Positions 1 through 64,000 of a DNA stretch of 64,000 nucleotides are shown here, in pieces (the first letter of the stretch is position 1; each line of letters begins with the position of its first letter). The position numbers were made by a program, and so were the translations under genes. Source of the stretch: Amphiscolops sp. MND2022. Its lineage: Eukaryota. The stretch lies in assembly GCA_964187785.1 (NCBI GenBank), contig OZ076409.1, positions 53,694,001-53,758,000 on the forward strand, in the 5' to 3' direction. The notes under the pieces are model-generated. The model did not search any database. It saw only the letters and a program-made list of their open reading frames with translations, and was not told the DNA's origin.

Positions 1-134
1 AGTTGGTTTTTGACAACCTGTACAAGCTTCAAAAATGGACGCTGTACTACTTAATTGTGCATACAAAGTCTGAAAATGTTGTGATGAGTCCTTCAGCGTC
101 TGCCCAATAATAGGAAAAGATTGTTATGATATTT

Positions 135-1500
135 TGAAACAAATAAATCCTCACAAACCAACTGGCCCTTGCAAAGAACCAGCATGGGCAGTTATCGACG
201 GTGCACAAATCTTAGTCCCTCATCTGCCCTTCGTTTTGAATAAATGCAATAAGAGTTGTGTGTTCCCCTCAAGGCTAAAAAGGGCAGTGATAACGCCCCA
301 GGGGCAGTGATAAATTTTGTTCTGTAACACTTCAAGAGCAATCTCGGATTTTTTATCACAGTAAAACGTTAAACAATTGTCAGCAACTGTGGTATATGAG
401 CAGTGTTTCGCTGATTAGTTCTTGTCGATCATTAACATACAAGTAGAAAAACAACGGTTTAATGACTGTTTCGTGGGGAACTCCTTGTTTCACTTCAGAT
501 AGAGCACCATTTACAGACACTTGTTGCAACCAATCTGTTATAAAACTTTCTACGATTTGTATCACTGAAGGCGAAAGCGTAACGACTGAAGTTTCTTGAG
601 AAGATTTTGGTGGGAAAGTGACTCAAACGCTTTCAATAGATCAAGTAGAACAGAATGTACAATATTGCCAATTTCATATCTAATGTTGGATTGTTTCAAT
701 AAACTACGAATCAGTATCTTGCGCAGAAACTTTCAGTCGAAAACCAAATTCAAGTGGTGTGAGTATCCACGACCCTCTGCGTAAGCAGTCATTTGTTGGT
801 GCAAACTTGTCTCGAGGGTTTTAAAGAACGGAAAGTGATTGAAATGGGGCGATTCTTTAATGGGTCCAAGATATCACCTTTTTTTGAAAATTGGGGTGAA
901 GTTAGAAGAAGACTTTTGTCTCAATAAACTGATATTGAATGCAAGTAAAACAGAATTCATTACCTTCTCACTCAAAAGTGATAAACGCCTCAACGACCTA
1001 TAGACAGTTAGTCTCCGCTAGCGTGAAGAAGTCAGACCATTGCCCTTATTTAGGTGTAACCATTGATAAACACCTTGGATTCCAAACACAAGTTACAAAA
1101 GTGCTAAAAAATGGCAGTCGGTAAAAAAAATGATGAACGATACAGCACAAGTTTCCACAGGCGTACTTTTTATGCTTTTCGACACACTTGTGATTAGTCA
1201 CCTGGTCTATTTTCTACTGTTTTTCTCCAAAGTTATTCTTTTATTGCTCTTGCTCTCACTAAAAAACAGATGGTTTGAGCTCTGAAGAGCGTGTTTTTTG
1301 TTCAAATATCAAGTCATCTTATGAATTGAGAAAAAACAAGGGTATAATCAGTATACGTCACTTGATTGTGTTCAAGTCTCTGATTTTCTTCTTTGAGTAT
1401 ATTAATAATGAGAAAAAAAAACATTTCCAAATGCGTTCGAACTACCTATGGCGATAGAATATTACCTACATATCGATGGAATTCCCGTACGAATCAAGTT
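135..1500 (+). pseudogene. Decayed non-LTR retrotransposon reverse transcriptase (CR1/L2-like) with its central part inverted
   Basis: + strand LKQINPHKPTGP...FPSRLKRAVITP (to ~299). The - strand from ~897 to 312 reads TPIFKKG..NRPIS and GVPHETVIKPLFFYLYVND. + resumes at ~900 with LILNASKTEF..YLGVTIDKHL. Confidence 0.8.
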
Positions 1501-2479
1501 ATCTATATGGGTCATATTTTTAACTGTTTCAACTTCTTGCTCATCGTTCTATCCTTGTACTTCACTGAAGTGGATCTCATTACCGCTACATATGCGAGAT
1601 CCAAGTGCAAGCCTACATGTATTCAAAGGTCGATTGAAATTTCATCCGGAAAAAGAGTCAAAAGCAGTTCCTATTCAAGTAGCTAGTACCTGGCGTGATT
1701 TCCGCTTCGAATGAACCTGTGTCTTTCTTTTTCAAAAATGTTTCTGAAACTCGAGAAAAATACGTATGTTTGCATAAGTCATTTACACTTATTGTATGGT
1801 AAGCTGTCAGCTATCCTCATACAATAATATAGTGTCGTCTCTCTCTCTCATACTTCAAAGCAATGCCAAATCAAGAATAACAATTAAAAAACGGGAAGTT
1901 GTCTGAAAAACGGGAATAACGTCTTAAGTTTAGACTTTAGTCACGATTCGGGAGCGCCATTCTCCAGATGTAAATTACGAAAAATTATTGGTGAATGAAC
2001 TAATTAGTTCCTTAGATCTTAGTTACAGAGTGGCGTTTTGATCTTACCCCTTAGTTTGTAGTTCATGCCCACACCTCAATGTTGCCACTTGATGTCAGAA
2101 GTCACTTGGCTTGAAGTCATAAAGCCGTATTTTTTGTTGAATCTTTTTTCATAAAATTTCTGAGCCAAATGACCTTAAAGCCAACTCCGTTCTAACTCAA
2201 TAAAGGCTAAAAACACCTCATTCAAGACCGAAACTGAATTGATTTTCCAACGAAACCCTTCTTAAACAACAAACGGAAAGTATTCCGAAAATATTAACAT
2301 ATTTGTTGTATGTATTATAATAGCTGATATGTATAATAGTAATCCCGATGAAGTCTGCAACCCACTTTCAACTAAGTGATTTTAGGCAAAATGACCACAA
2401 ACCAAGTCAAATCAAATGTTTATGAAAAGTTCTATCTACAAAAGATCTTTTTCCTCTGAACCTAAGGAAACAGATCAGA

Positions 2480-4330
2480 GGCGTACGCGCTGCTTTGATA
2501 AACTACCGGCTCGGTGATCACCGTGCGAACGACAGAACATTCCACAGAGGCGCGTTATCAATATTTCAACTTCCTGCGAGGACGTCAACTACCATGACAT
2601 CCCAGTACAACTGTTTACCTATTTCCCAAAGACTCATAGTAACACCTTCAGGGCGTTTGCCGTCGGTTCGGTACAGTCCACAGGGTTCCACCATTGAAGG
2701 CAAGTCGACAGATCCCAACCTCTACTTTATGAGTAAGTTAAAGTTAGCGTGACGCACGTTGTGTGCAAGAAATACTGTATTAACTGTCTCCTTCGACTTT
2801 TTGAACAGTGGCATATGTGTGCTATACAGATGTTTGTTCCAAGGCTTAAATCGATGAAAATCCTCTGCTACTGATGATCAATCTTCATTCCCAGTTTTTA
2901 CACGTAACGACGTTCAATCACTGCGATCCGAGTTTATCTTGATGTGCGTTCAATATTTTTGATTGTTTTTTGTCCATTTTATATATCAAGTTCTGAGCAG
3001 TACGGCGCAACAGGTGTTGAGTTCAGTTCCTCTGGGTCGTCTCAGAGGGACCTCTGGTTCAATCGTAACAACCAATCCTTTCTCAAGCACTTTATGAACG
3101 GAGGTTTTTGTAAATTGGTCGTTAGGAAGTCATGCCTACAAAAAACCGAAACTAAAAAGGCAGCAAGTGCTAACCATGACGCAAATGATACCCCTAGACC
3201 ACCTAATTCAGCCGGGTAAGTCGAAATTTTATCAAAATTACATTGCACACTTTGGCAAGCCCGCCTTTCACTGTTTTTTCGTTATTTCTGCAGAAGCGTT
3301 TCATGAATGAAACACGTGCTGGTTTGCAGAAAATACAGAAGCTTTGGTAAACTGAAAAAGTTTTGAATCTGTAAAGTCAATTTTTTTCCAAAAAACCGGC
3401 CTGTCATATTACACCTAGCGGTGATCCTAGTTGAGAGGGGAACAACTAGTTCCGCTCTGATCGCAGTTTCAACTCCGAGAAAACGTTCTGAAATGAAAAA
3501 TAAAACCGTTGATTGTCGGTTTTCGATGACATCACCCAAGAATAAAAACTCGCTTTTCAACGTTTTGACTTCGAGTTCTAAATTTTTTCCGCTTCAACAA
3601 TTTCAACATGATTTTGAATCGTCACTCAAGTTCATTTTCGACTCCAAATTACCTACCAAGGCTGGAAAGGCGTCAGAAAGAAAATTGGAGATTCAGCGTC
3701 TACTTGCAGGAATAATCATTCTCAAGACTTGATCACCGAGTCGCCGTAAAAGAGAAAGTTTGGCTCAGTATATGCGCAGTGTGGATACCTGATTTCCGTA
3801 TGGGTTTTCTCAAGATTGAATTTTATGTTGACAGAGTTCAATGCGTTTCGATGTCTATCTTGAGCATCATGTTTTCTTTTGGATGCAAAACAGTGAGGCC
3901 AATTCTGCGCCCCTCTTACTTCAGACGCCTACTTGACAACTTTCGTCCCTCGACTATCGCGATCCAAAGAAAATGGTAACCAGCAAAGTTGACAGAGGTA
4001 ACCAGCAAACTTGACAAACCACCGCCGATGTGTTGCCAACAGCAAAAAGCCAAAAACCTCCATCTGGCGTCTTCAACGCACACATTTTACACAGAAGAAT
4101 TGAGGTCGAATGCCGTCTTTTCCTGCACTAGGTTCGTTGGGGAAGGACATCAGACATTTGTGCACATGAAAATTTCGGACGTTGCAAAATAATCAACATT
4201 GGTCGTGTCCTGAACAGAACAAAATTCAGCTCTGCAGGTAACCCACTGTGGGTACCGCGTAGCTCTTTACAGTAAAATCATCAGTCTTGTTATCATGTGC
4301 AGCCAATCAAATTCCGGCCTGACCGTTGAC
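2480..4330 (-). pseudogene. Decayed CRE-like (RT + restriction-like endonuclease) non-LTR retrotransposon
   Basis: - strand remnants DGG..AVGNT, QVGV..GAELA, FSLPKLLYFLQTS and VEPCGLYRTDGKRPEGVT..WEIGKQLYWDV. Same family as 24126-25730. Confidence 0.7.
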
Positions 4331-4799
4331 TTTGTCAAATTTAGTTCAAACTGAGCGCAATCGTCGATCCAACTCACTTCTCTGTTGCAGGTGTTTCTCA
4401 CGAATTGGTTTTAGACTGTCGCTGACAACATCCTGGATACATCTATTGTTTATCGCGCTCAGTGATTATTTCTGGCGTTAGCCTCCCCCAGGTGATTTTC
4501 CGAGACTAGGCTCAGCGAAGCTAGCAGTATGCACCATAAACATGTATTAGACGGATATCGACAGATATCACGAAGTTTGGCAATCAAAGTTTCAGCTAGG
4601 GGGAAAACGAGTTTATAGGAACTCTTTTCAAATGAACGATGTCTGAGTTGCGCACCGCAGTCAGTGATTGCATAGTTCGAGTTTAAACAGTTCACAGATT
4701 CGTTTTGTGTGTTTTTCACCCGGATTGATACCTGAAAATCTTGCAAGACCTCGGAGGCTGGATTGTTGTGACCTCGTTACCTTGCTATGGGAGTCTGAT

Positions 4800-6080
4800 A
4801 AGGCTATTGAACACTGGTCAGAGTCAAAACCGTTCTTATGAACAATTTTAGTCTGGGCTAATTGAATCTCAAGATCAAAAAGAAGTTAGCTCCAGATGTA
4901 TTCCACTTTGGTGAGCTCGTGTTCGTATTTGGTATTTGAAGACATTGATAATATTTTGTACCATAAGCTGCTTGTTCTGAATGCAGAGGGATTGGCCCAA
5001 ATATGACACGAGTTTGTTCACACGGGGATCACAACGTAAATCTTTAGCTTCAAAATAGTAGCAGGCGAAATAAATTGAATCTGTTTAACAGATTCCAAAA
5101 CAGCCATGGTTTTTTGGCCTTTTCGTACAGTTTTCGACTTGTGCTCGTAAATTTGATTTGTTGTGGTACCGAGCGCAATTGACTTTGTCACGAATCTTAT
5201 CGTGCTTCCTCGGAACACTATTTTCTTCGCATATTCTTGATTTCCTTTACAGATATTTTAAAGATAACAACTTCTGTTTTCGATCACGTTCCAATCTATT
5301 CTGTGTTTTCATCGCAACTTTTTGGAGATGCAAAAGCGCTTCTTCCATCGAGTCACCTGCTGAAACCAGTGTGGCGTCATCTGCGCTTTTTTCAGTTTTA
5401 CCTTTGCCTTCTTGGAATATGTCTGCAACGTTGAAGATTCAAAAATTTGGAAAGAGAACGCTACTTTGGGGGAATTCAACTTCAGTTTGAAGCTTTCTGA
5501 TCGGTTCCCGCCTGGTTTGATGTAAACACTTCTGGTTTGGAGATATTGGTCAATGGTGTTCAGAATGTAGCTGTTTATTCCCGCTTCACGGATTTTATAC
5601 ATTAGACCGTCAATCCGAACCGAGTCAAATGCTTTCTTTCGAATCGCAGCCGCTATTTTTCCTTTCCCAATAATAATTTGACTTTTGTCTATAAATGTGT
5701 AAAAGCACGTAGCAGTGACTCTTCGCCCTTTTGAATCCTTCTTGGCTGTCATCAATTAGAAGTTTCGCACCCAATTCATTTCTTAATCATCTTTCTATTA
5801 TGCGTTTAAATAGTTTTCCTACGTAGGAAGTGAGTGTAATTGGTCTGTAGCTGTTAGCGAAGTTATAGTTTTCTTTGTGATAATTTCGGAGGAAAATAAC
5901 TTTAACTAATTTCCAAGTGTAGGTGCCTGTATGTAAACAGAAGTTTAAAAGCATGAGTCTGGCATTTTTTAAAAAAAATTCCAATGTGAGGAATCTTGAG
6001 TGGGTGTATGCCATCTGGATGGGAGGACTTTTTGCTTGTTTGAGATTTCTTCAGAGCGCTGTCAGGCTCTTCTTCGATTA
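4800..6080 (-). pseudogene. Decayed non-LTR retrotransposon RT fragment
   Basis: PDGIHP, NSYRPITLTSYVGKLFKRII and KKAFDSV..GLMYKIREAGI spread over frameshifted ORFs. Confidence 0.8.
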
Positions 6081-7478
6081 GACTAACCTTGAACTGGATC
6101 AATCCCTCGCCATATCCATTGATCAATTCCCTTACACTAAAGTCTTTGCATACCACGACACCCAGAAATCTTCCTCCAGCTACAACAGACCAAAACGGAC
6201 CGAACTGGTTATTCCTTCACCAAGCGTTACACTGGACACGTCATCTGGTCTCTGAGCGACCACTGCACTCAGCGTTGCATACATTTGCCACAAAAACCAC
6301 CTGCAGCTCGTAGCGTAGCACCTGATCATACACGCGCTGCACTTGGAAGACCCTTGTGATTCAACGCAAAGAAGAGAGCAGCTGAGGCTGCTTCAAGCGC
6401 GTCAGACAGAACCAGTATGTGATATTACACACCTGTAATATAATCATTTACTTTCTCACTTGATTCCGTCGTGAGACAAGTGAGCTGAGTCATCAAGGAC
6501 TGAACTTGAAGTGGTTCAGTTGTTCAGTTGACTTGTGGAGCTTCGTCAAGAATGTCAAGGCTGCAGTTCCATTAATAGTAAGACTTAATCACATCAGGTA
6601 TTGAACTTTGGACAGATGTGCTTCTGTTCCTATCGCCTGTCACTTTCGTCAGTCGTATCCACATCTTTTTGAAATGGTGTCATAATTTCGTCCAAGAGAC
6701 AGTCAACTAGACTCAGGGTTCAGTCTTTTGCATCTAATGGCTCCGATAAAATGAGAAAGACTTCTTCTCGTAAATTGAACAGCAATTGCTCTTGTTCATG
6801 TTGCTGCGCACTCATCGAGATCTCAGCTTGTCTGGCAGTGATCAGCGGTTTATTTGGCATCTTCTGGTAACCTGCTAGCCACAAAACGTTTTTAAAAAGG
6901 GGATGGCCAATGATCAAGAACTGAAATAAAAAAATAAATATTACCAACTGTCGAGTTTATTTACATTTGCAACCAGTTATAGTAATGGTTCAGCATCAGG
7001 TATAATTAGCAACGAGACAAATAACGTCAGTACTTGTCAATATATAAAAATGTGCAACATTGAACACGTCATGTCGTCAATACAGTGGGGTAACAGGCAA
7101 GGCCTTCCAAAACTCGGAAAATGGTGGACAAAATCTCGGGAATACATGGACGAGTTTTTTTGTTCATAACTGAAACTCTCGAAAACGCATGGACGGAATC
7201 AATTTTTCGTAAACATAATCTGTCCATTCGTTTGCCACCAAGTGTGGCCTATTAAGTTGATAGAAATATTGAATATTTATCAAAAATGTGCGAGATATGC
7301 CTATTCAACTAAAAACAGTAATTTGCCGAATATCAGAAGTTTAATAGGCCAATCCAGGTTCTTTTTTCTCCCGAAATCTATTTGAATAATGATTATCATA
7401 CTTGTATCTTTTTTCATCAATAGACCTTATACCCAGCGACATTCTGTCTGATAAGGCTGTTTGATTTAATGACTGATG

Positions 7479-7680
7479 AGGTGAATAGTTGAATGAAGTT
7501 GTTTTTGTTGTAATTGTACAACTATTATACAATTTTTCGTTATGATTGAATAAACCTAAACTCGTATTTTATATCAATTAAGGTGAATAGTTGAGTAAAA
7601 CTGTTTTCGTAGCAATTGTACAACTATCGAACAATTTTTATGTTATGATTGAATAAACGTAAACCCATATTAAATATCAA
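7479..7680. repeat. ~102-bp tandem duplication (2 copies)
   Basis: aggtgaatagttga...ttatgattgaataaac...tatcaa starts at 7479 and again at 7581. Confidence 0.85.
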
Positions 7681-7981
7681 CCATAAGATGATTAGGAGAT
7701 TAGAAGATTAGAAGAACATCATAAGATCTTTCTGGGGGCTAGTCTTTGTAAACAATTTATTAATAAAATACTCATTACTTGTTGTTTGACTCAATTGCTC
7801 AAATCCAATGGCTTCGAATCATTTTGATGGCATTAAATTGTCAATTATTACCAATTCGTTCCACTACTGTTCTTTTGCCCCAAATCAAATCAAAATGATT
7901 CACAGGAGACTGATTCAAACAACAATTATCATAGAAAATATATTACAATTGTTATGGCAAGGGATACAAAAATAAATATAT

Positions 7982-9341
7982 TCAAAAATTAAACTGACTT
8001 CTGCAATTATTGGCTGCGGAACGACGATATTCGTCATTGCCATTTAAATTGTGCTCGAAACAATCGATAGATACTCGCACAGTTTTTAGCAGAAAATCGT
8101 TGTTAATTGAGAATTTTAGGTTTTTGATATTGTGGCAAAAAGTTTTAGGGAAGATTGGAGGGAGCATATCCCATTCTGCATTTTTGTGGAACATTTCTGT
8201 GTAAGGATCAATATGAAATTTGACTTGGTGTCCAGAACCCATCAAAAAGATATTCTTGGAAATTTCGTCACCCCAGCAAATGTCATGGTGGGATATCTCG
8301 ACCAAACGTTTCAGCGCGGACGCGTAATGTAACAATACCTTCTCCAATTTCAACGTGAAGACCGTGCTCCTGATGGTTATCGTAACGTCGTCACCTAATA
8401 ACAGAATGAGAATAAATGAGTTTGATTTCAATCAGTTATAATAAAGTATTAACTACTTGAGGAAGATTTATGAGACAAAGTTTCTATAAGCATGTAGGTT
8501 TTTCGAGAGGAAGTTCGTTACAAAAAACTTGTTTTCAGTTTTTTTTGTTTGGTTTTTTAGTTTAGTAGAGGTTAGACTAGTATTATTTAAATTAATCATA
8601 TACCTGCTGATACAGTACCTTTTTCGTAGGATACAATGTTCAGAAGTTCGTCTTTCTTGGCAAGAATTGCATTATATGCGGCAACATCAATTTTCGGTCT
8701 GGGAGAGTTTATAGTGGCTTCTGGTTCTGCATCTGTTCCTACTACCGTCTTTTTTTGCCGCGATGGTTGGACATCTTCGGGCTCCGAATCAGACTCCGAA
8801 GGCTGTCTGGATGGGTACAGTTCTTCGGAGGAATTTGTTCATCGTCGATTAGCTGGATGTCTTTTGTGTCCCCGTCGAAGAAAAGAGCCATATTTCGCTG
8901 GAATGGGTCATTCATGACAACATTACCCGACTTCAGCAACTTCGACTCCTCGTCATCATTTCTAACTTGTTCTAAACTAGGGATGTCCGCAGGTGATTTC
9001 TGGGACGTCCCGGTGAAAAATATTCTGTCCCCTAGTTGGCGCTTTCTTGGGTCGGGGATGTCAAAAACGGTTTCTGCTGGCTTCTTGGATTTTCGGGGAC
9101 CGCAGACATCTTGTAGTACTATACAATTTCTTACAGGCCAGCAATTTTGAGGTGTCTTGGAAGACACTTCAATTCTGTTTGATCCGAATCGCTTCACAAG
9201 TTTATCTGGTCAGTTGAGGTACTTTACTCGGATTCCAAAAGATCCTTCAAACCCAATGATGCGAGCATCTTCCCAAATTTTTGTTGCAGGATCCAAAACT
9301 TGAACTTGTTTGTTCATATCAAAAACACTGATGGAGTCCAT
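7982..9341 (-). pseudogene. Two-exon disrupted gene with an N-terminal Tudor/chromo-barrel-like segment
   Basis: ATG at 9341: MDSISVFDMNKQVQVLDPATKIWEDARIIGFEGSFGIRVKYLN* (stop where W is expected), continuing into ORF 8742-9197. GT..AG intron ~8603-8395, then an exon overlapping ORF 7982-8431. Confidence 0.45.
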
Positions 9342-9652
9342 TTCAATTATAAAATTAGTGTTTCACTTTTTCGAGAAATTTTTTTCATATTCGAGTTTTT
9401 TCAGTATTGCAATTGCCACCAATGTGTATCACGCCAATCAGGTTTGAGCAAATGAAATTGTTATCAAAACAAACGTTTATCAAGTGAGTTTGTTCGAACC
9501 CAATCGTTACATACAGATGTAATTTAATTGTCAGACGCGTTTTAAATGACAAAACACCACCAGACACTTTTGCACGAAATATCAAAAACGTAACACGAAA
9601 CTTTTATAACTTTTTTCAAACGCTTTGCCAACAAAGCAGACGCATTTTAAAA

Positions 9653-11960
9653 ATGGAAACGCTAGTGTAAAAACGCTAAAGTGTCAAAATACTTGAAAAA
9701 AACTCCAACTACTAGATGAATTTCCAATATATTTTTCGACGTACGACAATCAGCATGACAAAACACCCCGAGAAGCTTTTGCACGATTACACTAAAACAA
9801 TTGAAGGAAAAAGTTTTTTGGATGCTAAAATTTTGGATGTGTTTGCTGGGCATGTTATAAGGGAGAACTCTTGAAAACTGAAGAGCGCGATCGATATAGT
9901 AACGGAAGGAACTGGATTAAAACTCGAAGATTGTTTAATAAATAAGCAAAAAAACTTGCTTCGTTGCAGTTGGAATAATGCAAATAAGAATTATTCGTGG
10001 TTTACAAAGTAGGTTTCCATGGACACAATTGCGAAGAGGATACGTGTCCTACTTTTTCCAAATTACGCTGCAGCTAATTCCCGACTCACAATCTTTTGTC
10101 AATCAACTTTCAATCCCAAGCCCAGTGGAGCAGATTTTTCAACCTAAATCAGGTTTCAGTCAGAAGATGCATAAAATTCTCGCAACATTAGCAGCTACCG
10201 AAAAAAAAACGGATTCATGCTAAAGCGCAGAACTCTGTATCAATTTGAAGCCAAGGCTCTGCTGAATGGTGTTTTTTCAAACTGTTTATCGGACGAAAAA
10301 CTGAAGTCAGACATATTTATCTGTAATAAAACTGGTAGTTGGATAAATATGGTCAACACGCTGAAAAAAACTTTCCATATTGATGGACTGGGACAAAACA
10401 ACTAACTTCTGGCTATACGGCGATCAAAGTGATGTCGAAACCAATCATTTCAAAGTTTATATCCCTATTCAAACCAAAAAACATTTTCTCGGTATTCAAA
10501 ATTGATCTTGTACGTTGTATCAGAGTCATGACATTCATTCTGTTAAAAGGAAGAACTCATTGGCAAGGTCTGAAAGTTGATATTTGGGAAGATGGTGTTC
10601 AAATAGGAAAAAAGGATCAAACTCGAATGGGCTTCCATTTTCTCGAAGGAACATTTATCAGCAATCAGTCATCAGATGCACTCTTCTCCTCTGCTGTTTT
10701 CCAACGTATGTTCTGCTATTTTGACAACATTATCTGCTGAATCCCAATATCTAATTTAGCCCTAAGTTAGTTTTGCACTTTTTACAATACGGTATGTTTT
10801 GCTATTTTGACAAGATTCCCTGCTGAATCCCAATATCAATTTTAACTCTGAGTTAGCTTTGCATTTTTTACAATACGTATTTACAGGTCACGACGGTTGC
10901 TAGAACAAAATGTCGGGTACCTGGAACTAGGTGAGCAAGATTCCTCTTGACTTTACCAGCAGACGAAACAACTCCATGACGTAGGAGTCCTTTTAACACA
11001 CAGTGGAAATCAGTGATTCCTAAATCGCCTTTTCATCAGAACCTCTGTTGATCACATGGAGAGTGAAGATGAGAGTGAAGAAACTGCAGATGTCTCTTGG
11101 GAAAGACGACTCAGTTAAACCAGAAACTGTGCACGAAAAAAATAGGCATTGAGGTGATGTTCGCCTACCATTTCCAGTCGCCGTTCCTTCTGAAAGTTTG
11201 ACGTTTTTGCCAGACATCAGATGCGTTTGTCATGCAATAACAAGGTGTGTTGAGGGAGACATTAGAAAGTTCATGGAGTTGAACATTCTCCAATCCGAAG
11301 ATGACCCAGTTACAGTTGATTTTATTAGGGAAAAGTTTCAGCGCAATTTGACCGAGAGAGGTTGGAAAGAGCCGGGCTTCGAATTTGACATCGACAAACG
11401 CAACAAAAATTTTGCTCCCACTTCCCTTAGTGGCAGAGAAGCAATCACTGGCACTGCTGATATGTACGAACTTGCTGAGGCTGGTGTTCTGCATGAACTG
11501 CTTGAGGGAGTTTTTTCCGAGAACAAGACTATTGGAGCCTTGTCGGGCAAGTCACTAAATCAGCTTACAGTACTGATGAGGACTAGGAGAAAGTTCCAAG
11601 AACGGGACATTTCCGAATATATATAATGGTCAGAAATCCACTATCACCTTTCGATTGTACTGTTTGATGTGAAACTAGGTCTGACACCATACAAACTGAA
11701 AGCGTGCCTGATTCCCCAGCTGTTAGACGGAGGCTATATTGAATCACTTTTTAACCACCTGTGCCCAGGCCCCGAAAAATCAAATCATCATGTCCATAAA
11801 GATTTTCAGCAAAAAATCATGCGAGGGGAAGGACAGTTCGACACGTCGACCCGATGCTTCTCGAAATGTTGTTCACTTTCTGTTCTGGTCTCCGGTTTTT
11901 GACTTTGGAAGGCACCATCGACGAACAGCTCTCACTTTGCCATCAACGGCTATTTATTGA
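9653..11960 (+). pseudogene. Disrupted Transib/Chapaev/RAG1-like DDE transposase
   Basis: CVCWACY near the N-terminus, KVDIWEDG (first Asp), CHAITRCVE, SLSGREA, LTPYKLK..IPQLL..NHLCPGPEKSNH (Glu helix). Intron 10706-10886. Many frameshifts and stops. Confidence 0.55.
10706..10877. repeat. 86-bp tandem duplication forming most of the transposase intron
   Basis: gtatgtt[ct]tgctattttgacaa...tttttacaatacg at 10706 and 10792. Confidence 0.85.
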
Positions 11961-14251
11961 ACCCGTAGAGGTGAACCTGTCTTTGTTGGACTCCCTTGGA
12001 CCAATATAGAAAGCCATCAATTCCGTTGGAAAAGTCCGACAGAAGTCCCGCCTTTTCTTGGGTAAGGATTTTTGTCCTACCTATAAGCCCATGTCCAGTT
12101 TTTTTTGTTATGAAACCTAAGTAGTCCTAATTAGGCGGCGAATTATAGTTGGATAAACCGACAAAATAGTGTGGGTTTTGTGCCTTTCTTGTGATTCCGA
12201 AAAAAGTGTATGTGATCAAATAAATGTTTGCCTTGAGATTTGCTTAATGTACACGTTGATAACTATTAGTCCTAAGTAACTCGGATGAATTACTTCCTCA
12301 AAACAGCGACAGATTTCAAGTAGTGGTTAGTGGTTACTTCGTGCGTCGTTCCGTCGTTCTGCCGCTCGTTCTCTCTTGGTAAACAGTTTCGCTTCTCTGC
12401 GCCGCTGTTGGTGCAGCCTTGGGTAGCCAGTGGCTGGTATTGTGTGTGGTCGCCGTTGGCTGGTATTACTTGCCACAGATGTGGGTTGCCGGTGAGGGCC
12501 GCGCAGTCAACAACTGTGGCAATTAGTGAGTAGATTGAGATTTGAATTCTCTCTGGCGGAGAAAGAAATCCAGTCTTAATCTACTTACATTTATGTTTTC
12601 AACTTATTATTTGCAATTAGTTTTTCGCCTAACAGTGAGCACTGAATGATGTAATTACGTACCTTTTCAGCACGCTCGTAGCAAATGAAACTGAATACAG
12701 TAGTCATATTATTAAAAGCAACAAAAGGCAAATTTCAAAATCGAATATCTACCAAAAATCAGCGACTTTTGAAAAGCGATAAGGGTAAAGGTTTCTAGGA
12801 TTTTTATGTAGTTTACAAATTGAGGTTTATCTGACTTTTGATTTAGTTTTGATGAAAATTGTCTGAACATTTTAGGTTCCATTAACCCCCTGATTTAACT
12901 GAAGCCCCTGATATGTTTTGATTGAGGAATTACTCTAAAATCTCAGAGAAAATACGCTGTAAAAGTAGGTTTTTTCGAAAATACTAATCTTTTAAAAATA
13001 TCAAAACTGTACATGCAAAATCGTCTTAGAATTATACGGCAATAAGCACGTTCGGCAAATGGAAGGACATTCTTAGAAACTTTTTGTTACATATTCGAAG
13101 TTCGGTTTATAACCAATTGTTGTCACAGAACTAAGTAATATACCGTTTGCTTCAGTATCGAGATTCTTTCTGCATGGAAAATTCAATGAAAAGCAACGAA
13201 TTCAACATGAAAACCAAAATGGAAAACTCTTGCAGCCGCTGAGTGTCTCGAAAAAGTAATCAGAAAAGCGGGGGGATAATTCTAGAGCAAGCAGCTTTGA
13301 ATACGCTTCTCTCCAGACACTTCAAGTTGCCACGCATTTACGTAGTTTTCTAAAATGGCACAGATCTTATTAGTGCAACGACGTCGTGTGAAACCTTGCC
13401 ACAAGTGACAGAAGTTCTGGCCAAAGGAAAATGCGGAAAAAGAAAACTAAATGAACCATGTCGAACAAGTTACGTTTTATGACACTTGGCCAGTTGTCGA
13501 CTTACGTTTCTATCCGTTGACTAAATCTTGAAAAGTATCGAACCTTCAACAATTTCGGAGTCTTTTGCGTTCAAACCAGGGCCAGACATCCCATCAACTA
13601 CTGTTCGTGATCATCGCAAAAGTTTCCTTCTTCTAAGAAATCATGAACTACAAAACACAACTTCAGCTATAATTCCGGTACTTCACAAACGACGAGAGTT
13701 GCTGAAGAAGCGTGGAAAAGAAAAAATTGGATGACGCTCAGGAAGAACACGACGAATCATCCTCAGAGTCATTGGACTGAGAATAATTTGATAATCATAA
13801 ATGATCAAAGTTGAAAACGTTGATTCAAACAACATTAAAGTATTTTTATCTGTTGTTTTTATGGTCACACTTTAATTGAGACATTCGAACTGTTCTAATA
13901 AAGTTCAAAATATAAACGTAGCAAAACGTAGTAGCGCAAAATACTAAACAAAAGATAGAAAAGTCAGAATAAAAATCTTTCAAAGACTAAGACATGAAAT
14001 TCACATAATTCTAAAGCATTACAGTAAACTTCGTCTGAATTCACTCCTTGGGGACTGCAAAAAATTTTGAAATTAAAACAAGTACTGAAATACTTCGTTG
14101 AAAACAATTTTCAATTTTTAATAATAATATACAAAAATACAATAAAATATAATATTATTATAGATGTTTAGAACTTGTAAAGCATTCTATTTTATCTCGA
14201 AATTGGTTTTCAACGAACTAATCTACAAAGAGTCCACAAAGTGTTTCTATC

Positions 14252-17200
14252 TCAAGTTTCTACCAAGTTTTTGTCAACAATTTGACATAATTGATTCAAT
14301 GATATCTTCCTGTTTGGGAAATTGACAGATATGTACCGGTTGATAGTTTGCACGAACTTTCGTCGTTTGTTTCTGGATCGGCTGTCATTTTTGGAATGGA
14401 AGCTGAAGACATTCAGTGCTTTGGCCAGAAACTCCCATATCAGCAGCTTGCAGTTCTCAATGGTACTCTCTAGTAACATCTTTGTCATTAACGATAAGAA
14501 ATGTGGGAAACATTTCTCCAGAGGCTCATCATTCTCCCGTTCCCTCTGGTAAATAGTCAACGCCGTGTCTTAAATTATGCACAAGCATTAGTTAAACTGT
14601 ATTGAACACAAAGATGGATTAAAGTCCGATTTTTTAAAAGTAATAAATCAATCCAACTGTTTTCTCAAGAAGAATGAATTTTTGATTTTTTTGTTTTTTA
14701 ACTTTTATCTCTAACAAACATCTGAAAAACAACATTATATGAAAACTGAATTTCATTTCTTTACCTGCTCGTCTTGAATATGTTGTATATTTGAAAATTT
14801 GAAATGAAATGACAGTTTCGATGCCTTCTCGATACATCGGTGCCAACTTTTGATATCAGTGAATTTTGATATAGTTGAAAACGTATTAGTGAAAAAATTA
14901 TAAATACCTAGTTCACATATGGTGATAAAATTGAATTCCACACGGCCATGCTGTCCGCGCAGGTTCTGACGATATGTATCATGCCTGCTGGCATGAGTAA
15001 TGACTCGCCGCCTGTTATTGTCACCTTAAACACTTGACTTTGGAGGTGGGCGTCACTTGGTAGGAAAACATTATATTTTGTTGTCAATGCACCAATTCTT
15101 GAAAAATTCTTGGTTTCGAACTGTTCCGGGAGTCATGAAAAACTCTTTTTTACCAGAAGAAGATGGTATAAGACGCTTGTATCTGTGTCGTCAACATGCC
15201 AAGGTGTAATGGACTCTTTTTGACCAAGGAGAACATAGCAGTTTTTCTCCAGCTCAAAGTCAAACAAATGGGACAAGGAAAGTTCTTTAATGGACTTTGG
15301 TACTGCGAAATGCAGGTTCTTCGAGAGATTAGAGTTGAGATCGAGGACATTCATTGGACCGCTCATAGCTCCGAACTCAATTGCGTTTACAAAATCATTG
15401 CCAGACAGTGTTAAACAGAGGATTTTCTGCAGCTGAAATAGACATGTGTTGGGAATGATAACGGAATGCACTTAAAGGACCTCGTCTTTTGATTTTAATA
15501 AATTAAAACTCTTAATAGTTTTTAATATTCCATTGCCATTGGTGAAATTACAATGATGAACCCAAAAACGTACACTTACAGGATTGTACATTCGGACAGA
15601 TAATTGTATATCTTCTCCGTATAAGCAATCTTCGAAAACGTTTCTCCGAGCTCCAAGTCAATGTTGGGCAATTTTATGCCATCCATATGGCCTCGAACTA
15701 AGCAGTCTTTTTTCCGCCGCAGCTTCTCCTGAATTTCGCTGCTGGTAACAGTGGTGCATCACACTCTCATCTCGGAAGCGGAATAATCTCTAATTACATT
15801 TAACAACCCATGATGCTCTGCTTCATCCACAAATGCAACCAGAGGACCTTCTGCACATCTGCTGCAGATTGAAATCTTTAGTCTTTTTCAACGTTCTCGT
15901 TAAAGTTTTTATTGAAATGATTGGTGGACGTTTTTCAGATATTTTTGATAAGTATCAGTGGAATCGCTTGGCAAGTAGTAAAATTGGTGATTACTAAATT
16001 TCGAAGTAAAACAACAGGATTTTATCGTACCTTGGGAAGCGTGCATGTCTACTTCTTCACTTTCGTCTTTTTCACCGTTCTCTCCGTAGAGGGCCTCTTC
16101 GTGGCTGTCGGAATCTGGAACAAAAAGTGTCAATACAATGATGAAATTTTCATTGAAATGATTGGTGGACGTTTTTCGGACTTTTTCGATAAGTATCAGT
16201 GGAATCGTTTGTCAAGTAGTAAAATTGGTGTTCAGTATAATTGAAATTTAAACAACAGGACTTTATCGTACCTTGGGAAGCGTGCATGTCTACTTCTTCA
16301 CTTTCGCCTTCTTAACCGTTCTCTCCCTGGAGGGCCTCTTCGCTGCTGTCATAATCGTTGCTGTCGGAGAAATTTAAGGAGTATGTTTGATTTAAGGAGT
16401 TTATCGCACCCTTAGGAAGGAACATAAAAGTCTATTTCTACTTCATTTTCGTCTTCTTCACGGTTCTCTTTCCGGAGAGCTTCTTCGTTGGTGTCGGAAT
16501 CTGAAACAAAAAATGTCAAAATCATGATACAGGTTTTGAAATGATTGGTGGTATCAGTGGAATCGTTTGGCAAGTAGCAAAATTGGTACTTAGTATGAAT
16601 GATATAAGTAAAACAACAGGATTTTTAAAATACCTTGGGGGACGTGAATGTCTACTTCTCCTTCACTTTCGTCTTCTTCACAATTCTCCCCTACGGAGCC
16701 TCTTCGTTGCTGCTGGAATCTGAAACCAACATTGTCAAAATTATGACAAAGGTATCGAATTGATAAGTGGATATTTTTTGGATAATTTCGATAAGTATCA
16801 GTGGAATCGTTTGGTAAGTAGCAAAATTGGTGTTTAGTATAATTTATATTAGTAAAAGAAGAGGATTTTTTTAGTACCTTGGGGGGGGGGAGGGAACGTG
16901 AATGTCTACTTCTCCTTCACTTTTGCTTCTTCACCGTTCTCTCCCTGCAGAGCCTTTTCGTCAATATCATGATAAAGATATTGAAATGATTGGTGGATGT
17001 TTTTTGGATAGTATCGATAAGTATCAGTGGAATTGTTTAGCAAGTAGCCAAATTGGTTTTTAGTATAATTTATATTAGTAAAAGAACAGGATTTTTTTAG
17101 TACCTTGGGGGGGGGGCGGGTAACGTGAATGTTTACTTCTCCTATACTTTTGTCTTCTTTTCTGTTCTCTCCCTGTAGAGCTTCTTCGTTGCTGCTGGAA

Positions 17201-18560
17201 TCTGAAACCAACATTGTCAAAATCATGATAAAGTTAATGAAATGATAAGTGGATGTTTTTTGGATAACTTCGATAAGTATCAGTGGAATCGTTTGGCAAG
17301 TAACAAAATTGGTATTTAGTATAATTGATATAAGTAAAACAACAGGGTTTTCCTAGTACCTTGGAGAGGGGGGGTTTGGTTTGAACGTGAATGTCTACTT
17401 CTCCTTCATTTCCGTCTTCTTCACCGTTCTCTCCCTGCAGAGCCTCTTCGTTGCTGTCAGAATCTGAAACAAAAATTGTCAATATCATGATAAAGGTATT
17501 GAAAGGATTGGTGGATGTTTTTGGATTATTTCGATATGTAGCAGTGGAATCGTTTGGCAAGTAGCAAAATTGGTGTTTAGTATAAATGATAAAAGAAAAA
17601 CAACAGGATTTTTATAGTACCTTGAGGGGGACCGTGAATGTTTACTGCTTCATTTCCGTCTTCTTCGCCGTTCTCTCCCCGCAGAGCCTCTTCGTTGCTG
17701 TCGGAATCTGAAACAAAAATTGTCAATATCGCGATAAAGTTTTGATTGAAATGATTGGTGGACGTTTTTCGAACGTTTTCAATTATTATCAGTGGACACG
17801 TTTGACAAGTAGTAAAATTGGTATTTAGTAAGATTGATATAAGTAAAATAACAGGGTTTTATTGTACTTGGGGGACCTGCCTTTCTTCTTCTCCTTCTAC
17901 ACTTTCGCATTCTTCAACGGTCTGTCCCTCTTCATTGCTGTCGGACTCTGATTCTATGTAAACTCGTCGGTACCGACGTGACATCCTTCTCTGATCTCTT
18001 CTCCTTCTCTAAGCTATTCTCGCTTGGTATTGTGGACGCTCGATCTTCTTCTTTGGCGACCCTATGATCTTCATCAGGTCTTTGATGAGATGCGAATACC
18101 CTTTCCCTTCCCGATGTCTTCTTTCCAACCACTTATACTCCCCTGGTTCGTTGTCTTTGGGCTTTGTTTGAAGAAAAACGGATTCTCCTTAGAGGTGAAA
18201 AAAATTGTACTTTTGCTTCAGGCCATGATAAGCAGAACTTTCATTGCACAATTTTTGAATGTTTTCCGTGTTGATTCCAGCAAATTTCCAGGGTACCAAC
18301 CCTCCCTGTGTAACACAAACACTTTCAGAGTGCAAGTTCTTCCGAGGGAGTGTTGAGCAGTTCCATGGTAGCTAAAGAAAGGTCATCCGTCTTTCTCACC
18401 ACATCCACAAAAACGACAAACAAAACTTGCCCGGCTGTAAATCTTTTGTACGATGCAGGTGAACTCCAGATGGTGCTCTTCGAGAGGTCTTTTCCTTGGT
18501 GCCCCGTCTTTGTACATGTGCCTCTGGCACGCAACTTTTTCGCTTAAATTTCCCTGGCAT
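14252..18560 (-). pseudogene. Multi-exon JmjC-domain (KDM2/KDM7-like) histone demethylase gene, frameshifted
   Basis: ITPWHVDDTDTSVLYHLL..GKKEFF..GESLLMPAGMIHIVRTCADSMA (HxD...H triad). Phase-1 intron 14907-14569 joins to TALTIYQRE..CFPHF. Upstream acidic repeat exons and an ATG at ~18560; the 5' extent is inferred. Confidence 0.75.
15905..17950 (-). repeat. Tandem array of ~8 units (~240-260 bp), each an acidic mini-exon plus intron
   Basis: Unit marker ttgaaatgattggtgga at ~15912, 16153, 16537, 16981, 17499, 17746, with variants between. On - each unit has ttgtttcAG|ATTCCGACAGC...CAAG|GTAC. Confidence 0.9.
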
Positions 18561-18821
18561 TCTGAAGCAAATATTTTGATTATTATTGGTGATAAATATG
18601 TTTAAAATAAATTCGACATTTGAAATTCAATTTCAGATATCTGAATATATCAAGATGATAACGCCATTTCAAACTCGGAAACGCATGGGCAATCTGAAAC
18701 TCAGAAATACATGGGCTTTTCATTGCAAACTTGGAAACGGATGGGCAAAACTTCAATTCACTTTATCATAAAATGAATTGAAGTTTTGAAGAAACTATTT
18801 ATAGGTGAAGAATAATTGAAG

Positions 18822-18920
18822 AAATAAGGAATAAAAAGCGGAGTATGAAATAATTTAAGCTAATTGGCATGATGCCAGTTAGCTTAAGTTATTTCATACT
18901 TCTGGTTTTGTCCCTTATTT
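18822..18920. repeat. ~100-bp near-perfect palindrome
   Basis: gagtatgaaataatttaagctaattggcat-g-atgccagttagcttaagttatttcatactt, centre 18871; the arms extend to aaataagg/ccttattt. Confidence 0.9.
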
Positions 18921-19276
18921 TTAACCGAAAAATGAAGTTTCGCACGTCATAGAGTAATTATCACCACAGTTGATTTTGAAAGCGTCCTTAAATGAGCTCA
19001 TCTTTATCCATATCTGAATAGCACAACCGCAAAACTATTAACAGCGTTATGTACTACTGTTTTCAATAATCATATAATTCAGTATCACAAATAAATAATT
19101 ATAATATATGTAATATATTTTTAAGAAAAACACCCTTTTTCTTCTTTTATGAAAAACCACAGTTGATTGACAAAGCGGCTTTGAATTAGTTCAAATTTTG
19201 ATGGATCAAGAAGTGGATTGAGCATTTACCAATCAATCCAAACACTCGCTAAAAAACAGTCTCATTTTACATAACG

Positions 19277-21010
19277 TTGATTCCTCCTCAACATGAGAAA
19301 GCTCCCCTTACACTGTCCTGGGGACTAGCGCGGCGGAATTTTCTGTTTGAAAGCTTTTCGACTTCATTTAAACCGAATGAAAGCAACTTCGCATACTACA
19401 AGAGTACTCCATTGGATCAATCTAGTTTCACACAACAGTTGTATGGATCACCCAGTGTGTCGTCTAAAAGTTGGCCAAGTTTCACAAAGTTGAACAATGG
19501 ATATTTTCACAAATCTTAATTATAGAGGATGTGAATTATGAAGTAAGCCCTTCAGACGTCTCGATTCTGGTACAAGCTCAACTTGCTGCAAATAAGATGA
19601 CCCCTCGGTTAATCAACACTGCAAATCAACTGAGCCACACTCCAAGTGACAGTACGTCAAATCAACTGAGTCACACTCCGAGTGACAGTACGACGAATCA
19701 AAAGTGTCACACTCTGAGTGACAGTACGACGAATCAACTGAGCCACACTCCAAATGACATCATGGCAACCCAACTGAGCCGTTCCTCCAGTGACATCGCG
19801 GCAAGTCAGCTGAGACATTCTTGCAGCGAGACCTTGGCAACCATCGAAAGGCGCCAACAGGAGATAGCGAACAAGCGGAAACCTAATCATTATGATGAGG
19901 AAAACCATGGCCCGAAAATGATGTATTCCTACGAATTATGAAAAAAAAATTGCGAGAAACTACCCCAGTGCATCTAACACTGTGCCTAACTGCTAAAGCG
20001 CGTCTCTTGTCAGATCTGTATGACATAATGACGTAATTCAATTTCGCAAAATCTTTAACCACCATTGACAAAACCATTTTATTTGGGGACCTCGGTGCTT
20101 GTTTGCTGGAATTTTCTATTCCAAAGTGTAGAGATTGCAAAATTTTGAGCATCACAACCCTTGCCGTTTTACAAATGGTCTTTCAAATTCAGCGCAATAG
20201 AAGTTCTAACTCAAGTGACTTGTTAGTTGTGCAAACTGAAGGTGAAGCTGGGTACTTGGACAGCTTCAGAATTCCTCACATTGATGGAGAAGCAATGTTA
20301 ATATATTTTGAAGCTGTACGACCGTACTTTAAGAAACCTGAAGGCATCGACCAAAAAAAGGTTCATGCAGCAGTCATCCAGTCAAGGGATACCACGATAT
20401 TACGTCATGACGGAGTCATACTTTGTCAACAGCTGGGCACGAACAAATTCGAAGAGTGAAACGTGAGAAATCGAATTGAACAGATAACGAATCAAATTTT
20501 GTTTGATGAGAATTACTTTAATCAGTTTGATAAGTATTGGTTGAGAGTAACCATAAGCAAACATCACAAGTTGAAATACTAAAAAAATCGTCGTGCCTGC
20601 ATTCGCAGTGTTCCTTTTTTTCCTTAATTATCTGCGTGTTCTAGTTTTCTGAGTTGACAAGAAACCCAACCGAACGTGAAATGGGCCGATTGGAAAAAAC
20701 TGTCAAACTAAAGACACTTTCAAAATGTTCAGCAGAAGAAGACTTTTGGTCTGAATTATACCTGATGATGGAAGTCAAAAACCACTTGAGGCCCAGCAGA
20801 CATTATGATGACAGAACTTTCATGAAAGTAGTCGGAAAAAGAATTCAAGCACTTAGGCATCAAAAAGCAGACATTAGGGCGGCCGAATTCAAGTGACACT
20901 ACCCTACAGCATTACCTGACCCTGCGAAAGAAAGAGAGAGAATAATCGATTTTGCGAACATGGTCATTTGGCCAAATTTCACCAATGTACAGAGAGTCAT
21001 GGATGTCTGG
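19277..21010 (+). pseudogene. Disrupted gene with a 36-bp coding repeat and a tyrosine-recombinase-like segment
   Basis: ORF 20103-20459: LLEFSIPKCRDCKILSIT (box I-like), VVQTEGEAG, IYFEAVRP, TTILRH (box II-like). Catalytic Tyr not found. Confidence 0.4.
19621..19825 (+). repeat. 36-bp coding minisatellite (NQLSHTPSDST x ~5-6)
   Basis: aatcaactgagccacactccaagtgacagtacg repeats inside ORF 19471-19941. Confidence 0.9.
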
Positions 21011-21089
21011 AATGTCTGGATGTATCTTCTACACTGTCGTGTGTATCAAGATGTCGACAATGTTCGCGCAAAAAGGCATTTATTCCAAA

Positions 21090-23735
21090 TCTAGAATGGA
21101 GACTTTGCAATACCCCTTTACTTCCTAATTGACTTGAAAGATAGATGCGAAAACCAATTGTGGTCAGGGGTCTGCGATGTTGTCTATGGTAAATTACCTG
21201 CCGACTACTGTGCCGACAATAGTTTTTCTATAATAAGCCCTCACCAGCCCACGTTTGTCTCAGCAAGCAAAAAAGGTTGCTGCATTATCGATTTTTGCAC
21301 CACTGAACAAATTTGCTCTTATCTGGTATGCAATGCACGAGTGATCGATGATATCAAATTTTTCTCTGGTGCTCCAGAGCAAGGTCATTGGCCTGTTCTA
21401 TTTGATATAGATATTGTGAAAAATGATACTGTGAAAAATGATAATCCAAAACGGTGTGTGCTAAACTACAAAATGGCAAATTGGGAAGAAATAAATATAC
21501 AACTGGAAGTTTTTATGGTGGAAAACATGGATAGCATGATAACGGAAGCACCTACGAAAGCTCTCCTAACTTTTATGGCCTAGTGAGAGGAGTTTGTGAA
21601 AATTCGATTTCACGGAAAACACTTTGTAATTATTCCAAACCATACTGGAGCATTAAATTGACTCACTTATCAAAAAAATTGAAAGAAGCAGGCAAAAAAT
21701 ACAGACTCCAATGTAACCTGAAAAACAAAAACATTGTTGAAGTGGCAAAAATCGATTTCAAAAAGGAAATGAAAACAAATATTACTTGTTGGACGCAAAA
21801 TGGCATCATACAATTGAATGGGGGAAACTCAAAAACATTTTTGGATATTATCCGCAAGTTCAATGGTTCAATATAGGAGTACTTCGTCACAAGGGTCAGA
21901 CACTGGAAAAAAGTTGCGATAAAGCTGCGCTCTTTCAACGTATTTCCTTCGATGGCGCACACCTTACTGGTAAACAATTTCACCACGCTTTTTATGAAAA
22001 AACAAAAGTTGAAGTGAAAGAGAAGTTAGCTCACACCGTTGGGAATTATTACAAGGAGGAGGCCAAGAATGATCTAAACAAGCGTATAACAATGACTGAA
22101 CTTAAACAAGCCACAAAAATGAAGACAAACCACAACGGCGTGAATCCTTATGGAATTCACCCTAAGCTAAGAAAGAAATTCAAATTTAACACCATTAGCA
22201 TATGTTTGCACTTGGTAAACAGTGCATTCTTCATGGGAATTTGGCCATTTGATAAAACCATATTCTCAATTTTAAAAAATCTGGCAAAACTGATTATTCT
22301 AATGCATCTTCATGGAGAACTTTTCCACTTACTTCCCATTTAGATAGATAGAAGACTAAGATCATCAGATATCCTCAACATTGATGAACAACAAATTGGT
22401 TTTCAGCCAGGCAAATCAATTTTGCACTACTTATACAAACTATATCATGATATCTTAGCAATCAAAAATTTACCAATAGCAAAAGTATATGATCTAGAGA
22501 AAGCTTTTGACTCCGTAGATCAAACTCTTTTGCTAAGTAAGTCAATAAACAGTGGCTTAAATGGTCCAATGGTAGCTACTATAAAATCTTTTTTATCGAA
22601 TCGGGAAGTCAGTATTCAAGTCAATGACTATATCGACATGTCATTTGTCGCTCTCAATGGTTTACCGCAGGGGGCTGTACTGTCACCACTTTTATTTATA
22701 TTCTATATGAAGGGCTTCCTCCAAGATGCAGACTTAACATATAAGTATGCAGATGACAGTACGTCTCTTTCAAGGAGAGAAAACCTAAGCTTATCCTTAG
22801 AAAAGGCGGAAAACTATACATACAAATGGAGGCAGGTGCTGAATAAAGACAAAAGTGAACATATTAATTTCTGAAAAGAAGTATTTCAGTCCGACTATAT
22901 ATTTGTTGAGAGAAGTAAAACACTTGGCCTATGGTTTGAACGAGATTTGAATTTCAAAACACATGCTGCCAGTATCTCCGCTCCAATGGTTATATTCTGG
23001 AAAGAAACTAGTATACTTAGAACGCAAGGATTAAATCCATTTTACGCTGTACGTATCTTTGATTTATATGTGAAACTACGTGTCACGTACTGTATGACTA
23101 TTTGGTTTCATCAATATATGACATCTCTGGACAAGATGCTGTGGAGTGTTCACATATCGATCATTGGGATAAAAAACTACCAAGTATCGAAACACGTAGT
23201 TTGTGTTTTAGGTAACATTTGGCCTCCTCTATTCTACACTAATCAAGTATTAATGTTTCTACATTCAACTGCTTGAAGTTCAGATATTCTAAACCCACGT
23301 AATTTAGCAATCATACCCCAACATAATATTATGGTGAGATTATTTTTGGTACACAAACTTTCAATTGTAAATCGTGATCCTGATGAAATTAAGGCAATAT
23401 ACATACAATATGCTAGACAATCCTCAGTCAGTACTTTTACGAAGGAGGTGGATGAGTATTGCAGGCACTTATGGCAACGAGAAAAAAATCAAGGTCCTAT
23501 GTACTCAAATTACTCAGGGCTTAAAATAAGAAGCAGCATCAAGAAAATGCTAGCACCATATCCTAGGAAAACTTCTGTCAAAACGCTACGTGTTCTACTG
23601 AATGATTTTGAAGTACGCGAAGTTCAGAAGTAATAAGAGGAAGCCGATATTTGTTTTATTGTAGAGTTGTCGATGATACTGCACTTTTCTTATTTTCCTG
23701 TGTCTCATACCAAGAACACCGAAGGAGTTTCATTA
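21090..23735 (+). pseudogene. Decayed LINE (APE endonuclease + RT + C-terminal Cys/His remnant)
   Basis: PTF..CIIDF..GHWPVLFDI, KPYWSIKL, DLEKAFDSV, GLPQGAVLSPLLFIFY, YADD, CRVVDDT..FLFSC. Confidence 0.85.
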
Positions 23736-23738
23736 AGG

Positions 23739-24125
23739 GGGCATGGTAATAAGTTCGCATAAGTTCGAATTTTAATTTCGAATGGACTAAAAGTTCGAAT
23801 TTTCCAAAAACCGGAACAGGTTCGAATCACTGTGTTCGAATTTTGAACTTAGTATAAAACGTGCCTCTGATTTTTCCCCATTTCTTCTATTGCCCCGCGG
23901 CCCCTTAGGGCTGCTCATGTTCCCATCTTGCTAAGCGATGTCGAACACGAGCAAAGACCTAGCGGGAACGGAGATTGCGAAGCGATCGTAGTGGGAGCTG
24001 GTGCTTGCGTCGGTGAGGGCGAGCGTGCATACACCGGATATGCCCCCACATTAGAGGGAGAAAGTACTGAAGATTTTGTGAGACATTTACGGAAGGTGAT
24101 ATTTTTTCTCGAAAAATCTGAATAA
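23739..24125 (+). mobile_element. Truncated MITE (gttcgaa sub-repeat type, core A)
   Basis: Near-identical to the 5' part of 26786-27288; right end lost. Confidence 0.75.
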
Positions 24126-25730
24126 TAAATGACTTTCCTCGGAAAATGTACCGAAAGCTCAAAAAAGAGAATAAAAACGCTTTTTGAAGAACTTTGCCCG
24201 GGTATCAAAGTAGAGGATTCTGAGAAATTGGAAATTTTAGGGTCGCCAATGGGCGTAAATGCTCGTCGAGTCCTGTTGAACAGCAAAATGATTGAATTGC
24301 ACAGATTCTTTGAAGTTGTAACGAAATTTAACGCCCACTATGCTTTCTACCTGTTGAAGAACTGTTTCAGTCTACCCAAACTACTGTACTTTCTTCGCAC
24401 CAGCCCTTGCTTTGAAGAGTTGGATCTCTTACTGCAATATGATTCCAGTATCCGCAAATCATTGTCCAAAATCTGTAATGTCAATTTTAATGAAAGCAGC
24501 TATACTCAGGCGATTCTCCCAGTCTCCAAAGGAGGCATAGGCATTGCATCGGCTTCCCAGATTGCTCTTCCTGCTTTTTTAGATTCAGCAACGAGCGGCA
24601 AATGTGCTCTGTCTTGTATCCTTCCGGAAGACTATGTTGATGCATCGTTTGAAAAGGCATTAAACTTGTGATGACGAAGGCGAACCTATCAGAAGCACCG
24701 TCGGACTTCATCCAAAAACATTGGACGTCTCCTTTGAGTGATGCTACTTTTGATCAACTTATAACAGACCTTGATGTGGAAAATGTCAAAAGATTGAACG
24801 CTTACCAAGACCCCTTTGGTTCCGCTTGGCTGAATGTTGTACCAAGCAAAAATCTCGGTCTGAAGTTAACAGATCAGCAACTGCGCATCTCGTTATCCCT
24901 TCGCCTCGGCGCGAAAAGTTGCGAGAAACACAGTTGCCATTGTGGTAAACTTGTCGAAGAGAACGGACATCATGGTCTTTCCTGTGCCAGAAGCGTGGGA
25001 CAAGGCACCACAAGCTTAATACTCTAGTGAAACAGGCGCTGAGTTCCATCAAAGTTCCGTCAATTGTGGAACCAAACGGACTGACCCGAACAGACGGAAA
25101 GCGCCCAGACGGAATTACCCCTGCGCCTTGGGAGGAAGGCAAGCAATTAGTTTGGGATGTTACTTGTGTCGATCTTCTTGCCCCCAGCAGAAACGAGAAC
25201 GGATCTGTTGCCAACCCAGGCACAGCCACTGAGGATGCAGAGGAATTGAAAACAGCTAAGCACGTTTGTTTGATTGACAAAGCATGCATCTTTCAACTCT
25301 TACCCTTCGAAATTCAGGGAGAAGTCAGACCTTCCACGTCCACGTTCTTGAAAAACCTGTGTAAAAATATGTGCGTGTTCAACCAGAAAAAAAAGCCGGG
25401 TCGTTTTTCATACAGAGACCAGGGTTTGCAAAAACTTGGTTTAACGACGAATTGGTATTTGTATATTTGGTCTAGCAGTTAATTGTATTTGGAATTGGTC
25501 CAAAAATAAGAATTGTATTTGTATTTGCTATTTGGGCAATTACTTGATTTGCTATTTGAAAACCCTGGCAGAGACTCTCTCTCGCAATCCAGGCAGGCAA
25601 TGCGGCCAGTGTAGGTGGAACGGTTCGGGACGAAGACCACTTAAGCGAACTTCACTACTTGTAAATCTGTGTTCAATGAACGTTTTGTTTAATCAAGAAA
25701 TTTATGTGTTCAATGCTTCATAATCGTTAC
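24126..25730 (+). pseudogene. CRE-like non-LTR retrotransposon 3' portion (RT tail, CCHC, RLE endonuclease)
   Basis: FSLPKLLYFLRTS, LPVSKGGIGI, CHCG..HHGLSC, EPNGLTRTDGKRPDG..WDVTCVD, QRLSLAIQAGNAASV (after removing the 25420-25567 insertion). Confidence 0.85.
25420..25567. mobile_element. hAT-type MITE, 148 bp
   Basis: TIR cagggttt/aaaccctg; 8-bp TSD acagagac/gcagagac; interrupts the CRE frame. Confidence 0.85.
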
Positions 25731-26164
25731 CTTTTCACGAGCCTCATTGAGTTTCTGAATTGAAATGTCCTCGATCCATTGAACTCTCAGGTTGCAAGAT
25801 CTCGTTTCTCAAATCTTTTTGTTTTCTATCTTGGATGGAGTTTTTTTTCTGTCGCCCGGGCTGGGGGCACATGATGAATAAAGAAGCGTTTTTTTAAAAC
25901 GCTGATTGATGACGACGATCCAATTCTGATATAAAATGATTTGAGATCTGACTATTTTTTGAAATCAAGGGAAGGAAAGAAATAATGATGAAAAATTGGT
26001 ATTTAATGTTTTTTTTTGTGTTGATTGCCTCAATTTCATCTGCTGGAGGATTTTTTCTTTTCACGTTTGACAATATTTTTCAATGCTTAATGGTTATCTG
26101 TGTTGATTGCATTATTCTTCAGATTTCGGAATAAATTTTGACTCGAAATGGCTTTTTTAAATAG

Positions 26165-26644
26165 TTTTTTCAGGTCTTATTCCGTCTTTTAGGCATTTGT
26201 TCTGTTTTTTAGGGGTGACTGTAAATAGGTCGAATTTTTCTGGTCGAAAGGACAGAGGTCGAACTTTTTGATCGAATTGCAGGGATCGAATGGAATGCGG
26301 TCGAATTTTTTTTGTATTTGTTGTATGGCTCGGTCGCTTCGCTCCCTTCGCCAAGTAGCAACATTGAGGCATGGCCATATGGCACGTCGCTTCACTTCGC
26401 TCCTGCATTCAGGGCACTAGGGGTATGTGAACATATCTGACTACGTTATAAAAATTTCGGTCCGAGTTGTTTTAATCCCGTTCAAAAATTTGGTATGTCG
26501 ACCTGAGGACTAACTCTGATTTTCGATCCCGTTCCTTCGACCTATTTCCGCCCACCCGTTTTTTTAGGTCATTTTAGGCCTAATTCCTGTTTTTTAAGGT
26601 CTTATTCCACTACTTTTGAGTTTTAGGTCTTATTCCCGGTCACC
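26165..26644. mobile_element. MITE-like element with core B and ggtcttattcc sub-repeats
   Basis: Core 26220-26560 matches 28550-28762 plus 35709-35850. Left end unclear. Confidence 0.6.
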
Positions 26645-26785
26645 GAAGTAAGTTCAATATGTTGATAATGCCTGTCAAACTTTATTCAAATTTTTACAAG
26701 GTTCTTTGGGTTCTTTAGGCGAGAGCAGTGAAATTTTCATCACACGTCTCTGTAAAATGCTCTGTCGTTCGCACGACGATCAACA

Positions 26786-27288
26786 GGGCACGGTAATAAG
26801 TTCGAACGCATAAGTTCGAATTTTATTTTCGAATGGACTAAATTCGAATTTTCTAAAAACCGGAACAAGTTCGAATCACTGTGTTCGAATTTTGAACAAA
26901 CGGCCGTAAGTATAAAACGTACCTCTGATATTTCCCCAATTCATCTAGTGCCCCGCGGCCCCTTGGGGCCGCTTATGTTCCCATCTTGCTAAGCGAGGTC
27001 GAACAGGAGCAAAGACTTAGCGGGAACGGAGATCGCGAAGCGATCGTAGTGGGAGCTGGTCTTTGTGACGGTGAGGGCGAGCCTGCATACACCGGATTTG
27101 CCCCACATTAGAAAAGAAAAGTATTGAAAACTTTCTGAGACATTTACGAAAGGTAATATTTTATTCTTGACACACCGGATATGCCCGATATGAAAATTCG
27201 AACTTGGTGTCTCGAAACCATTCCTATTCGAACTTATTCCACTAGTTCACATTCGAACTTAGTAAATCGAACTTATTGCCCGAAGCCC
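26786..27288 (+). mobile_element. MITE, GGG..CCC ends, gttcgaa sub-repeats, core A
   Basis: TIR gggcacggtaataagttcg / cgaacttattgcccgaagccc; TSD gatcaaca/gatcaacg. Confidence 0.85.
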
Positions 27289-27364
27289 GATCAACGAGGT
27301 GGCAGCTTTTTGAAGCAACGAATTTCAATGGCTCTTCAGATCGGCAATGCGGCCTATGTTCTAG

Positions 27365-27893
27365 GGGAGTGTACGCCTTTGATCTAATTCATTAGGTCTA
27401 ATGGAATTAGATCTAACTTTCAGATCTAATTTAGATCTAACTTTACGTCTAACTTTCAGATCTAATTATATCTAAAATACTTAGGTCTAACCCCTTTATG
27501 ATCTAATATGTGTTCTGAAAGCCAAAATATAATGTGAGACATATGCGATGTTTGCACGGTCGCCCTCACCGTAGCAAAGACCAGCTCCCACTTCGATCGC
27601 TTCGCGATCTCCGTTCCAGCTAGGTCTTTGCTCCTGTTCGACTTCGCTTAGCAAGATGGGAGTATAAGCAGCCCCAAGGGGCCGCGGGGCACCAGAGGAA
27701 ATAGGGACATATCCGAGGCACGTTTTATACTTTATATCACTTTATAGTTTTAGATCCTCATTGATTTATTGTTTTTTTCAAATTAGATCAAATTAGAAGA
27801 GATTTTTAGACCTGAATATTTAGATCAATTTATTTAGATCTCAGTTTTGCCCCCTCTCTTAGATCTATTTCATTAGACCTGATTCCACGCACC
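27365..27893 (-). mobile_element. MITE, gatcta sub-repeats, core A (reverse)
   Basis: TSD tgttctag/tgttctgg; gatctaa repeats on the left and ttagatc repeats on the right. Confidence 0.8.
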
Positions 27894-28762
27894 TGTTCTG
27901 GGAACTGTGAAGAAATTTCTTACATATATCTAATTTTTTTGACCTTTATATCAAAGCAGCTATAAAAAAATACACCGGTCGACTGCATAGTGGCTGGTTT
28001 GAGTAGTTTGTTGGTTGTTTTTTTTTGTTACTGGCCTACTGGTATAGTGGCTGGTATGGGGTTCCCTACTTTCGTTGCAGACCACGGGTGTGTGTCTTCT
28101 CCCCCCAACATGATGATACACATGGCACTTAATTGATGACGAAAATCCTTGATATCTGATAGAGATAAAAGAAAGAAGAAAAAAAATTACATGCCTTAGT
28201 CAGCAAAGCTTATATACCCCCATTCCCCCGCTGGAAGGAAGCGGAGCGCTGTGCCAAGATTGGTCCAGCGGCTGAGTTCGACAACGTTTGACCTGAAGCG
28301 CCGCGGAAAAAGGAAGACCATGTCATACAACCATTATTTCCGATATTGCATTAAGTGGAAGAATTCCGCCAAGAGCAAATCTCTCGAGGACCACAAAAAA
28401 TACAAAGCTTTCAGAAACTAGTTGAGAAAAGAGCCAGGAGACTTGCTGAAGAGAAGGAACAGGAAACAACAGAGAGTAGTTATTGAAACCCCAAGACTTC
28501 TGTGCAACTTCAATTCGTCGAACATTCAAATCGTCGAAAAATGAGGGTGGCTGTAAATAGGTCGAATTTTTCTGGTGGTCGAAAGGACAGAGGTCGAACC
28601 TTTTGATCGAATTGCAGGGATCGAATGGAATGCGGTCGAATTTTATCGTATTTGTTGTATGGCTCGGTCGCTTCGCTCCCTTCGCCAAGTAGCAACATTG
28701 AGGCATGGCCATATGGCACGTCGCTCCGCTTCGCTTCGCTCCTGCATTCAGGGCACTAGGGG

Positions 28763-28979
28763 TGTTGAGAACTATTTCTTTTTCATTTTTATCTTCCTGT
28801 TTTGATTTAACTTTTCATGTTGACTTCTCACTTTTACTTCTTTTTGCCGCTTTGACTTTTTTCATTGTTTTTGTTTGACTTCTAACTTCAATACAAGTAT
28901 CCTACGTCTAGAAAGTTTTGCTATCTAAGCAATAGCATACAAAGAACAACTGTCTTTGCCACAGTTTTTAGAAGAAACA
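28763..28979 (+). repeat. 5' LTR (217 bp)
   Basis: tgttgagaac...agaagaaaca; ~7 substitutions versus the 3' LTR by eye. Confidence 0.95.
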
Positions 28980-28980
28980 T

Positions 28981-29001
28981 TGGTGACCCTGCGACGTGAT
29001 T
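28981..29001 (+). promoter_or_regulatory. Primer-binding site, tRNA-Trp-like
   Basis: tggtgaccctgcgacgtgat versus canonical Trp PBS tggtgaccccgacgtgat (2-nt insertion). Confidence 0.7.
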
Positions 29002-29057
29002 TTCATGGTTAGACCGTTTCAATTTCTTTTTGCTGCGGAGAAGAACCTTGATTATCC

Positions 29058-29664
29058 ATGGTACGAAGAAGTGTCTTTTTGAAGAACGATTCTCAAAATC
29101 TAATCCTGTCAGATTCTTTACTTAAAAACTTCGAAACTATCTCTTTTGATGTGTTATCTGTCCCAGGAGCTCGCCCTGTAGATATTTGGGATTTTTTACC
29201 GCCTTGCAACAAGTATAAAAAGATTGTGTTATTTCTAGGAGGTAACGAACGCTCTAGAAAATTTTACCTCAAAAGGTGGAATTTTTCGATCAGCACAAGA
29301 ACCCGCTGAAGTTGCTGTTGAAATCTGCGATCTTGCGCAAGCTCTCATTTTACGTGCTGCAGAAGTTTTTATTGTTGCTGTGCCTCCTAGGGGAACTGTT
29401 GAGATACAAAATAAAGTACTGGAAATGAACGCAGAACTCAATTTATATTGTAGATACTACTACCAAAGGATTACTTTCGTTGGTATATCTCATTATCTTT
29501 ACGATTTAAAACATATTTCTAAAGATCTCTGTCATTTGGAAAAAGGAGCCTTCGCTAAGGTTCATAAGCTTCTCAACGAAAAAGTTCTGAAGACAAAATT
29601 CAAAGTTCTTTCCCCGAAGAAGTTCCCTACTCTCCCAAAAGTTTACTTCACCTCGCCATTTTAA
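29058..29664 (+). pseudogene. SGNH/GDSL hydrolase-like ORF inside the BEL element, frameshifted by a 4-bp duplication
   Basis: LILSDSLL (block I), SVPGAR (II), IVLFLGGN (III), VFIVAVPPR, SKDLCHL (DxxH, V). aacg is duplicated at 29244-29251. Confidence 0.75.
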
Positions 29665-29817
29665 TTGAAAGGTACTCGCATTTTACTCCTTCTGTGCGTT
29701 AGGCGACCTGCCTGAAAGGGGCTGTGTTCACTCGAATTATTCATAGCTCATTAAAATCTGTTTGTTACTTTGAGTGTCCTGCCTGCAAAGGGCTGAGCAC
29801 ACTCAATTAATCTTGTA

Positions 29818-32800
29818 ATGTCTACGGCTGATACTTCGAAAAGACAAATCGCCTCGAGAAAGGCTCACATGGGTATTGTTACCCGCAAAAGGAATGAATT
29901 TGACTCCATAACGGTTAAATCCATCGATGATGTAACATCTGAAGACAAAATTTTGGTAGAAGCTGCTCTTGAATCACTCCTGGAGAAATCTAAAATACTC
30001 GATCAGATTAACTTAGAATTTTTGAATGATACAGAAAACACTGAGGAAGCGTTAGAGGCAGAATTAGTTATTCAAGATGAAAATAGTACTAAATTGAAGG
30101 GTCTGATAAAATCCATGCAAAAATGGATCTCGGAACATACCGTAGATGCCACAGATGATGAAACGTCTTCGATTAGTTCCTCTCACCCTAGTCATCGAGA
30201 GAACAATGTCCGTTTACCAAGAATTGAGCTACCGACATTTGATGGACAATACAAAGACTGGAAAACTTTCTTTGACATGTTCAAAGGGACAGTCCATAAT
30301 CAACCTACTCTACCAAAAGTTCAAAAACTCTATTACTTGAAAGGCGAAGCCAAGCGCGTACTGGCACATTTGCCAACTACTGAGGCTAATTACGACGTAG
30401 CTCGGAATTTTCTTCAAGATCGATACGACAATCAGTTTCTCATTACAAAAGCTCACCTGAGCAAGATTTTCAAAATTGATCCAATGAAGAAAGAATGTCG
30501 GGATAGTCTTGGGAAGCTCATTGGCGTTTTCAATGAAAATGAGATGGCTTTAAATGCTTTGGGCATTGATACGAAAGCTTCTGATTTCATATGGATCCAT
30601 GTTTTGTCCGAAAAACTTGATTCGGAAACTGCTAAAGAGTGGCAACTTACGAACGTTGACGGCAAGTTGCAAAGTATGGACTCATTGAGAAAATTTCTTG
30701 AACTTCGAGCCAGAGCTCTTGAAGCTTCTGGTGGAACATCTGAACAAAAACGAGAACCGATGAAAGAAAATAGAAACGGGAATGAGAAACCGGATGATGC
30801 TTTCCAGAGTTACCAGTCAACGTCTGTTTCTTGTGCTTTCTGTAAACATTCGCACCGGATATATGTCTGTTCTAAATTGTTAGCATTACCTGTTGCGGAA
30901 AAGTATGAGCAAATCAAAAAACTTAGATTGTGTTTCAATTGTTTGAAAGATGGTCACGGCATCAAAGCTTGCAAGTCAAAGTCCTCATGTCAGAAATGCA
31001 AAAAGAAGCATCATAGTTTACTACATCGCGATGAGTTCAATTCTCCCAAGTTCAGTAGCAATGGCGTCACCTCTGATGAACCCAATTTCATTGGATATCA
31101 AGGGGAAGCAAACTATACTACTTTGTTACCTACTGCCATTGTGTCCGTTGTCAACTCGCATAACGAACTTGTACAATGCCGCGCCTTGTTAGATTGCGGC
31201 TCGCAACTTAGTTTCGTTACACAACGTTTAGCGAAGCAACTTAACCTGAACCAAACGAAAGTGCAGTTGAATCTGAGTGGAATTGGTGGAAAGGTAAATG
31301 ATGTAAAAGCTGGTCGTCTTGATCTAGTTTTGAAAGCAAATTCTAAGCAAGTGAATGTGTCAGCTTTTGTTTTGAAGCAGCTAACTAATTGTATTCCAAG
31401 CAGATCTGTTGTGGTCTCTGACATTCCTGATCGATTTCCATTGGTTGATCCAGACTTTCACCTTGCCAAATCAATTGATATCATTCTCGGTGCAGATGTC
31501 TACCAAGAGTTGATTGAAAATCAACGTGAGGAATTGTCGCCCGGATTGTTCTTGAGGAAGACTATCTTTGGTTGGATAATTCTCGGCAAGCAACCAGGAA
31601 AAACTGACGGGCTTGCTCTTTGTCATTTTTCTCTCGACGAAACTGTCCGAAAATTTTGGGAGATCAAAAGTTTACCCCAATCAAAATTGCTAAGCGATGA
31701 AGAAAATGCTTGTGAAGAACACTTCAAAGAAACAACAACAGTCGTTGATAATCGTTTCGTAGTGAAATTGCCCTTCAAAAAAGATGTTGATTTAGGTGAT
31801 AGTTTCGCCCAAGCTAAGCAACGCTTTGACTCACTAGAACGCCGTTTGAACAGAGATCCTAATCTCAGACAAAAATATGCTGCTTTCATTAATGAATGCC
31901 TTGCTCTTGACCATATGGAAATCATACCAGAAAGTGAAATTGTCAAACCCCCCAATGAAGTTTATTATCTGGCACATCACTGCGTATTCAAAGAGGATTC
32001 CACCAACAACCAAATTAAGGGTAGTCTTCGATGGTTCGGCTAAGACCTCTAATGGCATTTCACTGAATGACATTTTGATGATAGGACCTGTCGTCCAAAA
32101 TGATTTATTCACCATTCTAAATCGATTCCGTTTTCAAGTGATCGCACTGTCGGCGGACATGGCCAAAATGTATAGACAAGTGGAACTTGATAAACATGAT
32201 CAAGACTTCCATCGCCTTCTTTGGCGAAACACGAAAGAAGACGTCATTCAACACTTGCGAATGAAACGAGTAACATATGGAATCTCGTCTTCTGCGTTTC
32301 ATTCGACTCGATGCTTGAAAGAAATTGCAACCCGGACTGAGCTGCCTGCAGTGGCTGATGCTCTCAATTAATGCTTTTATGTGGATGATTTCCTGGGCGG
32401 TGCCAATAGTATTACCGAAGCACGGCAAATTGTTAAAGACTTGTGTCAACAGTTGTCTGATTTCGGTTTCGAACTGCGGAAGTGGACTTCCAGTCACCCA
32501 GAGCTCACTGCGGAGCTGCCACTTGAGCTAAGGGGAACGTCCGACCAACTTGAACTTTTTTCCAAAGAGTACAAAACCAAAGCTCTTGGTATATGTTGGA
32601 AACCTAATGCGGACACTTTCGTTTTTTCGATTGAATTGTTTCATATCGAGCAACACACTAAGCGTGCTCTTTTATCTGATTCCTCCAAAGTCTTCGATCC
32701 TATGGGTTGGATTGGACCTGTCATCATTGTTTTCAAGTGTCTAATACAGCAAACTTGGGTTGAAGGTCTCTCTTGGGACGAGGAACTTCCCATTCCAATT

Positions 32801-34912
32801 ACCAAACGATGGATTGAGTTGCGCGAAGAATTAAAACTCTTGAATGATCTCGAAATCCCCCGCTGTGTTATTCCAACAACTGAACATGAAAAGCATTTGC
32901 ACGTTTTCTGCGATGCCTCCGAAAAAGCTTATGCTGCAGTTGTTTATGTGCGTACTGAGACCACTGACGGTGGTGTACAGGTTTGGCTGTTGACTTCTAA
33001 AACGCGAGTAGCACCGGTGAAGCAGTTATCAATGCCACGCCTTGAACTTTGCGCTGCTCAATTGGGCGCAAACCTGGTACATAACTTGAGTGTTTCTCTC
33101 CAAATTCACAACGTTTTTGCGTGGACTGATAATACTATTGTTCTCAGTTTTCTCTCAAAGTTACCGAGAACTTGGAACACCTTCGTCGCGAATCGTGTCT
33201 CCAATATACAAGAAGTTTTGCCCCGTAAGCACTGGGACCATGTTCCAACCGATGAAAATCCAGCTGATATAGTTTCTCGAGGAACAACTGTTTCTCATTT
33301 ATTGCCAAAAAATTTATGGTGGAGAGGCCCGTCGTGGTTATCAACAAAGAAACAAAACTGGCCGCACTTCAAACCTACAAGTGAAGAAGTTCCAGAAAAA
33401 CGTGAATTTAAACAAATTCTCACAGTATCCGTTGCTTCACCTATCATTGAGATAGATCGTTTCTCATCCTTCTCTAAGTTATGTCGAGTTTTTGCTATGG
33501 TAAAACGATTTGTAGCAGCTTTGAAGAAAAACCGTGACAATCTCCAGCTACCGATAACTTCTCTCGAACTTTCAGATGCTAAACACAGTTTAATTTCGCT
33601 CGAGCAAAATCGGTTCTTCAAAGAAGAACTAAAACTCTTGAAAGATGAACAACAGCTGTCGAAATCGTCAAATTTGCGGAATCTTTGTCCTTTTTATGAC
33701 CCAGATTACAATGCCCTTATAGTCGGAGGTCGTTTGGGCAATTCAAGCTATCATGAACTGAAGAAATTTTCATTTTTGATCCCTACGAACTCACATTTGG
33801 CTCCATTACTTGTTCGCCATTTTCATGAAGAGACACTTCATGGTGGGGGGCAAATGACTCAAGCTGCTCTCAGGGAGCATTTTTGGATAGTAGGAGTGAA
33901 ACCCTTGATAAATGAAACAATCCAGAATTGTTTAAAATGTTGTCGCTATTCATTGAAGGCTCCCTTTCAACTTACGGCCGATTTACCTGCCGAACGCGTT
34001 ACACCAGCCAGGCCTTTTTCGCTTTGTGGGCTTGACTTCGCTGGGCCTTTTATAACCAAATTGCCTGAATGTGAAGGTCAAAAAAGGTACATTGCCTTAT
34101 TTGTGTGTTTCGTCACGAAGGCAGTACATCTTGAACTCGTTTCGAGTTTGACTAAAGAAGCATGTATTATGGCTTTGAAACGATTTGCATCTAGACGCGG
34201 CACACCCACTAAATTATTCGGCGATAATGGCTTGAACTTCATCGGTGCCAGAAATGAACTTTTGAAACTCGAAGAGATTCTGGCCAGCCGTGATGAGGAA
34301 TCAGTCTTTGCATATGCCAACCAAAAAGGTTCACAATGGATTGTAATCCCGCCTCGAGCACCACACTTTGGTGGATTATGGGAAGCGGGAATCAAGAGTA
34401 TGAAAAGGCATTTGCGTCGTGTTGTCGGGCAACAGAAACTAACTAATGAAGAGTTTTTGACTGTTTTGCATCAGGTAGAAGCTGTTATGAACTCAAGACC
34501 GTTGACACCGTTATCATCGAATCCAAACGATCTAACACCCTTATCACCCGCTCACTTCCTAATTGGTGGACCATTTTCACCGCAGGAGATGAACGACCAG
34601 CAATGTACGTCGCGAACACGTTTCCGATTAATCCAGCAGATTCAAAAGGATTTTTGGGATGCTTGGAAGCGTGATTATCTCACAATACTCCAAGTGCGAA
34701 AGAAATGGTTTACCAATGGACCTGAAATCAAATGTGGCGATCTGGTCCTTCTCGCGGAAGATAACCTTAAACCCCTACAATGGAAGACAGGCCGTGTTGT
34801 AGAAGTATATGCAGGCAATGATAGTGTCAAAAGAGTTGTGAAAGTTAAAACATCAGCCGGAGATATAATACGACCCGTCGTGAAGCTCAGAAAGCTTCCA
34901 ATTGAACAATGA
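29818..34912 (+). pseudogene. BEL/Pao gag-pol polyprotein (one frameshift ~32003, stop 32369-32371)
   Basis: RLPRIELPTFDG, Cys/His knuckles, ALLDCGSQ protease, KLRVVFDGS, YVDD, HVFCDASEKAY, HHCC, GLDFAGP, APHFGGLWEA. Confidence 0.95.
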
Positions 34913-34974
34913 TTTTCATCTTTTCTGTGGTGCATAAATTGATTATAAAGATTTATAGATCAAGGGGTGCGGTA

Positions 34975-35708
34975 TGTTGAGAACTATTTCTTTTTCAATT
35001 ATATCTTCATGTTTTGATTTAACTTTTCATGTTGACGTCTCACTTTTACTTCTTTTTGCCGCTTTGACTTTTTTCTTTGTTTTTGTTTGACTTCTAACTT
35101 CAATACAAGTATCCTACGTCTAGAAAGTTTTGCTATCTAAGCAATAGCATACAAAAGCGGGTTCCGGACGTTTCGGCACAAGACGTTTCGGCAACAAAAT
35201 GGCGGAAGACGTTTCGGCAACTTTTTGTTGCCGAAACGTCTTTGGTGCCGAAACGTCTTCACAGCAGGTGAAAGACGTTTCGGCAACAAATTTCCAGTAC
35301 TTTCCCCTTCTAATGTGGGGGCATATTCGGTGTATGCACGCTCGCCCTCACCGTCGCAAAGACCAGCTCCCACTACGATCGCTTCGCGATCTCCGTTTCC
35401 GCTAGGTCTTTGCTCCTGTTCGACCTCGCTTAGCAAGATGGGAATATAAGCGGCCCCAAGGGGCCGCGGGGCACTAGAGGAAATGGGGACATATATGGGG
35501 CACGTTTCATACTAAAGAAAACTACAGATTATTCTTCTTGTTGCCGAAACGTCTTTGGTGCCGAAACGTCTTCACAGCAGGTGAAAGACGTTTCGGCAAC
35601 ATTTTGTTGCCGAAACGTCTTCCGCCATCTTGTTGCCGAAACGTCTTGTGCCGAAACGTCTTGTTCCCCAAAGAGCAACTGTCTTTGCCACAGTATTTAG
35701 AAGAAACA
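34975..35708 (+). repeat. 3' LTR interrupted by a MITE
   Basis: LTR halves at 34975-35158 and 35669-35708. Confidence 0.93.
35159..35668 (-). mobile_element. MITE, gacgtttcggca sub-repeats, core A (reverse)
   Basis: Long imperfect TIRs; GGG..CCC ends; TSD caaaagc/caaagagc; the 5' LTR shows the empty site. Confidence 0.85.
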
Positions 35709-36399
35709 AGGGGTATGTGAACATATCTGACTACGTTATAAAAATTTCGATCCGAGTTGTTTCGATCCCATTCAAAAAATTTGGTATGTCGACCTGAGGA
35801 CTAACTCTGATTTTCGATCCCGTTCCTTCGACCTACTTCCGCCCACCCGAAAAATGAAAAGCTATTCAATGCGTCGAAAGTATTCCATATCAGCGAATAT
35901 TTTCATTTGGTTATATTTAGTGGCGATCAGCATATTTGTTGTATGGCTCGGTCGCTTCGCTCCCTTCGCCAAGTAGCAACATTGAGGCATGGTCATATGG
36001 CGCTTCGCTTCGCTCCTGCATTTAGGGCACTGGGAGTATGTGAAAATAGCTGACTACGTTATCGTAATTTTGAATGCTCGAATTTGATTGGCCGAAATCA
36101 ATTCATTCCATTACGTCATACCATGCTTGCTAAAGTTATACGTGTTCGACGAATTGAATGTTCGACGAATTGAACAGTCCCCCTTTTGGAGCTATGTCAG
36201 TCAAAACGAAACGACGAAGTGAGTAAGTTCTGGCAATAAGAAAATTGCTTTTTCACGGAAACGGACTCGAGAAAGCAAAAGAATGGCTATTTTCTCACAA
36301 TCATGTCGAGCTTGGGTTGTTAGTTTTCAAGTTAGAACTACCGACCCTATATTTTCAAAAAAAGAGGTGGATTTATTGAAGTGTACACGGTACTCAATA

Positions 36400-36650
36400 T
36401 AAAATATGACAAAAGTTACTGGAGTCATGCGGAAAAAAAGGGTAACGAGAGGAAACCATCGGAAACTTGTGCAACTATCAGGAACATCGACCAGCAAAAA
36501 GTTTTTCACTGTACGAGCAGCAGTTGACTGTGACAACCTGCCCGATGAAGTCATGTCGGCGGAAACTTTTGACGTTTCCAAAGCGAAATTGGACAAAACT
36601 TGGAATAATTTGAAATATGAACTGACGATGAAAAGGGAACCGAAGTAGCA
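36400..36650 (+). pseudogene. CR1/L2-like LINE 3' tail fragment
   Basis: TRGNHRKL..FFTVRA..NLPDEVMSA..KAKLDKTW. Confidence 0.65.
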
Positions 36651-36987
36651 ATGAGCCAGTCGGCAGATACTTCGGCCTAAGATTGTGAAACTTCCATTCT
36701 GTACGATATCGTCTGTTATAACGCTGAAATGCAGTAAATTGATTTCAGCTGTTTGAGACTTTTTTCTATATTCGGCTGTATGAATTGTCATCCGGACTTG
36801 CTGCGCGGTACTAATAATGTGCTAATAGTGGGTAGTTTTGTCGGTCTACTAGAACAATGGCTAGAATGTATAGTGAGTCTGTTGTTTTGCATTTTTCGTT
36901 TTGCAGCCGTGAGTGTGCGCCATACCTCTCCAACTCACATGACACCCGATTAAAGGCGACGATCTATGTCATCTGTGTCAATTTTAG

Positions 36988-39900
36988 AGTGATATGAGAA
37001 GTGAGAATAATTGCAGCTCCCCTGAAAGTAAATCTTTATCGCCTTCAAATGAAATTTCATTCCAACAGGAAGACCAGTCGATAGTTTTGGAAGATGAAAG
37101 CGAATCTTTCCGTAATTCGGCCTTAGGTGTGAAAAAGTTTTTCTGTGAAACATGTGATTTTGCATGCTTTTTCGAAAAAACACTGCTGGATCATAAAATA
37201 AGTGATCATGACGGTGGTCTGGCTCATTTCTGTCAGAAGTGCGATCGACGTTTCAAAGAAAAGCAAGACGTGGAACATCATATTCTGGTTGAACATTTGC
37301 ATCCATCTTCTTATTGGCGGAAAGGATCTGCCAAGCAAAGGAGGAGTCTGAAAAACTTCAAGTGCGAGGAGTGTGGAAATTCATTTACCCAGAAACTCCA
37401 TCTTCAACGACATCTGAAAGTTCATGAGTTGCAAAAAGAGAGAAAGTGCGTAATTTGCGAGGTAAATTTTCTATCAGGCCAACAATTATATTATCTAATG
37501 TGATTGTCATTGTCATGATTGTTTTAAAGGCTCGCTCATGCAAATATTTTAGTTACTGAACGCTTTGTATTTCCATACATTTATTGATGTCGTTTTCTAA
37601 TGTAAGGCTTTCGTTGGAATTTCTATAGAGACAACCAACGGAAACTTATGATTGTCACCTGTATTTCAGAATTCTTTCGCGAGCGAAGACCTTTTGCTGA
37701 GTCACGTAAGAACATATCATACAGAATTCTCCGGTGAACTTTCACCTTCCAAAGCGCAAACAGGCCAAGCATGGCGTTGCACCAAATGTGGGAAGACCTT
37801 CAAATACCAAACAAACCTTCGCAAACACATTGTCAATGTACATGGTACTTTATCGGATGAAGAGGATGATGAAGATAACGAAGAATTGTTCACTTCAAAT
37901 GCAGATCCTGATTTTTCTCCGTCGCCGAAACGGAAGATACCAGAGCCAACTAACTGTAGCAAAAGTTTCGACAAATGTTAGTTTTTCCTGTTTAGTTCTG
38001 TATTTTTTGCATCATGTCATGTACTCATTGTTTTTAGCATCCTAAATGCTCACTGTTTCAGCTTTTAATGCCGAAAGAATTCTCAACAGTTTCTAAGCCA
38101 TTTGAACTGAAGCGAGCGCCTGTTAAGCTTTAAGCGAGGCACCGGCCTAAGCTATTCCTGTCTTGTTTCAAATGTTTTGGTTTTACTGCCATGCTTTTCT
38201 TTTCAGGTGAAGAAGAAACTAACGACAAAGTGTCAACAGATTTTTTGGAGAAGCCGGAATCCATAATCGATAGTAAGTTTTACCTCTGTGGTTATAATCT
38301 TTAGTTTTTCGGAATACGAATTTCAATAATTTTCACTGCTGAAATATGTGATGGTAAATCTGAGTGTAAAAATGAAGTATATGTATTCAGTTATCAAAAA
38401 TCGACCGAGTAAACTTTTTTACCGAAGTATCTAAATGCTCTAAACCTTTGAGTTTTTCATAGTATTTACCGAATCCTCGAAACTACTCGGTGTTTTTTCG
38501 GCACTGTTCTACTTTTTTCATGCCTCGTCTGTCCCCCCTTCGATTTTGTTCATGTTTCAAGTTAGGTCAATACGTTTCGAAAGTGTAAAGGTCCTCCTTC
38601 AGGGTTTTCGGTACTGTGCGACTTTTGTCGTCAATTTGGTTTTACAAGTAAGCTAGAAAGGCCAAACTTTTTTCGAACCCAGCAATGGTGAGTTGAGAAC
38701 GATTGGACCATTGATTCCGCACTGACATCAACCCGCCTGTTAGTCTTGCAATTACATCATCCTCAAAAACTGGAAATTTCATTAGTTTTGTTTTATTTTA
38801 CAAGGTATTTTGAATGAACACTTTGTCTTTGAAAGCAAAACTACATGATTTTGATTCGTTTCAGTTTTTGATTTAAGTCTCCTTTCATTTCAAGTTTTTC
38901 GTTTTTCTTTGAAGAACTGTGGTAAGTAGCTGAATAATTCGGTTTTCAGGATTGTCGATCATGTGTACGAAAACTGTGTCAAAGAACAGAAAACTTGTTT
39001 TTCATAACTTACGTTTATTTCAAGCATTTTTTTTCAATAAAAAGCTAATAACAAGCATGTTTTGAAGTCTTAATTTCTTGTTATCGAATTGTGTATATTC
39101 AAACCCACGGAAACGTACGTTATTTTGACAGTTTATGCTTTTTTGGGCATTTTGGGGCTTTAGAAAATAAAACTTCAGTTTCTCGTTTCGAAATTTTACT
39201 AAAAACATGACTTCGGACTTGAAAAAGCTCTGAGTAGCTAAGTGTTTCTTGGTTGAATTTTGTGAATTATTTTTAAAAAATACTCGAAAACAGTTCTAAA
39301 CTGCAACTGATCGGTCGAAAATTTTGAACTTTTTTGGAATTTTTTCGAGGTCTTTCTTAAGCACTTTTCAACAAAACACATCGGATTGCCCTCCACACTT
39401 ACGATAATGGGTGCTTTTTTCCGTGCGACAACTCTCGTTTCAGCCGGTAAGTCGCACAGTTCAGGAGTTCATGGTCTTGTGGTAAGATGCTTGCTTTTCA
39501 ACCCAGAGGTTTTACAAGCCGTGCTGCTTCCAAGCGGTCTATATTAGCCGCGACAGTTTTCCCCGACTGTTTATGTTGCCAAAGGTCCCCTCTTTGGTTA
39601 TTTTGAATTTTTCCACCCTACTGGTTGATAAAAAAGTCTAAAGGGTCCCCTCTTTTGCGTTTTTCGGCATAGTAAGACTTTTTTTGATTTTTTTAAAAAA
39701 ATTTTGTGGATCTGAATTCTGAATAGTAATATTCCCATATGGAAATATAGGCGGAAAATAATGTAACACTGCACGCGACCATAAAAGCATTGAACTATCT
39801 TGACAGTGTGGAACAGCAGTGTGTGTTAGCAGAAGATCACGACGTGTAAAATCGTGCGTGAAATCCGTATTGACATTTCCGTATAATCGACGATCAGAAA

Positions 39901-42900
39901 TAAGTTGAATGCTTTTCAATAATTTTTCTGTTGAAATTTCTTTCAATGACAACTTTATTCATGCCCGTTTTCACTCAGAAATTTACCCAATGAAATCCTT
40001 AGGTTTTGAGAATTACTCAACGTGAAAAATTCTTCTTAATTTGTTTGGTTTAAATATTGTAAAACTAGATTGTGAGAAAGTTATAGAAAGTTGCTGCTCT
40101 TTAAAACTAATGTAGGAAAATTAATCTTAGAAATTATCGTGAAGTTTGACCTTTTCTCCGTGAAATTGACAAAAAATCCTCGTAAATTCAAAATGCGATA
40201 GGTTAGAAGTATGAAAGAGTAAAATGCAAAATTCTGTCATTGATCATTTCCTGGTTCCATTTTGTCTTGAGTTATGATGAAATGTTCTAGATGTCTTGTC
40301 AGCTTCTGAAGCCGTGGACGAAATAGCAGCAACGCCTTCATCTGTTGATGATCTAACCACTAAAACTCCGCTTGAAGATTTGACGGAAAGAGCGAATACT
40401 CAGTTTCATGAACCAGCTGCTCCCAGGGTACACCGCTGTCTCATTTGTCGCTCCGTTTTTCCAAACTTCGATGAGCTGAAGCAACATGTCCTGCTTGTTC
40501 ATAAACCTCGCAAACCTGGTATGTGTAAATTGATTCCCATAAACCATTATTATATTGACCAAACTTCATGAACTGGGATGTAGCCTGAAAGTGTTAATCA
40601 ATCTTGTACTTTCTCATGGAATGAAAGTTTTGAGACAAAAACGTTTCGAATGTTTTCAGGTTTATTTTTAATTTGTTATCTGGAGAAAATATGTACACAT
40701 CCGGGAAACTATCATAGCAACAAACTAGAGCCATTTGAGCATAGAAGGCGGGAATTCTGTTGGAAATAATCTTCTCAAATGAAGCCACACATAGCATTGA
40801 GCTGTTTCTGATCAAGTAACATAACTTTTCGAAGTCTGTTGATTCCATTTTATCAAATTTTCTTCAAGGAGCTGTGGAAACTGCGAGTTTTTCACTACCA
40901 AAAAATGTCAAGTTAATCATGCGAGCTTTTTAACTTCCATGTGGTTGCATTTCAAATTAGGGTCCCTTTGTTCTCCTTATTCCGTTGAGAGCCTGCTACA
41001 AAATATAGCCTATGAGGAGTCCTTTGGATGCTTTGATGTTCCACGGAAATACTTGAAAAGAGTAGTATTCATGTCCAAAAACGTCATTCATTGTCATGTC
41101 TGTAATTCTGAAAGAAACTAACCATTGTAAGCCTCTACAAGAATAGCCGGCTAAAATGAAAAGCAGACAAGCCGTGAACTGCATAGATTGGCAGCCCGCT
41201 TAGGGCTCAAAAACAGCAAAAGTACTTCAAAGCAGCAAGGTTTCTCTTTTGAATGAATTCTCAATTTCACACTACCGGAAAAACCCATGGGGGAACCTTT
41301 GGACTTCGAAGGGTTTTTTGACTTTTATTCTCACAGGGTGGCCACGCTGTCAGGGCTACGAAAAATCTGTCAGGGCTGGCCACCATATGTCAGGGCCAAA
41401 CATTCATTGGCATTTCTAGTTTCCAATATCTTCAGTATCTGCATTTTTCAGATGATATGGCAGAATCAGCTCGTCCTGTGAAAGGTGTTTGTGTCTTTAA
41501 TGAGGAATGGTTAAGCAATGATAAATTTAAACAATGGATTGCACGGTCGACATGTGAAACGGAGTTTTGGTGCCGTTTTTGCAGGCAATCCTTCAAGCTG
41601 TGTAAGTATTATTCTCCTATACTATAATCTAATTATGTCCAAGCAGTTTTAACCCTAAATTTCACATTGTGCCATTAAAGATACAATTCCCGGCAGAATC
41701 CTTAGAGAAATAAAAAACGAGGCCCCGCGCAGCCCCATTGTCCCCATTAGATGCTATGAGTCGAGATTGAGTTGACTTTCAAAGGGTTAAATATGGTTTT
41801 GTGTTTAGCTAACGTGGGAAAACAGGCGTTGACAAAACATATGACCAGAAATAAGAAGCACATCGAGTTGGCTGCGCTAAGACGTCAAACTGCTGAACAT
41901 GAGCATGAGCATGATACTGAAGAACAAGAACGTCAAACAGTTAATCTTCAAACTGCAGATCCTGGCAGTCAGACAGTTAGTCAAACAGAAGAGCCAAGTG
42001 TTGCGCCAATATCAGTTGTACCAGCAATTGTCAATGACCAAACAAGAAAAGCTTTCGTCGTCTCTTGTCGGGACTATGTGACGCCAAGCAATTCTGTGAG
42101 AATGACGCTGATGCTGCAATAGACCAATACAAGGAGGTTATCGTGTCACCACGGAGCAGTGCTTCGTTAAATGATTTTGACGAATATAAAGATCGTCTTG
42201 ATGTACTGTACGGCCAGTGTGGAAAGTGGGTTTAGCATCAACAAAGCCATGGTTGATGACAACCAACAGTTGGAGACTTTGGCAGCACTGCGGCGCACTG
42301 AAGATGGGCTTCGTCATAGTGGTGGTGTGCAAAATTTCAAAGTAACAAAGGATGTCCTGTATCTGTCAGGGGTGCACGAACGAGATATGAGAAAGACATG
42401 AAGCAGAGACAAAGCGACGATGTAGTCGCCAGGAAGAGAAAAAGCGATGAGCAAATCCACGTTATATCCGCCAAGATTAAACGTCTAGAAGACGAATCTC
42501 ATCATCTTGCAGAAGCAGCTGACAAAAAGGCTCTTGAGGCAGAAAAGAAAGAAAGTTTGAAACTCATGTGTGAATCGAATGCATTACGAGCTGCTGCCAA
42601 ACAGCGAAAAGAAGAGGCCGCGAATGCTTCAGCCGAGTTGGCGAAGATGAAGTCAAATATTTAATTTGTTCTGTTGTTTCAATATAAGTTGATCTATATA
42701 ACAGTCTTCTGTTAAAAACATGTTGAGATTCATATGGTGTTTTTATACTTTTCTGGAGGATTTTGTCAGGGCCGTAGGTTTTATTTGGTCAGGGCAAGTG
42801 TCAGGGCTGTCAGGGCGTGAGAAAAATGTTAGAGCGTGGCCACCCTGTCTCACCAGAAACATAAGAAAAAACTAAAGCGAGAACCTTTTGGGCTCAAAAG

Positions 42901-44697
42901 GGTTTTTGGCTTTTATTCTCACCAGAAACATCGGAAAAAGAATAGCGAGAATCCTTTTTTGAAAAGGAAATTTTCCCAAAATAGTCGCATAATGCCGAAA
43001 AAAAACCAAAGGGGACCCTTTGGGCTCAAAAACATTTCCTATCCCAAAAGTTTGCTAATTTGTAGCGATTTCGTCAAAATTTGGCATTCGCCTTGAAATT
43101 TCAACCGGATTGAAAAGCACGACGAAAAGTAAGTTTTTTCATAAAACGCCGGCTAAAAAGGATCAGATGTTCAATTGGGTGCATTTCGGAAAGCTTTCCA
43201 TCTTATGTTATTTACATAATGTGAAAAACATCAAATAATGATACTTCAACATTAACAATTTGTATGACAATTTAATTGTAACAAGACCAACGCAGAGTCG
43301 TCACGATTTGGGTAAATAACACCCTTAAGCATTTAACAGTAAATAGCGTCCAAATTATGCAGCAATCTGCTTGAATCCATACTGAAAAGTAATCTTCGTA
43401 AAAAGATCAGTTAGACTCTGACCCATTGGAAAGAATGGAAATCTGTTCCCCGAAAATGTTTTTACTTTCCTCTAATTTATCTAAAACCAAGTTATGTGCA
43501 GTATTGGTTCGGTAAAAATCTCAAAGTTTTAATGGAAATTCTTAGATGGATTCTTTTTTCGTATAGATTCATTATATATTCGTATAGATTCATTATGTAT
43601 TCGTATAGATTCATTATATATTCGTATAGCATCATTTTCGTATATTCAAGACTTTTCTACATCTTTGCACTGGCTGAGGAATGCATCCCTTTTTCATCGA
43701 TATTTGATTGAGCTCATGCTTGTTTCAGCTGTGGTTCAACAACCGAGGAAGTGCCTAATCTGCAAACTAATGCTGCCAAATATAGAAAAGCTGAAAGAAC
43801 ACGTCCACTCCACTCATGCCCTTCAGTCTCAGTCACAAGCTCACCACGCCACCTCATCGTCATCTCATATCATCAAACAACATACCGCACCTAACGTAAG
43901 AGGAGTACTTATTTTTACCAGAACCTTATTGTTGTTACTTGAGAATTCCATTCGGTGCCACCATTGGGCATGTTGAAAGAAAAACGTCTCCGTTTTGCAT
44001 ATGACACGGAACTTGCTCTTTGGACCTATGTGGGTTATGCCTAATAATAATCAATCTTGAAATGATTGATTAGCTTTAGAACTTTTTCATTTAAAAAACA
44101 TGATTCCGTCAAAATTTAAAACGGTTTTGATTCCGTTAGTAGAAAGCATCAACAACAAATCGGAAACATACTGTGATCCGCACCCTTTTCATGAACTGAG
44201 GACTTTGGATCATTGGAAACTATTTTCAGCATTTCGATGAAACCACTGGATCATTGCCAGACGTAGACGAGTTCGGGTCCGCTACCGGTGACATTGAGCT
44301 GGACAGTCTCAGTGGATTTGACCCCGGCATGTTTGACACTTCTTTGACTAAATCCCCGGAACCTGCAGACACGTCTGTGGAAAACAAGGAGTACCAATGC
44401 AACGAGTGCAACCGAACCTTCAAATATCGATGGAACTACGACAGGGATCAAGAGATGCATCGCAACCAGGCCCAGAGATCTAAAGCTGCGGCTATTAAGG
44501 CATCTGGCAAGGAATGGATGTTGGATTGTCCACATTGTTCGGAACGGTTTATAGATAAAATAGCTATGATGCAGCATATCAAAAAAGCCCACGAAGCCCA
44601 ACCTAAACATGTATGCGAAATATGTGGTGAAACTTTCACCCGGAAGTACCTCTTGATCAGCCATGTTGAAACACAACATCCAGAAATGTTGGTGTGA
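36988..44697 (+). CDS. Multi-C2H2 zinc-finger protein (~10 fingers), at least 6 exons; 5' end uncertain
   Basis: Phase-consistent exons 36988-37461, 37670-37976, 38207-38272, 40291-40518, 43729-43895, 44230-44697 with GT-AG sites. One finger is split across an intron (CVICE|NSF..HVRTYH). Confidence 0.85.
41334..42847 (+). mobile_element. Internally deleted hAT5-like transposon in a zinc-finger gene intron
   Basis: TIR cagggtggccacgct/agcgtggccaccctg; 5-bp TSD tctca; BED-like W..CRFC; ASVESGFSINK; C-terminal coiled coil; gtcagggc sub-repeats. Confidence 0.85.
43559..43636. repeat. 21-bp minisatellite x ~3.5
   Basis: tcgtatagattcattat[ag]tat repeated. Confidence 0.9.
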
Positions 44698-45149
44698 AGA
44701 TACGCATGTGTGTTACTTAATTTCTATTGTCCAGTTTAGGCATTGATCATTGAAATGAAATTCCTCCACCTGACTTAAATTGGTAACATTGTTTCATTTT
44801 GTACAGAATACAGTTTTGTGAATAATTTATTTGCTTTGATTTGCGAAATTTTAATATCCGCTGAGTGAATTTCCTAGAAAAGCAAAATTTTAGAGACTCG
44901 GAAGTTTGACAGTGAACGTATATTGTTCAGAGTCTCAAACTTCTGTTTCCCTATCTAAGGACCGCGACTGAAAATTAGTATTATTGAGTACTCAAAATTA
45001 GTTTTACAGCTCGTCATATGAATGATTTCAAGTCCTTTTTTAAAATATATTATTCCCACGTCCTAGAAGCCGAAAATTTATAAATTGGGCGCGTATAAAA
45101 GAATCCTGACGTATCATTCTGTATTGTATCATGAAGTATCATCCTGTCG

Positions 45150-46020
45150 TATCATGAAGTGAAACGCAACTATTATGGTGACTTTTTTTCAATCCACGCG
45201 AACTGACCAAAATAGTTCTTAAAAGTTCTACGAAGTTCTATGGTGTAGTGCTAGCAACTGTAACTGAAACATGAAAACAACCGTGCTAACTGTAATTTTA
45301 AGTGAAAAGAAATTGTTTCAAAAAACTAAATTAAATTTCAATAACTCAAATGCATATCAGTTCAGAAGGTCCTTATTTGTGGCTATTATAGTACTTCATT
45401 TGATAGGCGCCGCAAGGGAACCTCAGACTGAATTGCATTTGCACAAAAAGACGCTCTGCGTCTACACCACTCCCCGAAAGGCCAAAGTTGTATATATGTA
45501 CGTATGTATACCTTGAAATTCAGAAAATATTTTCTAAATTCCAATTGTGAAAAACGTCAAGTTGTTTCATAACTGAATTATTAACTGAAATTGTCGAAAA
45601 AAATTAACTCCAACTGATTCATTCATTATTTATTCATTCAACTGTACTGTAACTGAAATCAGAAATCAATTCAGTTGCTAAAACTGCTATGGTGTCAAAT
45701 TGAAGCATTTGGCCCAAGGAACTGAACCAAAAAGATTTTTTTTCCTTTTCCGCGTAATATACAATACCCAGCGAGACTAAAGGGTCCCCTTTCAGTTTCT
45801 TTGGCGTTGTCAGTTTTTTTTCGAATTTTTTTCGCCAAAGGGTCCTTCTTTCAGTTTTTCGGCTTTGTGAGACTTTTTTTGAAAAAAAATATTGTCCTCA
45901 AAGGTCCCTTCAGTTTTTTTAAAGTTTTGCGACAGGAATATCGAAAATTCCAAAAGGTAAAGTCCTTTGCTATTTTTGAGCCTTAGATAAGGGGCCGAAT
46001 TATGCCGTTCCCGACTTGTT
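45150..46020 (+). mobile_element. Helentron/DINE-like non-autonomous element (agtcggcgc family), interrupted by a MITE
   Basis: Body matches 48740-49197 and 54838-55314; ends tatgccgttcccgacttgtt. Confidence 0.65.
45246..45686. mobile_element. hAT-type MITE
   Basis: Imperfect TIR tagtgctagcaactg/cagttgctaaaactg; exact 8-bp TSD ctatggtg. Confidence 0.85.
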
Positions 46021-46088
46021 TTTCATTGAATTGGTTTTGAAAAATCATATTCTAGTTTAATTCGTATGTATCACGTTTCCAGAAAAAA

Positions 46089-49000
46089 ATGGGATTCGGA
46101 GACCGAGGCGGTGGTTTTCGTGGCAGAGGGGGAGGAGGAGGTGGCCGTGGTTCTTTCCGAGGAGGGAGAGGTGGCGGTGGCTTTCAAAGAGACATGGGAC
46201 CTCCTGACTACGTCGACCTCATTGGAACCTTCGAACACCCAGCTGAGAATCTTCTTGTATGCAAAGCATCAAACTTACAGACTGTTCCTTTTTTCAACGC
46301 ACCCATCTACAATGAAGCAAAAGTGCAAATGGGAAAAATTGATGACGTATTTGGGCCCACTGCTAACTGGATGTTTTCAGTAACCCCAGACGAAAGTGTA
46401 AAGGCCAAGTCTTTAAAAGTTGGAACCCAGTTATTTATTGATCCTGCCCGAGTTTTGCCCCTGTCGAGGTTCACAAGTACCCAAAGCGGAGGAGTTTCCA
46501 AGAAACCTGCTGGGGCTAGAGGTGGAAGAGGTGGTTTTGGCAGCCGGGGTGGATTTGGAGGTAGGTTTCATAAAACCTTAACAGTCTTTCGATTAAACGT
46601 GAATTAAGGAAGATTTTTATTCCTAGCGAAGCAATCACTAAATGCAACGGGCTTTTCCCGGACCTCGCTAATCTACAGGTCACGAAACTTATCGCCTGCT
46701 TAGTTTTGCATTGTAAAATGCAATGTTGCTTTCTGATTATTATTGTGTTTATATGGAATATTGAAAGTTCGTAACGCCTAATGGTTTTGCGACTTTCTCA
46801 AAAACTGTCAACCTTTCCGGAATTTTGTATATCCAAAAATGATAAAACAAAAAAGTATTAAAGTGCAAACGTTTCTTTTATTCTTACCACCAGTATGACA
46901 CAAGTTTGCTAATTTTTTTACATTCAATACACTGGAAATCCTGTTTCACAGCTTAAAACATCGGACGCCAGTTATTTGGTTTCTAAATTTGTTAAAGATA
47001 TCCATCGTTTGATCACCACAAATATTCAGAATGTTTGCGTTCCTCAATGTTCACAAGTGGAGAGATAATCACAAATACGAAGTCTTAGATTTATGCCCAA
47101 TCTTAGTACCTGTACCGCAATTTTTAGTGGAGAATTCAATATTCCAGACGTATAAACATCCATGGCCTCAAAATCTGACAGTGCAAACAGTGTACAATGC
47201 TGAGTCGGGAGATAAGTTGAAACTTAACTTCTCAAGTACTAAAAATATCAAAAATCGAAGTTGCATTTCGATTGTTTTTAGCCGACGCATTTTGAAAATG
47301 TGCCTCCAACAATTACCGTGACTAGTTTTTGCACATGACGAAGTCAATGTGCATTGCAGTCCAGCTAAGTAAGTTTTTTCCACTATAGTCAACTTCATAA
47401 TGAGCGCCTTTTAGATAAAAGCCAAAACCCCAGGGAGATTCGAACCTGCAGCCTCCTGATTGCACGGCATAAGTGTTGACCACTGTGCCATAGGGACGTT
47501 ATTGAACAAAGTTGAACTGTTGAATATATACGCATGCGATTAAAATAATATATACGCATATTAAAATAATCGATGTCTTCGTCATGTGTTGCGAAGCACC
47601 GCTTCGCCTCTGTGTTTTAGTTTTTTTGTAAGACCACAGAATGTATGCGAATGGTCCACTTTTCAAGTGTTAGTTTACACCACCAGTAGTTAGGATGAGC
47701 ACTTCCCAGGTATGCGTTCTATTGCAAAACTTGGGGTTTTTGGCCAATTTATCTCTTTAATTTGGTCATTTTCTGATATTCTCGTTAAAAAGCGTTTTTA
47801 GAGGCCGCAGGTCGCCCTTTCGGACATTTTTTACCCATTGGAAGTTACGAAAATTTACCGACATCCACCCTGATCATTTCTATGACACTTCACACTTTTT
47901 GAGCTTTAAACGGGGCGGCGATTTTAGACGGTCACTTCCTGTTGTTTTGATGTAACTTTTCAGACAATTTTCATACATTTGCTACCAATTACAATCGCTA
48001 TCACCAAATTATCGCATTGCAATTTCTAATTGACATCCGGTTTCAGTTTGAAAGATGTCCTGTAGTCATGCCTTACCGCAGTTTAATGCAGACACTTCTT
48101 AGAATGCAATATGCGAAAATTGCTTCAGATGCCGACAGAAGTTTTTCAGCGTTCTCAACATTTGAGCTAATCTAAACATCCATTCTTCTGAACACTTCAC
48201 GGTATATTAACTTTGTTTCTAAAAGTTTTTCTTGGACTCCATGATCTAGTTTTACAATGCAGTTTTAGAATGTTCGAATCATTAGTAAATTTCTCTCGGG
48301 GACATGGTCACGCTTGCTCGACGCCACAGATTGTTCAAGTTTCCGGAAGTGATCAGAGCTATGCTAGTTAATTTGCTAGTTAATATCAGTGAATTTCTCA
48401 GAGGTTTTGGTTTTCATGTTTTTACTCGGCGCTTTTCTTTCAAGGAAAAAATCAACTATTACAGTGAATAGTTTTTTGTCTGTCTTCAGAAGGGCCTCAC
48501 TTTCCAGTTTTTTCGGCATTATGAAACTTCCCTCCTTTTTTCGGTTTTGTGAGACTTCCGAAATTTCCCTAATGTCTCTGAAGGGACCCTTGATCTTTTG
48601 ATGTTTTGCAACAGAATGGATGTTAAAAAATCTCAAAGGATTTAAAAATTCCCTCTTACATTTTTCGGCACTATGAGACTGTTCAAAATTCTCCTTTTTG
48701 TCTGATATTCGGTTTTCTCAATGTATATCCACCAATTTTTTTAGTCGGCGCTTCATGGAGTGAAACGCGACTATAATAGTGACTTTTTTTCAATCCACAC
48801 GAACTGGCCAAATTAGTTCTACAAAACATTAAGCGCCAAATTGGACCATTTGGCACAAGGAACTGAAATATAAAGTTGCTCCTTTTTTCAGCGTAGGATA
48901 CAATACCGGCGAGATTACAGGGTCCCCCTTTGTTTTTTTTTGTCATTGTGAGACTTTTTTTCGATTTTTTTCTCGAAGGGTCCTTGTTCAATTTTTTGAT

Positions 49001-51225
49001 GTTTTTTTGCGACAGAATTGATGTTAAAAAATCCGAAAGTGTCCCCCTTTTAACGCGCCAGTTCGGTCGTCTGGGTTTTTCGAAAGTGTTTCGAAACTTT
49101 TTTTGTGAGTGTAATACTTTGTTTTTTTGACAATGATGTTATTTTGCTATTTTTGAGCTTTATATATGGCGCCGTCTTATGCCGTTCCCGGCTTGTTCTC
49201 ATTACTATCCGAATTTGGAGTGGAGGTTTGAAAATATTGCGCAATATTCGAATTTTCGACGTTATTTTGGGACTATATTGCGTTTTACTTAAGGAGGAGG
49301 CGGAGGTTCGAAAACAATCGCTCTCGCTGAGGAGGAGGCGTAGTATCGAAAAAAAGCGCTCGCATTTGTCTCAGCATGCTACATCTGAACTCATGAAACG
49401 TTTTCCGAGCACGAAATACACCCTTTGGGTCTTTCGAAACTTTCGAGTTTTTCGTAAAAACGTCCTGGGCATGTTTCAAAAACTTGTGCTTTTTGAGCCT
49501 TAGGTATAGCGCCGACTTTAGACATTCCCGTCTTCTTCGAATATTTCTTAGGCCTCAAGTAATCGTATACAGACTGTTAGGTATTATTTTTATCCTATCA
49601 GACAAACAGTTCGAGAATCTTGAGTTGGTTTATGCGAAATAGTACCTTGTCTCTTTGGATCCTAGAATCATTGTTAATTTTAGTCATGATTACACTTGCG
49701 ATAAGCAAGTGTTATGGGAAAGTGCGAGTTTTTTTTCCGCGCGACAACTCGTTTCAGACCGCAAGTCGCATAATTCAGACTTTGTTGGTCTAGCGGTAAG
49801 ATGCTTGCTTTTCAACCCAGAGGGTCCGGGTTCGAACCCGTGCCTATGCGCTAATTTTTTTTTACAAATTTTCGAAGCAGAAGATTCTCACTTTTTTCGA
49901 CAATATGAGACTCCCCCTCCCCCATTTTCGGCTTTTTGAGACTTATTTTCGAAAATTTTTTAATGTCCCCAAAGGGTCCTCCCTTCATTTTTTTGATATT
50001 TTGCAACAGAACGAACGTTAAAAATTCAAAAGAGTCTCTTCTTTCAGATTTTTCGACACTATGAGACTGTTAAAATTTAGCATTTTTTTCGAAAATTTTT
50101 CGAAGTCTCCAAATGGTCCCCCTTCAATTTTTTTGAATTATCGCAAAAGAATGGATGTTAAAAAATCTCAAAGAACCCCCCTTTCACAGTTTTCGGCCTT
50201 GTGAGATTTTTCAAAAGTAATAATTTTTGTCTTAAAGTTAGGTTTTCTCAGGCTTAGCACGCTATATCCGATTTTTTTTCAAAGGCCGGTGTTTTTCATA
50301 TGCGACTTTTTCATTTTTTTTTCATCGAAGTCCCCCTCTATTTTTACCAAAAATGAAACGTTTTGTGACTCTAAAGGACTCGTCAAGGTTTTCGGCTCTA
50401 TGCGACTTCAAAAAATTGCCGGTGTTCTTCAAAAAAATTTTTCGAAAATATTTTGGAAAAATTTCGGAAAATTTTTGGAAAAAAAATTTCCTTCAATTTT
50501 CTGTTTTTTTTTTTAAGGTTTTCTGTTGAGGAAGATGGGTTTTTGCTGTTTTCAGTTGGGGAAGAATGGTTTTCGAGACTTATGCCCATCCCTTCGGGTA
50601 TTTTTTGGCGCTGTAAAATTGATGAAATTTTAACATACTCCTTTTACCCTTGGTTCTACGTATGATATTGCTTATTTGGTTTTCAAAACTTCGCAAGTGT
50701 TTGCGAAGCACGGCTTCGCCTCTGTGTACGAGTGATGATACTTAGGAGAGAACTTTCGTTCTCATGAAGCTTTGTTGACACGAACAGCAATCAAAACCAA
50801 TGATTAAGCCAATCGTTATGCAGGAAAATACTTCGTATCGATTACATTGAAATAGTTTTCTTGAATACGGTAACTTTGCTATACCTATTATTAGTCTACC
50901 TACCAATTTGTTACGGATACAAATAATTAATACAATGTCACAAATATTTTTAGGTCGAGGTGGAAGAGGCGGTTTTGGAGACAGGAGTCGCGACCGAGGA
51001 GGAGGTCGAGGTGGCTTCGGTGACAGAGGTCGTGGCGGCTTCGGCGACAGAGGTCGTGGCGGCTTTGGTGACCGAAGCTCCAGTCGTGGCCGAGATGGGG
51101 GTGGCTTCCGCGTTCGTGGAGGTTTCGGTGACAGAGGAGGTGGTGGCCGAGGTGGAGGATTCCGCGGAGGTCGAGGAGGAGGGGGAGGAGGTCGTGGTTT
51201 TCACAGAGGTGGAGGCGACTCATGA
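46089..51225 (+). CDS. GAR1: H/ACA ribonucleoprotein complex subunit 1 (Gar1), 2 exons
   Basis: Exons 46089-46560 and 50954-51225 (phase 1). RGG arms flank GPPDYV..VPFFNAPIY..GKIDDVFGP..FIDPARVLPLSRF. Confidence 0.95.
47330..47614 (+). mobile_element. Helentron/DINE-like element carrying an antisense tRNA-like cassette
   Basis: subTIR cacatgacgaag/cttcgtcatgtg and 3' hairpin gcgaagcaccgcttcgc. The - strand has A box tggcacagtgg and B box ggttcgaatct at ~47430-47495. Confidence 0.7.
48740..49197 (+). mobile_element. Helentron/DINE-like element (agtcggcgc family)
   Basis: 5' ttttagtcggcgc; 3' gcgccgtct followed by hairpin gccgttcccggc. Confidence 0.7.
49690..50726 (+). mobile_element. Helentron/DINE-like element (acacttgcga family) with tRNA-Glu-like cassette
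   Basis: 5' palindrome acacttgcgataagcaagtgt; 3' subTIR tcgcaagtgt plus hairpin gcgaagcacggcttcgc; tggtctagcggt..ttttcaa..ggttcgaaccc at ~49785-49850. Confidence 0.8.
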
Positions 51226-51973
51226 TGAAACATTTAAAAAATTTTTCTTGAAGAGTTCTATATGTTCCGCCATTGTTGTTTTCAACTGTTGCATGAAAAC
51301 CTTTTACACTATTTGTTTTATGTCGATTTTGTTTTCCAAAATTGATTTTATGAACAATTGGTCTTCGATTGTCGAGTTTTGGGTGATTTAAAAGTTCGTT
51401 ACCAGTTGCCTCGGTTTCCAAATTTGCATTAGGCAACAATTTCTGTATGCAATCTAATACATATAACAAATGAGAGTTCCTCTGAGCGCTGTTTTGATTT
51501 TGAGAAAGTGTCTGTTTGGAAACGTGGTCCAGTTTTTTTCTCCAAGATGCGATGATTGAAAGTGAAAGTTTTGATATAAATAATTCTCGAAGATGCTCCA
51601 TGAACCAAAACACGCTTTTTAGTGTCCTCCGATATTAAATTTTTGTTGTCATGATTCCAGTTTCTTTCGTGAGTCTTCCATATACACTACAGTAAACAAA
51701 GCTGAAGAAATCTGAATGTGCATCATTTCTCTGAATATACAAAAAAGTCTCAGGAGCAAAAGTTTCATTGTGATGAGATTACCGTGGCATGTTTTGTTTT
51801 GAAGTCGAGCAAAAATACGAAAGTTGTTACATCATCTCATGTTATTTCGGAATTTTCCAAACTTTCTCTATATCTCAAAAACCACTGGTCATGCGATGAA
51901 ATCCCAAAGAGCAATTTTATTGTTGCAACTGTTTAACGTTTTTCGTTTTGAAAATTCAGCTTAAGCGGAATAA

Positions 51974-52995
51974 TTACACTTGCGATAAGCAAGTGTTATG
52001 GGACAGTGCGGGTGCTTTTTTTCCGCGCGACAACTCTCTCGTTTCAGACCGCAAGTTGCATAGTCTGAATTTGTGGCCGTGACAACTTCTGGTTGGCCAA
52101 CTTCCAGCACTTGTCGCAACTTCTGGCACTTGGCATAGAGGTTAATTAGGATTATTTGAGGTCTGCCAAGCAGAAGGACGTGGGTTCGAGTCTCGCCCTT
52201 GACCAAAGTTTTTTGTGCATGTTATTTCGGCTTTGTGACTTTTTTCGCAATTTTTTTAATGTCACCGAAGATTCCTCCCTTCATTTTTTTGGTATTTTGC
52301 AACAGAACGAATGTTAAAAAATCCCAAAGGGTCCCTTCTTTCAGATTTTTCGGCACTATGAGACTATTGAAAATTCTCGTTTTTTGTTTTTTTTTTTGCA
52401 AAATTTTTCAAGTCTCGCTTCAATTTTTGAAATTTTGCAACAGAATGGATGTTAAAAAAATCTCAAAGAACCCCCCTTTCACAGTTTTCGGCCTTGTGAG
52501 ATTTTTCAAAAGTAATAATTTTTGTCTTAAAATTAGGTTTTCTCAGGCCCAGCACGCTATATCCGATTTTTGTTTTTTTTTAAAGACCGCTGTTTTTTCT
52601 ATGCGACTTTTTTTCTAATTTGTTTTCATCGAAGCCCCCTCAATTTTTACTAGAAACGAAACGTTTTGCGAGCATAAAGCACTGCTCAAGGTTTTCGGCA
52701 CTATGCGACTTGCCGGAGACCTTCATCAAAAAAAAAATTTTCGAAAAATTTTTCCTCAATTTTCTGTTTTTCTTAAAGGTTGAGAAAGATGGGTTTTCTG
52801 TTGTTTCCAGTTGCAGAAAAATTGTTTTCGAGATTTATGGGTATCTCTTCGGGATTTTTTGGCGCTGTAAAATTGATGAAATTTTAATAATGTCCTTTTA
52901 CCCTTGGCTCTCCGTATGATATTGCTTATTTGGGTTTCTTCAAAAGTTTGCAACTTTCTTCGCAAGAGTTTGCGAAGCACGGCTTCGCCTCTGTG
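51974..52995 (+). mobile_element. Helentron/DINE-like element (acacttgcga family) with a different tRNA-like cassette
   Basis: Same termini; cassette tggcatagagg..ggttcgagtct..acca at ~52130-52205. Confidence 0.8.
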
Positions 52996-53673
52996 TTAAA
53001 ACATGAAAAAAAGTTTTTTCCGATCAGTCATCATTACTAAATGTTCTTAGTTAGGCGAGTGTTGGTTTTGTTGGCAATGGACGATCGTTTGTTGACCTAA
53101 GTAATTAATTGTTAGCTGAGAGCTGTTGGGAAATTTGAAACGCTTCTGTTGAAAGAAAAAAAGCGTTTTTAGCTGTCATGAACGTTATAATAAATACAAA
53201 GTCAAATAAATGAACATCCAAAACGGACGACAAATAAGCTTAACCGCTCTTCTTCAAGTCCTCATCCTCAAGAACCAAATTTCAACACTTTCGTTCATTT
53301 ATTGAACTTTTTTTAAAGAACGGAATGGAATACAGTTGCTTGTTATCTATAATATACCGTACAGAGAACCTAATTTAGTAATATAGGCCCACATTTGTGT
53401 TGAAATCAATTTGCCTATGTCATTAGGCATCAAGTCGAGTATCTGTACCTTTTTTGTCGAATGAATACCCAAATAATTATTGCTTTTTGGAATATTTCGA
53501 AGCCCAAAATCAACAGTCTTCAGTTTTTGCCGCCTTAGTGTATTTCCAATCTGTCGAAGTTTTAGTAATAAAGTATCATCTTTGATAGCAACAATTTTGA
53601 ATCTTGGCCAATCCTCAATTTGGAGCTGTTGGCTTGCGAGATTTGATTTGCGTGTAAATTTTAGATTTGTTGG

Positions 53674-56600
53674 ATGTCGTCTAACATGGACGGAGACATG
53701 TCTTCAAAGTTTTCTTCTCTGAACGTGAACGCGGCTGTGTTCGTGCCCTCTTGGGCCTCTCCCCCACCACCCGCCGATGCTGCCACCCCTCATATCAATG
53801 GGGATGCATCTAAAGGTAAAAGTTGCCGCCACGTTGTTTATTGCTCCACAAACTATGTTCTTACTGTTCTCATCAAAGTGAAGGAGAATTTGACCACCGA
53901 CTTGTAGAAATCAAAAATTCCACAGTAAAAGTTTAAAAGAGGAATTGCTAGATCATTGAAGGATTGTGTGTTTCTTGATACTTTTGGCTCTCCGCTTCAT
54001 GTAACGATCTGATTTTTACTTCGTATTTTCAACTCATTTGTTTGTCATTCACCTTTATAACAAGTAATCGGATTTGCCTGAAGTCGATTACTAAATAATT
54101 CCGAACTTTTTCTCAACTCGAAGATACTTCTGCTGGGGGACTGAATTACTTAGTTGTTAGACGATGGTTGTTGTCACTGAATAATTTCATGAATGAATGA
54201 ATGTGATGTCAATGAACTGTTGGCAGAACTATTACAAGCCTGTGTTTTTGAATTTATTCCCAACATCAAGGTTGCTAATGTTTTGAAGCAAGTGAATAAA
54301 AAACTGAAAACAACCATAGGAATCAGTGTTTTGTTTTTTTCCTTAATCGAAATAAAAAAATCTTTCTTAAACTTCTAAATTGGATTGCTTAACTTCCAGG
54401 AGAACCAAATGGAGTTCAGAATGGAGGTACTGAATCTCCACCTGATGATTGGGACAACATGGAAGAAGAACAGCCAACGCCTTCTGCAGAAACAGCGACT
54501 GAACCCTCGCAAACGACTGGCAATGGCCCCTCAGCTGAAAGCGCCCCCGAGTCTCAAGAAATCATCAGCGACGCAGACAGGTTAGCTTTCATTTGTTGAA
54601 ACATTAAATGATTCAGAAGAGACTATTGAGAATAAGATATCACTGCTGTTTAAAAATAGGAAATGTTTGTTGATTTGGATACCTGATAGGGGTGCCGGAT
54701 ATTCCGGCCAGTTTACCAAAGATATCCGGTTCCGACCGGAACTTTAACAACTATACCGAATATTCCGGCGCGTTCAAAAAAATAAAACTGAAGATCCTCC
54801 AAAAACATACAGCGAAACACTTCTATTCACACACATTTTTAGTCGGCGCTTCATGAAGTGAAACGCGACTATTATAGTGACTTTTTTCAATCCACACGAA
54901 CTGACCAAAATAGTTCTTGAAAGTTCTCCGAAATTTTATGGTGCCAAATTGAAACATTTGGCTTAGCGAACTGAACCAAAAAGGTTTTTTTATGTTTTTC
55001 CGTGTAACATACAATACCAGGAGAGACTAAAGGGCCCCCTTTCAGATTTTTTCGGCATTGTGAGACTTTTTTTCGAAAAAAAAATATCATGAAAGGGTCC
55101 CCCTTCAATGTTCAGATGTTTTGCAACGAAGGATGTTAAAAATCCAATAGGATCCCCCTTTTTGCGCGCCGGCGCGCAAATTCGGTCAAACTTCTTGGGT
55201 TTTTCAGGTACTGAATACTTAAAAATACAAGTAAGGAATACTTGACAGTTTGAAATCCTTTTGCTATTTCTAAGCCTTAGATATGGCGCCTACTTATGCC
55301 GTTCCCGGCTTGTTTCAAATTATGATGCAAAAACAGAAGTTTTTGCGAATCTTGATTTTGGCTATAAGAAACTCGGTTACCCGAAATTTCGGCCATGCAA
55401 TACTCTGGAGAACTTTTTGGAGCTTTTGCTGGAATTTCAAAACTGGGCATGTTCATACAAATCGGGCATGCACGAACTATTTTTCTGTGAATTTCCATGG
55501 CTTCTTCGTCATTGACATTCCAGAGCTTAGCTGATTCAGAGCTCTGCTGAATAGTTGGCTGATTGAGATGGTCCAAGAGCTGTTTGCCGGTGAACTGTCC
55601 TGGTTTAGCACTTTTATACTCTTCTGCATGCGATTTTTCGGCGTCTTTGTGCAACGGCGTGGTGGAATATTCGCGGGGTTTATTCGGAGGCCCCTTGGAA
55701 ATGACCTTTTTGCACAAATTGCACACTGCGAGATGTTCATTGTATTCTTTCAACGTGAATAATGACCAGCCAAACGATTTTGACATTTTTTTCAAATTAT
55801 CTGAAAAAAATAAACTCGTTATAATGTCATTAGTATTTCTGAGAAACTTAAGTACAGGTTGAAATTACTTTGATATTTCTCAGAAATGTCTATATGTTTT
55901 ATCAGAACTAAACAAAGGAAAAATTCCGGCAATTATCTGGCCGGAACAAAAATTTTATCCGGTTCCGGCCGGAACAAAAATTTTGCGATCCGGCATACCC
56001 CTAATCCCTGATTTTAAAAACATTTTCGAATAACTAAGGTGTTTTCAAAAGGTATCATCAATAATTGTTTCAAATTCTTTTGCAAAACTGGTTATTTCTA
56101 TCTAGCGATGAGGTTCAAGCCACTTATACAGACCGCGTATTTTTGCAACAATTTCAGTGCTTCAATCTCGGAAGCAACTAAAGAAGTCATTCCCCCCACC
56201 TCCCAATCGTCTGAAGAACTGGCTGAAGAAGTTCCCGTTGCCAAGAAGAAGCCTGTCAAAACTGTTGACGACGAGAAGACCCGAACCAAAGAACACTTGA
56301 ATGTCGTGTTTGTTGGCCATGTTGATGCCGGAAAGTCTACGCTGGGCGGTCAAATTATGTACCTGACCGGCGAAGTTGACAAAAGAACTCTGGAAAAGTA
56401 CGAAAGAGAAGCGAAGGAGCAAAACCGAGAGTCTTGGTATCTTTCTTGGGCGCTCGACACGAACAAGGAAGAGCGGGAAAAAGGAAAAACTGTGGAAGTC
56501 GGTCGAGCTAGTTTCGAAACAGAAGCCAAGACTTTCACCATTTTAGATGCACCAGGTCACAAACATGATTTAATTCTAGTCATAATTTATTAAAATCTAG

Positions 56601-59600
56601 AGGTGCAGTGACACCGCGATATTTTCGGCTTCTTTGGAGAGAAACATGATAAGCTAAAAGTTTTGCAGCATGTAAAGATTATAGTATATTTCTTATGAAA
56701 GAGAAAGTGCTAGCAGTAAGATTCCAATCGATCAAGAGTGTTGAATATTTTTTCCTGACTATTTTTGAAATCGGCTAGTGGCACAAAATTTAATGATTCA
56801 TAACATTGTAGAAACGATTTTTAACCTTCTATGGCTTTGACTTCGGAAGCTTAGTCGTACGTATTGAGTGAACTCCATACTATGATAGAACGCATATTGA
56901 GGTTTTCAAGGCATTTGACGAAGTTTTCAAGGCTCACCTCGGTGGTTTTATTCATAATAACCATTGGGTAAACCATAATAACCGCAGTGGTTTTATTCAT
57001 TTAGGCCATCGAAGTTATGTGCCCAACATGATTGGTGGAGCTGCTCAAGCCGACGTGGCTATCCTCGTGATTTCTGCCCGAAAAGGAGAGTTCGAAACTG
57101 GATTCGAAAAAGGCGGTCAGACCCGTGAACATACCACGCTGATCAAAACAGCTGGAGTCAAATATGTTGTGGTTGCCATCAACAAAATGGATGACTCAAC
57201 GGTCGAGTGGAGCAAAGATCGATACGAAGAGATTGTCGAAAAACTCACTCCATTCATGAAAAAATCTGGGTTCAATCCCAAAAAAGACATTCACTTCATG
57301 CCTATTTCTGGTCTAACTGGTGCTTTCATCAAAGATATTCCTTCCCCCAATCCTTTCCCACATTACGAGGGGCCCTCGCTTTTGCAGTATATTGACGCTC
57401 TTCCCAAAATAAAGAGGACCGACGGACCTTTGAGACTTCCAGTTGCTGGAAAGTACAAAGACATGGGTGTTGTTGTTTGTGGGAAAATTGAGAGTGGATA
57501 CATTGACAGGAATAAATCGGATTTGGTTATGATGCCACTGAGGAAAGAAGTGTCGGTTTTGTCCATTTTTGCAGACAAGGAAGAAACTGATATCGCATAT
57601 ACGGGCGAAAATGTCGAGGTCAAATTGAAAGGTAAACGTTTTCTGTTCTTGAAACGCATAAGATAGTGGCTAGCCGACTGGTCTTGTTTGCCGACAAACG
57701 TTTAGAGCAGTTTGCCATTTTCCAGGGTGCCTTTTTCGTAGAATTGTTTGAGCCTCCTATTTAAACGCGTGCTTTTTGTATCTAGGTGTTGAAGAAGAAG
57801 AATTATCAAATGGTTTCATTCTGTGTGATAAAAGCAACGTCTGCCACGTCTGCAAGAAGTTCGAAGCGCAGATCCATATCGTGGATTACGAGTCAATCAT
57901 CTGCCCTGGCTTTTCATGCATCATGCATAGTCACACGGCGATCGAGGAAGTTGTATTCAAGGGCTTCGTCGCCAGCATCGACAAAAAGACAGGACAACGC
58001 GGCACCACGAAACCAAGGTACACTGTCATTTAGTTTGGCCTGTTCCTGGTCTCCGTTGAAATGTTTTGAGGAAATACAAAATTGCGTAGATAGTCAAATC
58101 ACATTTTTAAAATTAATGTAACTTTGTGGCGAAAAACCTGGACGCCAAAGAATTTTTACACTTGCGATAAGCAAGTGTTATGGGAAAGTGCGGGTGCTTT
58201 TTTTTCCGCGCGACAACTCTCTCGTTTCAGACCGCAAGTCGCATAATTCAGACTTTTTTGGTCTAGCGGTAAGATGCTTGCTTTTCAACCCAGAGGGTCC
58301 GGGTTCGAACCCGTGCCTATGCGCTATTTTTTTTAAACAAAATTTTCGAAGCAGAAGATTCTCACTTTTTTCGACAATATGAGACCCCCCTCCCCCTTTT
58401 CGGCTTTTTGAGACTTATTTTCGAAACTTTTTTTAATGTCCCCAAAGGGTCCTCCCTTCATTTTTTTGATATTTTGCAACAGAACGAACGTTAAAAAATT
58501 CAAAAGGGTCTCTTCTTTCAGATTTTTCGGCACTATGAGACTGTTAAAAATTCGCATTTTTTTCGAAAATTTTCCGAAGTCTCCAAATGGTCCCCCTTCA
58601 ATTTTTTTGAAATATCGCAAAAGAATGGATGTTAAAAAATCTCAAAGAACCCCCCTTTCACAGTTTTCGGCCTTGTGAGATTTTTCAAAAGTAATAATTT
58701 TTGCCTCAAAGTTAGGTTTTCTCAGGCCCAGCACGCTATATCCGATTTTTTTCAAAGACCGGTGTTTTTCATATGCGACTTTTTCAATTTTTTTCCATCG
58801 AAGTCCCCCCTCAATTTTTACCAAAAATGAAACGTTTTGCGACTCTAAAGGACTCGTCAAGGTTTTCGGCACTATGCGACTTCAAAAAAATTGCCGGTAA
58901 CCTTCAAAAAAATTTTTCGAAAATATTTTGGAAAAATTTCGGAAAATTTTTGAAAAAAATTCAAAAAAATTTTTCCTTCAATTTTCTGTTTGTTTTTAAG
59001 GATTTCCGTTGAGGAAGATGGGTTTTTTGCTGTTTTCAGCTGGGGAAGAATGGTTTTCGAGACTTATGCCCATCCCTTCGGGTATTTTTTGGCCGGTAAA
59101 ATTGATTAAATTTTAACATACATTTTTTTGATATTTTGCAACAGAACGAACGTTAAAAAATTCAAAAGGGTCTCTTCTTTCAGATTTTTCGGCACTATGA
59201 GACTGTTAAAAATTCGCATTTTTTTCGAAAATTTTCCGAAGTCTCCAAATGGTCCCCCTTCAATTTTTTTGAAATATCGCAAAAGAATGGATGTTAAAAA
59301 ATCTCAAAGAACCCCCCTTTCACAGTTTTCGGCCTTGTGAGATTTTTCAAAAGTAATAATTTTTGCCTCAAAGTTAGGTTTTCTCAGGCCCAGCACGCTA
59401 TATCCGATTTTTTTTTCAAAGACCGGTGTTTTTCATATGCGACTTTTTCAATTTTTTTTCCATCGAAGTCCCCCCTCAATTTTTACCAAAAATGAAACGT
59501 TTTGCGACTCTAAAGGACTCGTCAAGGTTTTCGGCACTATGCGACTTCAAAAAAATTGCCGGTAACCTTCAAAAAAATTTTTCGAAAATATTTTGGAAAA

Positions 59601-60104
59601 ATTTCGGAAAATTTTTGAAAAAAATTCAAATAAATTTTTCCTTCAATTTTCTGTTTGTTTTTAAGCATTTCCGTTGAGGAAGATGGGTTTTTTGCTGTTT
59701 TCAGCTGGGGAAGAATGGTTTTCGAGACTTATGCCCATCCCTTCGGGTATTTTTTGGCCGGTAAAATTGATTAAATTTTAACATACTCCTTTTATCCTTG
59801 GTTCTACGTATGATATTGCTTATTCGGTTTTCAAAACTTCGCAAGTGTTTGCGAAGCACGGCTTCGCCTCTGTGTTAAAAATAGTTCTGGTGTTTGCAGG
59901 TTTGTCAGACAAGATGAAATTGTTGTGGCCGTTCTTCAAGCTACCCGTCCCGTTTGTCTCGAAATGTTCAGTCAGTTTCCCCAGATGGGAAGATTCACTC
60001 TGCGTTCAAACGACAAAACCATCGCCATGGGCCGCGTCGAGAGACTTGCATCTTCCAAAAACGCTTCATCTGACAACACCGACAAGCCTTCAACATCCAA
60101 TTAG
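53674..60104 (+). CDS. GSPT1: Eukaryotic peptide chain release factor 3 (eRF3/GSPT), 6 exons
   Basis: Exons 53674-53815, 54400-54580, 56158-56555, 57005-57631, 57786-58017, 59900-60104. PAM2 LNVNAAVFVPSW, GHVDAGKST, RESWYLSWALD, DAPGH, NKMD, MGRFTLR. Start could be 53674, 53686 or 53698. Confidence 0.95.
54687..56003 (-). mobile_element. Internally deleted hAT element with a BED zinc-finger remnant, in eRF3 intron 2
   Basis: TIR taggggtgccggat/atccggcataccccta; TSD atacctga/atccctga; WSLF..AVCNLCKK..STTPLHK..H. Confidence 0.85.
54838..55314 (+). mobile_element. Helentron/DINE-like element (agtcggcgc family) nested in the hAT
   Basis: Same termini as 48740-49197. Confidence 0.7.
58156..59874 (+). 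mobile_element. Helentron/DINE-like element (acacttgcga family, tRNA-Glu-like) with an internal ~660-bp tandem duplication
   Basis: Close to 49690-50726; 58459-59120 is repeated at 59121-59785. Confidence 0.85.
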
Positions 60105-60880
60105 AATTAATTCCATTTCTACCAATCACCTCCCTACAATTTTTGACGTCATTCCATTGGAGTTTTTAAAATGCGCTACCTCAAAATAAACAGGTGCAAC
60201 AGACCTGAGCAATATAATATCGTCTTTGAGGTGACGTGAAATGGATTTGATTCTAATTTAATGTTTATTGGCTGAGGGGATTATTTGGCTTGTAATCAAT
60301 TGTTTACGCCCCAATTTGAAATTTATTAGCATTGTTTGCTCAAGATTTTCTCTGACTGAAGAGTCAAATTCTAACTACATCAGAAGGATGTCCCTCATCC
60401 GTTTTTCTTCGGGTTTTTTCAGAAGACGTCTCGTCAGTGGGGCAACTTGTTTTTCATGAGTTTTCAAAAATAAATAGTTTTCCACAGCACTTTGCGTAGA
60501 ATACTTGTTTACATCCTGCTATTCAGCGCTTTCAATTGAGACACATTGCCAGATTCAAACAGTCGCTGTTTTAAATCAAGATACTCGAACGTGATGAAAA
60601 TGGATTTGGCGGCCTATATAAATATTGGTCGTCAGAGCGTTGAAGTCTAAAACAGAAGAATGGAGTTCGATTCTCTCATTATTTGCGCTGACGTCGAGCT
60701 GTTCTTGACTCTGTTTCGTTTTAGCGGTAGTTTTTTTCCAACAGTTTGGCAAACTCCTATAGATGGATATGGTATATTGCCTGCTGTCTCTATTGCTTGC
60801 TTGCTGGAAGAAAAAAGTACTACAGTTGAATCTAGTTACCATTCACATCGCTTACATTGTAACCCGCGTAATATAATGTA

Positions 60881-62099
60881 CAGTGCTGTGATAAAGAAAT
60901 AGACAATAAGGCTGTGATAAAGAAATGGGACTCTCCAATTTTACCTCTATTGTTGCCTAAATAAACAAGGCATCGAGGGTTTAATTGACAAGGCCTCCTG
61001 TCGTTGTTTGATTTAATAGATAATTCATTTTGTTAACAAAATGCCCCAAACCACAGTGAAACAACGATTTCTTGTTATATCTCATTATAACAAAGGAAAA
61101 TCTGTCAATTTTATCTCAAAATCAATGAAAATTCCTAGAACAACCATATATAACATAATACAACGATACAAAAAGGACCCAACAACCCTAGAAAATCGAC
61201 CGAAAACCGGAAGACCTCAAATATTGGACAAGTTTGAGCAGAAATTAATTATTAGAAAGTGTTTGGCTCAGCCAAATCTGAATTCTACTCAACTTTTGGC
61301 GTCCCTAGAGTTATCACAAAAAGTTTCTACAAGTTACGTCCGGAAGCTGTTATTGAGAAACGGATTACATGCAAAAGTTTGCACTTCAAAACCGTTTCTT
61401 TCCAGAGCAAATCGACTTAAACGGTACGAAACAATAATTGAGTTGTTCCCAAAACGGAGAAATTTTGTCCGCCTACCCAAACAGAGTGGAATTCGGCAAA
61501 AATATGTTGGTCAGCATGCTAAATTTGGTGGAAAAAAGATGTTTTGGGGTTTCATCAAAGAGTCAGGTGAAAGTTGATAAAAGTGGAGAATCGTGTCAAT
61601 TCAAGCGTTTACACCAACATTTTGGCCTCTCATTTGCTTCCTCATATGTATTTGGGTGAAGTTTTGCAGCAAGACAATGCTCCAGCTCATAAATCAGCGG
61701 AAACTTCTACGTGGTTTCTCGAAAACGGTGTTGACGTTCTCGAAAATTGGCCCCCAAACTCGCCAGATCTCAATATTATCGAAAATTTGTGGTCTATTCT
61801 AAAAGGCAGAGTTGCGGAGAGACACCCCAAAACTTTGGAGGACTTGGAAACTTTTGCTCTTGAAGAATTTTACGCAATTCCTGACGAATATGTACAAAAA
61901 CTTTTCAAGTCGATAAAAAATCGGTTGATTCTAACTAAAATTAACCGGGGAGGTTCCACCCGATATTGAAAGCTTCAATATTTTACCTAGTTTGTTAATA
62001 TTGTTTCAATATTTTCATGAGGTTGTTCAATTGAATGTTTTTCATTCAGTCTCATTTCTTTTTCACAGCCCTATGTTCCGTTTCTTTATCACAGTACTG
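60881..62099 (+). mobile_element. Tc1-family DNA transposon with a defective transposase (61041-61969)
   Basis: TA TSD; TIR cagtgctgtgataaagaaa with inner repeat; HTH and GRP; QQDNAPAH..SPDLNIIENLW. A deletion removes the first Asp; frameshift ~61570. Confidence 0.92.
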
Positions 62100-62144
62100 T
62101 ATTAAATTAATTCTCCCAGTAAATTATTAACGTGTTCCAATTTA

Positions 62145-62542
62145 TAAAACCTCGCTTATAATAAACATGCGTTATAATGAAAATATCGTAACAACAGTTT
62201 CGGCAATGCAATTTTCGAACCAATTACATGTAAATAAACCTGGATATAATACATACGGAATGACTAACAAGTTTCACTGCCTCTACTATGTTACAGGTAT
62301 TTAACCAATGATGAAATAGGTGTAGAATGGAAACATTTTTCTTTGATGGGTGACAGCGAAAAACGGTCTTCAGCTGAAAACATCAAGAACTTGATTTATA
62401 ATTCAATCATGAATAAAAAATTTCAAACTGTTATAACTGATTTCTTCAATTAAAGTTGAGAAATGTTTTTTCAATATCGGTTATAGTGTAACTCGTTTTC
62501 ATCATGTCTCCTGGAGGTTTATTATACCGAGGTTCAACTGTA
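62145..62542. mobile_element. pogo/Tigger-like MITE remnant
   Basis: Right end ttataccgaggttcaactg-ta; degenerate left aacctcgcttataa. Confidence 0.5.
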
Positions 62543-63199
62543 TTGCCAATGCCAACTGATACGAAAAACTGGAGACCAAAGGGATGAAGCCTTTGGGACT
62601 CTTTCTTGGCGCCTTGATTTTTTTTCGAAAAATTCGTTTTACTCGAGCCACCTCAGGTTTTTTTGATTTTTTCGTTTATTGAATTGCGTTTCTCGATCTT
62701 AAAGGAGATATTTCAACTATGCTGTATCTGAATTGTTGACGTCATATCCGATATTTTTAGTCGGCGCATTTTAGTAGAAAATGTGCCCGACTCTTACAGT
62801 GGGTTTTTTAGACACGAAAGGTCCACTTTTTTGTTCTGTTCATTTGTTCAACGACTTCGGGGAGGTTCAAAACGCGGAGGTTCAAAACACTTGAAATGTC
62901 AGAACCTTGTGCAAAACAAAAAAAAAGAAACAAACGGACGTCCTGGAAAACATAATAAGGGTCCAAAATTAGACATTTCCAATTTTTTTCGGCACTATGA
63001 GACATTTTTATTTTCCGTCCATATTTCAAACGGAATAGGAAAATATTTAAATCAAACGGTTTTTTTACAAAATTTGCCAAGAATTTATTTATATCAAAGC
63101 TTAATGGTTTCACCCATAGAATTCAGCTGATGTAAAATTAGCATCATGCGGTATGTATTTGTGGAGATTTTTGGACTTTTTTGGTTGACCCCGAAGACC

Positions 63200-64000
63200 C
63201 CAGAATGACCGAAAAATGACCCGAAAATAGTGAAAACTGCAAATTTTTCCGATTTTTACCGTTTCCAAGCAATTTATGTCAATTTTCGATAGATTTCGTG
63301 GCTTTGAATGTTGAAAGAGAAAAATATCGTTATCCAAGAGGCTTTTTCAAAGAAATAAATGCAACTTTATAAAGAAAAGTCTCAAATTGTGATCGAAATT
63401 GAAAAAACTTCCAAAAAGTTCAGATTATTACCGTTTTTTTTGCAATTTTTGTCAAATTTTTGATACACTTGCTAGCTTAGAAAAATAAAAACTTTCCACA
63501 AGGAAAGATTTTGTTGTCCAAGAGGCGTCGTCGAAGTTATAAATGCAATTAGGTTTGTAAAAAAGCCTCAAATTCAGACCGAAAATGCAAAAATCCCAGA
63601 AACATCAGATTTTTGAAAATTTCATGCAATTTTTGTCTTTTTCGAATGACTTGGTGGCTTAGAATGTCAAAGACGTTCAAAAAGGAAAAAAATTCGTTGC
63701 CCGAGTGGCTTCTTTGAAGATATAAAAGCAATTTGTGCTGGAAAAATGCATCAAATTCACACCAAAATTGACAAAAACAAAAAGTTCAAAATTTTGAAAA
63801 TTTTATTAAATTTTTGTGTATTTTTCCAAAGACTTAGTGGCTTAGAATCCCACAGACGTTGAACAAGGAAACAATTCGTTGTCCAGGGGCTTTTTTGAAA
63901 AGGTAAAAGCAATTTGTGCTGGAAAAATGCATCAAATTCACACCAAAATTGACAAAAAAAGTTCAGATTTTTGAAATTTTTGTTCAATTTTTGTGTATTT
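63200..64000. repeat. Diverged ~184-bp tandem repeat running off the window
   Basis: gtt[ga][tc]cc..g.ggct..aa[ta]gcaa motif at ~63330, 63515, 63698 and 63880. Confidence 0.8.

Follow-up and report, generated by a model that had tools for sequence, protein, structure and literature searches.

The accessible text of Kojima 2025 (PMC12730594) assigns EnSpm/CACTA, Mirage, Chapaev, Transib, Plavaka, ESTA, as well as Lanisha, to a CMCT clade of DNA transposons, defined by 5'-CA..TG-3' termini, target site duplications (TSDs) of 2-5 bp and a RAG1-like transposase, and gives two zinc motifs as common to all of these lineages, Plavaka included; a TSD of 5 bp is typical of Transibs in the sections available from Kapitonov & Koonin 2015 (PMC4411706). 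CMC-type giant Plavaka elements of Bostrychia, 17.4-19.1 kb long, are described in the accessible part of bioRxiv 10.1101/2025.02.11.637652 as carrying a transposase, three accessory genes, SET, an oxygenase of the 2-oxoglutarate type and tandem repeats within the element, and anti-silencing was proposed for them. Other chromatin-modifying or anti-silencing cargo cited in the available portions of PMC12730594 and bioRxiv 10.1101/2025.02.11.637652 includes SET in Phytophthora HarbingerS and MuDR, TET/JBP in fungal transposons, and VANDAL/VANC in Arabidopsis. The passages available from Arkhipova & Yushenova 2019 (PMC6431247) contain nothing about histone cargo, and those from PMC8869645 only name CryptonV.

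At 7078-21187, the 64,000-nucleotide stretch of the Amphiscolops sp. MND2022 genome analysed here (the window) contains a multi-copy DNA transposon in the form of a decayed copy, represented by its left 14 kb. As far as the accessible description goes, its nearest precedent by analogy is the giant red-algal Plavaka, which resembles it in size, in an accessory gene set with SET and 2-oxoglutarate oxygenase, and in internal tandem repeats. The Bostrychia elements differ in that they belong to another transposase lineage that keeps the zinc motifs; their SET is linked to a DNA methylase, whereas here it is joined to half of a tyrosine recombinase (YR) domain, and their oxygenase is a weak ParB-linked match rather than a KDM2/PHF8-type JmjC protein. 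A BRCT domain is present here and is not mentioned in that part of their description, and the present host is an animal, as a BEL/Pao-type element also indicates. HarbingerS/MuDR, TET/JBP transposons and VANDAL, to judge from the same partial sources, share the chromatin-modifying or anti-silencing cargo, but with one accessory activity, in other superfamilies and in non-animal hosts. In the literature searched, no description of this element and no animal DNA transposon with a JmjC gene alongside a SET gene came up; Repbase, Repbase Reports and the supplements of the Plavaka paper may hold related families.

Structure, copies and families

The window copy (7078-21187, forward strand) belongs to family F1, one of seven (F1-F7) in the genome, and its DNA shows 80-88% identity with the nearest copies; it is collinear with 6/10 loci in one locus comparison and 10/10 in another. 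Its left terminal inverted repeat (TIR; 7078-7100, forward strand) spans 23 bp, with two mismatches to the family TIR, CATTACAGTGGGGTAACCGGCAA, and is flanked by the dinucleotide GT. Alignment of the flanks of other copies gave common ends, the 23-bp TIR and a 2-bp TSD, and a probe for the left end had 40 other matches, 35 of which start at probe base 27-29. Dozens of copies of the element are present in the genome; full F1 copies measure 16.8-19.5 kb, and all 15 of these have the 23-bp TIR and a 2-bp TSD, with nine different dinucleotides (chance expectation for one TSD, 0.069 each). TIR and 2-bp TSD are likewise found in 8/8 both-ended copies of F2-F5, and also in F7 and in a 1,633-bp derivative. 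Exact TIR matches number 174 in the genome versus 0 for a control, the termini CATTAC..GTAATG occur in six families, and short derivatives with TIRs only exist. The TIR, the TSD and a DDE enzyme of predicted RNase H fold identify the element as a cut-and-paste DDE transposon.

The copy in the window is broken at 21187, where a 5'-truncated, broken LINE (21188-23633, forward strand, right limit approximate), recognised by the junction and by an RVT_1 match (E 4.4e-19 at 22344-22874), interrupts the element within the SET domain. The final ~3.5-3.7 kb of the full element are missing, and no right end was found in the 143 kb searched beyond 21187; loss of the right end at the LINE supports the first-pass annotation, which had it disrupted by a LINE at ~21.1 kb. 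Relative to a young copy, 7/11 tested exons contain in-frame stops, dN of the exons is 0.05-0.12 and several exons are broken into more than one HSP. The two divergent gene pairs, all four genes broken and no recognisable intact gene among them, lie where that annotation had placed them, and ends shared among dispersed copies bear out its view of one large mobile unit; the possibility that the genes are single-copy or unlinked falls away, because they are multi-copy and linked. Its single bounded remnant is real, with limits of 7078-21187 instead of 7081-21010. Its tacagtgggg at 7081 lies at a true left terminus, which begins at 7078 and, given the 2-bp TSD, is not that of a Transib. Its gene list was incomplete, having overlooked both the SET domain cut by the LINE and a BRCT exon (~13156-13772), and a ~244-bp array (15.9-17.95 kb) and an ORF (17.95-18.58 kb) are now both assigned to the JmjC gene.

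Transposases of the other families are 35-79% identical to that of one family, and all four genes are kept in F1-F6 and F7, with their order rearranged (the F7 YR exon was judged by eye). All gene models are based on GT-AG motifs and homology. The element has spread recently: over 17,832 bases, only 10-11 separate one F4 copy from another (99.94% identity), and two young F1 copies show 0-3 changes per exon between them. Between F4 and F5, dN/dS is 0.04-0.16 in six of seven segments, rough values because dS is near saturation, and saturated in the seventh; between F1 subfamilies it is 0.09-0.67, with 21/22 values below 0.45. To judge from these ratios, the genes are under purifying selection. 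The SET and gene A trees separate F1 and F7 from F2-F6, and the transposase tree unites F1 and F7 in a single starred clade; in the JmjC tree, 0/6 branches are starred.

A subterminal motif, AACTCGGAAA..ATGG, is present in two copies at 7111-7149 (three at the same place in younger copies) and in three more at 18672-18744, where the JmjC and YR-SET genes have their divergent promoter region (all forward strand). This repetition at 7.1 and 18.7 kb, already noticed at first pass, is real, with five matches in the window (7111, 7133, 18672, 18698, 18728) against 0.14 expected and five or more in 0/100 shuffles. The motif was absent from the F2, F3 and F4 copies tested; being found in F1 only, it does not serve generally as a docking site.

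The transposase

Exons 1-2 of the broken DDE transposase gene lie at 9755-12061 (forward strand), with a GT-AG intron at about 10706-10886, and exon 3, encoding a BRCT domain, follows at 13156-13772 (forward strand) after an inferred ~1.1-kb intron (12062-13155). In the window copy Asn replaces the second Asp and is followed by a stop; the first exon is open in 3/15 full F1 copies and in 1/10 young copies. The window copy suggested another reading frame for this exon, which was dropped because the frame adopted is supported by two younger copies and by the F4 protein. Exon 3 of a younger copy matches Pfam BRCT_2 (E 2.8e-6), BRCT and transposase form a single ORF in the intron-less relatives P0004-P0006, and the two are fused in 41/43 alignment rows. 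The Ser/Thr-Gly motif, by which BRCA1-type BRCT repeats bind phosphate, is missing by eye.

The fold was predicted for the related intact F4 transposase (1,012 aa), standing in for the broken F1 window copy. This model (pLDDT 84) aligns over 414 residues with RAG1, at 3.9 A and Z 18.8, and with HzTransib at Z 16.4, and its BRCT part reaches Z 11.8 (VIA), so that the enzyme is predicted to have the RAG1/Transib catalytic fold, in agreement with the first-pass assignment. The DDE triad, assigned from the motif without superposed residues, is conserved as D315 in 20/20 rows, D395 in 34/34 and E690 in 43/43. A CxxC zinc motif was found in only 1/34 rows between D395 and D465, and an H(3-4)H motif in 0/43 rows between 45 and 7 residues before E690. 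D465-x-x-H468 and H694 are invariant and H684 is near-invariant, and these residues may be substitutes for the zinc motifs.

With Transib, RAG1 and ProtoRAG (PDB 6xny, 6pqx, 6b40) the element thus shares a predicted catalytic fold of ~415 residues (Z 16-19), the DDE triad and CA...TG ends. It differs from these in the near-complete lack of both zinc motifs, a C-terminal BRCT, a size of 15-19 kb with four genes, an identity of 10-14%, and CATTAC ends, those of Transibs being CAC-type. Since the TSD is 2 bp and not 5 bp, the element is not a Transib, contrary to what had been suspected initially. It agrees with the CMCT clade as a whole in its 5'-CA..TG-3' termini, a TSD within 2-5 bp and a RAG1-like transposase, but has neither zinc motif. 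The TSD can be any dinucleotide, whereas that of ESTA is TA, and CATTAC..GTAATG differs from the TGT..ACA of PlavakaA and the CATCA..TGATG of PlavakaB, which also have the zinc motifs.

No transposase of the element matched a Pfam transposase family, and PDB sequence searches gave no match or weak BRCT matches only. Among the 25 listed of 28 Pfam families (47 members) there was neither a RAG1 match nor an EnSpm, Mirage, Chapaev, Plavaka, ESTA or Lanisha family. The transposase is matched by at least 368 protein clusters, all unnamed, and the ESM Atlas returned only unnamed eukaryotic clusters, at 0.76. One metagenome scan gave 0 loci and another three contigs of 2-3.6 kb, too short for cargo; viral contigs gave one marginal match (E 9e-4) and the phages searched none.

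The accessory genes

Gene A, called Tudor-like at first pass, is broken and has two exons (7985-9341, reverse strand), conserved in all seven families. Pfam and PDB sequence searches with it gave no family match. Its first 65 aa resemble a chromo-barrel/Tudor domain by eye, and Trp and aromatic positions are conserved in the gene; it is at most a putative Tudor or chromo-barrel reader.

The JmjC gene lies on the reverse strand. Its broken 3' exons (14256-15863) contain a catalytic core of KDM2A/PHF8/KDM7 type (14919-15447; alignment to KDM2A, E 3.4e-18). Upstream in the gene is the tandem ~244-bp array (15903-17951), in which each unit consists of an inferred intron and an acidic mini-exon of 81-87 nt, a length that is a multiple of 3 in 24/24 units found in three younger copies. 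The inferred exon 1 (17947-18582) has a C2H2-like motif, seen by eye in F1; matches to the Pfam zf-C2H2 type are below cut-off in F4, F5 and F7. A young F1 copy retains the iron ligands H-x-D...H and the 2-oxoglutarate Thr/Lys of KDM2/KDM7(PHF8) enzymes, H-x-D occurs in 9/9 families and relatives shown, and the JmjC identification made at first pass is upheld by the presence of all metal ligands in young copies. The same gene is also found in other large repeats that lack the present transposase.

Exon 1 of the YR-SET gene (19274-20488, forward strand), likewise broken, encodes a low-complexity N-terminus with a 36-bp repeat (19622-19780), followed by a predicted tyrosine-recombinase catalytic fold of which only the N-terminal half is present; exon 2 (20645-21187, forward strand) encodes a helical linker and, after it, the initial strands of a SET domain that is SETD8-like and broken off at 21187. 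In a young copy the SET domain matches PF00856 (E 2.5e-8), its 14 best PDB sequence matches are all SETD8 (E ~1e-5), as are its top fold matches (identity about 22-25%), and it is predicted to be SETD8-like. The SET fold with RLxNHS and the C-terminal Tyr is found, NHS being present in F3, F4, F5 and F7 of the five families compared; the fifth, F1, has NYS, with Tyr replacing the His. Phe occupies the Phe/Tyr switch, as in the aligned Y334F mutant structure. The histone substrates of JmjC and SET are guesses based on distant homologues.

Starships and Cryptons are mobilised by a YR, without DDE-type TIR and TSD, and a complete YR has the residues R-K-H-R-H/W-Y. Of such a domain, the YR-SET protein aligns with the N-terminal half only. 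Residues 1-171 of the model align with XerH, XerD, XerA, MrpR and Cre at Z 7-9, and the alignment (XerD 114-238, XerH 178-304) ends before the C-terminal part, the H-x-x-R...Y residues lying beyond its end. At the position judged catalytic F1 keeps Arg, whereas F2-F6 have Leu or Met there and the relative P0013 has Lys; the half-domain is probably dead. The ESM Atlas gave no match for the YR part. A YR-like ORF of the G8 repeat failed to align with the YR-SET profile (probability 0.2%), which leaves kinship of the two unsupported.

Mode of transposition and role of the cargo

The half fold, the variable Arg position and the TIR and TSD, which point to the DDE enzyme, leave the Starship analogy of the first-pass annotation unsupported; a YR-derived domain is shared, but mobility is tied here to TIRs and TSDs. 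That the YR-like gene is a Starship- or Crypton-like mobiliser, or the locus a chance nest of separate transposons, could draw on the fold matches to XerH, XerD, XerA, MrpR and Cre (Z 7-9) and on the Arg kept by F1. It is largely refuted and very improbable, given the alignment that stops short of the C-terminal part, the Leu/Met of F2-F6 and Lys of P0013, the TIRs and variable 2-bp TSDs of every both-ended copy, the short TIR-only derivatives, and gene linkage across seven families.

With moderate confidence, we instead regard the window copy as a dead, right-truncated copy of a 17-19 kb transposon, the likely mover of which is its own transposase, and in which JmjC, SET and two accessory genes would keep the element's own chromatin permissive; we infer an anti-silencing function for this cargo. 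The transposase would bind the CATTAC ends, excise the element and reinsert it with a 2-nt stagger, and could also mobilise the short internally deleted copies. JmjC and SET would be anchored to the element's DNA by the C2H2 finger and by the YR half-domain, itself dead, perhaps through the repeated motif present at the left end and the shared promoter. The KDM2/PHF8-type JmjC protein would then remove a host methyl mark (H3K9me1/2, H3K27me2, H3K36me2 or H4K20me1, the marks of this clan) and the SET domain write another, allowing escape from silencing.

Alternatively, the cargo of the same element might steer the repair of transposition breaks, the BRCT, together with a SETD8-like methylase of H4K20, a demethylase of H4K20me/H3K36me and a reader of methyl-lysine, biasing donor sites towards sister-chromatid repair and hence copy gain. 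All confirmed domains come from families active in double-strand-break repair choice, the BRCT fusion recurs in 41/43 rows, and SET is nearest SETD8, with the Phe of the Y334F mutant; yet the BRCT lacks by eye its phosphate-binding motif, the JmjC clan is better known for silencing-related marks, and published cargo precedents, in the texts available, were interpreted as anti-silencing. We consider such a role unlikely. Less likely still is action in trans on the element's proteins or on host targets, for instance transposase methylation or demethylation, or self-limiting regulation, rather than on element histones: joint retention of writer and eraser would fit a switch, and the SET is divergent (about 22-25% identity to SETD8), but the fusion of both enzymes to probable DNA-binding modules (C2H2, YR half-fold) suggests action on chromatin.

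It is possible, though we advance it tentatively, that this element represents an unnamed, superfamily-level lineage of giant animal transposons, sister to Transib/RAG1: zinc-motif-free, BRCT-fused, with a 2-bp TSD, still active, and rewriting its own chromatin with a complete histone writer-eraser-reader kit and DNA-targeting modules of its own, kept through deep divergence.

Implications

The elements supply this genome with many SET and JmjC copies: genome searches gave at least 150 matches in each, and gene annotation would misread such element copies as expansions of host families. The present transposase, on the predicted structure, would widen the RAG1/Transib fold family; that it seems to need no zinc motifs and to cut with a 2-nt stagger is relevant to the evolution of target geometry and of the RAG1 zinc domains. 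Anti-silencing by transposons is documented for plants (VANDAL), while for fungi, oomycetes and red algae it has been proposed, according to the accessible parts of PMC12730594 and bioRxiv 10.1101/2025.02.11.637652. Here selection has conserved the kit in seven families, and as some of these have recent copies that are nearly identical, natural intact genes make the idea open to direct testing.

Copies, ends and target-site duplications

The 1.07 Gb assembly (G000, in which the window is C1:53,694,001-53,758,000) was searched with three DNA probes representing the left end, the JmjC gene and the tyrosine-recombinase (YR) region of the element, and the best 40 or so of 231, 58 and 55 candidate places, respectively, were scored. 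With the left-end probe, 35 of the 40 scored matches begin at window positions 7076-7078. Ten loci from this search comprise six collinear with window 7078-21187, one collinear until a greatly expanded tandem array, one rearranged and two short; all ten further loci from the JmjC and YR-region searches are collinear with the window element. When 16 loci were extended to 30 kb, both ends were found in 15. These full copies of the window's own family (F1) measure 16,767-19,541 bp and carry a 23-bp terminal inverted repeat (TIR), CATTACAGTGGGGTAACCGGCAA, with one mismatch between the ends in an older subfamily. All 15 are flanked by an exact 2-bp target-site duplication (TSD), represented by nine different dinucleotides (chance expectation 0.069 per copy). 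Collinear loci with a shared TIR and a 2-bp TSD thus bear out the linked unit with common boundaries envisaged in the first-pass annotation.

The genome contains 174 exact matches to the TIR pattern and none to the control. Among the 100 matches listed, at least 20 pairs face inward at a spacing of 18-23 kb, and at least five pairs have a spacing of 0.26-1.6 kb; one of these short TIR-only derivatives was checked and has a 2-bp duplication as well. Full F1 copies also contain an internal left TIR and motif copy some 2.2-2.4 kb before the right end; in two of them an additional right end lies farther outward by 1.6-1.9 kb, and in one copy (C5:55.95-55.97 Mb, L011-L012) most of the element is inverted relative to its own left end.

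The window copy

Six-frame reading located the four broken genes noted earlier at 7.9-21.2 kb, of which only JmjC obtains a Pfam score in this copy, and a weak one (E 0.003). The repeated motif reported with them has five window matches against 0.14 expected. At 21187 the window switches to a 5′-truncated LINE where other copies all run past, in line with the proposed disruption of the right end, which was not found within 143 kb downstream. Relative to a young copy, dN/dS is 0.21-0.88 and stops are present, as expected for decay after insertion. A near-perfect 99-bp hairpin with 49-nt arms (18822-18920) overlaps a stretch of about 105 bp (18767-18871) that is absent from other copies. Elsewhere, the window holds an open 748-aa BEL/Pao-type gag-protease ORF (29797-32043; DUF1759, DUF1758), a type of element that points to an animal host, together with dispersed repeats of about 200 bp, in both orientations, and roughly 140-bp satellite-like arrays (23851-24046, 26909-27104, 27540-27731, 35318-35513 and 48.5-59.8 kb).

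A predicted RAG1-like transposase with a BRCT domain

The F1 transposase gene has three exons delimited by GT-AG motifs, the third encoding a BRCT domain (E 2.8e-6); in relatives the exons are joined as one ORF. In the young F1 subfamily frames are long and open, and two compared copies differ by 0-3 changes per exon. All nine tested exons are open in one of ten young copies, and the first transposase exon is broken in the other nine; in the cases examined the break lies at an A-run. Possible causes are decay common to these copies, an assembly error in the homopolymer or a start that lies later.

For the intact 1,012-aa transposase of the related family F4, a fold was predicted with pLDDT 84. 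All Foldseek matches listed at E <= 0.001 were RAG1, HzTransib or amphioxus RAG1L, and VIA gave Z scores of 18.8 for RAG1 (414 residues, 3.9 A), 16.4 for Transib and 11.8 for BRCT. Residues D315, D395 and E690 are invariant in the alignment. In a profile search, 368 clusters matched at E <= 0.001, of which 108 reached <= 1e-30, and the ten looked up were all unnamed or "hypothetical".

Seven related families

Protein searches of the genome revealed six families beyond F1: F2 (18.5 kb), F3 (15.2-18.9 kb), F4 (17.8 kb, copies differing at 10-11 of 17,832 bases), F5 (17.1 kb), F6 (for which no ends were found) and F7 (19.4 kb). The ends seen in F2-F5 and F7 all begin with CATTAC and are associated with 2-bp duplications, present in F7 and in each of the eight F2-F5 copies that have both ends, out of 12 loci. 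Transposase, gene A, JmjC and SET occur in all seven families, in varying order and orientation; for the YR exon there is a match in F1-F6 and a judgement by eye in F7. The transposase cores share 35-79% identity with that of F4 and interleave in the tree with 27 database homologues, one of which (P0004) is identical to the F7 transposase. F1 and F7 separate from F2-F6 in the SET and gene A trees and form one starred clade together in the transposase tree; the JmjC tree was unresolved. Between F4 and F5, dN/dS is 0.04-0.16 in six of seven segments, with dS near or at saturation, and between F1 subfamilies it is 0.09-0.67.

Cargo genes

The JmjC protein resembles KDM2A, PHF8 and KDM7 most closely (E 3e-18) and retains intact H-x-D...H ligands, and the first exon of its gene carries a C2H2-like finger. 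The array that precedes the JmjC part consists of units of an intron and an in-frame acidic mini-exon, whose length is a multiple of three in 24/24 units of three younger copies versus 2/6 in the window copy. In one copy (C1:87.33-87.34 Mb, L029-L030) this array, with its 244-bp units of intron and mini-exon, has grown to >10 kb. The same C2H2 and JmjC gene is shared by other large multi-copy repeats (C12:43.89 Mb and C6:37.14 Mb, L133-L137; C11:16.34 Mb, C4:19.26 Mb, C8:8.575 Mb and C11:50.68 Mb, L138-L147), one pair of which is 99.86% identical across 20 kb; a SET of its own (E 7.5e-14) is present in one of them, together with an ORF that looks YR-like by eye. These repeats carry no RAG1-like transposase within 10-15 kb, and neither their ends nor their mobiliser were found.

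The YR-SET gene is a single 680-aa ORF in F3, with an inferred phase-0 intron in F1. In its model (pLDDT 74) the C-terminal part matches SETD8 (Z 12.3), and residues 1-171 align with tyrosine-recombinase catalytic domains over their first half alone, with middling Z scores that nevertheless all point to one fold (XerH 9.1, XerD 8.8, XerA 8.4, MrpR 8.3, Cre 7.4). At the position judged to be that of the catalytic Arg, F1 has Arg and F2-F6 have Leu or Met. Gene A is conserved in the seven families, its "Tudor" label being by eye only; it is tandemly duplicated in one F3 copy (C10:13.24 Mb, L083). A conserved small ORF of about 80 aa, with no Pfam match, lies to the right of the SET gene in full F1 copies and occurs in two divergent copies.

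Mobility, cargo function and relation to known transposons

The DDE enzyme best accounts for movement of the element, given the TIRs, the variable 2-bp duplications and the TIR-only derivatives. MrpR is an inactive regulator of YR fold, and by comparison the YR half-domain would most simply be a DNA- or nucleosome-binding module. These elements persist through movement alone, and purifying selection acts on their cargo; the cargo is therefore needed for something. It may direct anti-silencing at the element itself, with histone substrates that are guessed, and we consider the account as a whole, including this role, reasonably probable and prefer it to two others. The His-to-Tyr change in the SET motif of F1 and the occurrence of the shared motif in F1 but in none of the tested F2, F3 or F4 copies both speak against this account. 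Steering of break repair by the cargo seems unlikely, and its involvement in non-histone regulation more doubtful still.

Both the ends and the TSD agree with those of the CMCT clade (EnSpm/CACTA, Mirage, Chapaev, Transib, Plavaka, ESTA, together with Lanisha) in the description of Kojima 2025 (PMC12730594), but the zinc motifs shared by that clade are missing. The element thus behaves as a CMCT/Transib element does but does not qualify as Transib, Plavaka or ESTA. Membership in Transib was not supported, C(2)C being found in 1/34 alignment rows and H(3-4)H in 0/43. Precedent for the concept comes from Bostrychia, whose giant Plavaka elements measure 17.4-19.1 kb and contain SET, a 2-oxoglutarate oxygenase and tandem repeats (bioRxiv 10.1101/2025.02.11.637652), and further from the SET-bearing HarbingerS and MuDR cited in that preprint. 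A literature search returned no report of the transposase-BRCT lineage, nor of a JmjC and YR-SET kit in animals. The seven families represent a real, recently active and apparently undescribed lineage of giant cut-and-paste transposons.

What the first reader, a model, noticed from the sequence alone, without database searches (positions are those of the whole stretch)
29058..29664. BEL/Pao retrotransposon with an extra SGNH hydrolase ORF upstream of gag
Seen: a ~200-aa ORF between the PBS and gag with all four SGNH blocks (SDS, PGA, GGN, DLCH). Removing one 4-bp duplication restores the frame. Known: SGNH esterases occur in ORF1 of CR1/L2/RTEX LINEs and as extra ORFs in bdelloid LTR elements, while BEL/Pao elements normally have a single gag-pol with an optional 3' env. 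Inference: a distinct BEL lineage with a captured 5' esterase that may act on membranes or RNP assembly.
Basis: partly seen in the sequence, partly recalled or inferred. Interest (0 to 1): 0.7.

Follow-up and report, generated by a model that had tools for sequence, protein, structure and literature searches.

The report
BEL/Pao retrotransposon with extra esterase gene
A lineage of BEL/Pao jumping genes in an animal genome carries an extra, well-conserved esterase-type gene in front of its usual genes, and relatives of that gene also turn up in another BEL element and in a LINE, suggesting a swappable accessory enzyme that may help these elements deal with membranes.

Summary
Confirmed and extended. 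The window holds a complete, decayed BEL/Pao element (28763-35708; 217-bp LTRs, 5-bp target duplication). Between PBS and gag lies a ~200-codon ORF, broken here by one frameshift. Intact natural sister proteins fold as an SGNH hydrolase (pLDDT 88, Z 19); the family profile's best PDB sequence hit is the ZfL2-1 LINE esterase. The ORF belongs to the lineage. Three families (54-98% identical) share contig lengths with their own gag-pol family: 6/8, 8/13 and 6/13, with one cross-family match. They also share leader and spacer motifs, diverge in step with gag-pol, and keep S-G-N-D-H in 36/38 long members. A fourth family found no gag partner. A related stand-alone subfamily sits behind pol (probably in the LTR) of another BEL element and ahead of ORF1 of a LINE, one locus each. 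Eight paper searches found no BEL/Pao esterase; Repbase and Dfam could not be checked. Esterases are known from LINEs, Penelope, Ngaro and bdelloid Vesta ORF3. Activity, expression and role are untested; a cytosolic, basic membrane-acting acyl-hydrolase is my best guess. New variant of a known kind.

The parts
28758..28762 (+). 5' target-site duplication (AGGGG)
   Evidence: same 5 bases at 35709-35713
28763..28979 (+). 5' LTR, 217 bp, TG...CA
   Evidence: 7 mismatches in 217 against the 3' LTR (3.2%, from the two blastn pieces)
28981..28998 (+). primer-binding site (starts TGG, one base after the LTR end); a tRNA-Trp type from recall, not tested
   Evidence: no tRNA gene in the window to test against
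28999..29057 (+). leader, conserved in other families; holds an upstream ATG (29005) opening a 25-codon frame that overlaps the esterase start
   Evidence: N-terminal read-ins of P0064, P0166, P0167 match it
29058..29664 (+). stand-alone SGNH hydrolase ORF (~200 aa), broken in this copy by one frameshift just after the GGN block
29665..29817 (+). 153-nt spacer with two copies of a short motif (about 29706-29725 and 29774-29803), kept in another family; possible cis-signal for gag translation or packaging
   Evidence: fold z -1.49, not significant; no Rfam match
29818..34912 (+). BEL/Pao gag-pol (gag with three Cys-His knuckles, protease, RT, RNase H, integrase); broken by a frameshift near 32005 and a stop at 32369-32371
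34962..34974 (+). polypurine tract
34975..35708 (+). 3' LTR, interrupted by a 513-bp MITE-like insertion (35156-35668) with a 4-bp duplication
35709..35713 (+). 3' target-site duplication (AGGGG)

Best explanation
This is a decayed copy of a multi-family BEL/Pao lineage whose ancestor took up a stand-alone ~200-aa SGNH (GDSL-type) serine hydrolase gene between PBS and gag and has kept it under selection. SHOWN: element anatomy; SGNH fold; S-G-N-D-H catalytic set kept; family-matched co-occurrence and parallel divergence with gag-pol; shared leader and spacer. INFERRED: it is the first long ORF of the genomic RNA and so is translated directly, while gag-pol, 153 nt downstream, needs re-initiation, internal entry or a processed RNA, perhaps through the conserved spacer motif. 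The protein has no signal peptide, membrane anchor or coiled coil (nucleophile at residue 20) and is basic (pI 9.3-9.7, Lys/Arg-rich tail). By analogy with the ZfL2-1 esterase it most likely binds anionic membranes from the cytosol and cleaves acyl esters of lipids or acylated proteins, helping virus-like particles assemble on, move along or cross membranes in an element without env. Odds: selected element-encoded SGNH gene about 0.9; catalytically active about 0.8; membrane or lipid role about 0.45.
For: Fold: AlphaFold model of natural P0002 with a 30-row alignment, pLDDT 88.3, pTM 0.83; Foldseek 109 matches at E<=0.001, best 4.5e-7 PAF acetylhydrolase; VIA Z 19.0, rmsd 2.5 A, 165 aligned. 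Profile A3 vs PDB sequences: best of 7 hits is 4c1b, ZfL2-1 ORF1 esterase, E 2.6e-5, aligning all four blocks. Atlas: GDSL clusters at 0.94. Multi-copy clusters of 8, 23, 32, 20 members. Contig-length matches with own gag-pol family 6/8, 8/13, 6/13; one cross-family match. Pairwise identity SGNH/gag/pol: 68/67/71, 58/52/57, 54/55/59. S-G-N-D-H in 36 of 38 listed members of 184 aa or more. Leader and spacer read-ins of 5 of 5 tested relatives beat all of 969-989 random window stretches. ZfL2-1 esterase is active and binds anionic lipids and liposomes (PMC3905857).
Against: One family (P0004 cluster, 23 members) matched none of the four gag clusters looked up (0 of 15 listed). No full-length gag-pol of this lineage was found (best 32-38% among 91 hits of 1296 aa or more), so no clearly active element was seen. 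The two residues called transposon-specific in LINE esterases (H191, S228) are replaced by hydrophobic ones here, and there is no coiled coil, so the ZfL2-1 analogy is partial. The best folds are small-acyl acetylesterases (sialate O-acetylesterase, PAF-AH), tied in Z, which does not point to long lipids. No dN/dS, expression or activity data.
Confidence: 0.75

Rival explanations
1. Same selected gene, but a small-acyl (O-acetyl) esterase acting on a host metabolite, glycan or acylated defence protein, i.e. a host-manipulation factor unrelated to membrane passage.
For: Top structural matches are sialate O-acetylesterases and PAF acetylhydrolases; LINE-specific H191/S228 pair absent; the module appears in different element classes and positions, as expected for a trans-acting factor.
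Against: Z-scores across SGNH enzymes are close and give no substrate; no signal peptide to reach surface glycans; the basic surface resembles the membrane-binding ZfL2-1 enzyme.
Confidence: 0.25
2. The protein works mainly as an RNA-binding or particle-assembly cofactor (as the catalytically dead OSK domain of Oskar does, recalled), or the ORF mainly tunes gag-pol translation; catalysis is secondary.
For: Basic protein with a Lys/Arg-rich tail; OSK domain is among the folds matched (Z 8.8); the ORF sits in front of gag.
Against: All five catalytic positions are kept over 45% divergence in the close clade and in 3 of 3 distant clusters checked (9/9, 11/11, 12/12 long members); isolated ZfL2-1 esterase did not bind oligo-A RNA; a purely regulatory upstream ORF need not keep a fold.
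Confidence: 0.12
3. A passenger: picked up from a LINE by template switching and carried along without benefit.
For: Best sequence-profile hit is a LINE esterase; a related ORF lies in a LINE (L002); bdelloid GDSL ORF3s evolve neutrally within a genome (PMC5408684).
Against: Open frames of 196-201 codons and an invariant active site in families only 54-68% identical, with divergence equal to that of gag-pol.
Confidence: 0.06
4. An unrelated insertion into this one copy.
For: The copy does carry another nested insertion, in its 3' LTR; the ORF is slightly more AT-rich than pol (GC 0.37 vs 0.43).
Against: Family-matched co-occurrence in three families; shared leader and spacer; no second PBS or terminal repeat around the ORF.
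Confidence: 0.02

Closest known systems
BEL/Pao LTR retrotransposons (Belpaoviridae, Semotivirus; PMC8742986, whole text read; PMC3118150, passages)
   Same: TG...CA LTRs of 0.2 kb, PBS, PPT, 6.4-kb size without the nested insertion, single gag-pol with PR-RT-RH-IN order, BEL-typical Pfam domains.
   Different: [quoted passage not shown] 'Esterase' and 'upstream' do not occur in the main text of PMC3118150.
Bdelloid Vesta LTR retrotransposons with GDSL esterase ORF3, shared with Athena/Terminon elements (PMC5408684, parts 1-3 of 5 read)
   Same: LTR element with a captured SGNH ORF with intact catalytic residues; same ORF type shared between unrelated retroelement classes.
   Different: Vesta is not BEL/Pao, its ORF lies 3' of pol and is longer (1.3-kb amplicons); here it is 5' of gag and 0.6 kb. 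Kinship of the two enzymes was not tested.
SGNH esterase of ORF1p in CR1/L2/RTEX LINEs and Penelope (ZfL2-1, PDB 4c1b; PMC3905857, parts 1-2 of 6 and passages)
   Same: Best sequence-profile match (E 2.6e-5); same four blocks; basic protein; 5' position in the element.
   Different: No coiled coil or arginine-rich linker before the domain; H191 and S228 not kept; it accompanies rather than replaces the nucleocapsid protein.
MDG1/412-group sORF1 and sORF2 upstream of gag (bioRxiv 10.1101/2025.03.14.642691, passages)
   Same: Accessory ORFs between LTR and gag in env-less LTR elements; sORF2 mediates membrane passage into the oocyte.
   Different: Gypsy-type elements; 70-110-aa non-enzymatic proteins (transmembrane fusogen), not a hydrolase.
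Ngaro-like DIRS elements with an SGNH ORF (PMC9210276, passages)
   Same: Extra SGNH ORF of unproven function in a gag/RT element.
   Different: Tyrosine-recombinase elements; ORF lies after YR.

Membership tests
BEL/Pao (Belpaoviridae) | LTRs of 0.2-1.2 kb with TG...CA ends, PBS and PPT | tested here: met
   217-bp LTRs, TGG-starting PBS, PPT, 5-bp target duplication
BEL/Pao (Belpaoviridae) | gag-pol with PR-RT-RH-IN order and BEL-type domains | tested here: met
   DUF1759 5.8e-29, Peptidase_A17 1.2e-50, DUF5641 6.3e-30, Integrase_H2C2; named homologues of the gag are arthropod BEL-type polyproteins
BEL/Pao (Belpaoviridae) | RT phylogeny inside Semotivirus and assignment to a subclade (BEL, Pao, Tas, Suzu, Sinbad) | not tested
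   no reference set of named subclades was at hand
BEL/Pao (Belpaoviridae) | PBS complementary to host tRNA-Arg or tRNA-Gly (ICTV profile) | not testable with these tools
   no host genome, no tRNA in the window; from recall the PBS looks more like a tRNA-Trp type
SGNH/GDSL hydrolase superfamily | alpha/beta/alpha SGNH fold | tested here: met
   (Z 19.0, rmsd 2.5, 165 aligned); first model gave Z 12.3 with SGNH proteins filling the 50 rows
SGNH/GDSL hydrolase superfamily | Ser, Gly, Asn, Asp-x-x-His in blocks I, II, III, V | tested here: met
   aligned to 4c1b; kept in 36 of 38 long members
SGNH/GDSL hydrolase superfamily | Pfam Lipase_GDSL(_2) above the curated cut-off | tested here: inconclusive
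   no hit for the close family; weak hits for most distant relatives, above cut-off for P0183, P0264, P0307, P0308 (4 of 39)
SGNH/GDSL hydrolase superfamily | ester hydrolysis | not testable with these tools
   needs an assay
LINE ORF1p-type esterase (ZfL2-1 class) | transposon-specific H191 and S228 | tested here: not met
   Phe and Val in P0002, hydrophobic across the family
LINE ORF1p-type esterase (ZfL2-1 class) | coiled coil N-terminal to the esterase in one ORF | tested here: not met
   the domain starts at residue ~14 of a ~200-aa ORF in the close clade and most relatives
Bdelloid Vesta GDSL ORF3 | ORF downstream of pol in a Vesta-clade element | tested here: not met
   upstream of gag in a BEL/Pao element; enzyme kinship not tested

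The most novel reading that the evidence does not exclude
A compact, stand-alone SGNH hydrolase is a mobile accessory cassette exchanged among BEL/Pao elements (before gag in one lineage, inside the LTR in another) and LINEs (ahead of an ordinary ORF1), and in the env-less BEL elements it serves as an enzymatic route across membranes, a lipolytic counterpart of env or of the MDG1 sORF2 fusogen.
Probability: 0.2. Interest if true: 0.82.

Novelty: new variant of a known kind. Interest (0 to 1): 0.6.

Why it matters
Why retroelements of five unrelated classes keep capturing SGNH esterases is an open question since the ZfL2-1 structure (PMC3905857) and the bdelloid ORF3s (PMC5408684). This adds BEL/Pao, where I found no such gene described, and in the cleanest form: a single-domain ORF, separate from gag, in several parallel families with natural intact copies that can be expressed and assayed. 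Since Gag already supplies the capsid, the esterase cannot just be standing in for it, which separates the 'scaffold' from the 'membrane enzyme' readings of LINE ORF1 esterases. The close family escapes Pfam, so standard annotation would call the region a non-coding leader. If the cassette also moves between LTR elements and LINEs, it is a second case of the cross-class ORF pool seen in bdelloids.

Tried and rejected
No host genome is held. DNA context for the close family: nothing in JGI metagenomes, IMG/VR or GTDB genomes; distant subfamily nothing in IMG/VR; a BEL-pol survey of IMG/VR gave one weak locus, L003, not used. Pfam on the ORF pieces and close relatives gave only sub-threshold V4R or DUF459 hits, rejected as noise. 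Rfam: no match in the leader/ORF/spacer or in L001 and L002. Spacer fold not better than shuffles (z -1.49; 14 of 200 as good). Two esterase copies on one contig as a sign of LTR location: rejected, because pairs also occur in the close clusters. The tree is the quick version, rooted at the midpoint, with 40 of 149 listed representatives (those spanning the domain) plus 8 close proteins and 2 loci; deep branches are open, so it does not show donor or direction. Host taxon not determined: none of the clusters looked up carries a usable name. Earlier scan notes: nothing by sequence or place.

Full report
1. The element. The window holds one complete LTR element from 28763 to 35708 between two copies of AGGGG. 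The LTRs are 217 bp, begin TG and end CA, and differ at 7 positions (3.2%). The 3' LTR is interrupted by a 513-bp insertion with inverted ends. A PBS starting TGG follows the 5' LTR and a purine tract precedes the 3' LTR. The long coding region (29818-34912) gives DUF1759, aspartyl protease/DUF1758, a weak RVT_1, Peptidase_A17, Integrase_H2C2 and DUF5641, the BEL/Pao set in the order given by the ICTV profile (PMC8742986, whole text). It is broken by one frameshift near 32005 and one stop at 32369. There is no room for env: 62 nt separate the pol stop from the 3' LTR. The host is a eukaryote with intron-split eRF3-like, Gar1 and C2H2 genes in the window; BEL/Pao elements are described from animals only. 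The taxon was not determined.

2. The extra ORF. It runs from ATG 29058 to a stop at 29664 and is broken once, just after the GGN block. Read through with X it found 17 clusters among 146 candidates, 54-98% identical, ten of them 184-201 aa long. Four clusters are multi-copy (8, 23, 32, 20 members) on long, mostly different contigs, as expected of transposon families. Pfam does not recognise them. Other lines do. The natural sister P0002 folded with a 30-row alignment reached pLDDT 88.3 and matched SGNH hydrolases at Foldseek E 4.5e-7 (109 matches at E<=0.001) and Z 19.0 over 165 residues at 2.5 A. The 30-row profile's best of 7 PDB sequence hits is the ZfL2-1 LINE esterase 4c1b (E 2.6e-5), with Ser, Gly, Asn and Asp-x-x-His aligned. 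The Atlas gave GDSL clusters at 0.93-0.94 (the Pfam share in the first cluster is 46%). All five catalytic positions are kept in 36 of 38 listed members of 184 aa or more (3/4, 11/11, 11/12, 11/11; 8 of 8, 15 of 23, 15 of 32 and 15 of 20 members were listed).

3. It belongs to the lineage. No DNA of sister families could be fetched, so three indirect tests were used. (a) Contig lengths as identifiers. A gag search returned 5 proteins at E<=1e-60 among 8000 candidates; four clusters were listed. The 97% gag cluster shares 6 of its 8 contig lengths (the window's own contig left out) with the 98% esterase cluster. The 64% gag cluster shares 8 of 13 with the 67% esterase clusters (15 of 120 gag members listed). 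The 51% gag cluster shares 6 of 13 with the 54% esterase cluster (15 of 53 listed). The small 60% cluster shares 1 of 5 with the 67% clusters. Across families there is one match, a contig that carries both esterases. Against: the 68% esterase family (P0004) matched no listed gag cluster (0 of 15), and equal length shows the same contig, not adjacency. (b) Read-ins. Some database proteins start early or run past the stop. P0064 and P0166 begin with a stretch that matches the window's PBS-leader, P0167 matches the leader from ATG 29005, and P0048 and P0054 run into both copies of the spacer motif. All 5 beat every one of 969-989 random window stretches, P0064 and P0166 only narrowly (56 vs 55, 54 vs 51). 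(c) Parallel divergence. Between the three paired families identities of esterase, gag and pol are 68/67/71, 58/52/57 and 54/55/59%. The ORF is thus as constrained as gag-pol and was inherited with it. No full-length gag-pol of this lineage was found (91 hits of 1296 aa or more, top ones 32-38% identical), so the copies seen look decayed.

4. A wider family in other places. The profile search of 1.84 billion representatives gave 171 hits at E<=0.001 (150 listed). Many are stand-alone ORFs of 180-215 aa, 20-32% identical to P0002, often ending in a Cys cluster; several are multi-copy on long contigs, and one cluster shares a contig length (960605) with the close families, so both kinds probably occur in one genome. 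Two loci give DNA (2 of 25 pattern matches). In L001 a BEL integrase end (DUF5641, E 1.1e-8) is followed by a purine tract and a TG start like ours, then the intact 198-aa esterase (865-1461), then PBS-like TGG motifs near 1541-1605. The simplest reading is an esterase inside a long LTR, but the LTR end is not clean and this is one 1.7-kb contig. In L002 the esterase (222-836, one stop) lies 256 nt before ORF1 and an endonuclease-RT ORF2 of a LINE. It shares the C-rich composition of the LINE body (C 0.30, GC 0.51 vs 0.30 and 0.47-0.50) and not that of the upstream flank (GC 0.30). In a quick tree the close families form one branch (99) and the L001 and L002 proteins fall in another (98); deeper branches are open. 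The family therefore seems to be shared between BEL and LINE elements at varying positions, on one locus each.

5. How it most likely works. The ORF is the first long frame after the LTR, preceded only by a 25-codon frame from ATG 29005. Gag starts 153 nt after its stop, so gag-pol needs re-initiation, internal entry or a processed RNA. The twice-repeated spacer motif kept in another family is a candidate signal, but its fold is not significant and Rfam has no match. The protein has its nucleophile at residue 20, hence no signal peptide or coiled coil, and is basic (pI 9.3-9.7; 10-12 Lys/Arg in the last 45 residues). The ZfL2-1 esterase is a slow but active hydrolase that binds anionic lipids and liposomes by surface charge and did not bind oligo-A RNA (PMC3905857). 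I infer a cytosolic acyl-hydrolase that acts at membranes to help particles assemble, travel or cross (about 0.45). Rivals are a small-acyl esterase acting on a host substrate (0.25; best folds are acetylesterases, and H191/S228 are not kept), an RNA or assembly cofactor (0.12) and a passenger (0.06). None of this function is shown.

6. What is known. SGNH esterases are reported in ORF1 of CR1, L2, RTEX and Penelope elements (PMC3905857; PMC13343379, passages), as ORF3 of bdelloid Vesta LTR elements and in Terminons (PMC5408684, parts 1-3 of 5; PMC6431247 and PMC5718144, passages), after YR in Ngaro elements (PMC9210276, passages) and in a fish Helitron (PMC4021074, search listing only). Accessory ORFs upstream of gag are known in MDG1-group gypsy elements, one being a fusogen (bioRxiv 10.1101/2025.03.14.642691, passages). 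Eight full-text searches showed no paper linking an esterase to BEL/Pao; PMC3118150 (passages) and PMC3286476 (passages) do not describe one. An unchecked note of this scan reports an SGNH cargo behind RNase H in giant copia elements.

7. Verdict. Each ingredient has a precedent; the combination of BEL/Pao, a stand-alone enzyme before gag, and apparent sharing with an LTR position and a LINE was not found in print. New variant of a known kind; interest 0.6.

Noticed in passing
L001:171-1540: A BEL element whose intact 198-aa esterase lies between the pol end and PBS-like motifs, i.e. probably inside a ~1.4-kb LTR; a protein-coding LTR would be unusual.
   Followed up: partly
L002:222-1092: Stand-alone esterase ORF ahead of an ordinary LINE ORF1, making a three-ORF LINE; the spacer holds three copies of a ~45-bp GC-rich repeat (about 920-1070), no Rfam match.
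   Followed up: partly
window 29706-29725 and 29774-29803: Two copies of a short motif that can each form a small hairpin with a GNRA loop (by eye), kept in another family; whole-spacer fold not significant.
   Followed up: partly
window 35156-35668: MITE-like insertion in the 3' LTR, with 77-bp inverted arms, itself containing a ~190-bp repeat that also occurs at 23851, 26909 and 27540.
   Followed up: no
window 28981-29000: The PBS looks like a tRNA-Trp type with a small irregularity (from recall), not the Arg or Gly types named by ICTV; the 54% family differs after about ten bases as judged from its read-in peptide.
   Followed up: no
proteins P0172-P0229: The distant stand-alone subfamily ends in a His/Cys cluster (C-x3-5-C-x-C) that the close families lack; possible metal site.
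   Followed up: no
protein P0307: A 562-aa relative joins an SGNH domain to a NADAR domain.
   Followed up: no
window 56018-57666, 46056-46607, 44200-44697, 36988-37503: Host exons: eRF3-like GTPase, Gar1/Naf1 domain, C2H2 zinc fingers.
   Followed up: no
window 21741-23633 and 61020-61969: A decayed RT-bearing element and a Tc1/mariner-type transposase remnant.
   Followed up: no
window 15903-17876 and 48593-59832: Arrays of ~250-bp and ~140-bp repeats.
   Followed up: no
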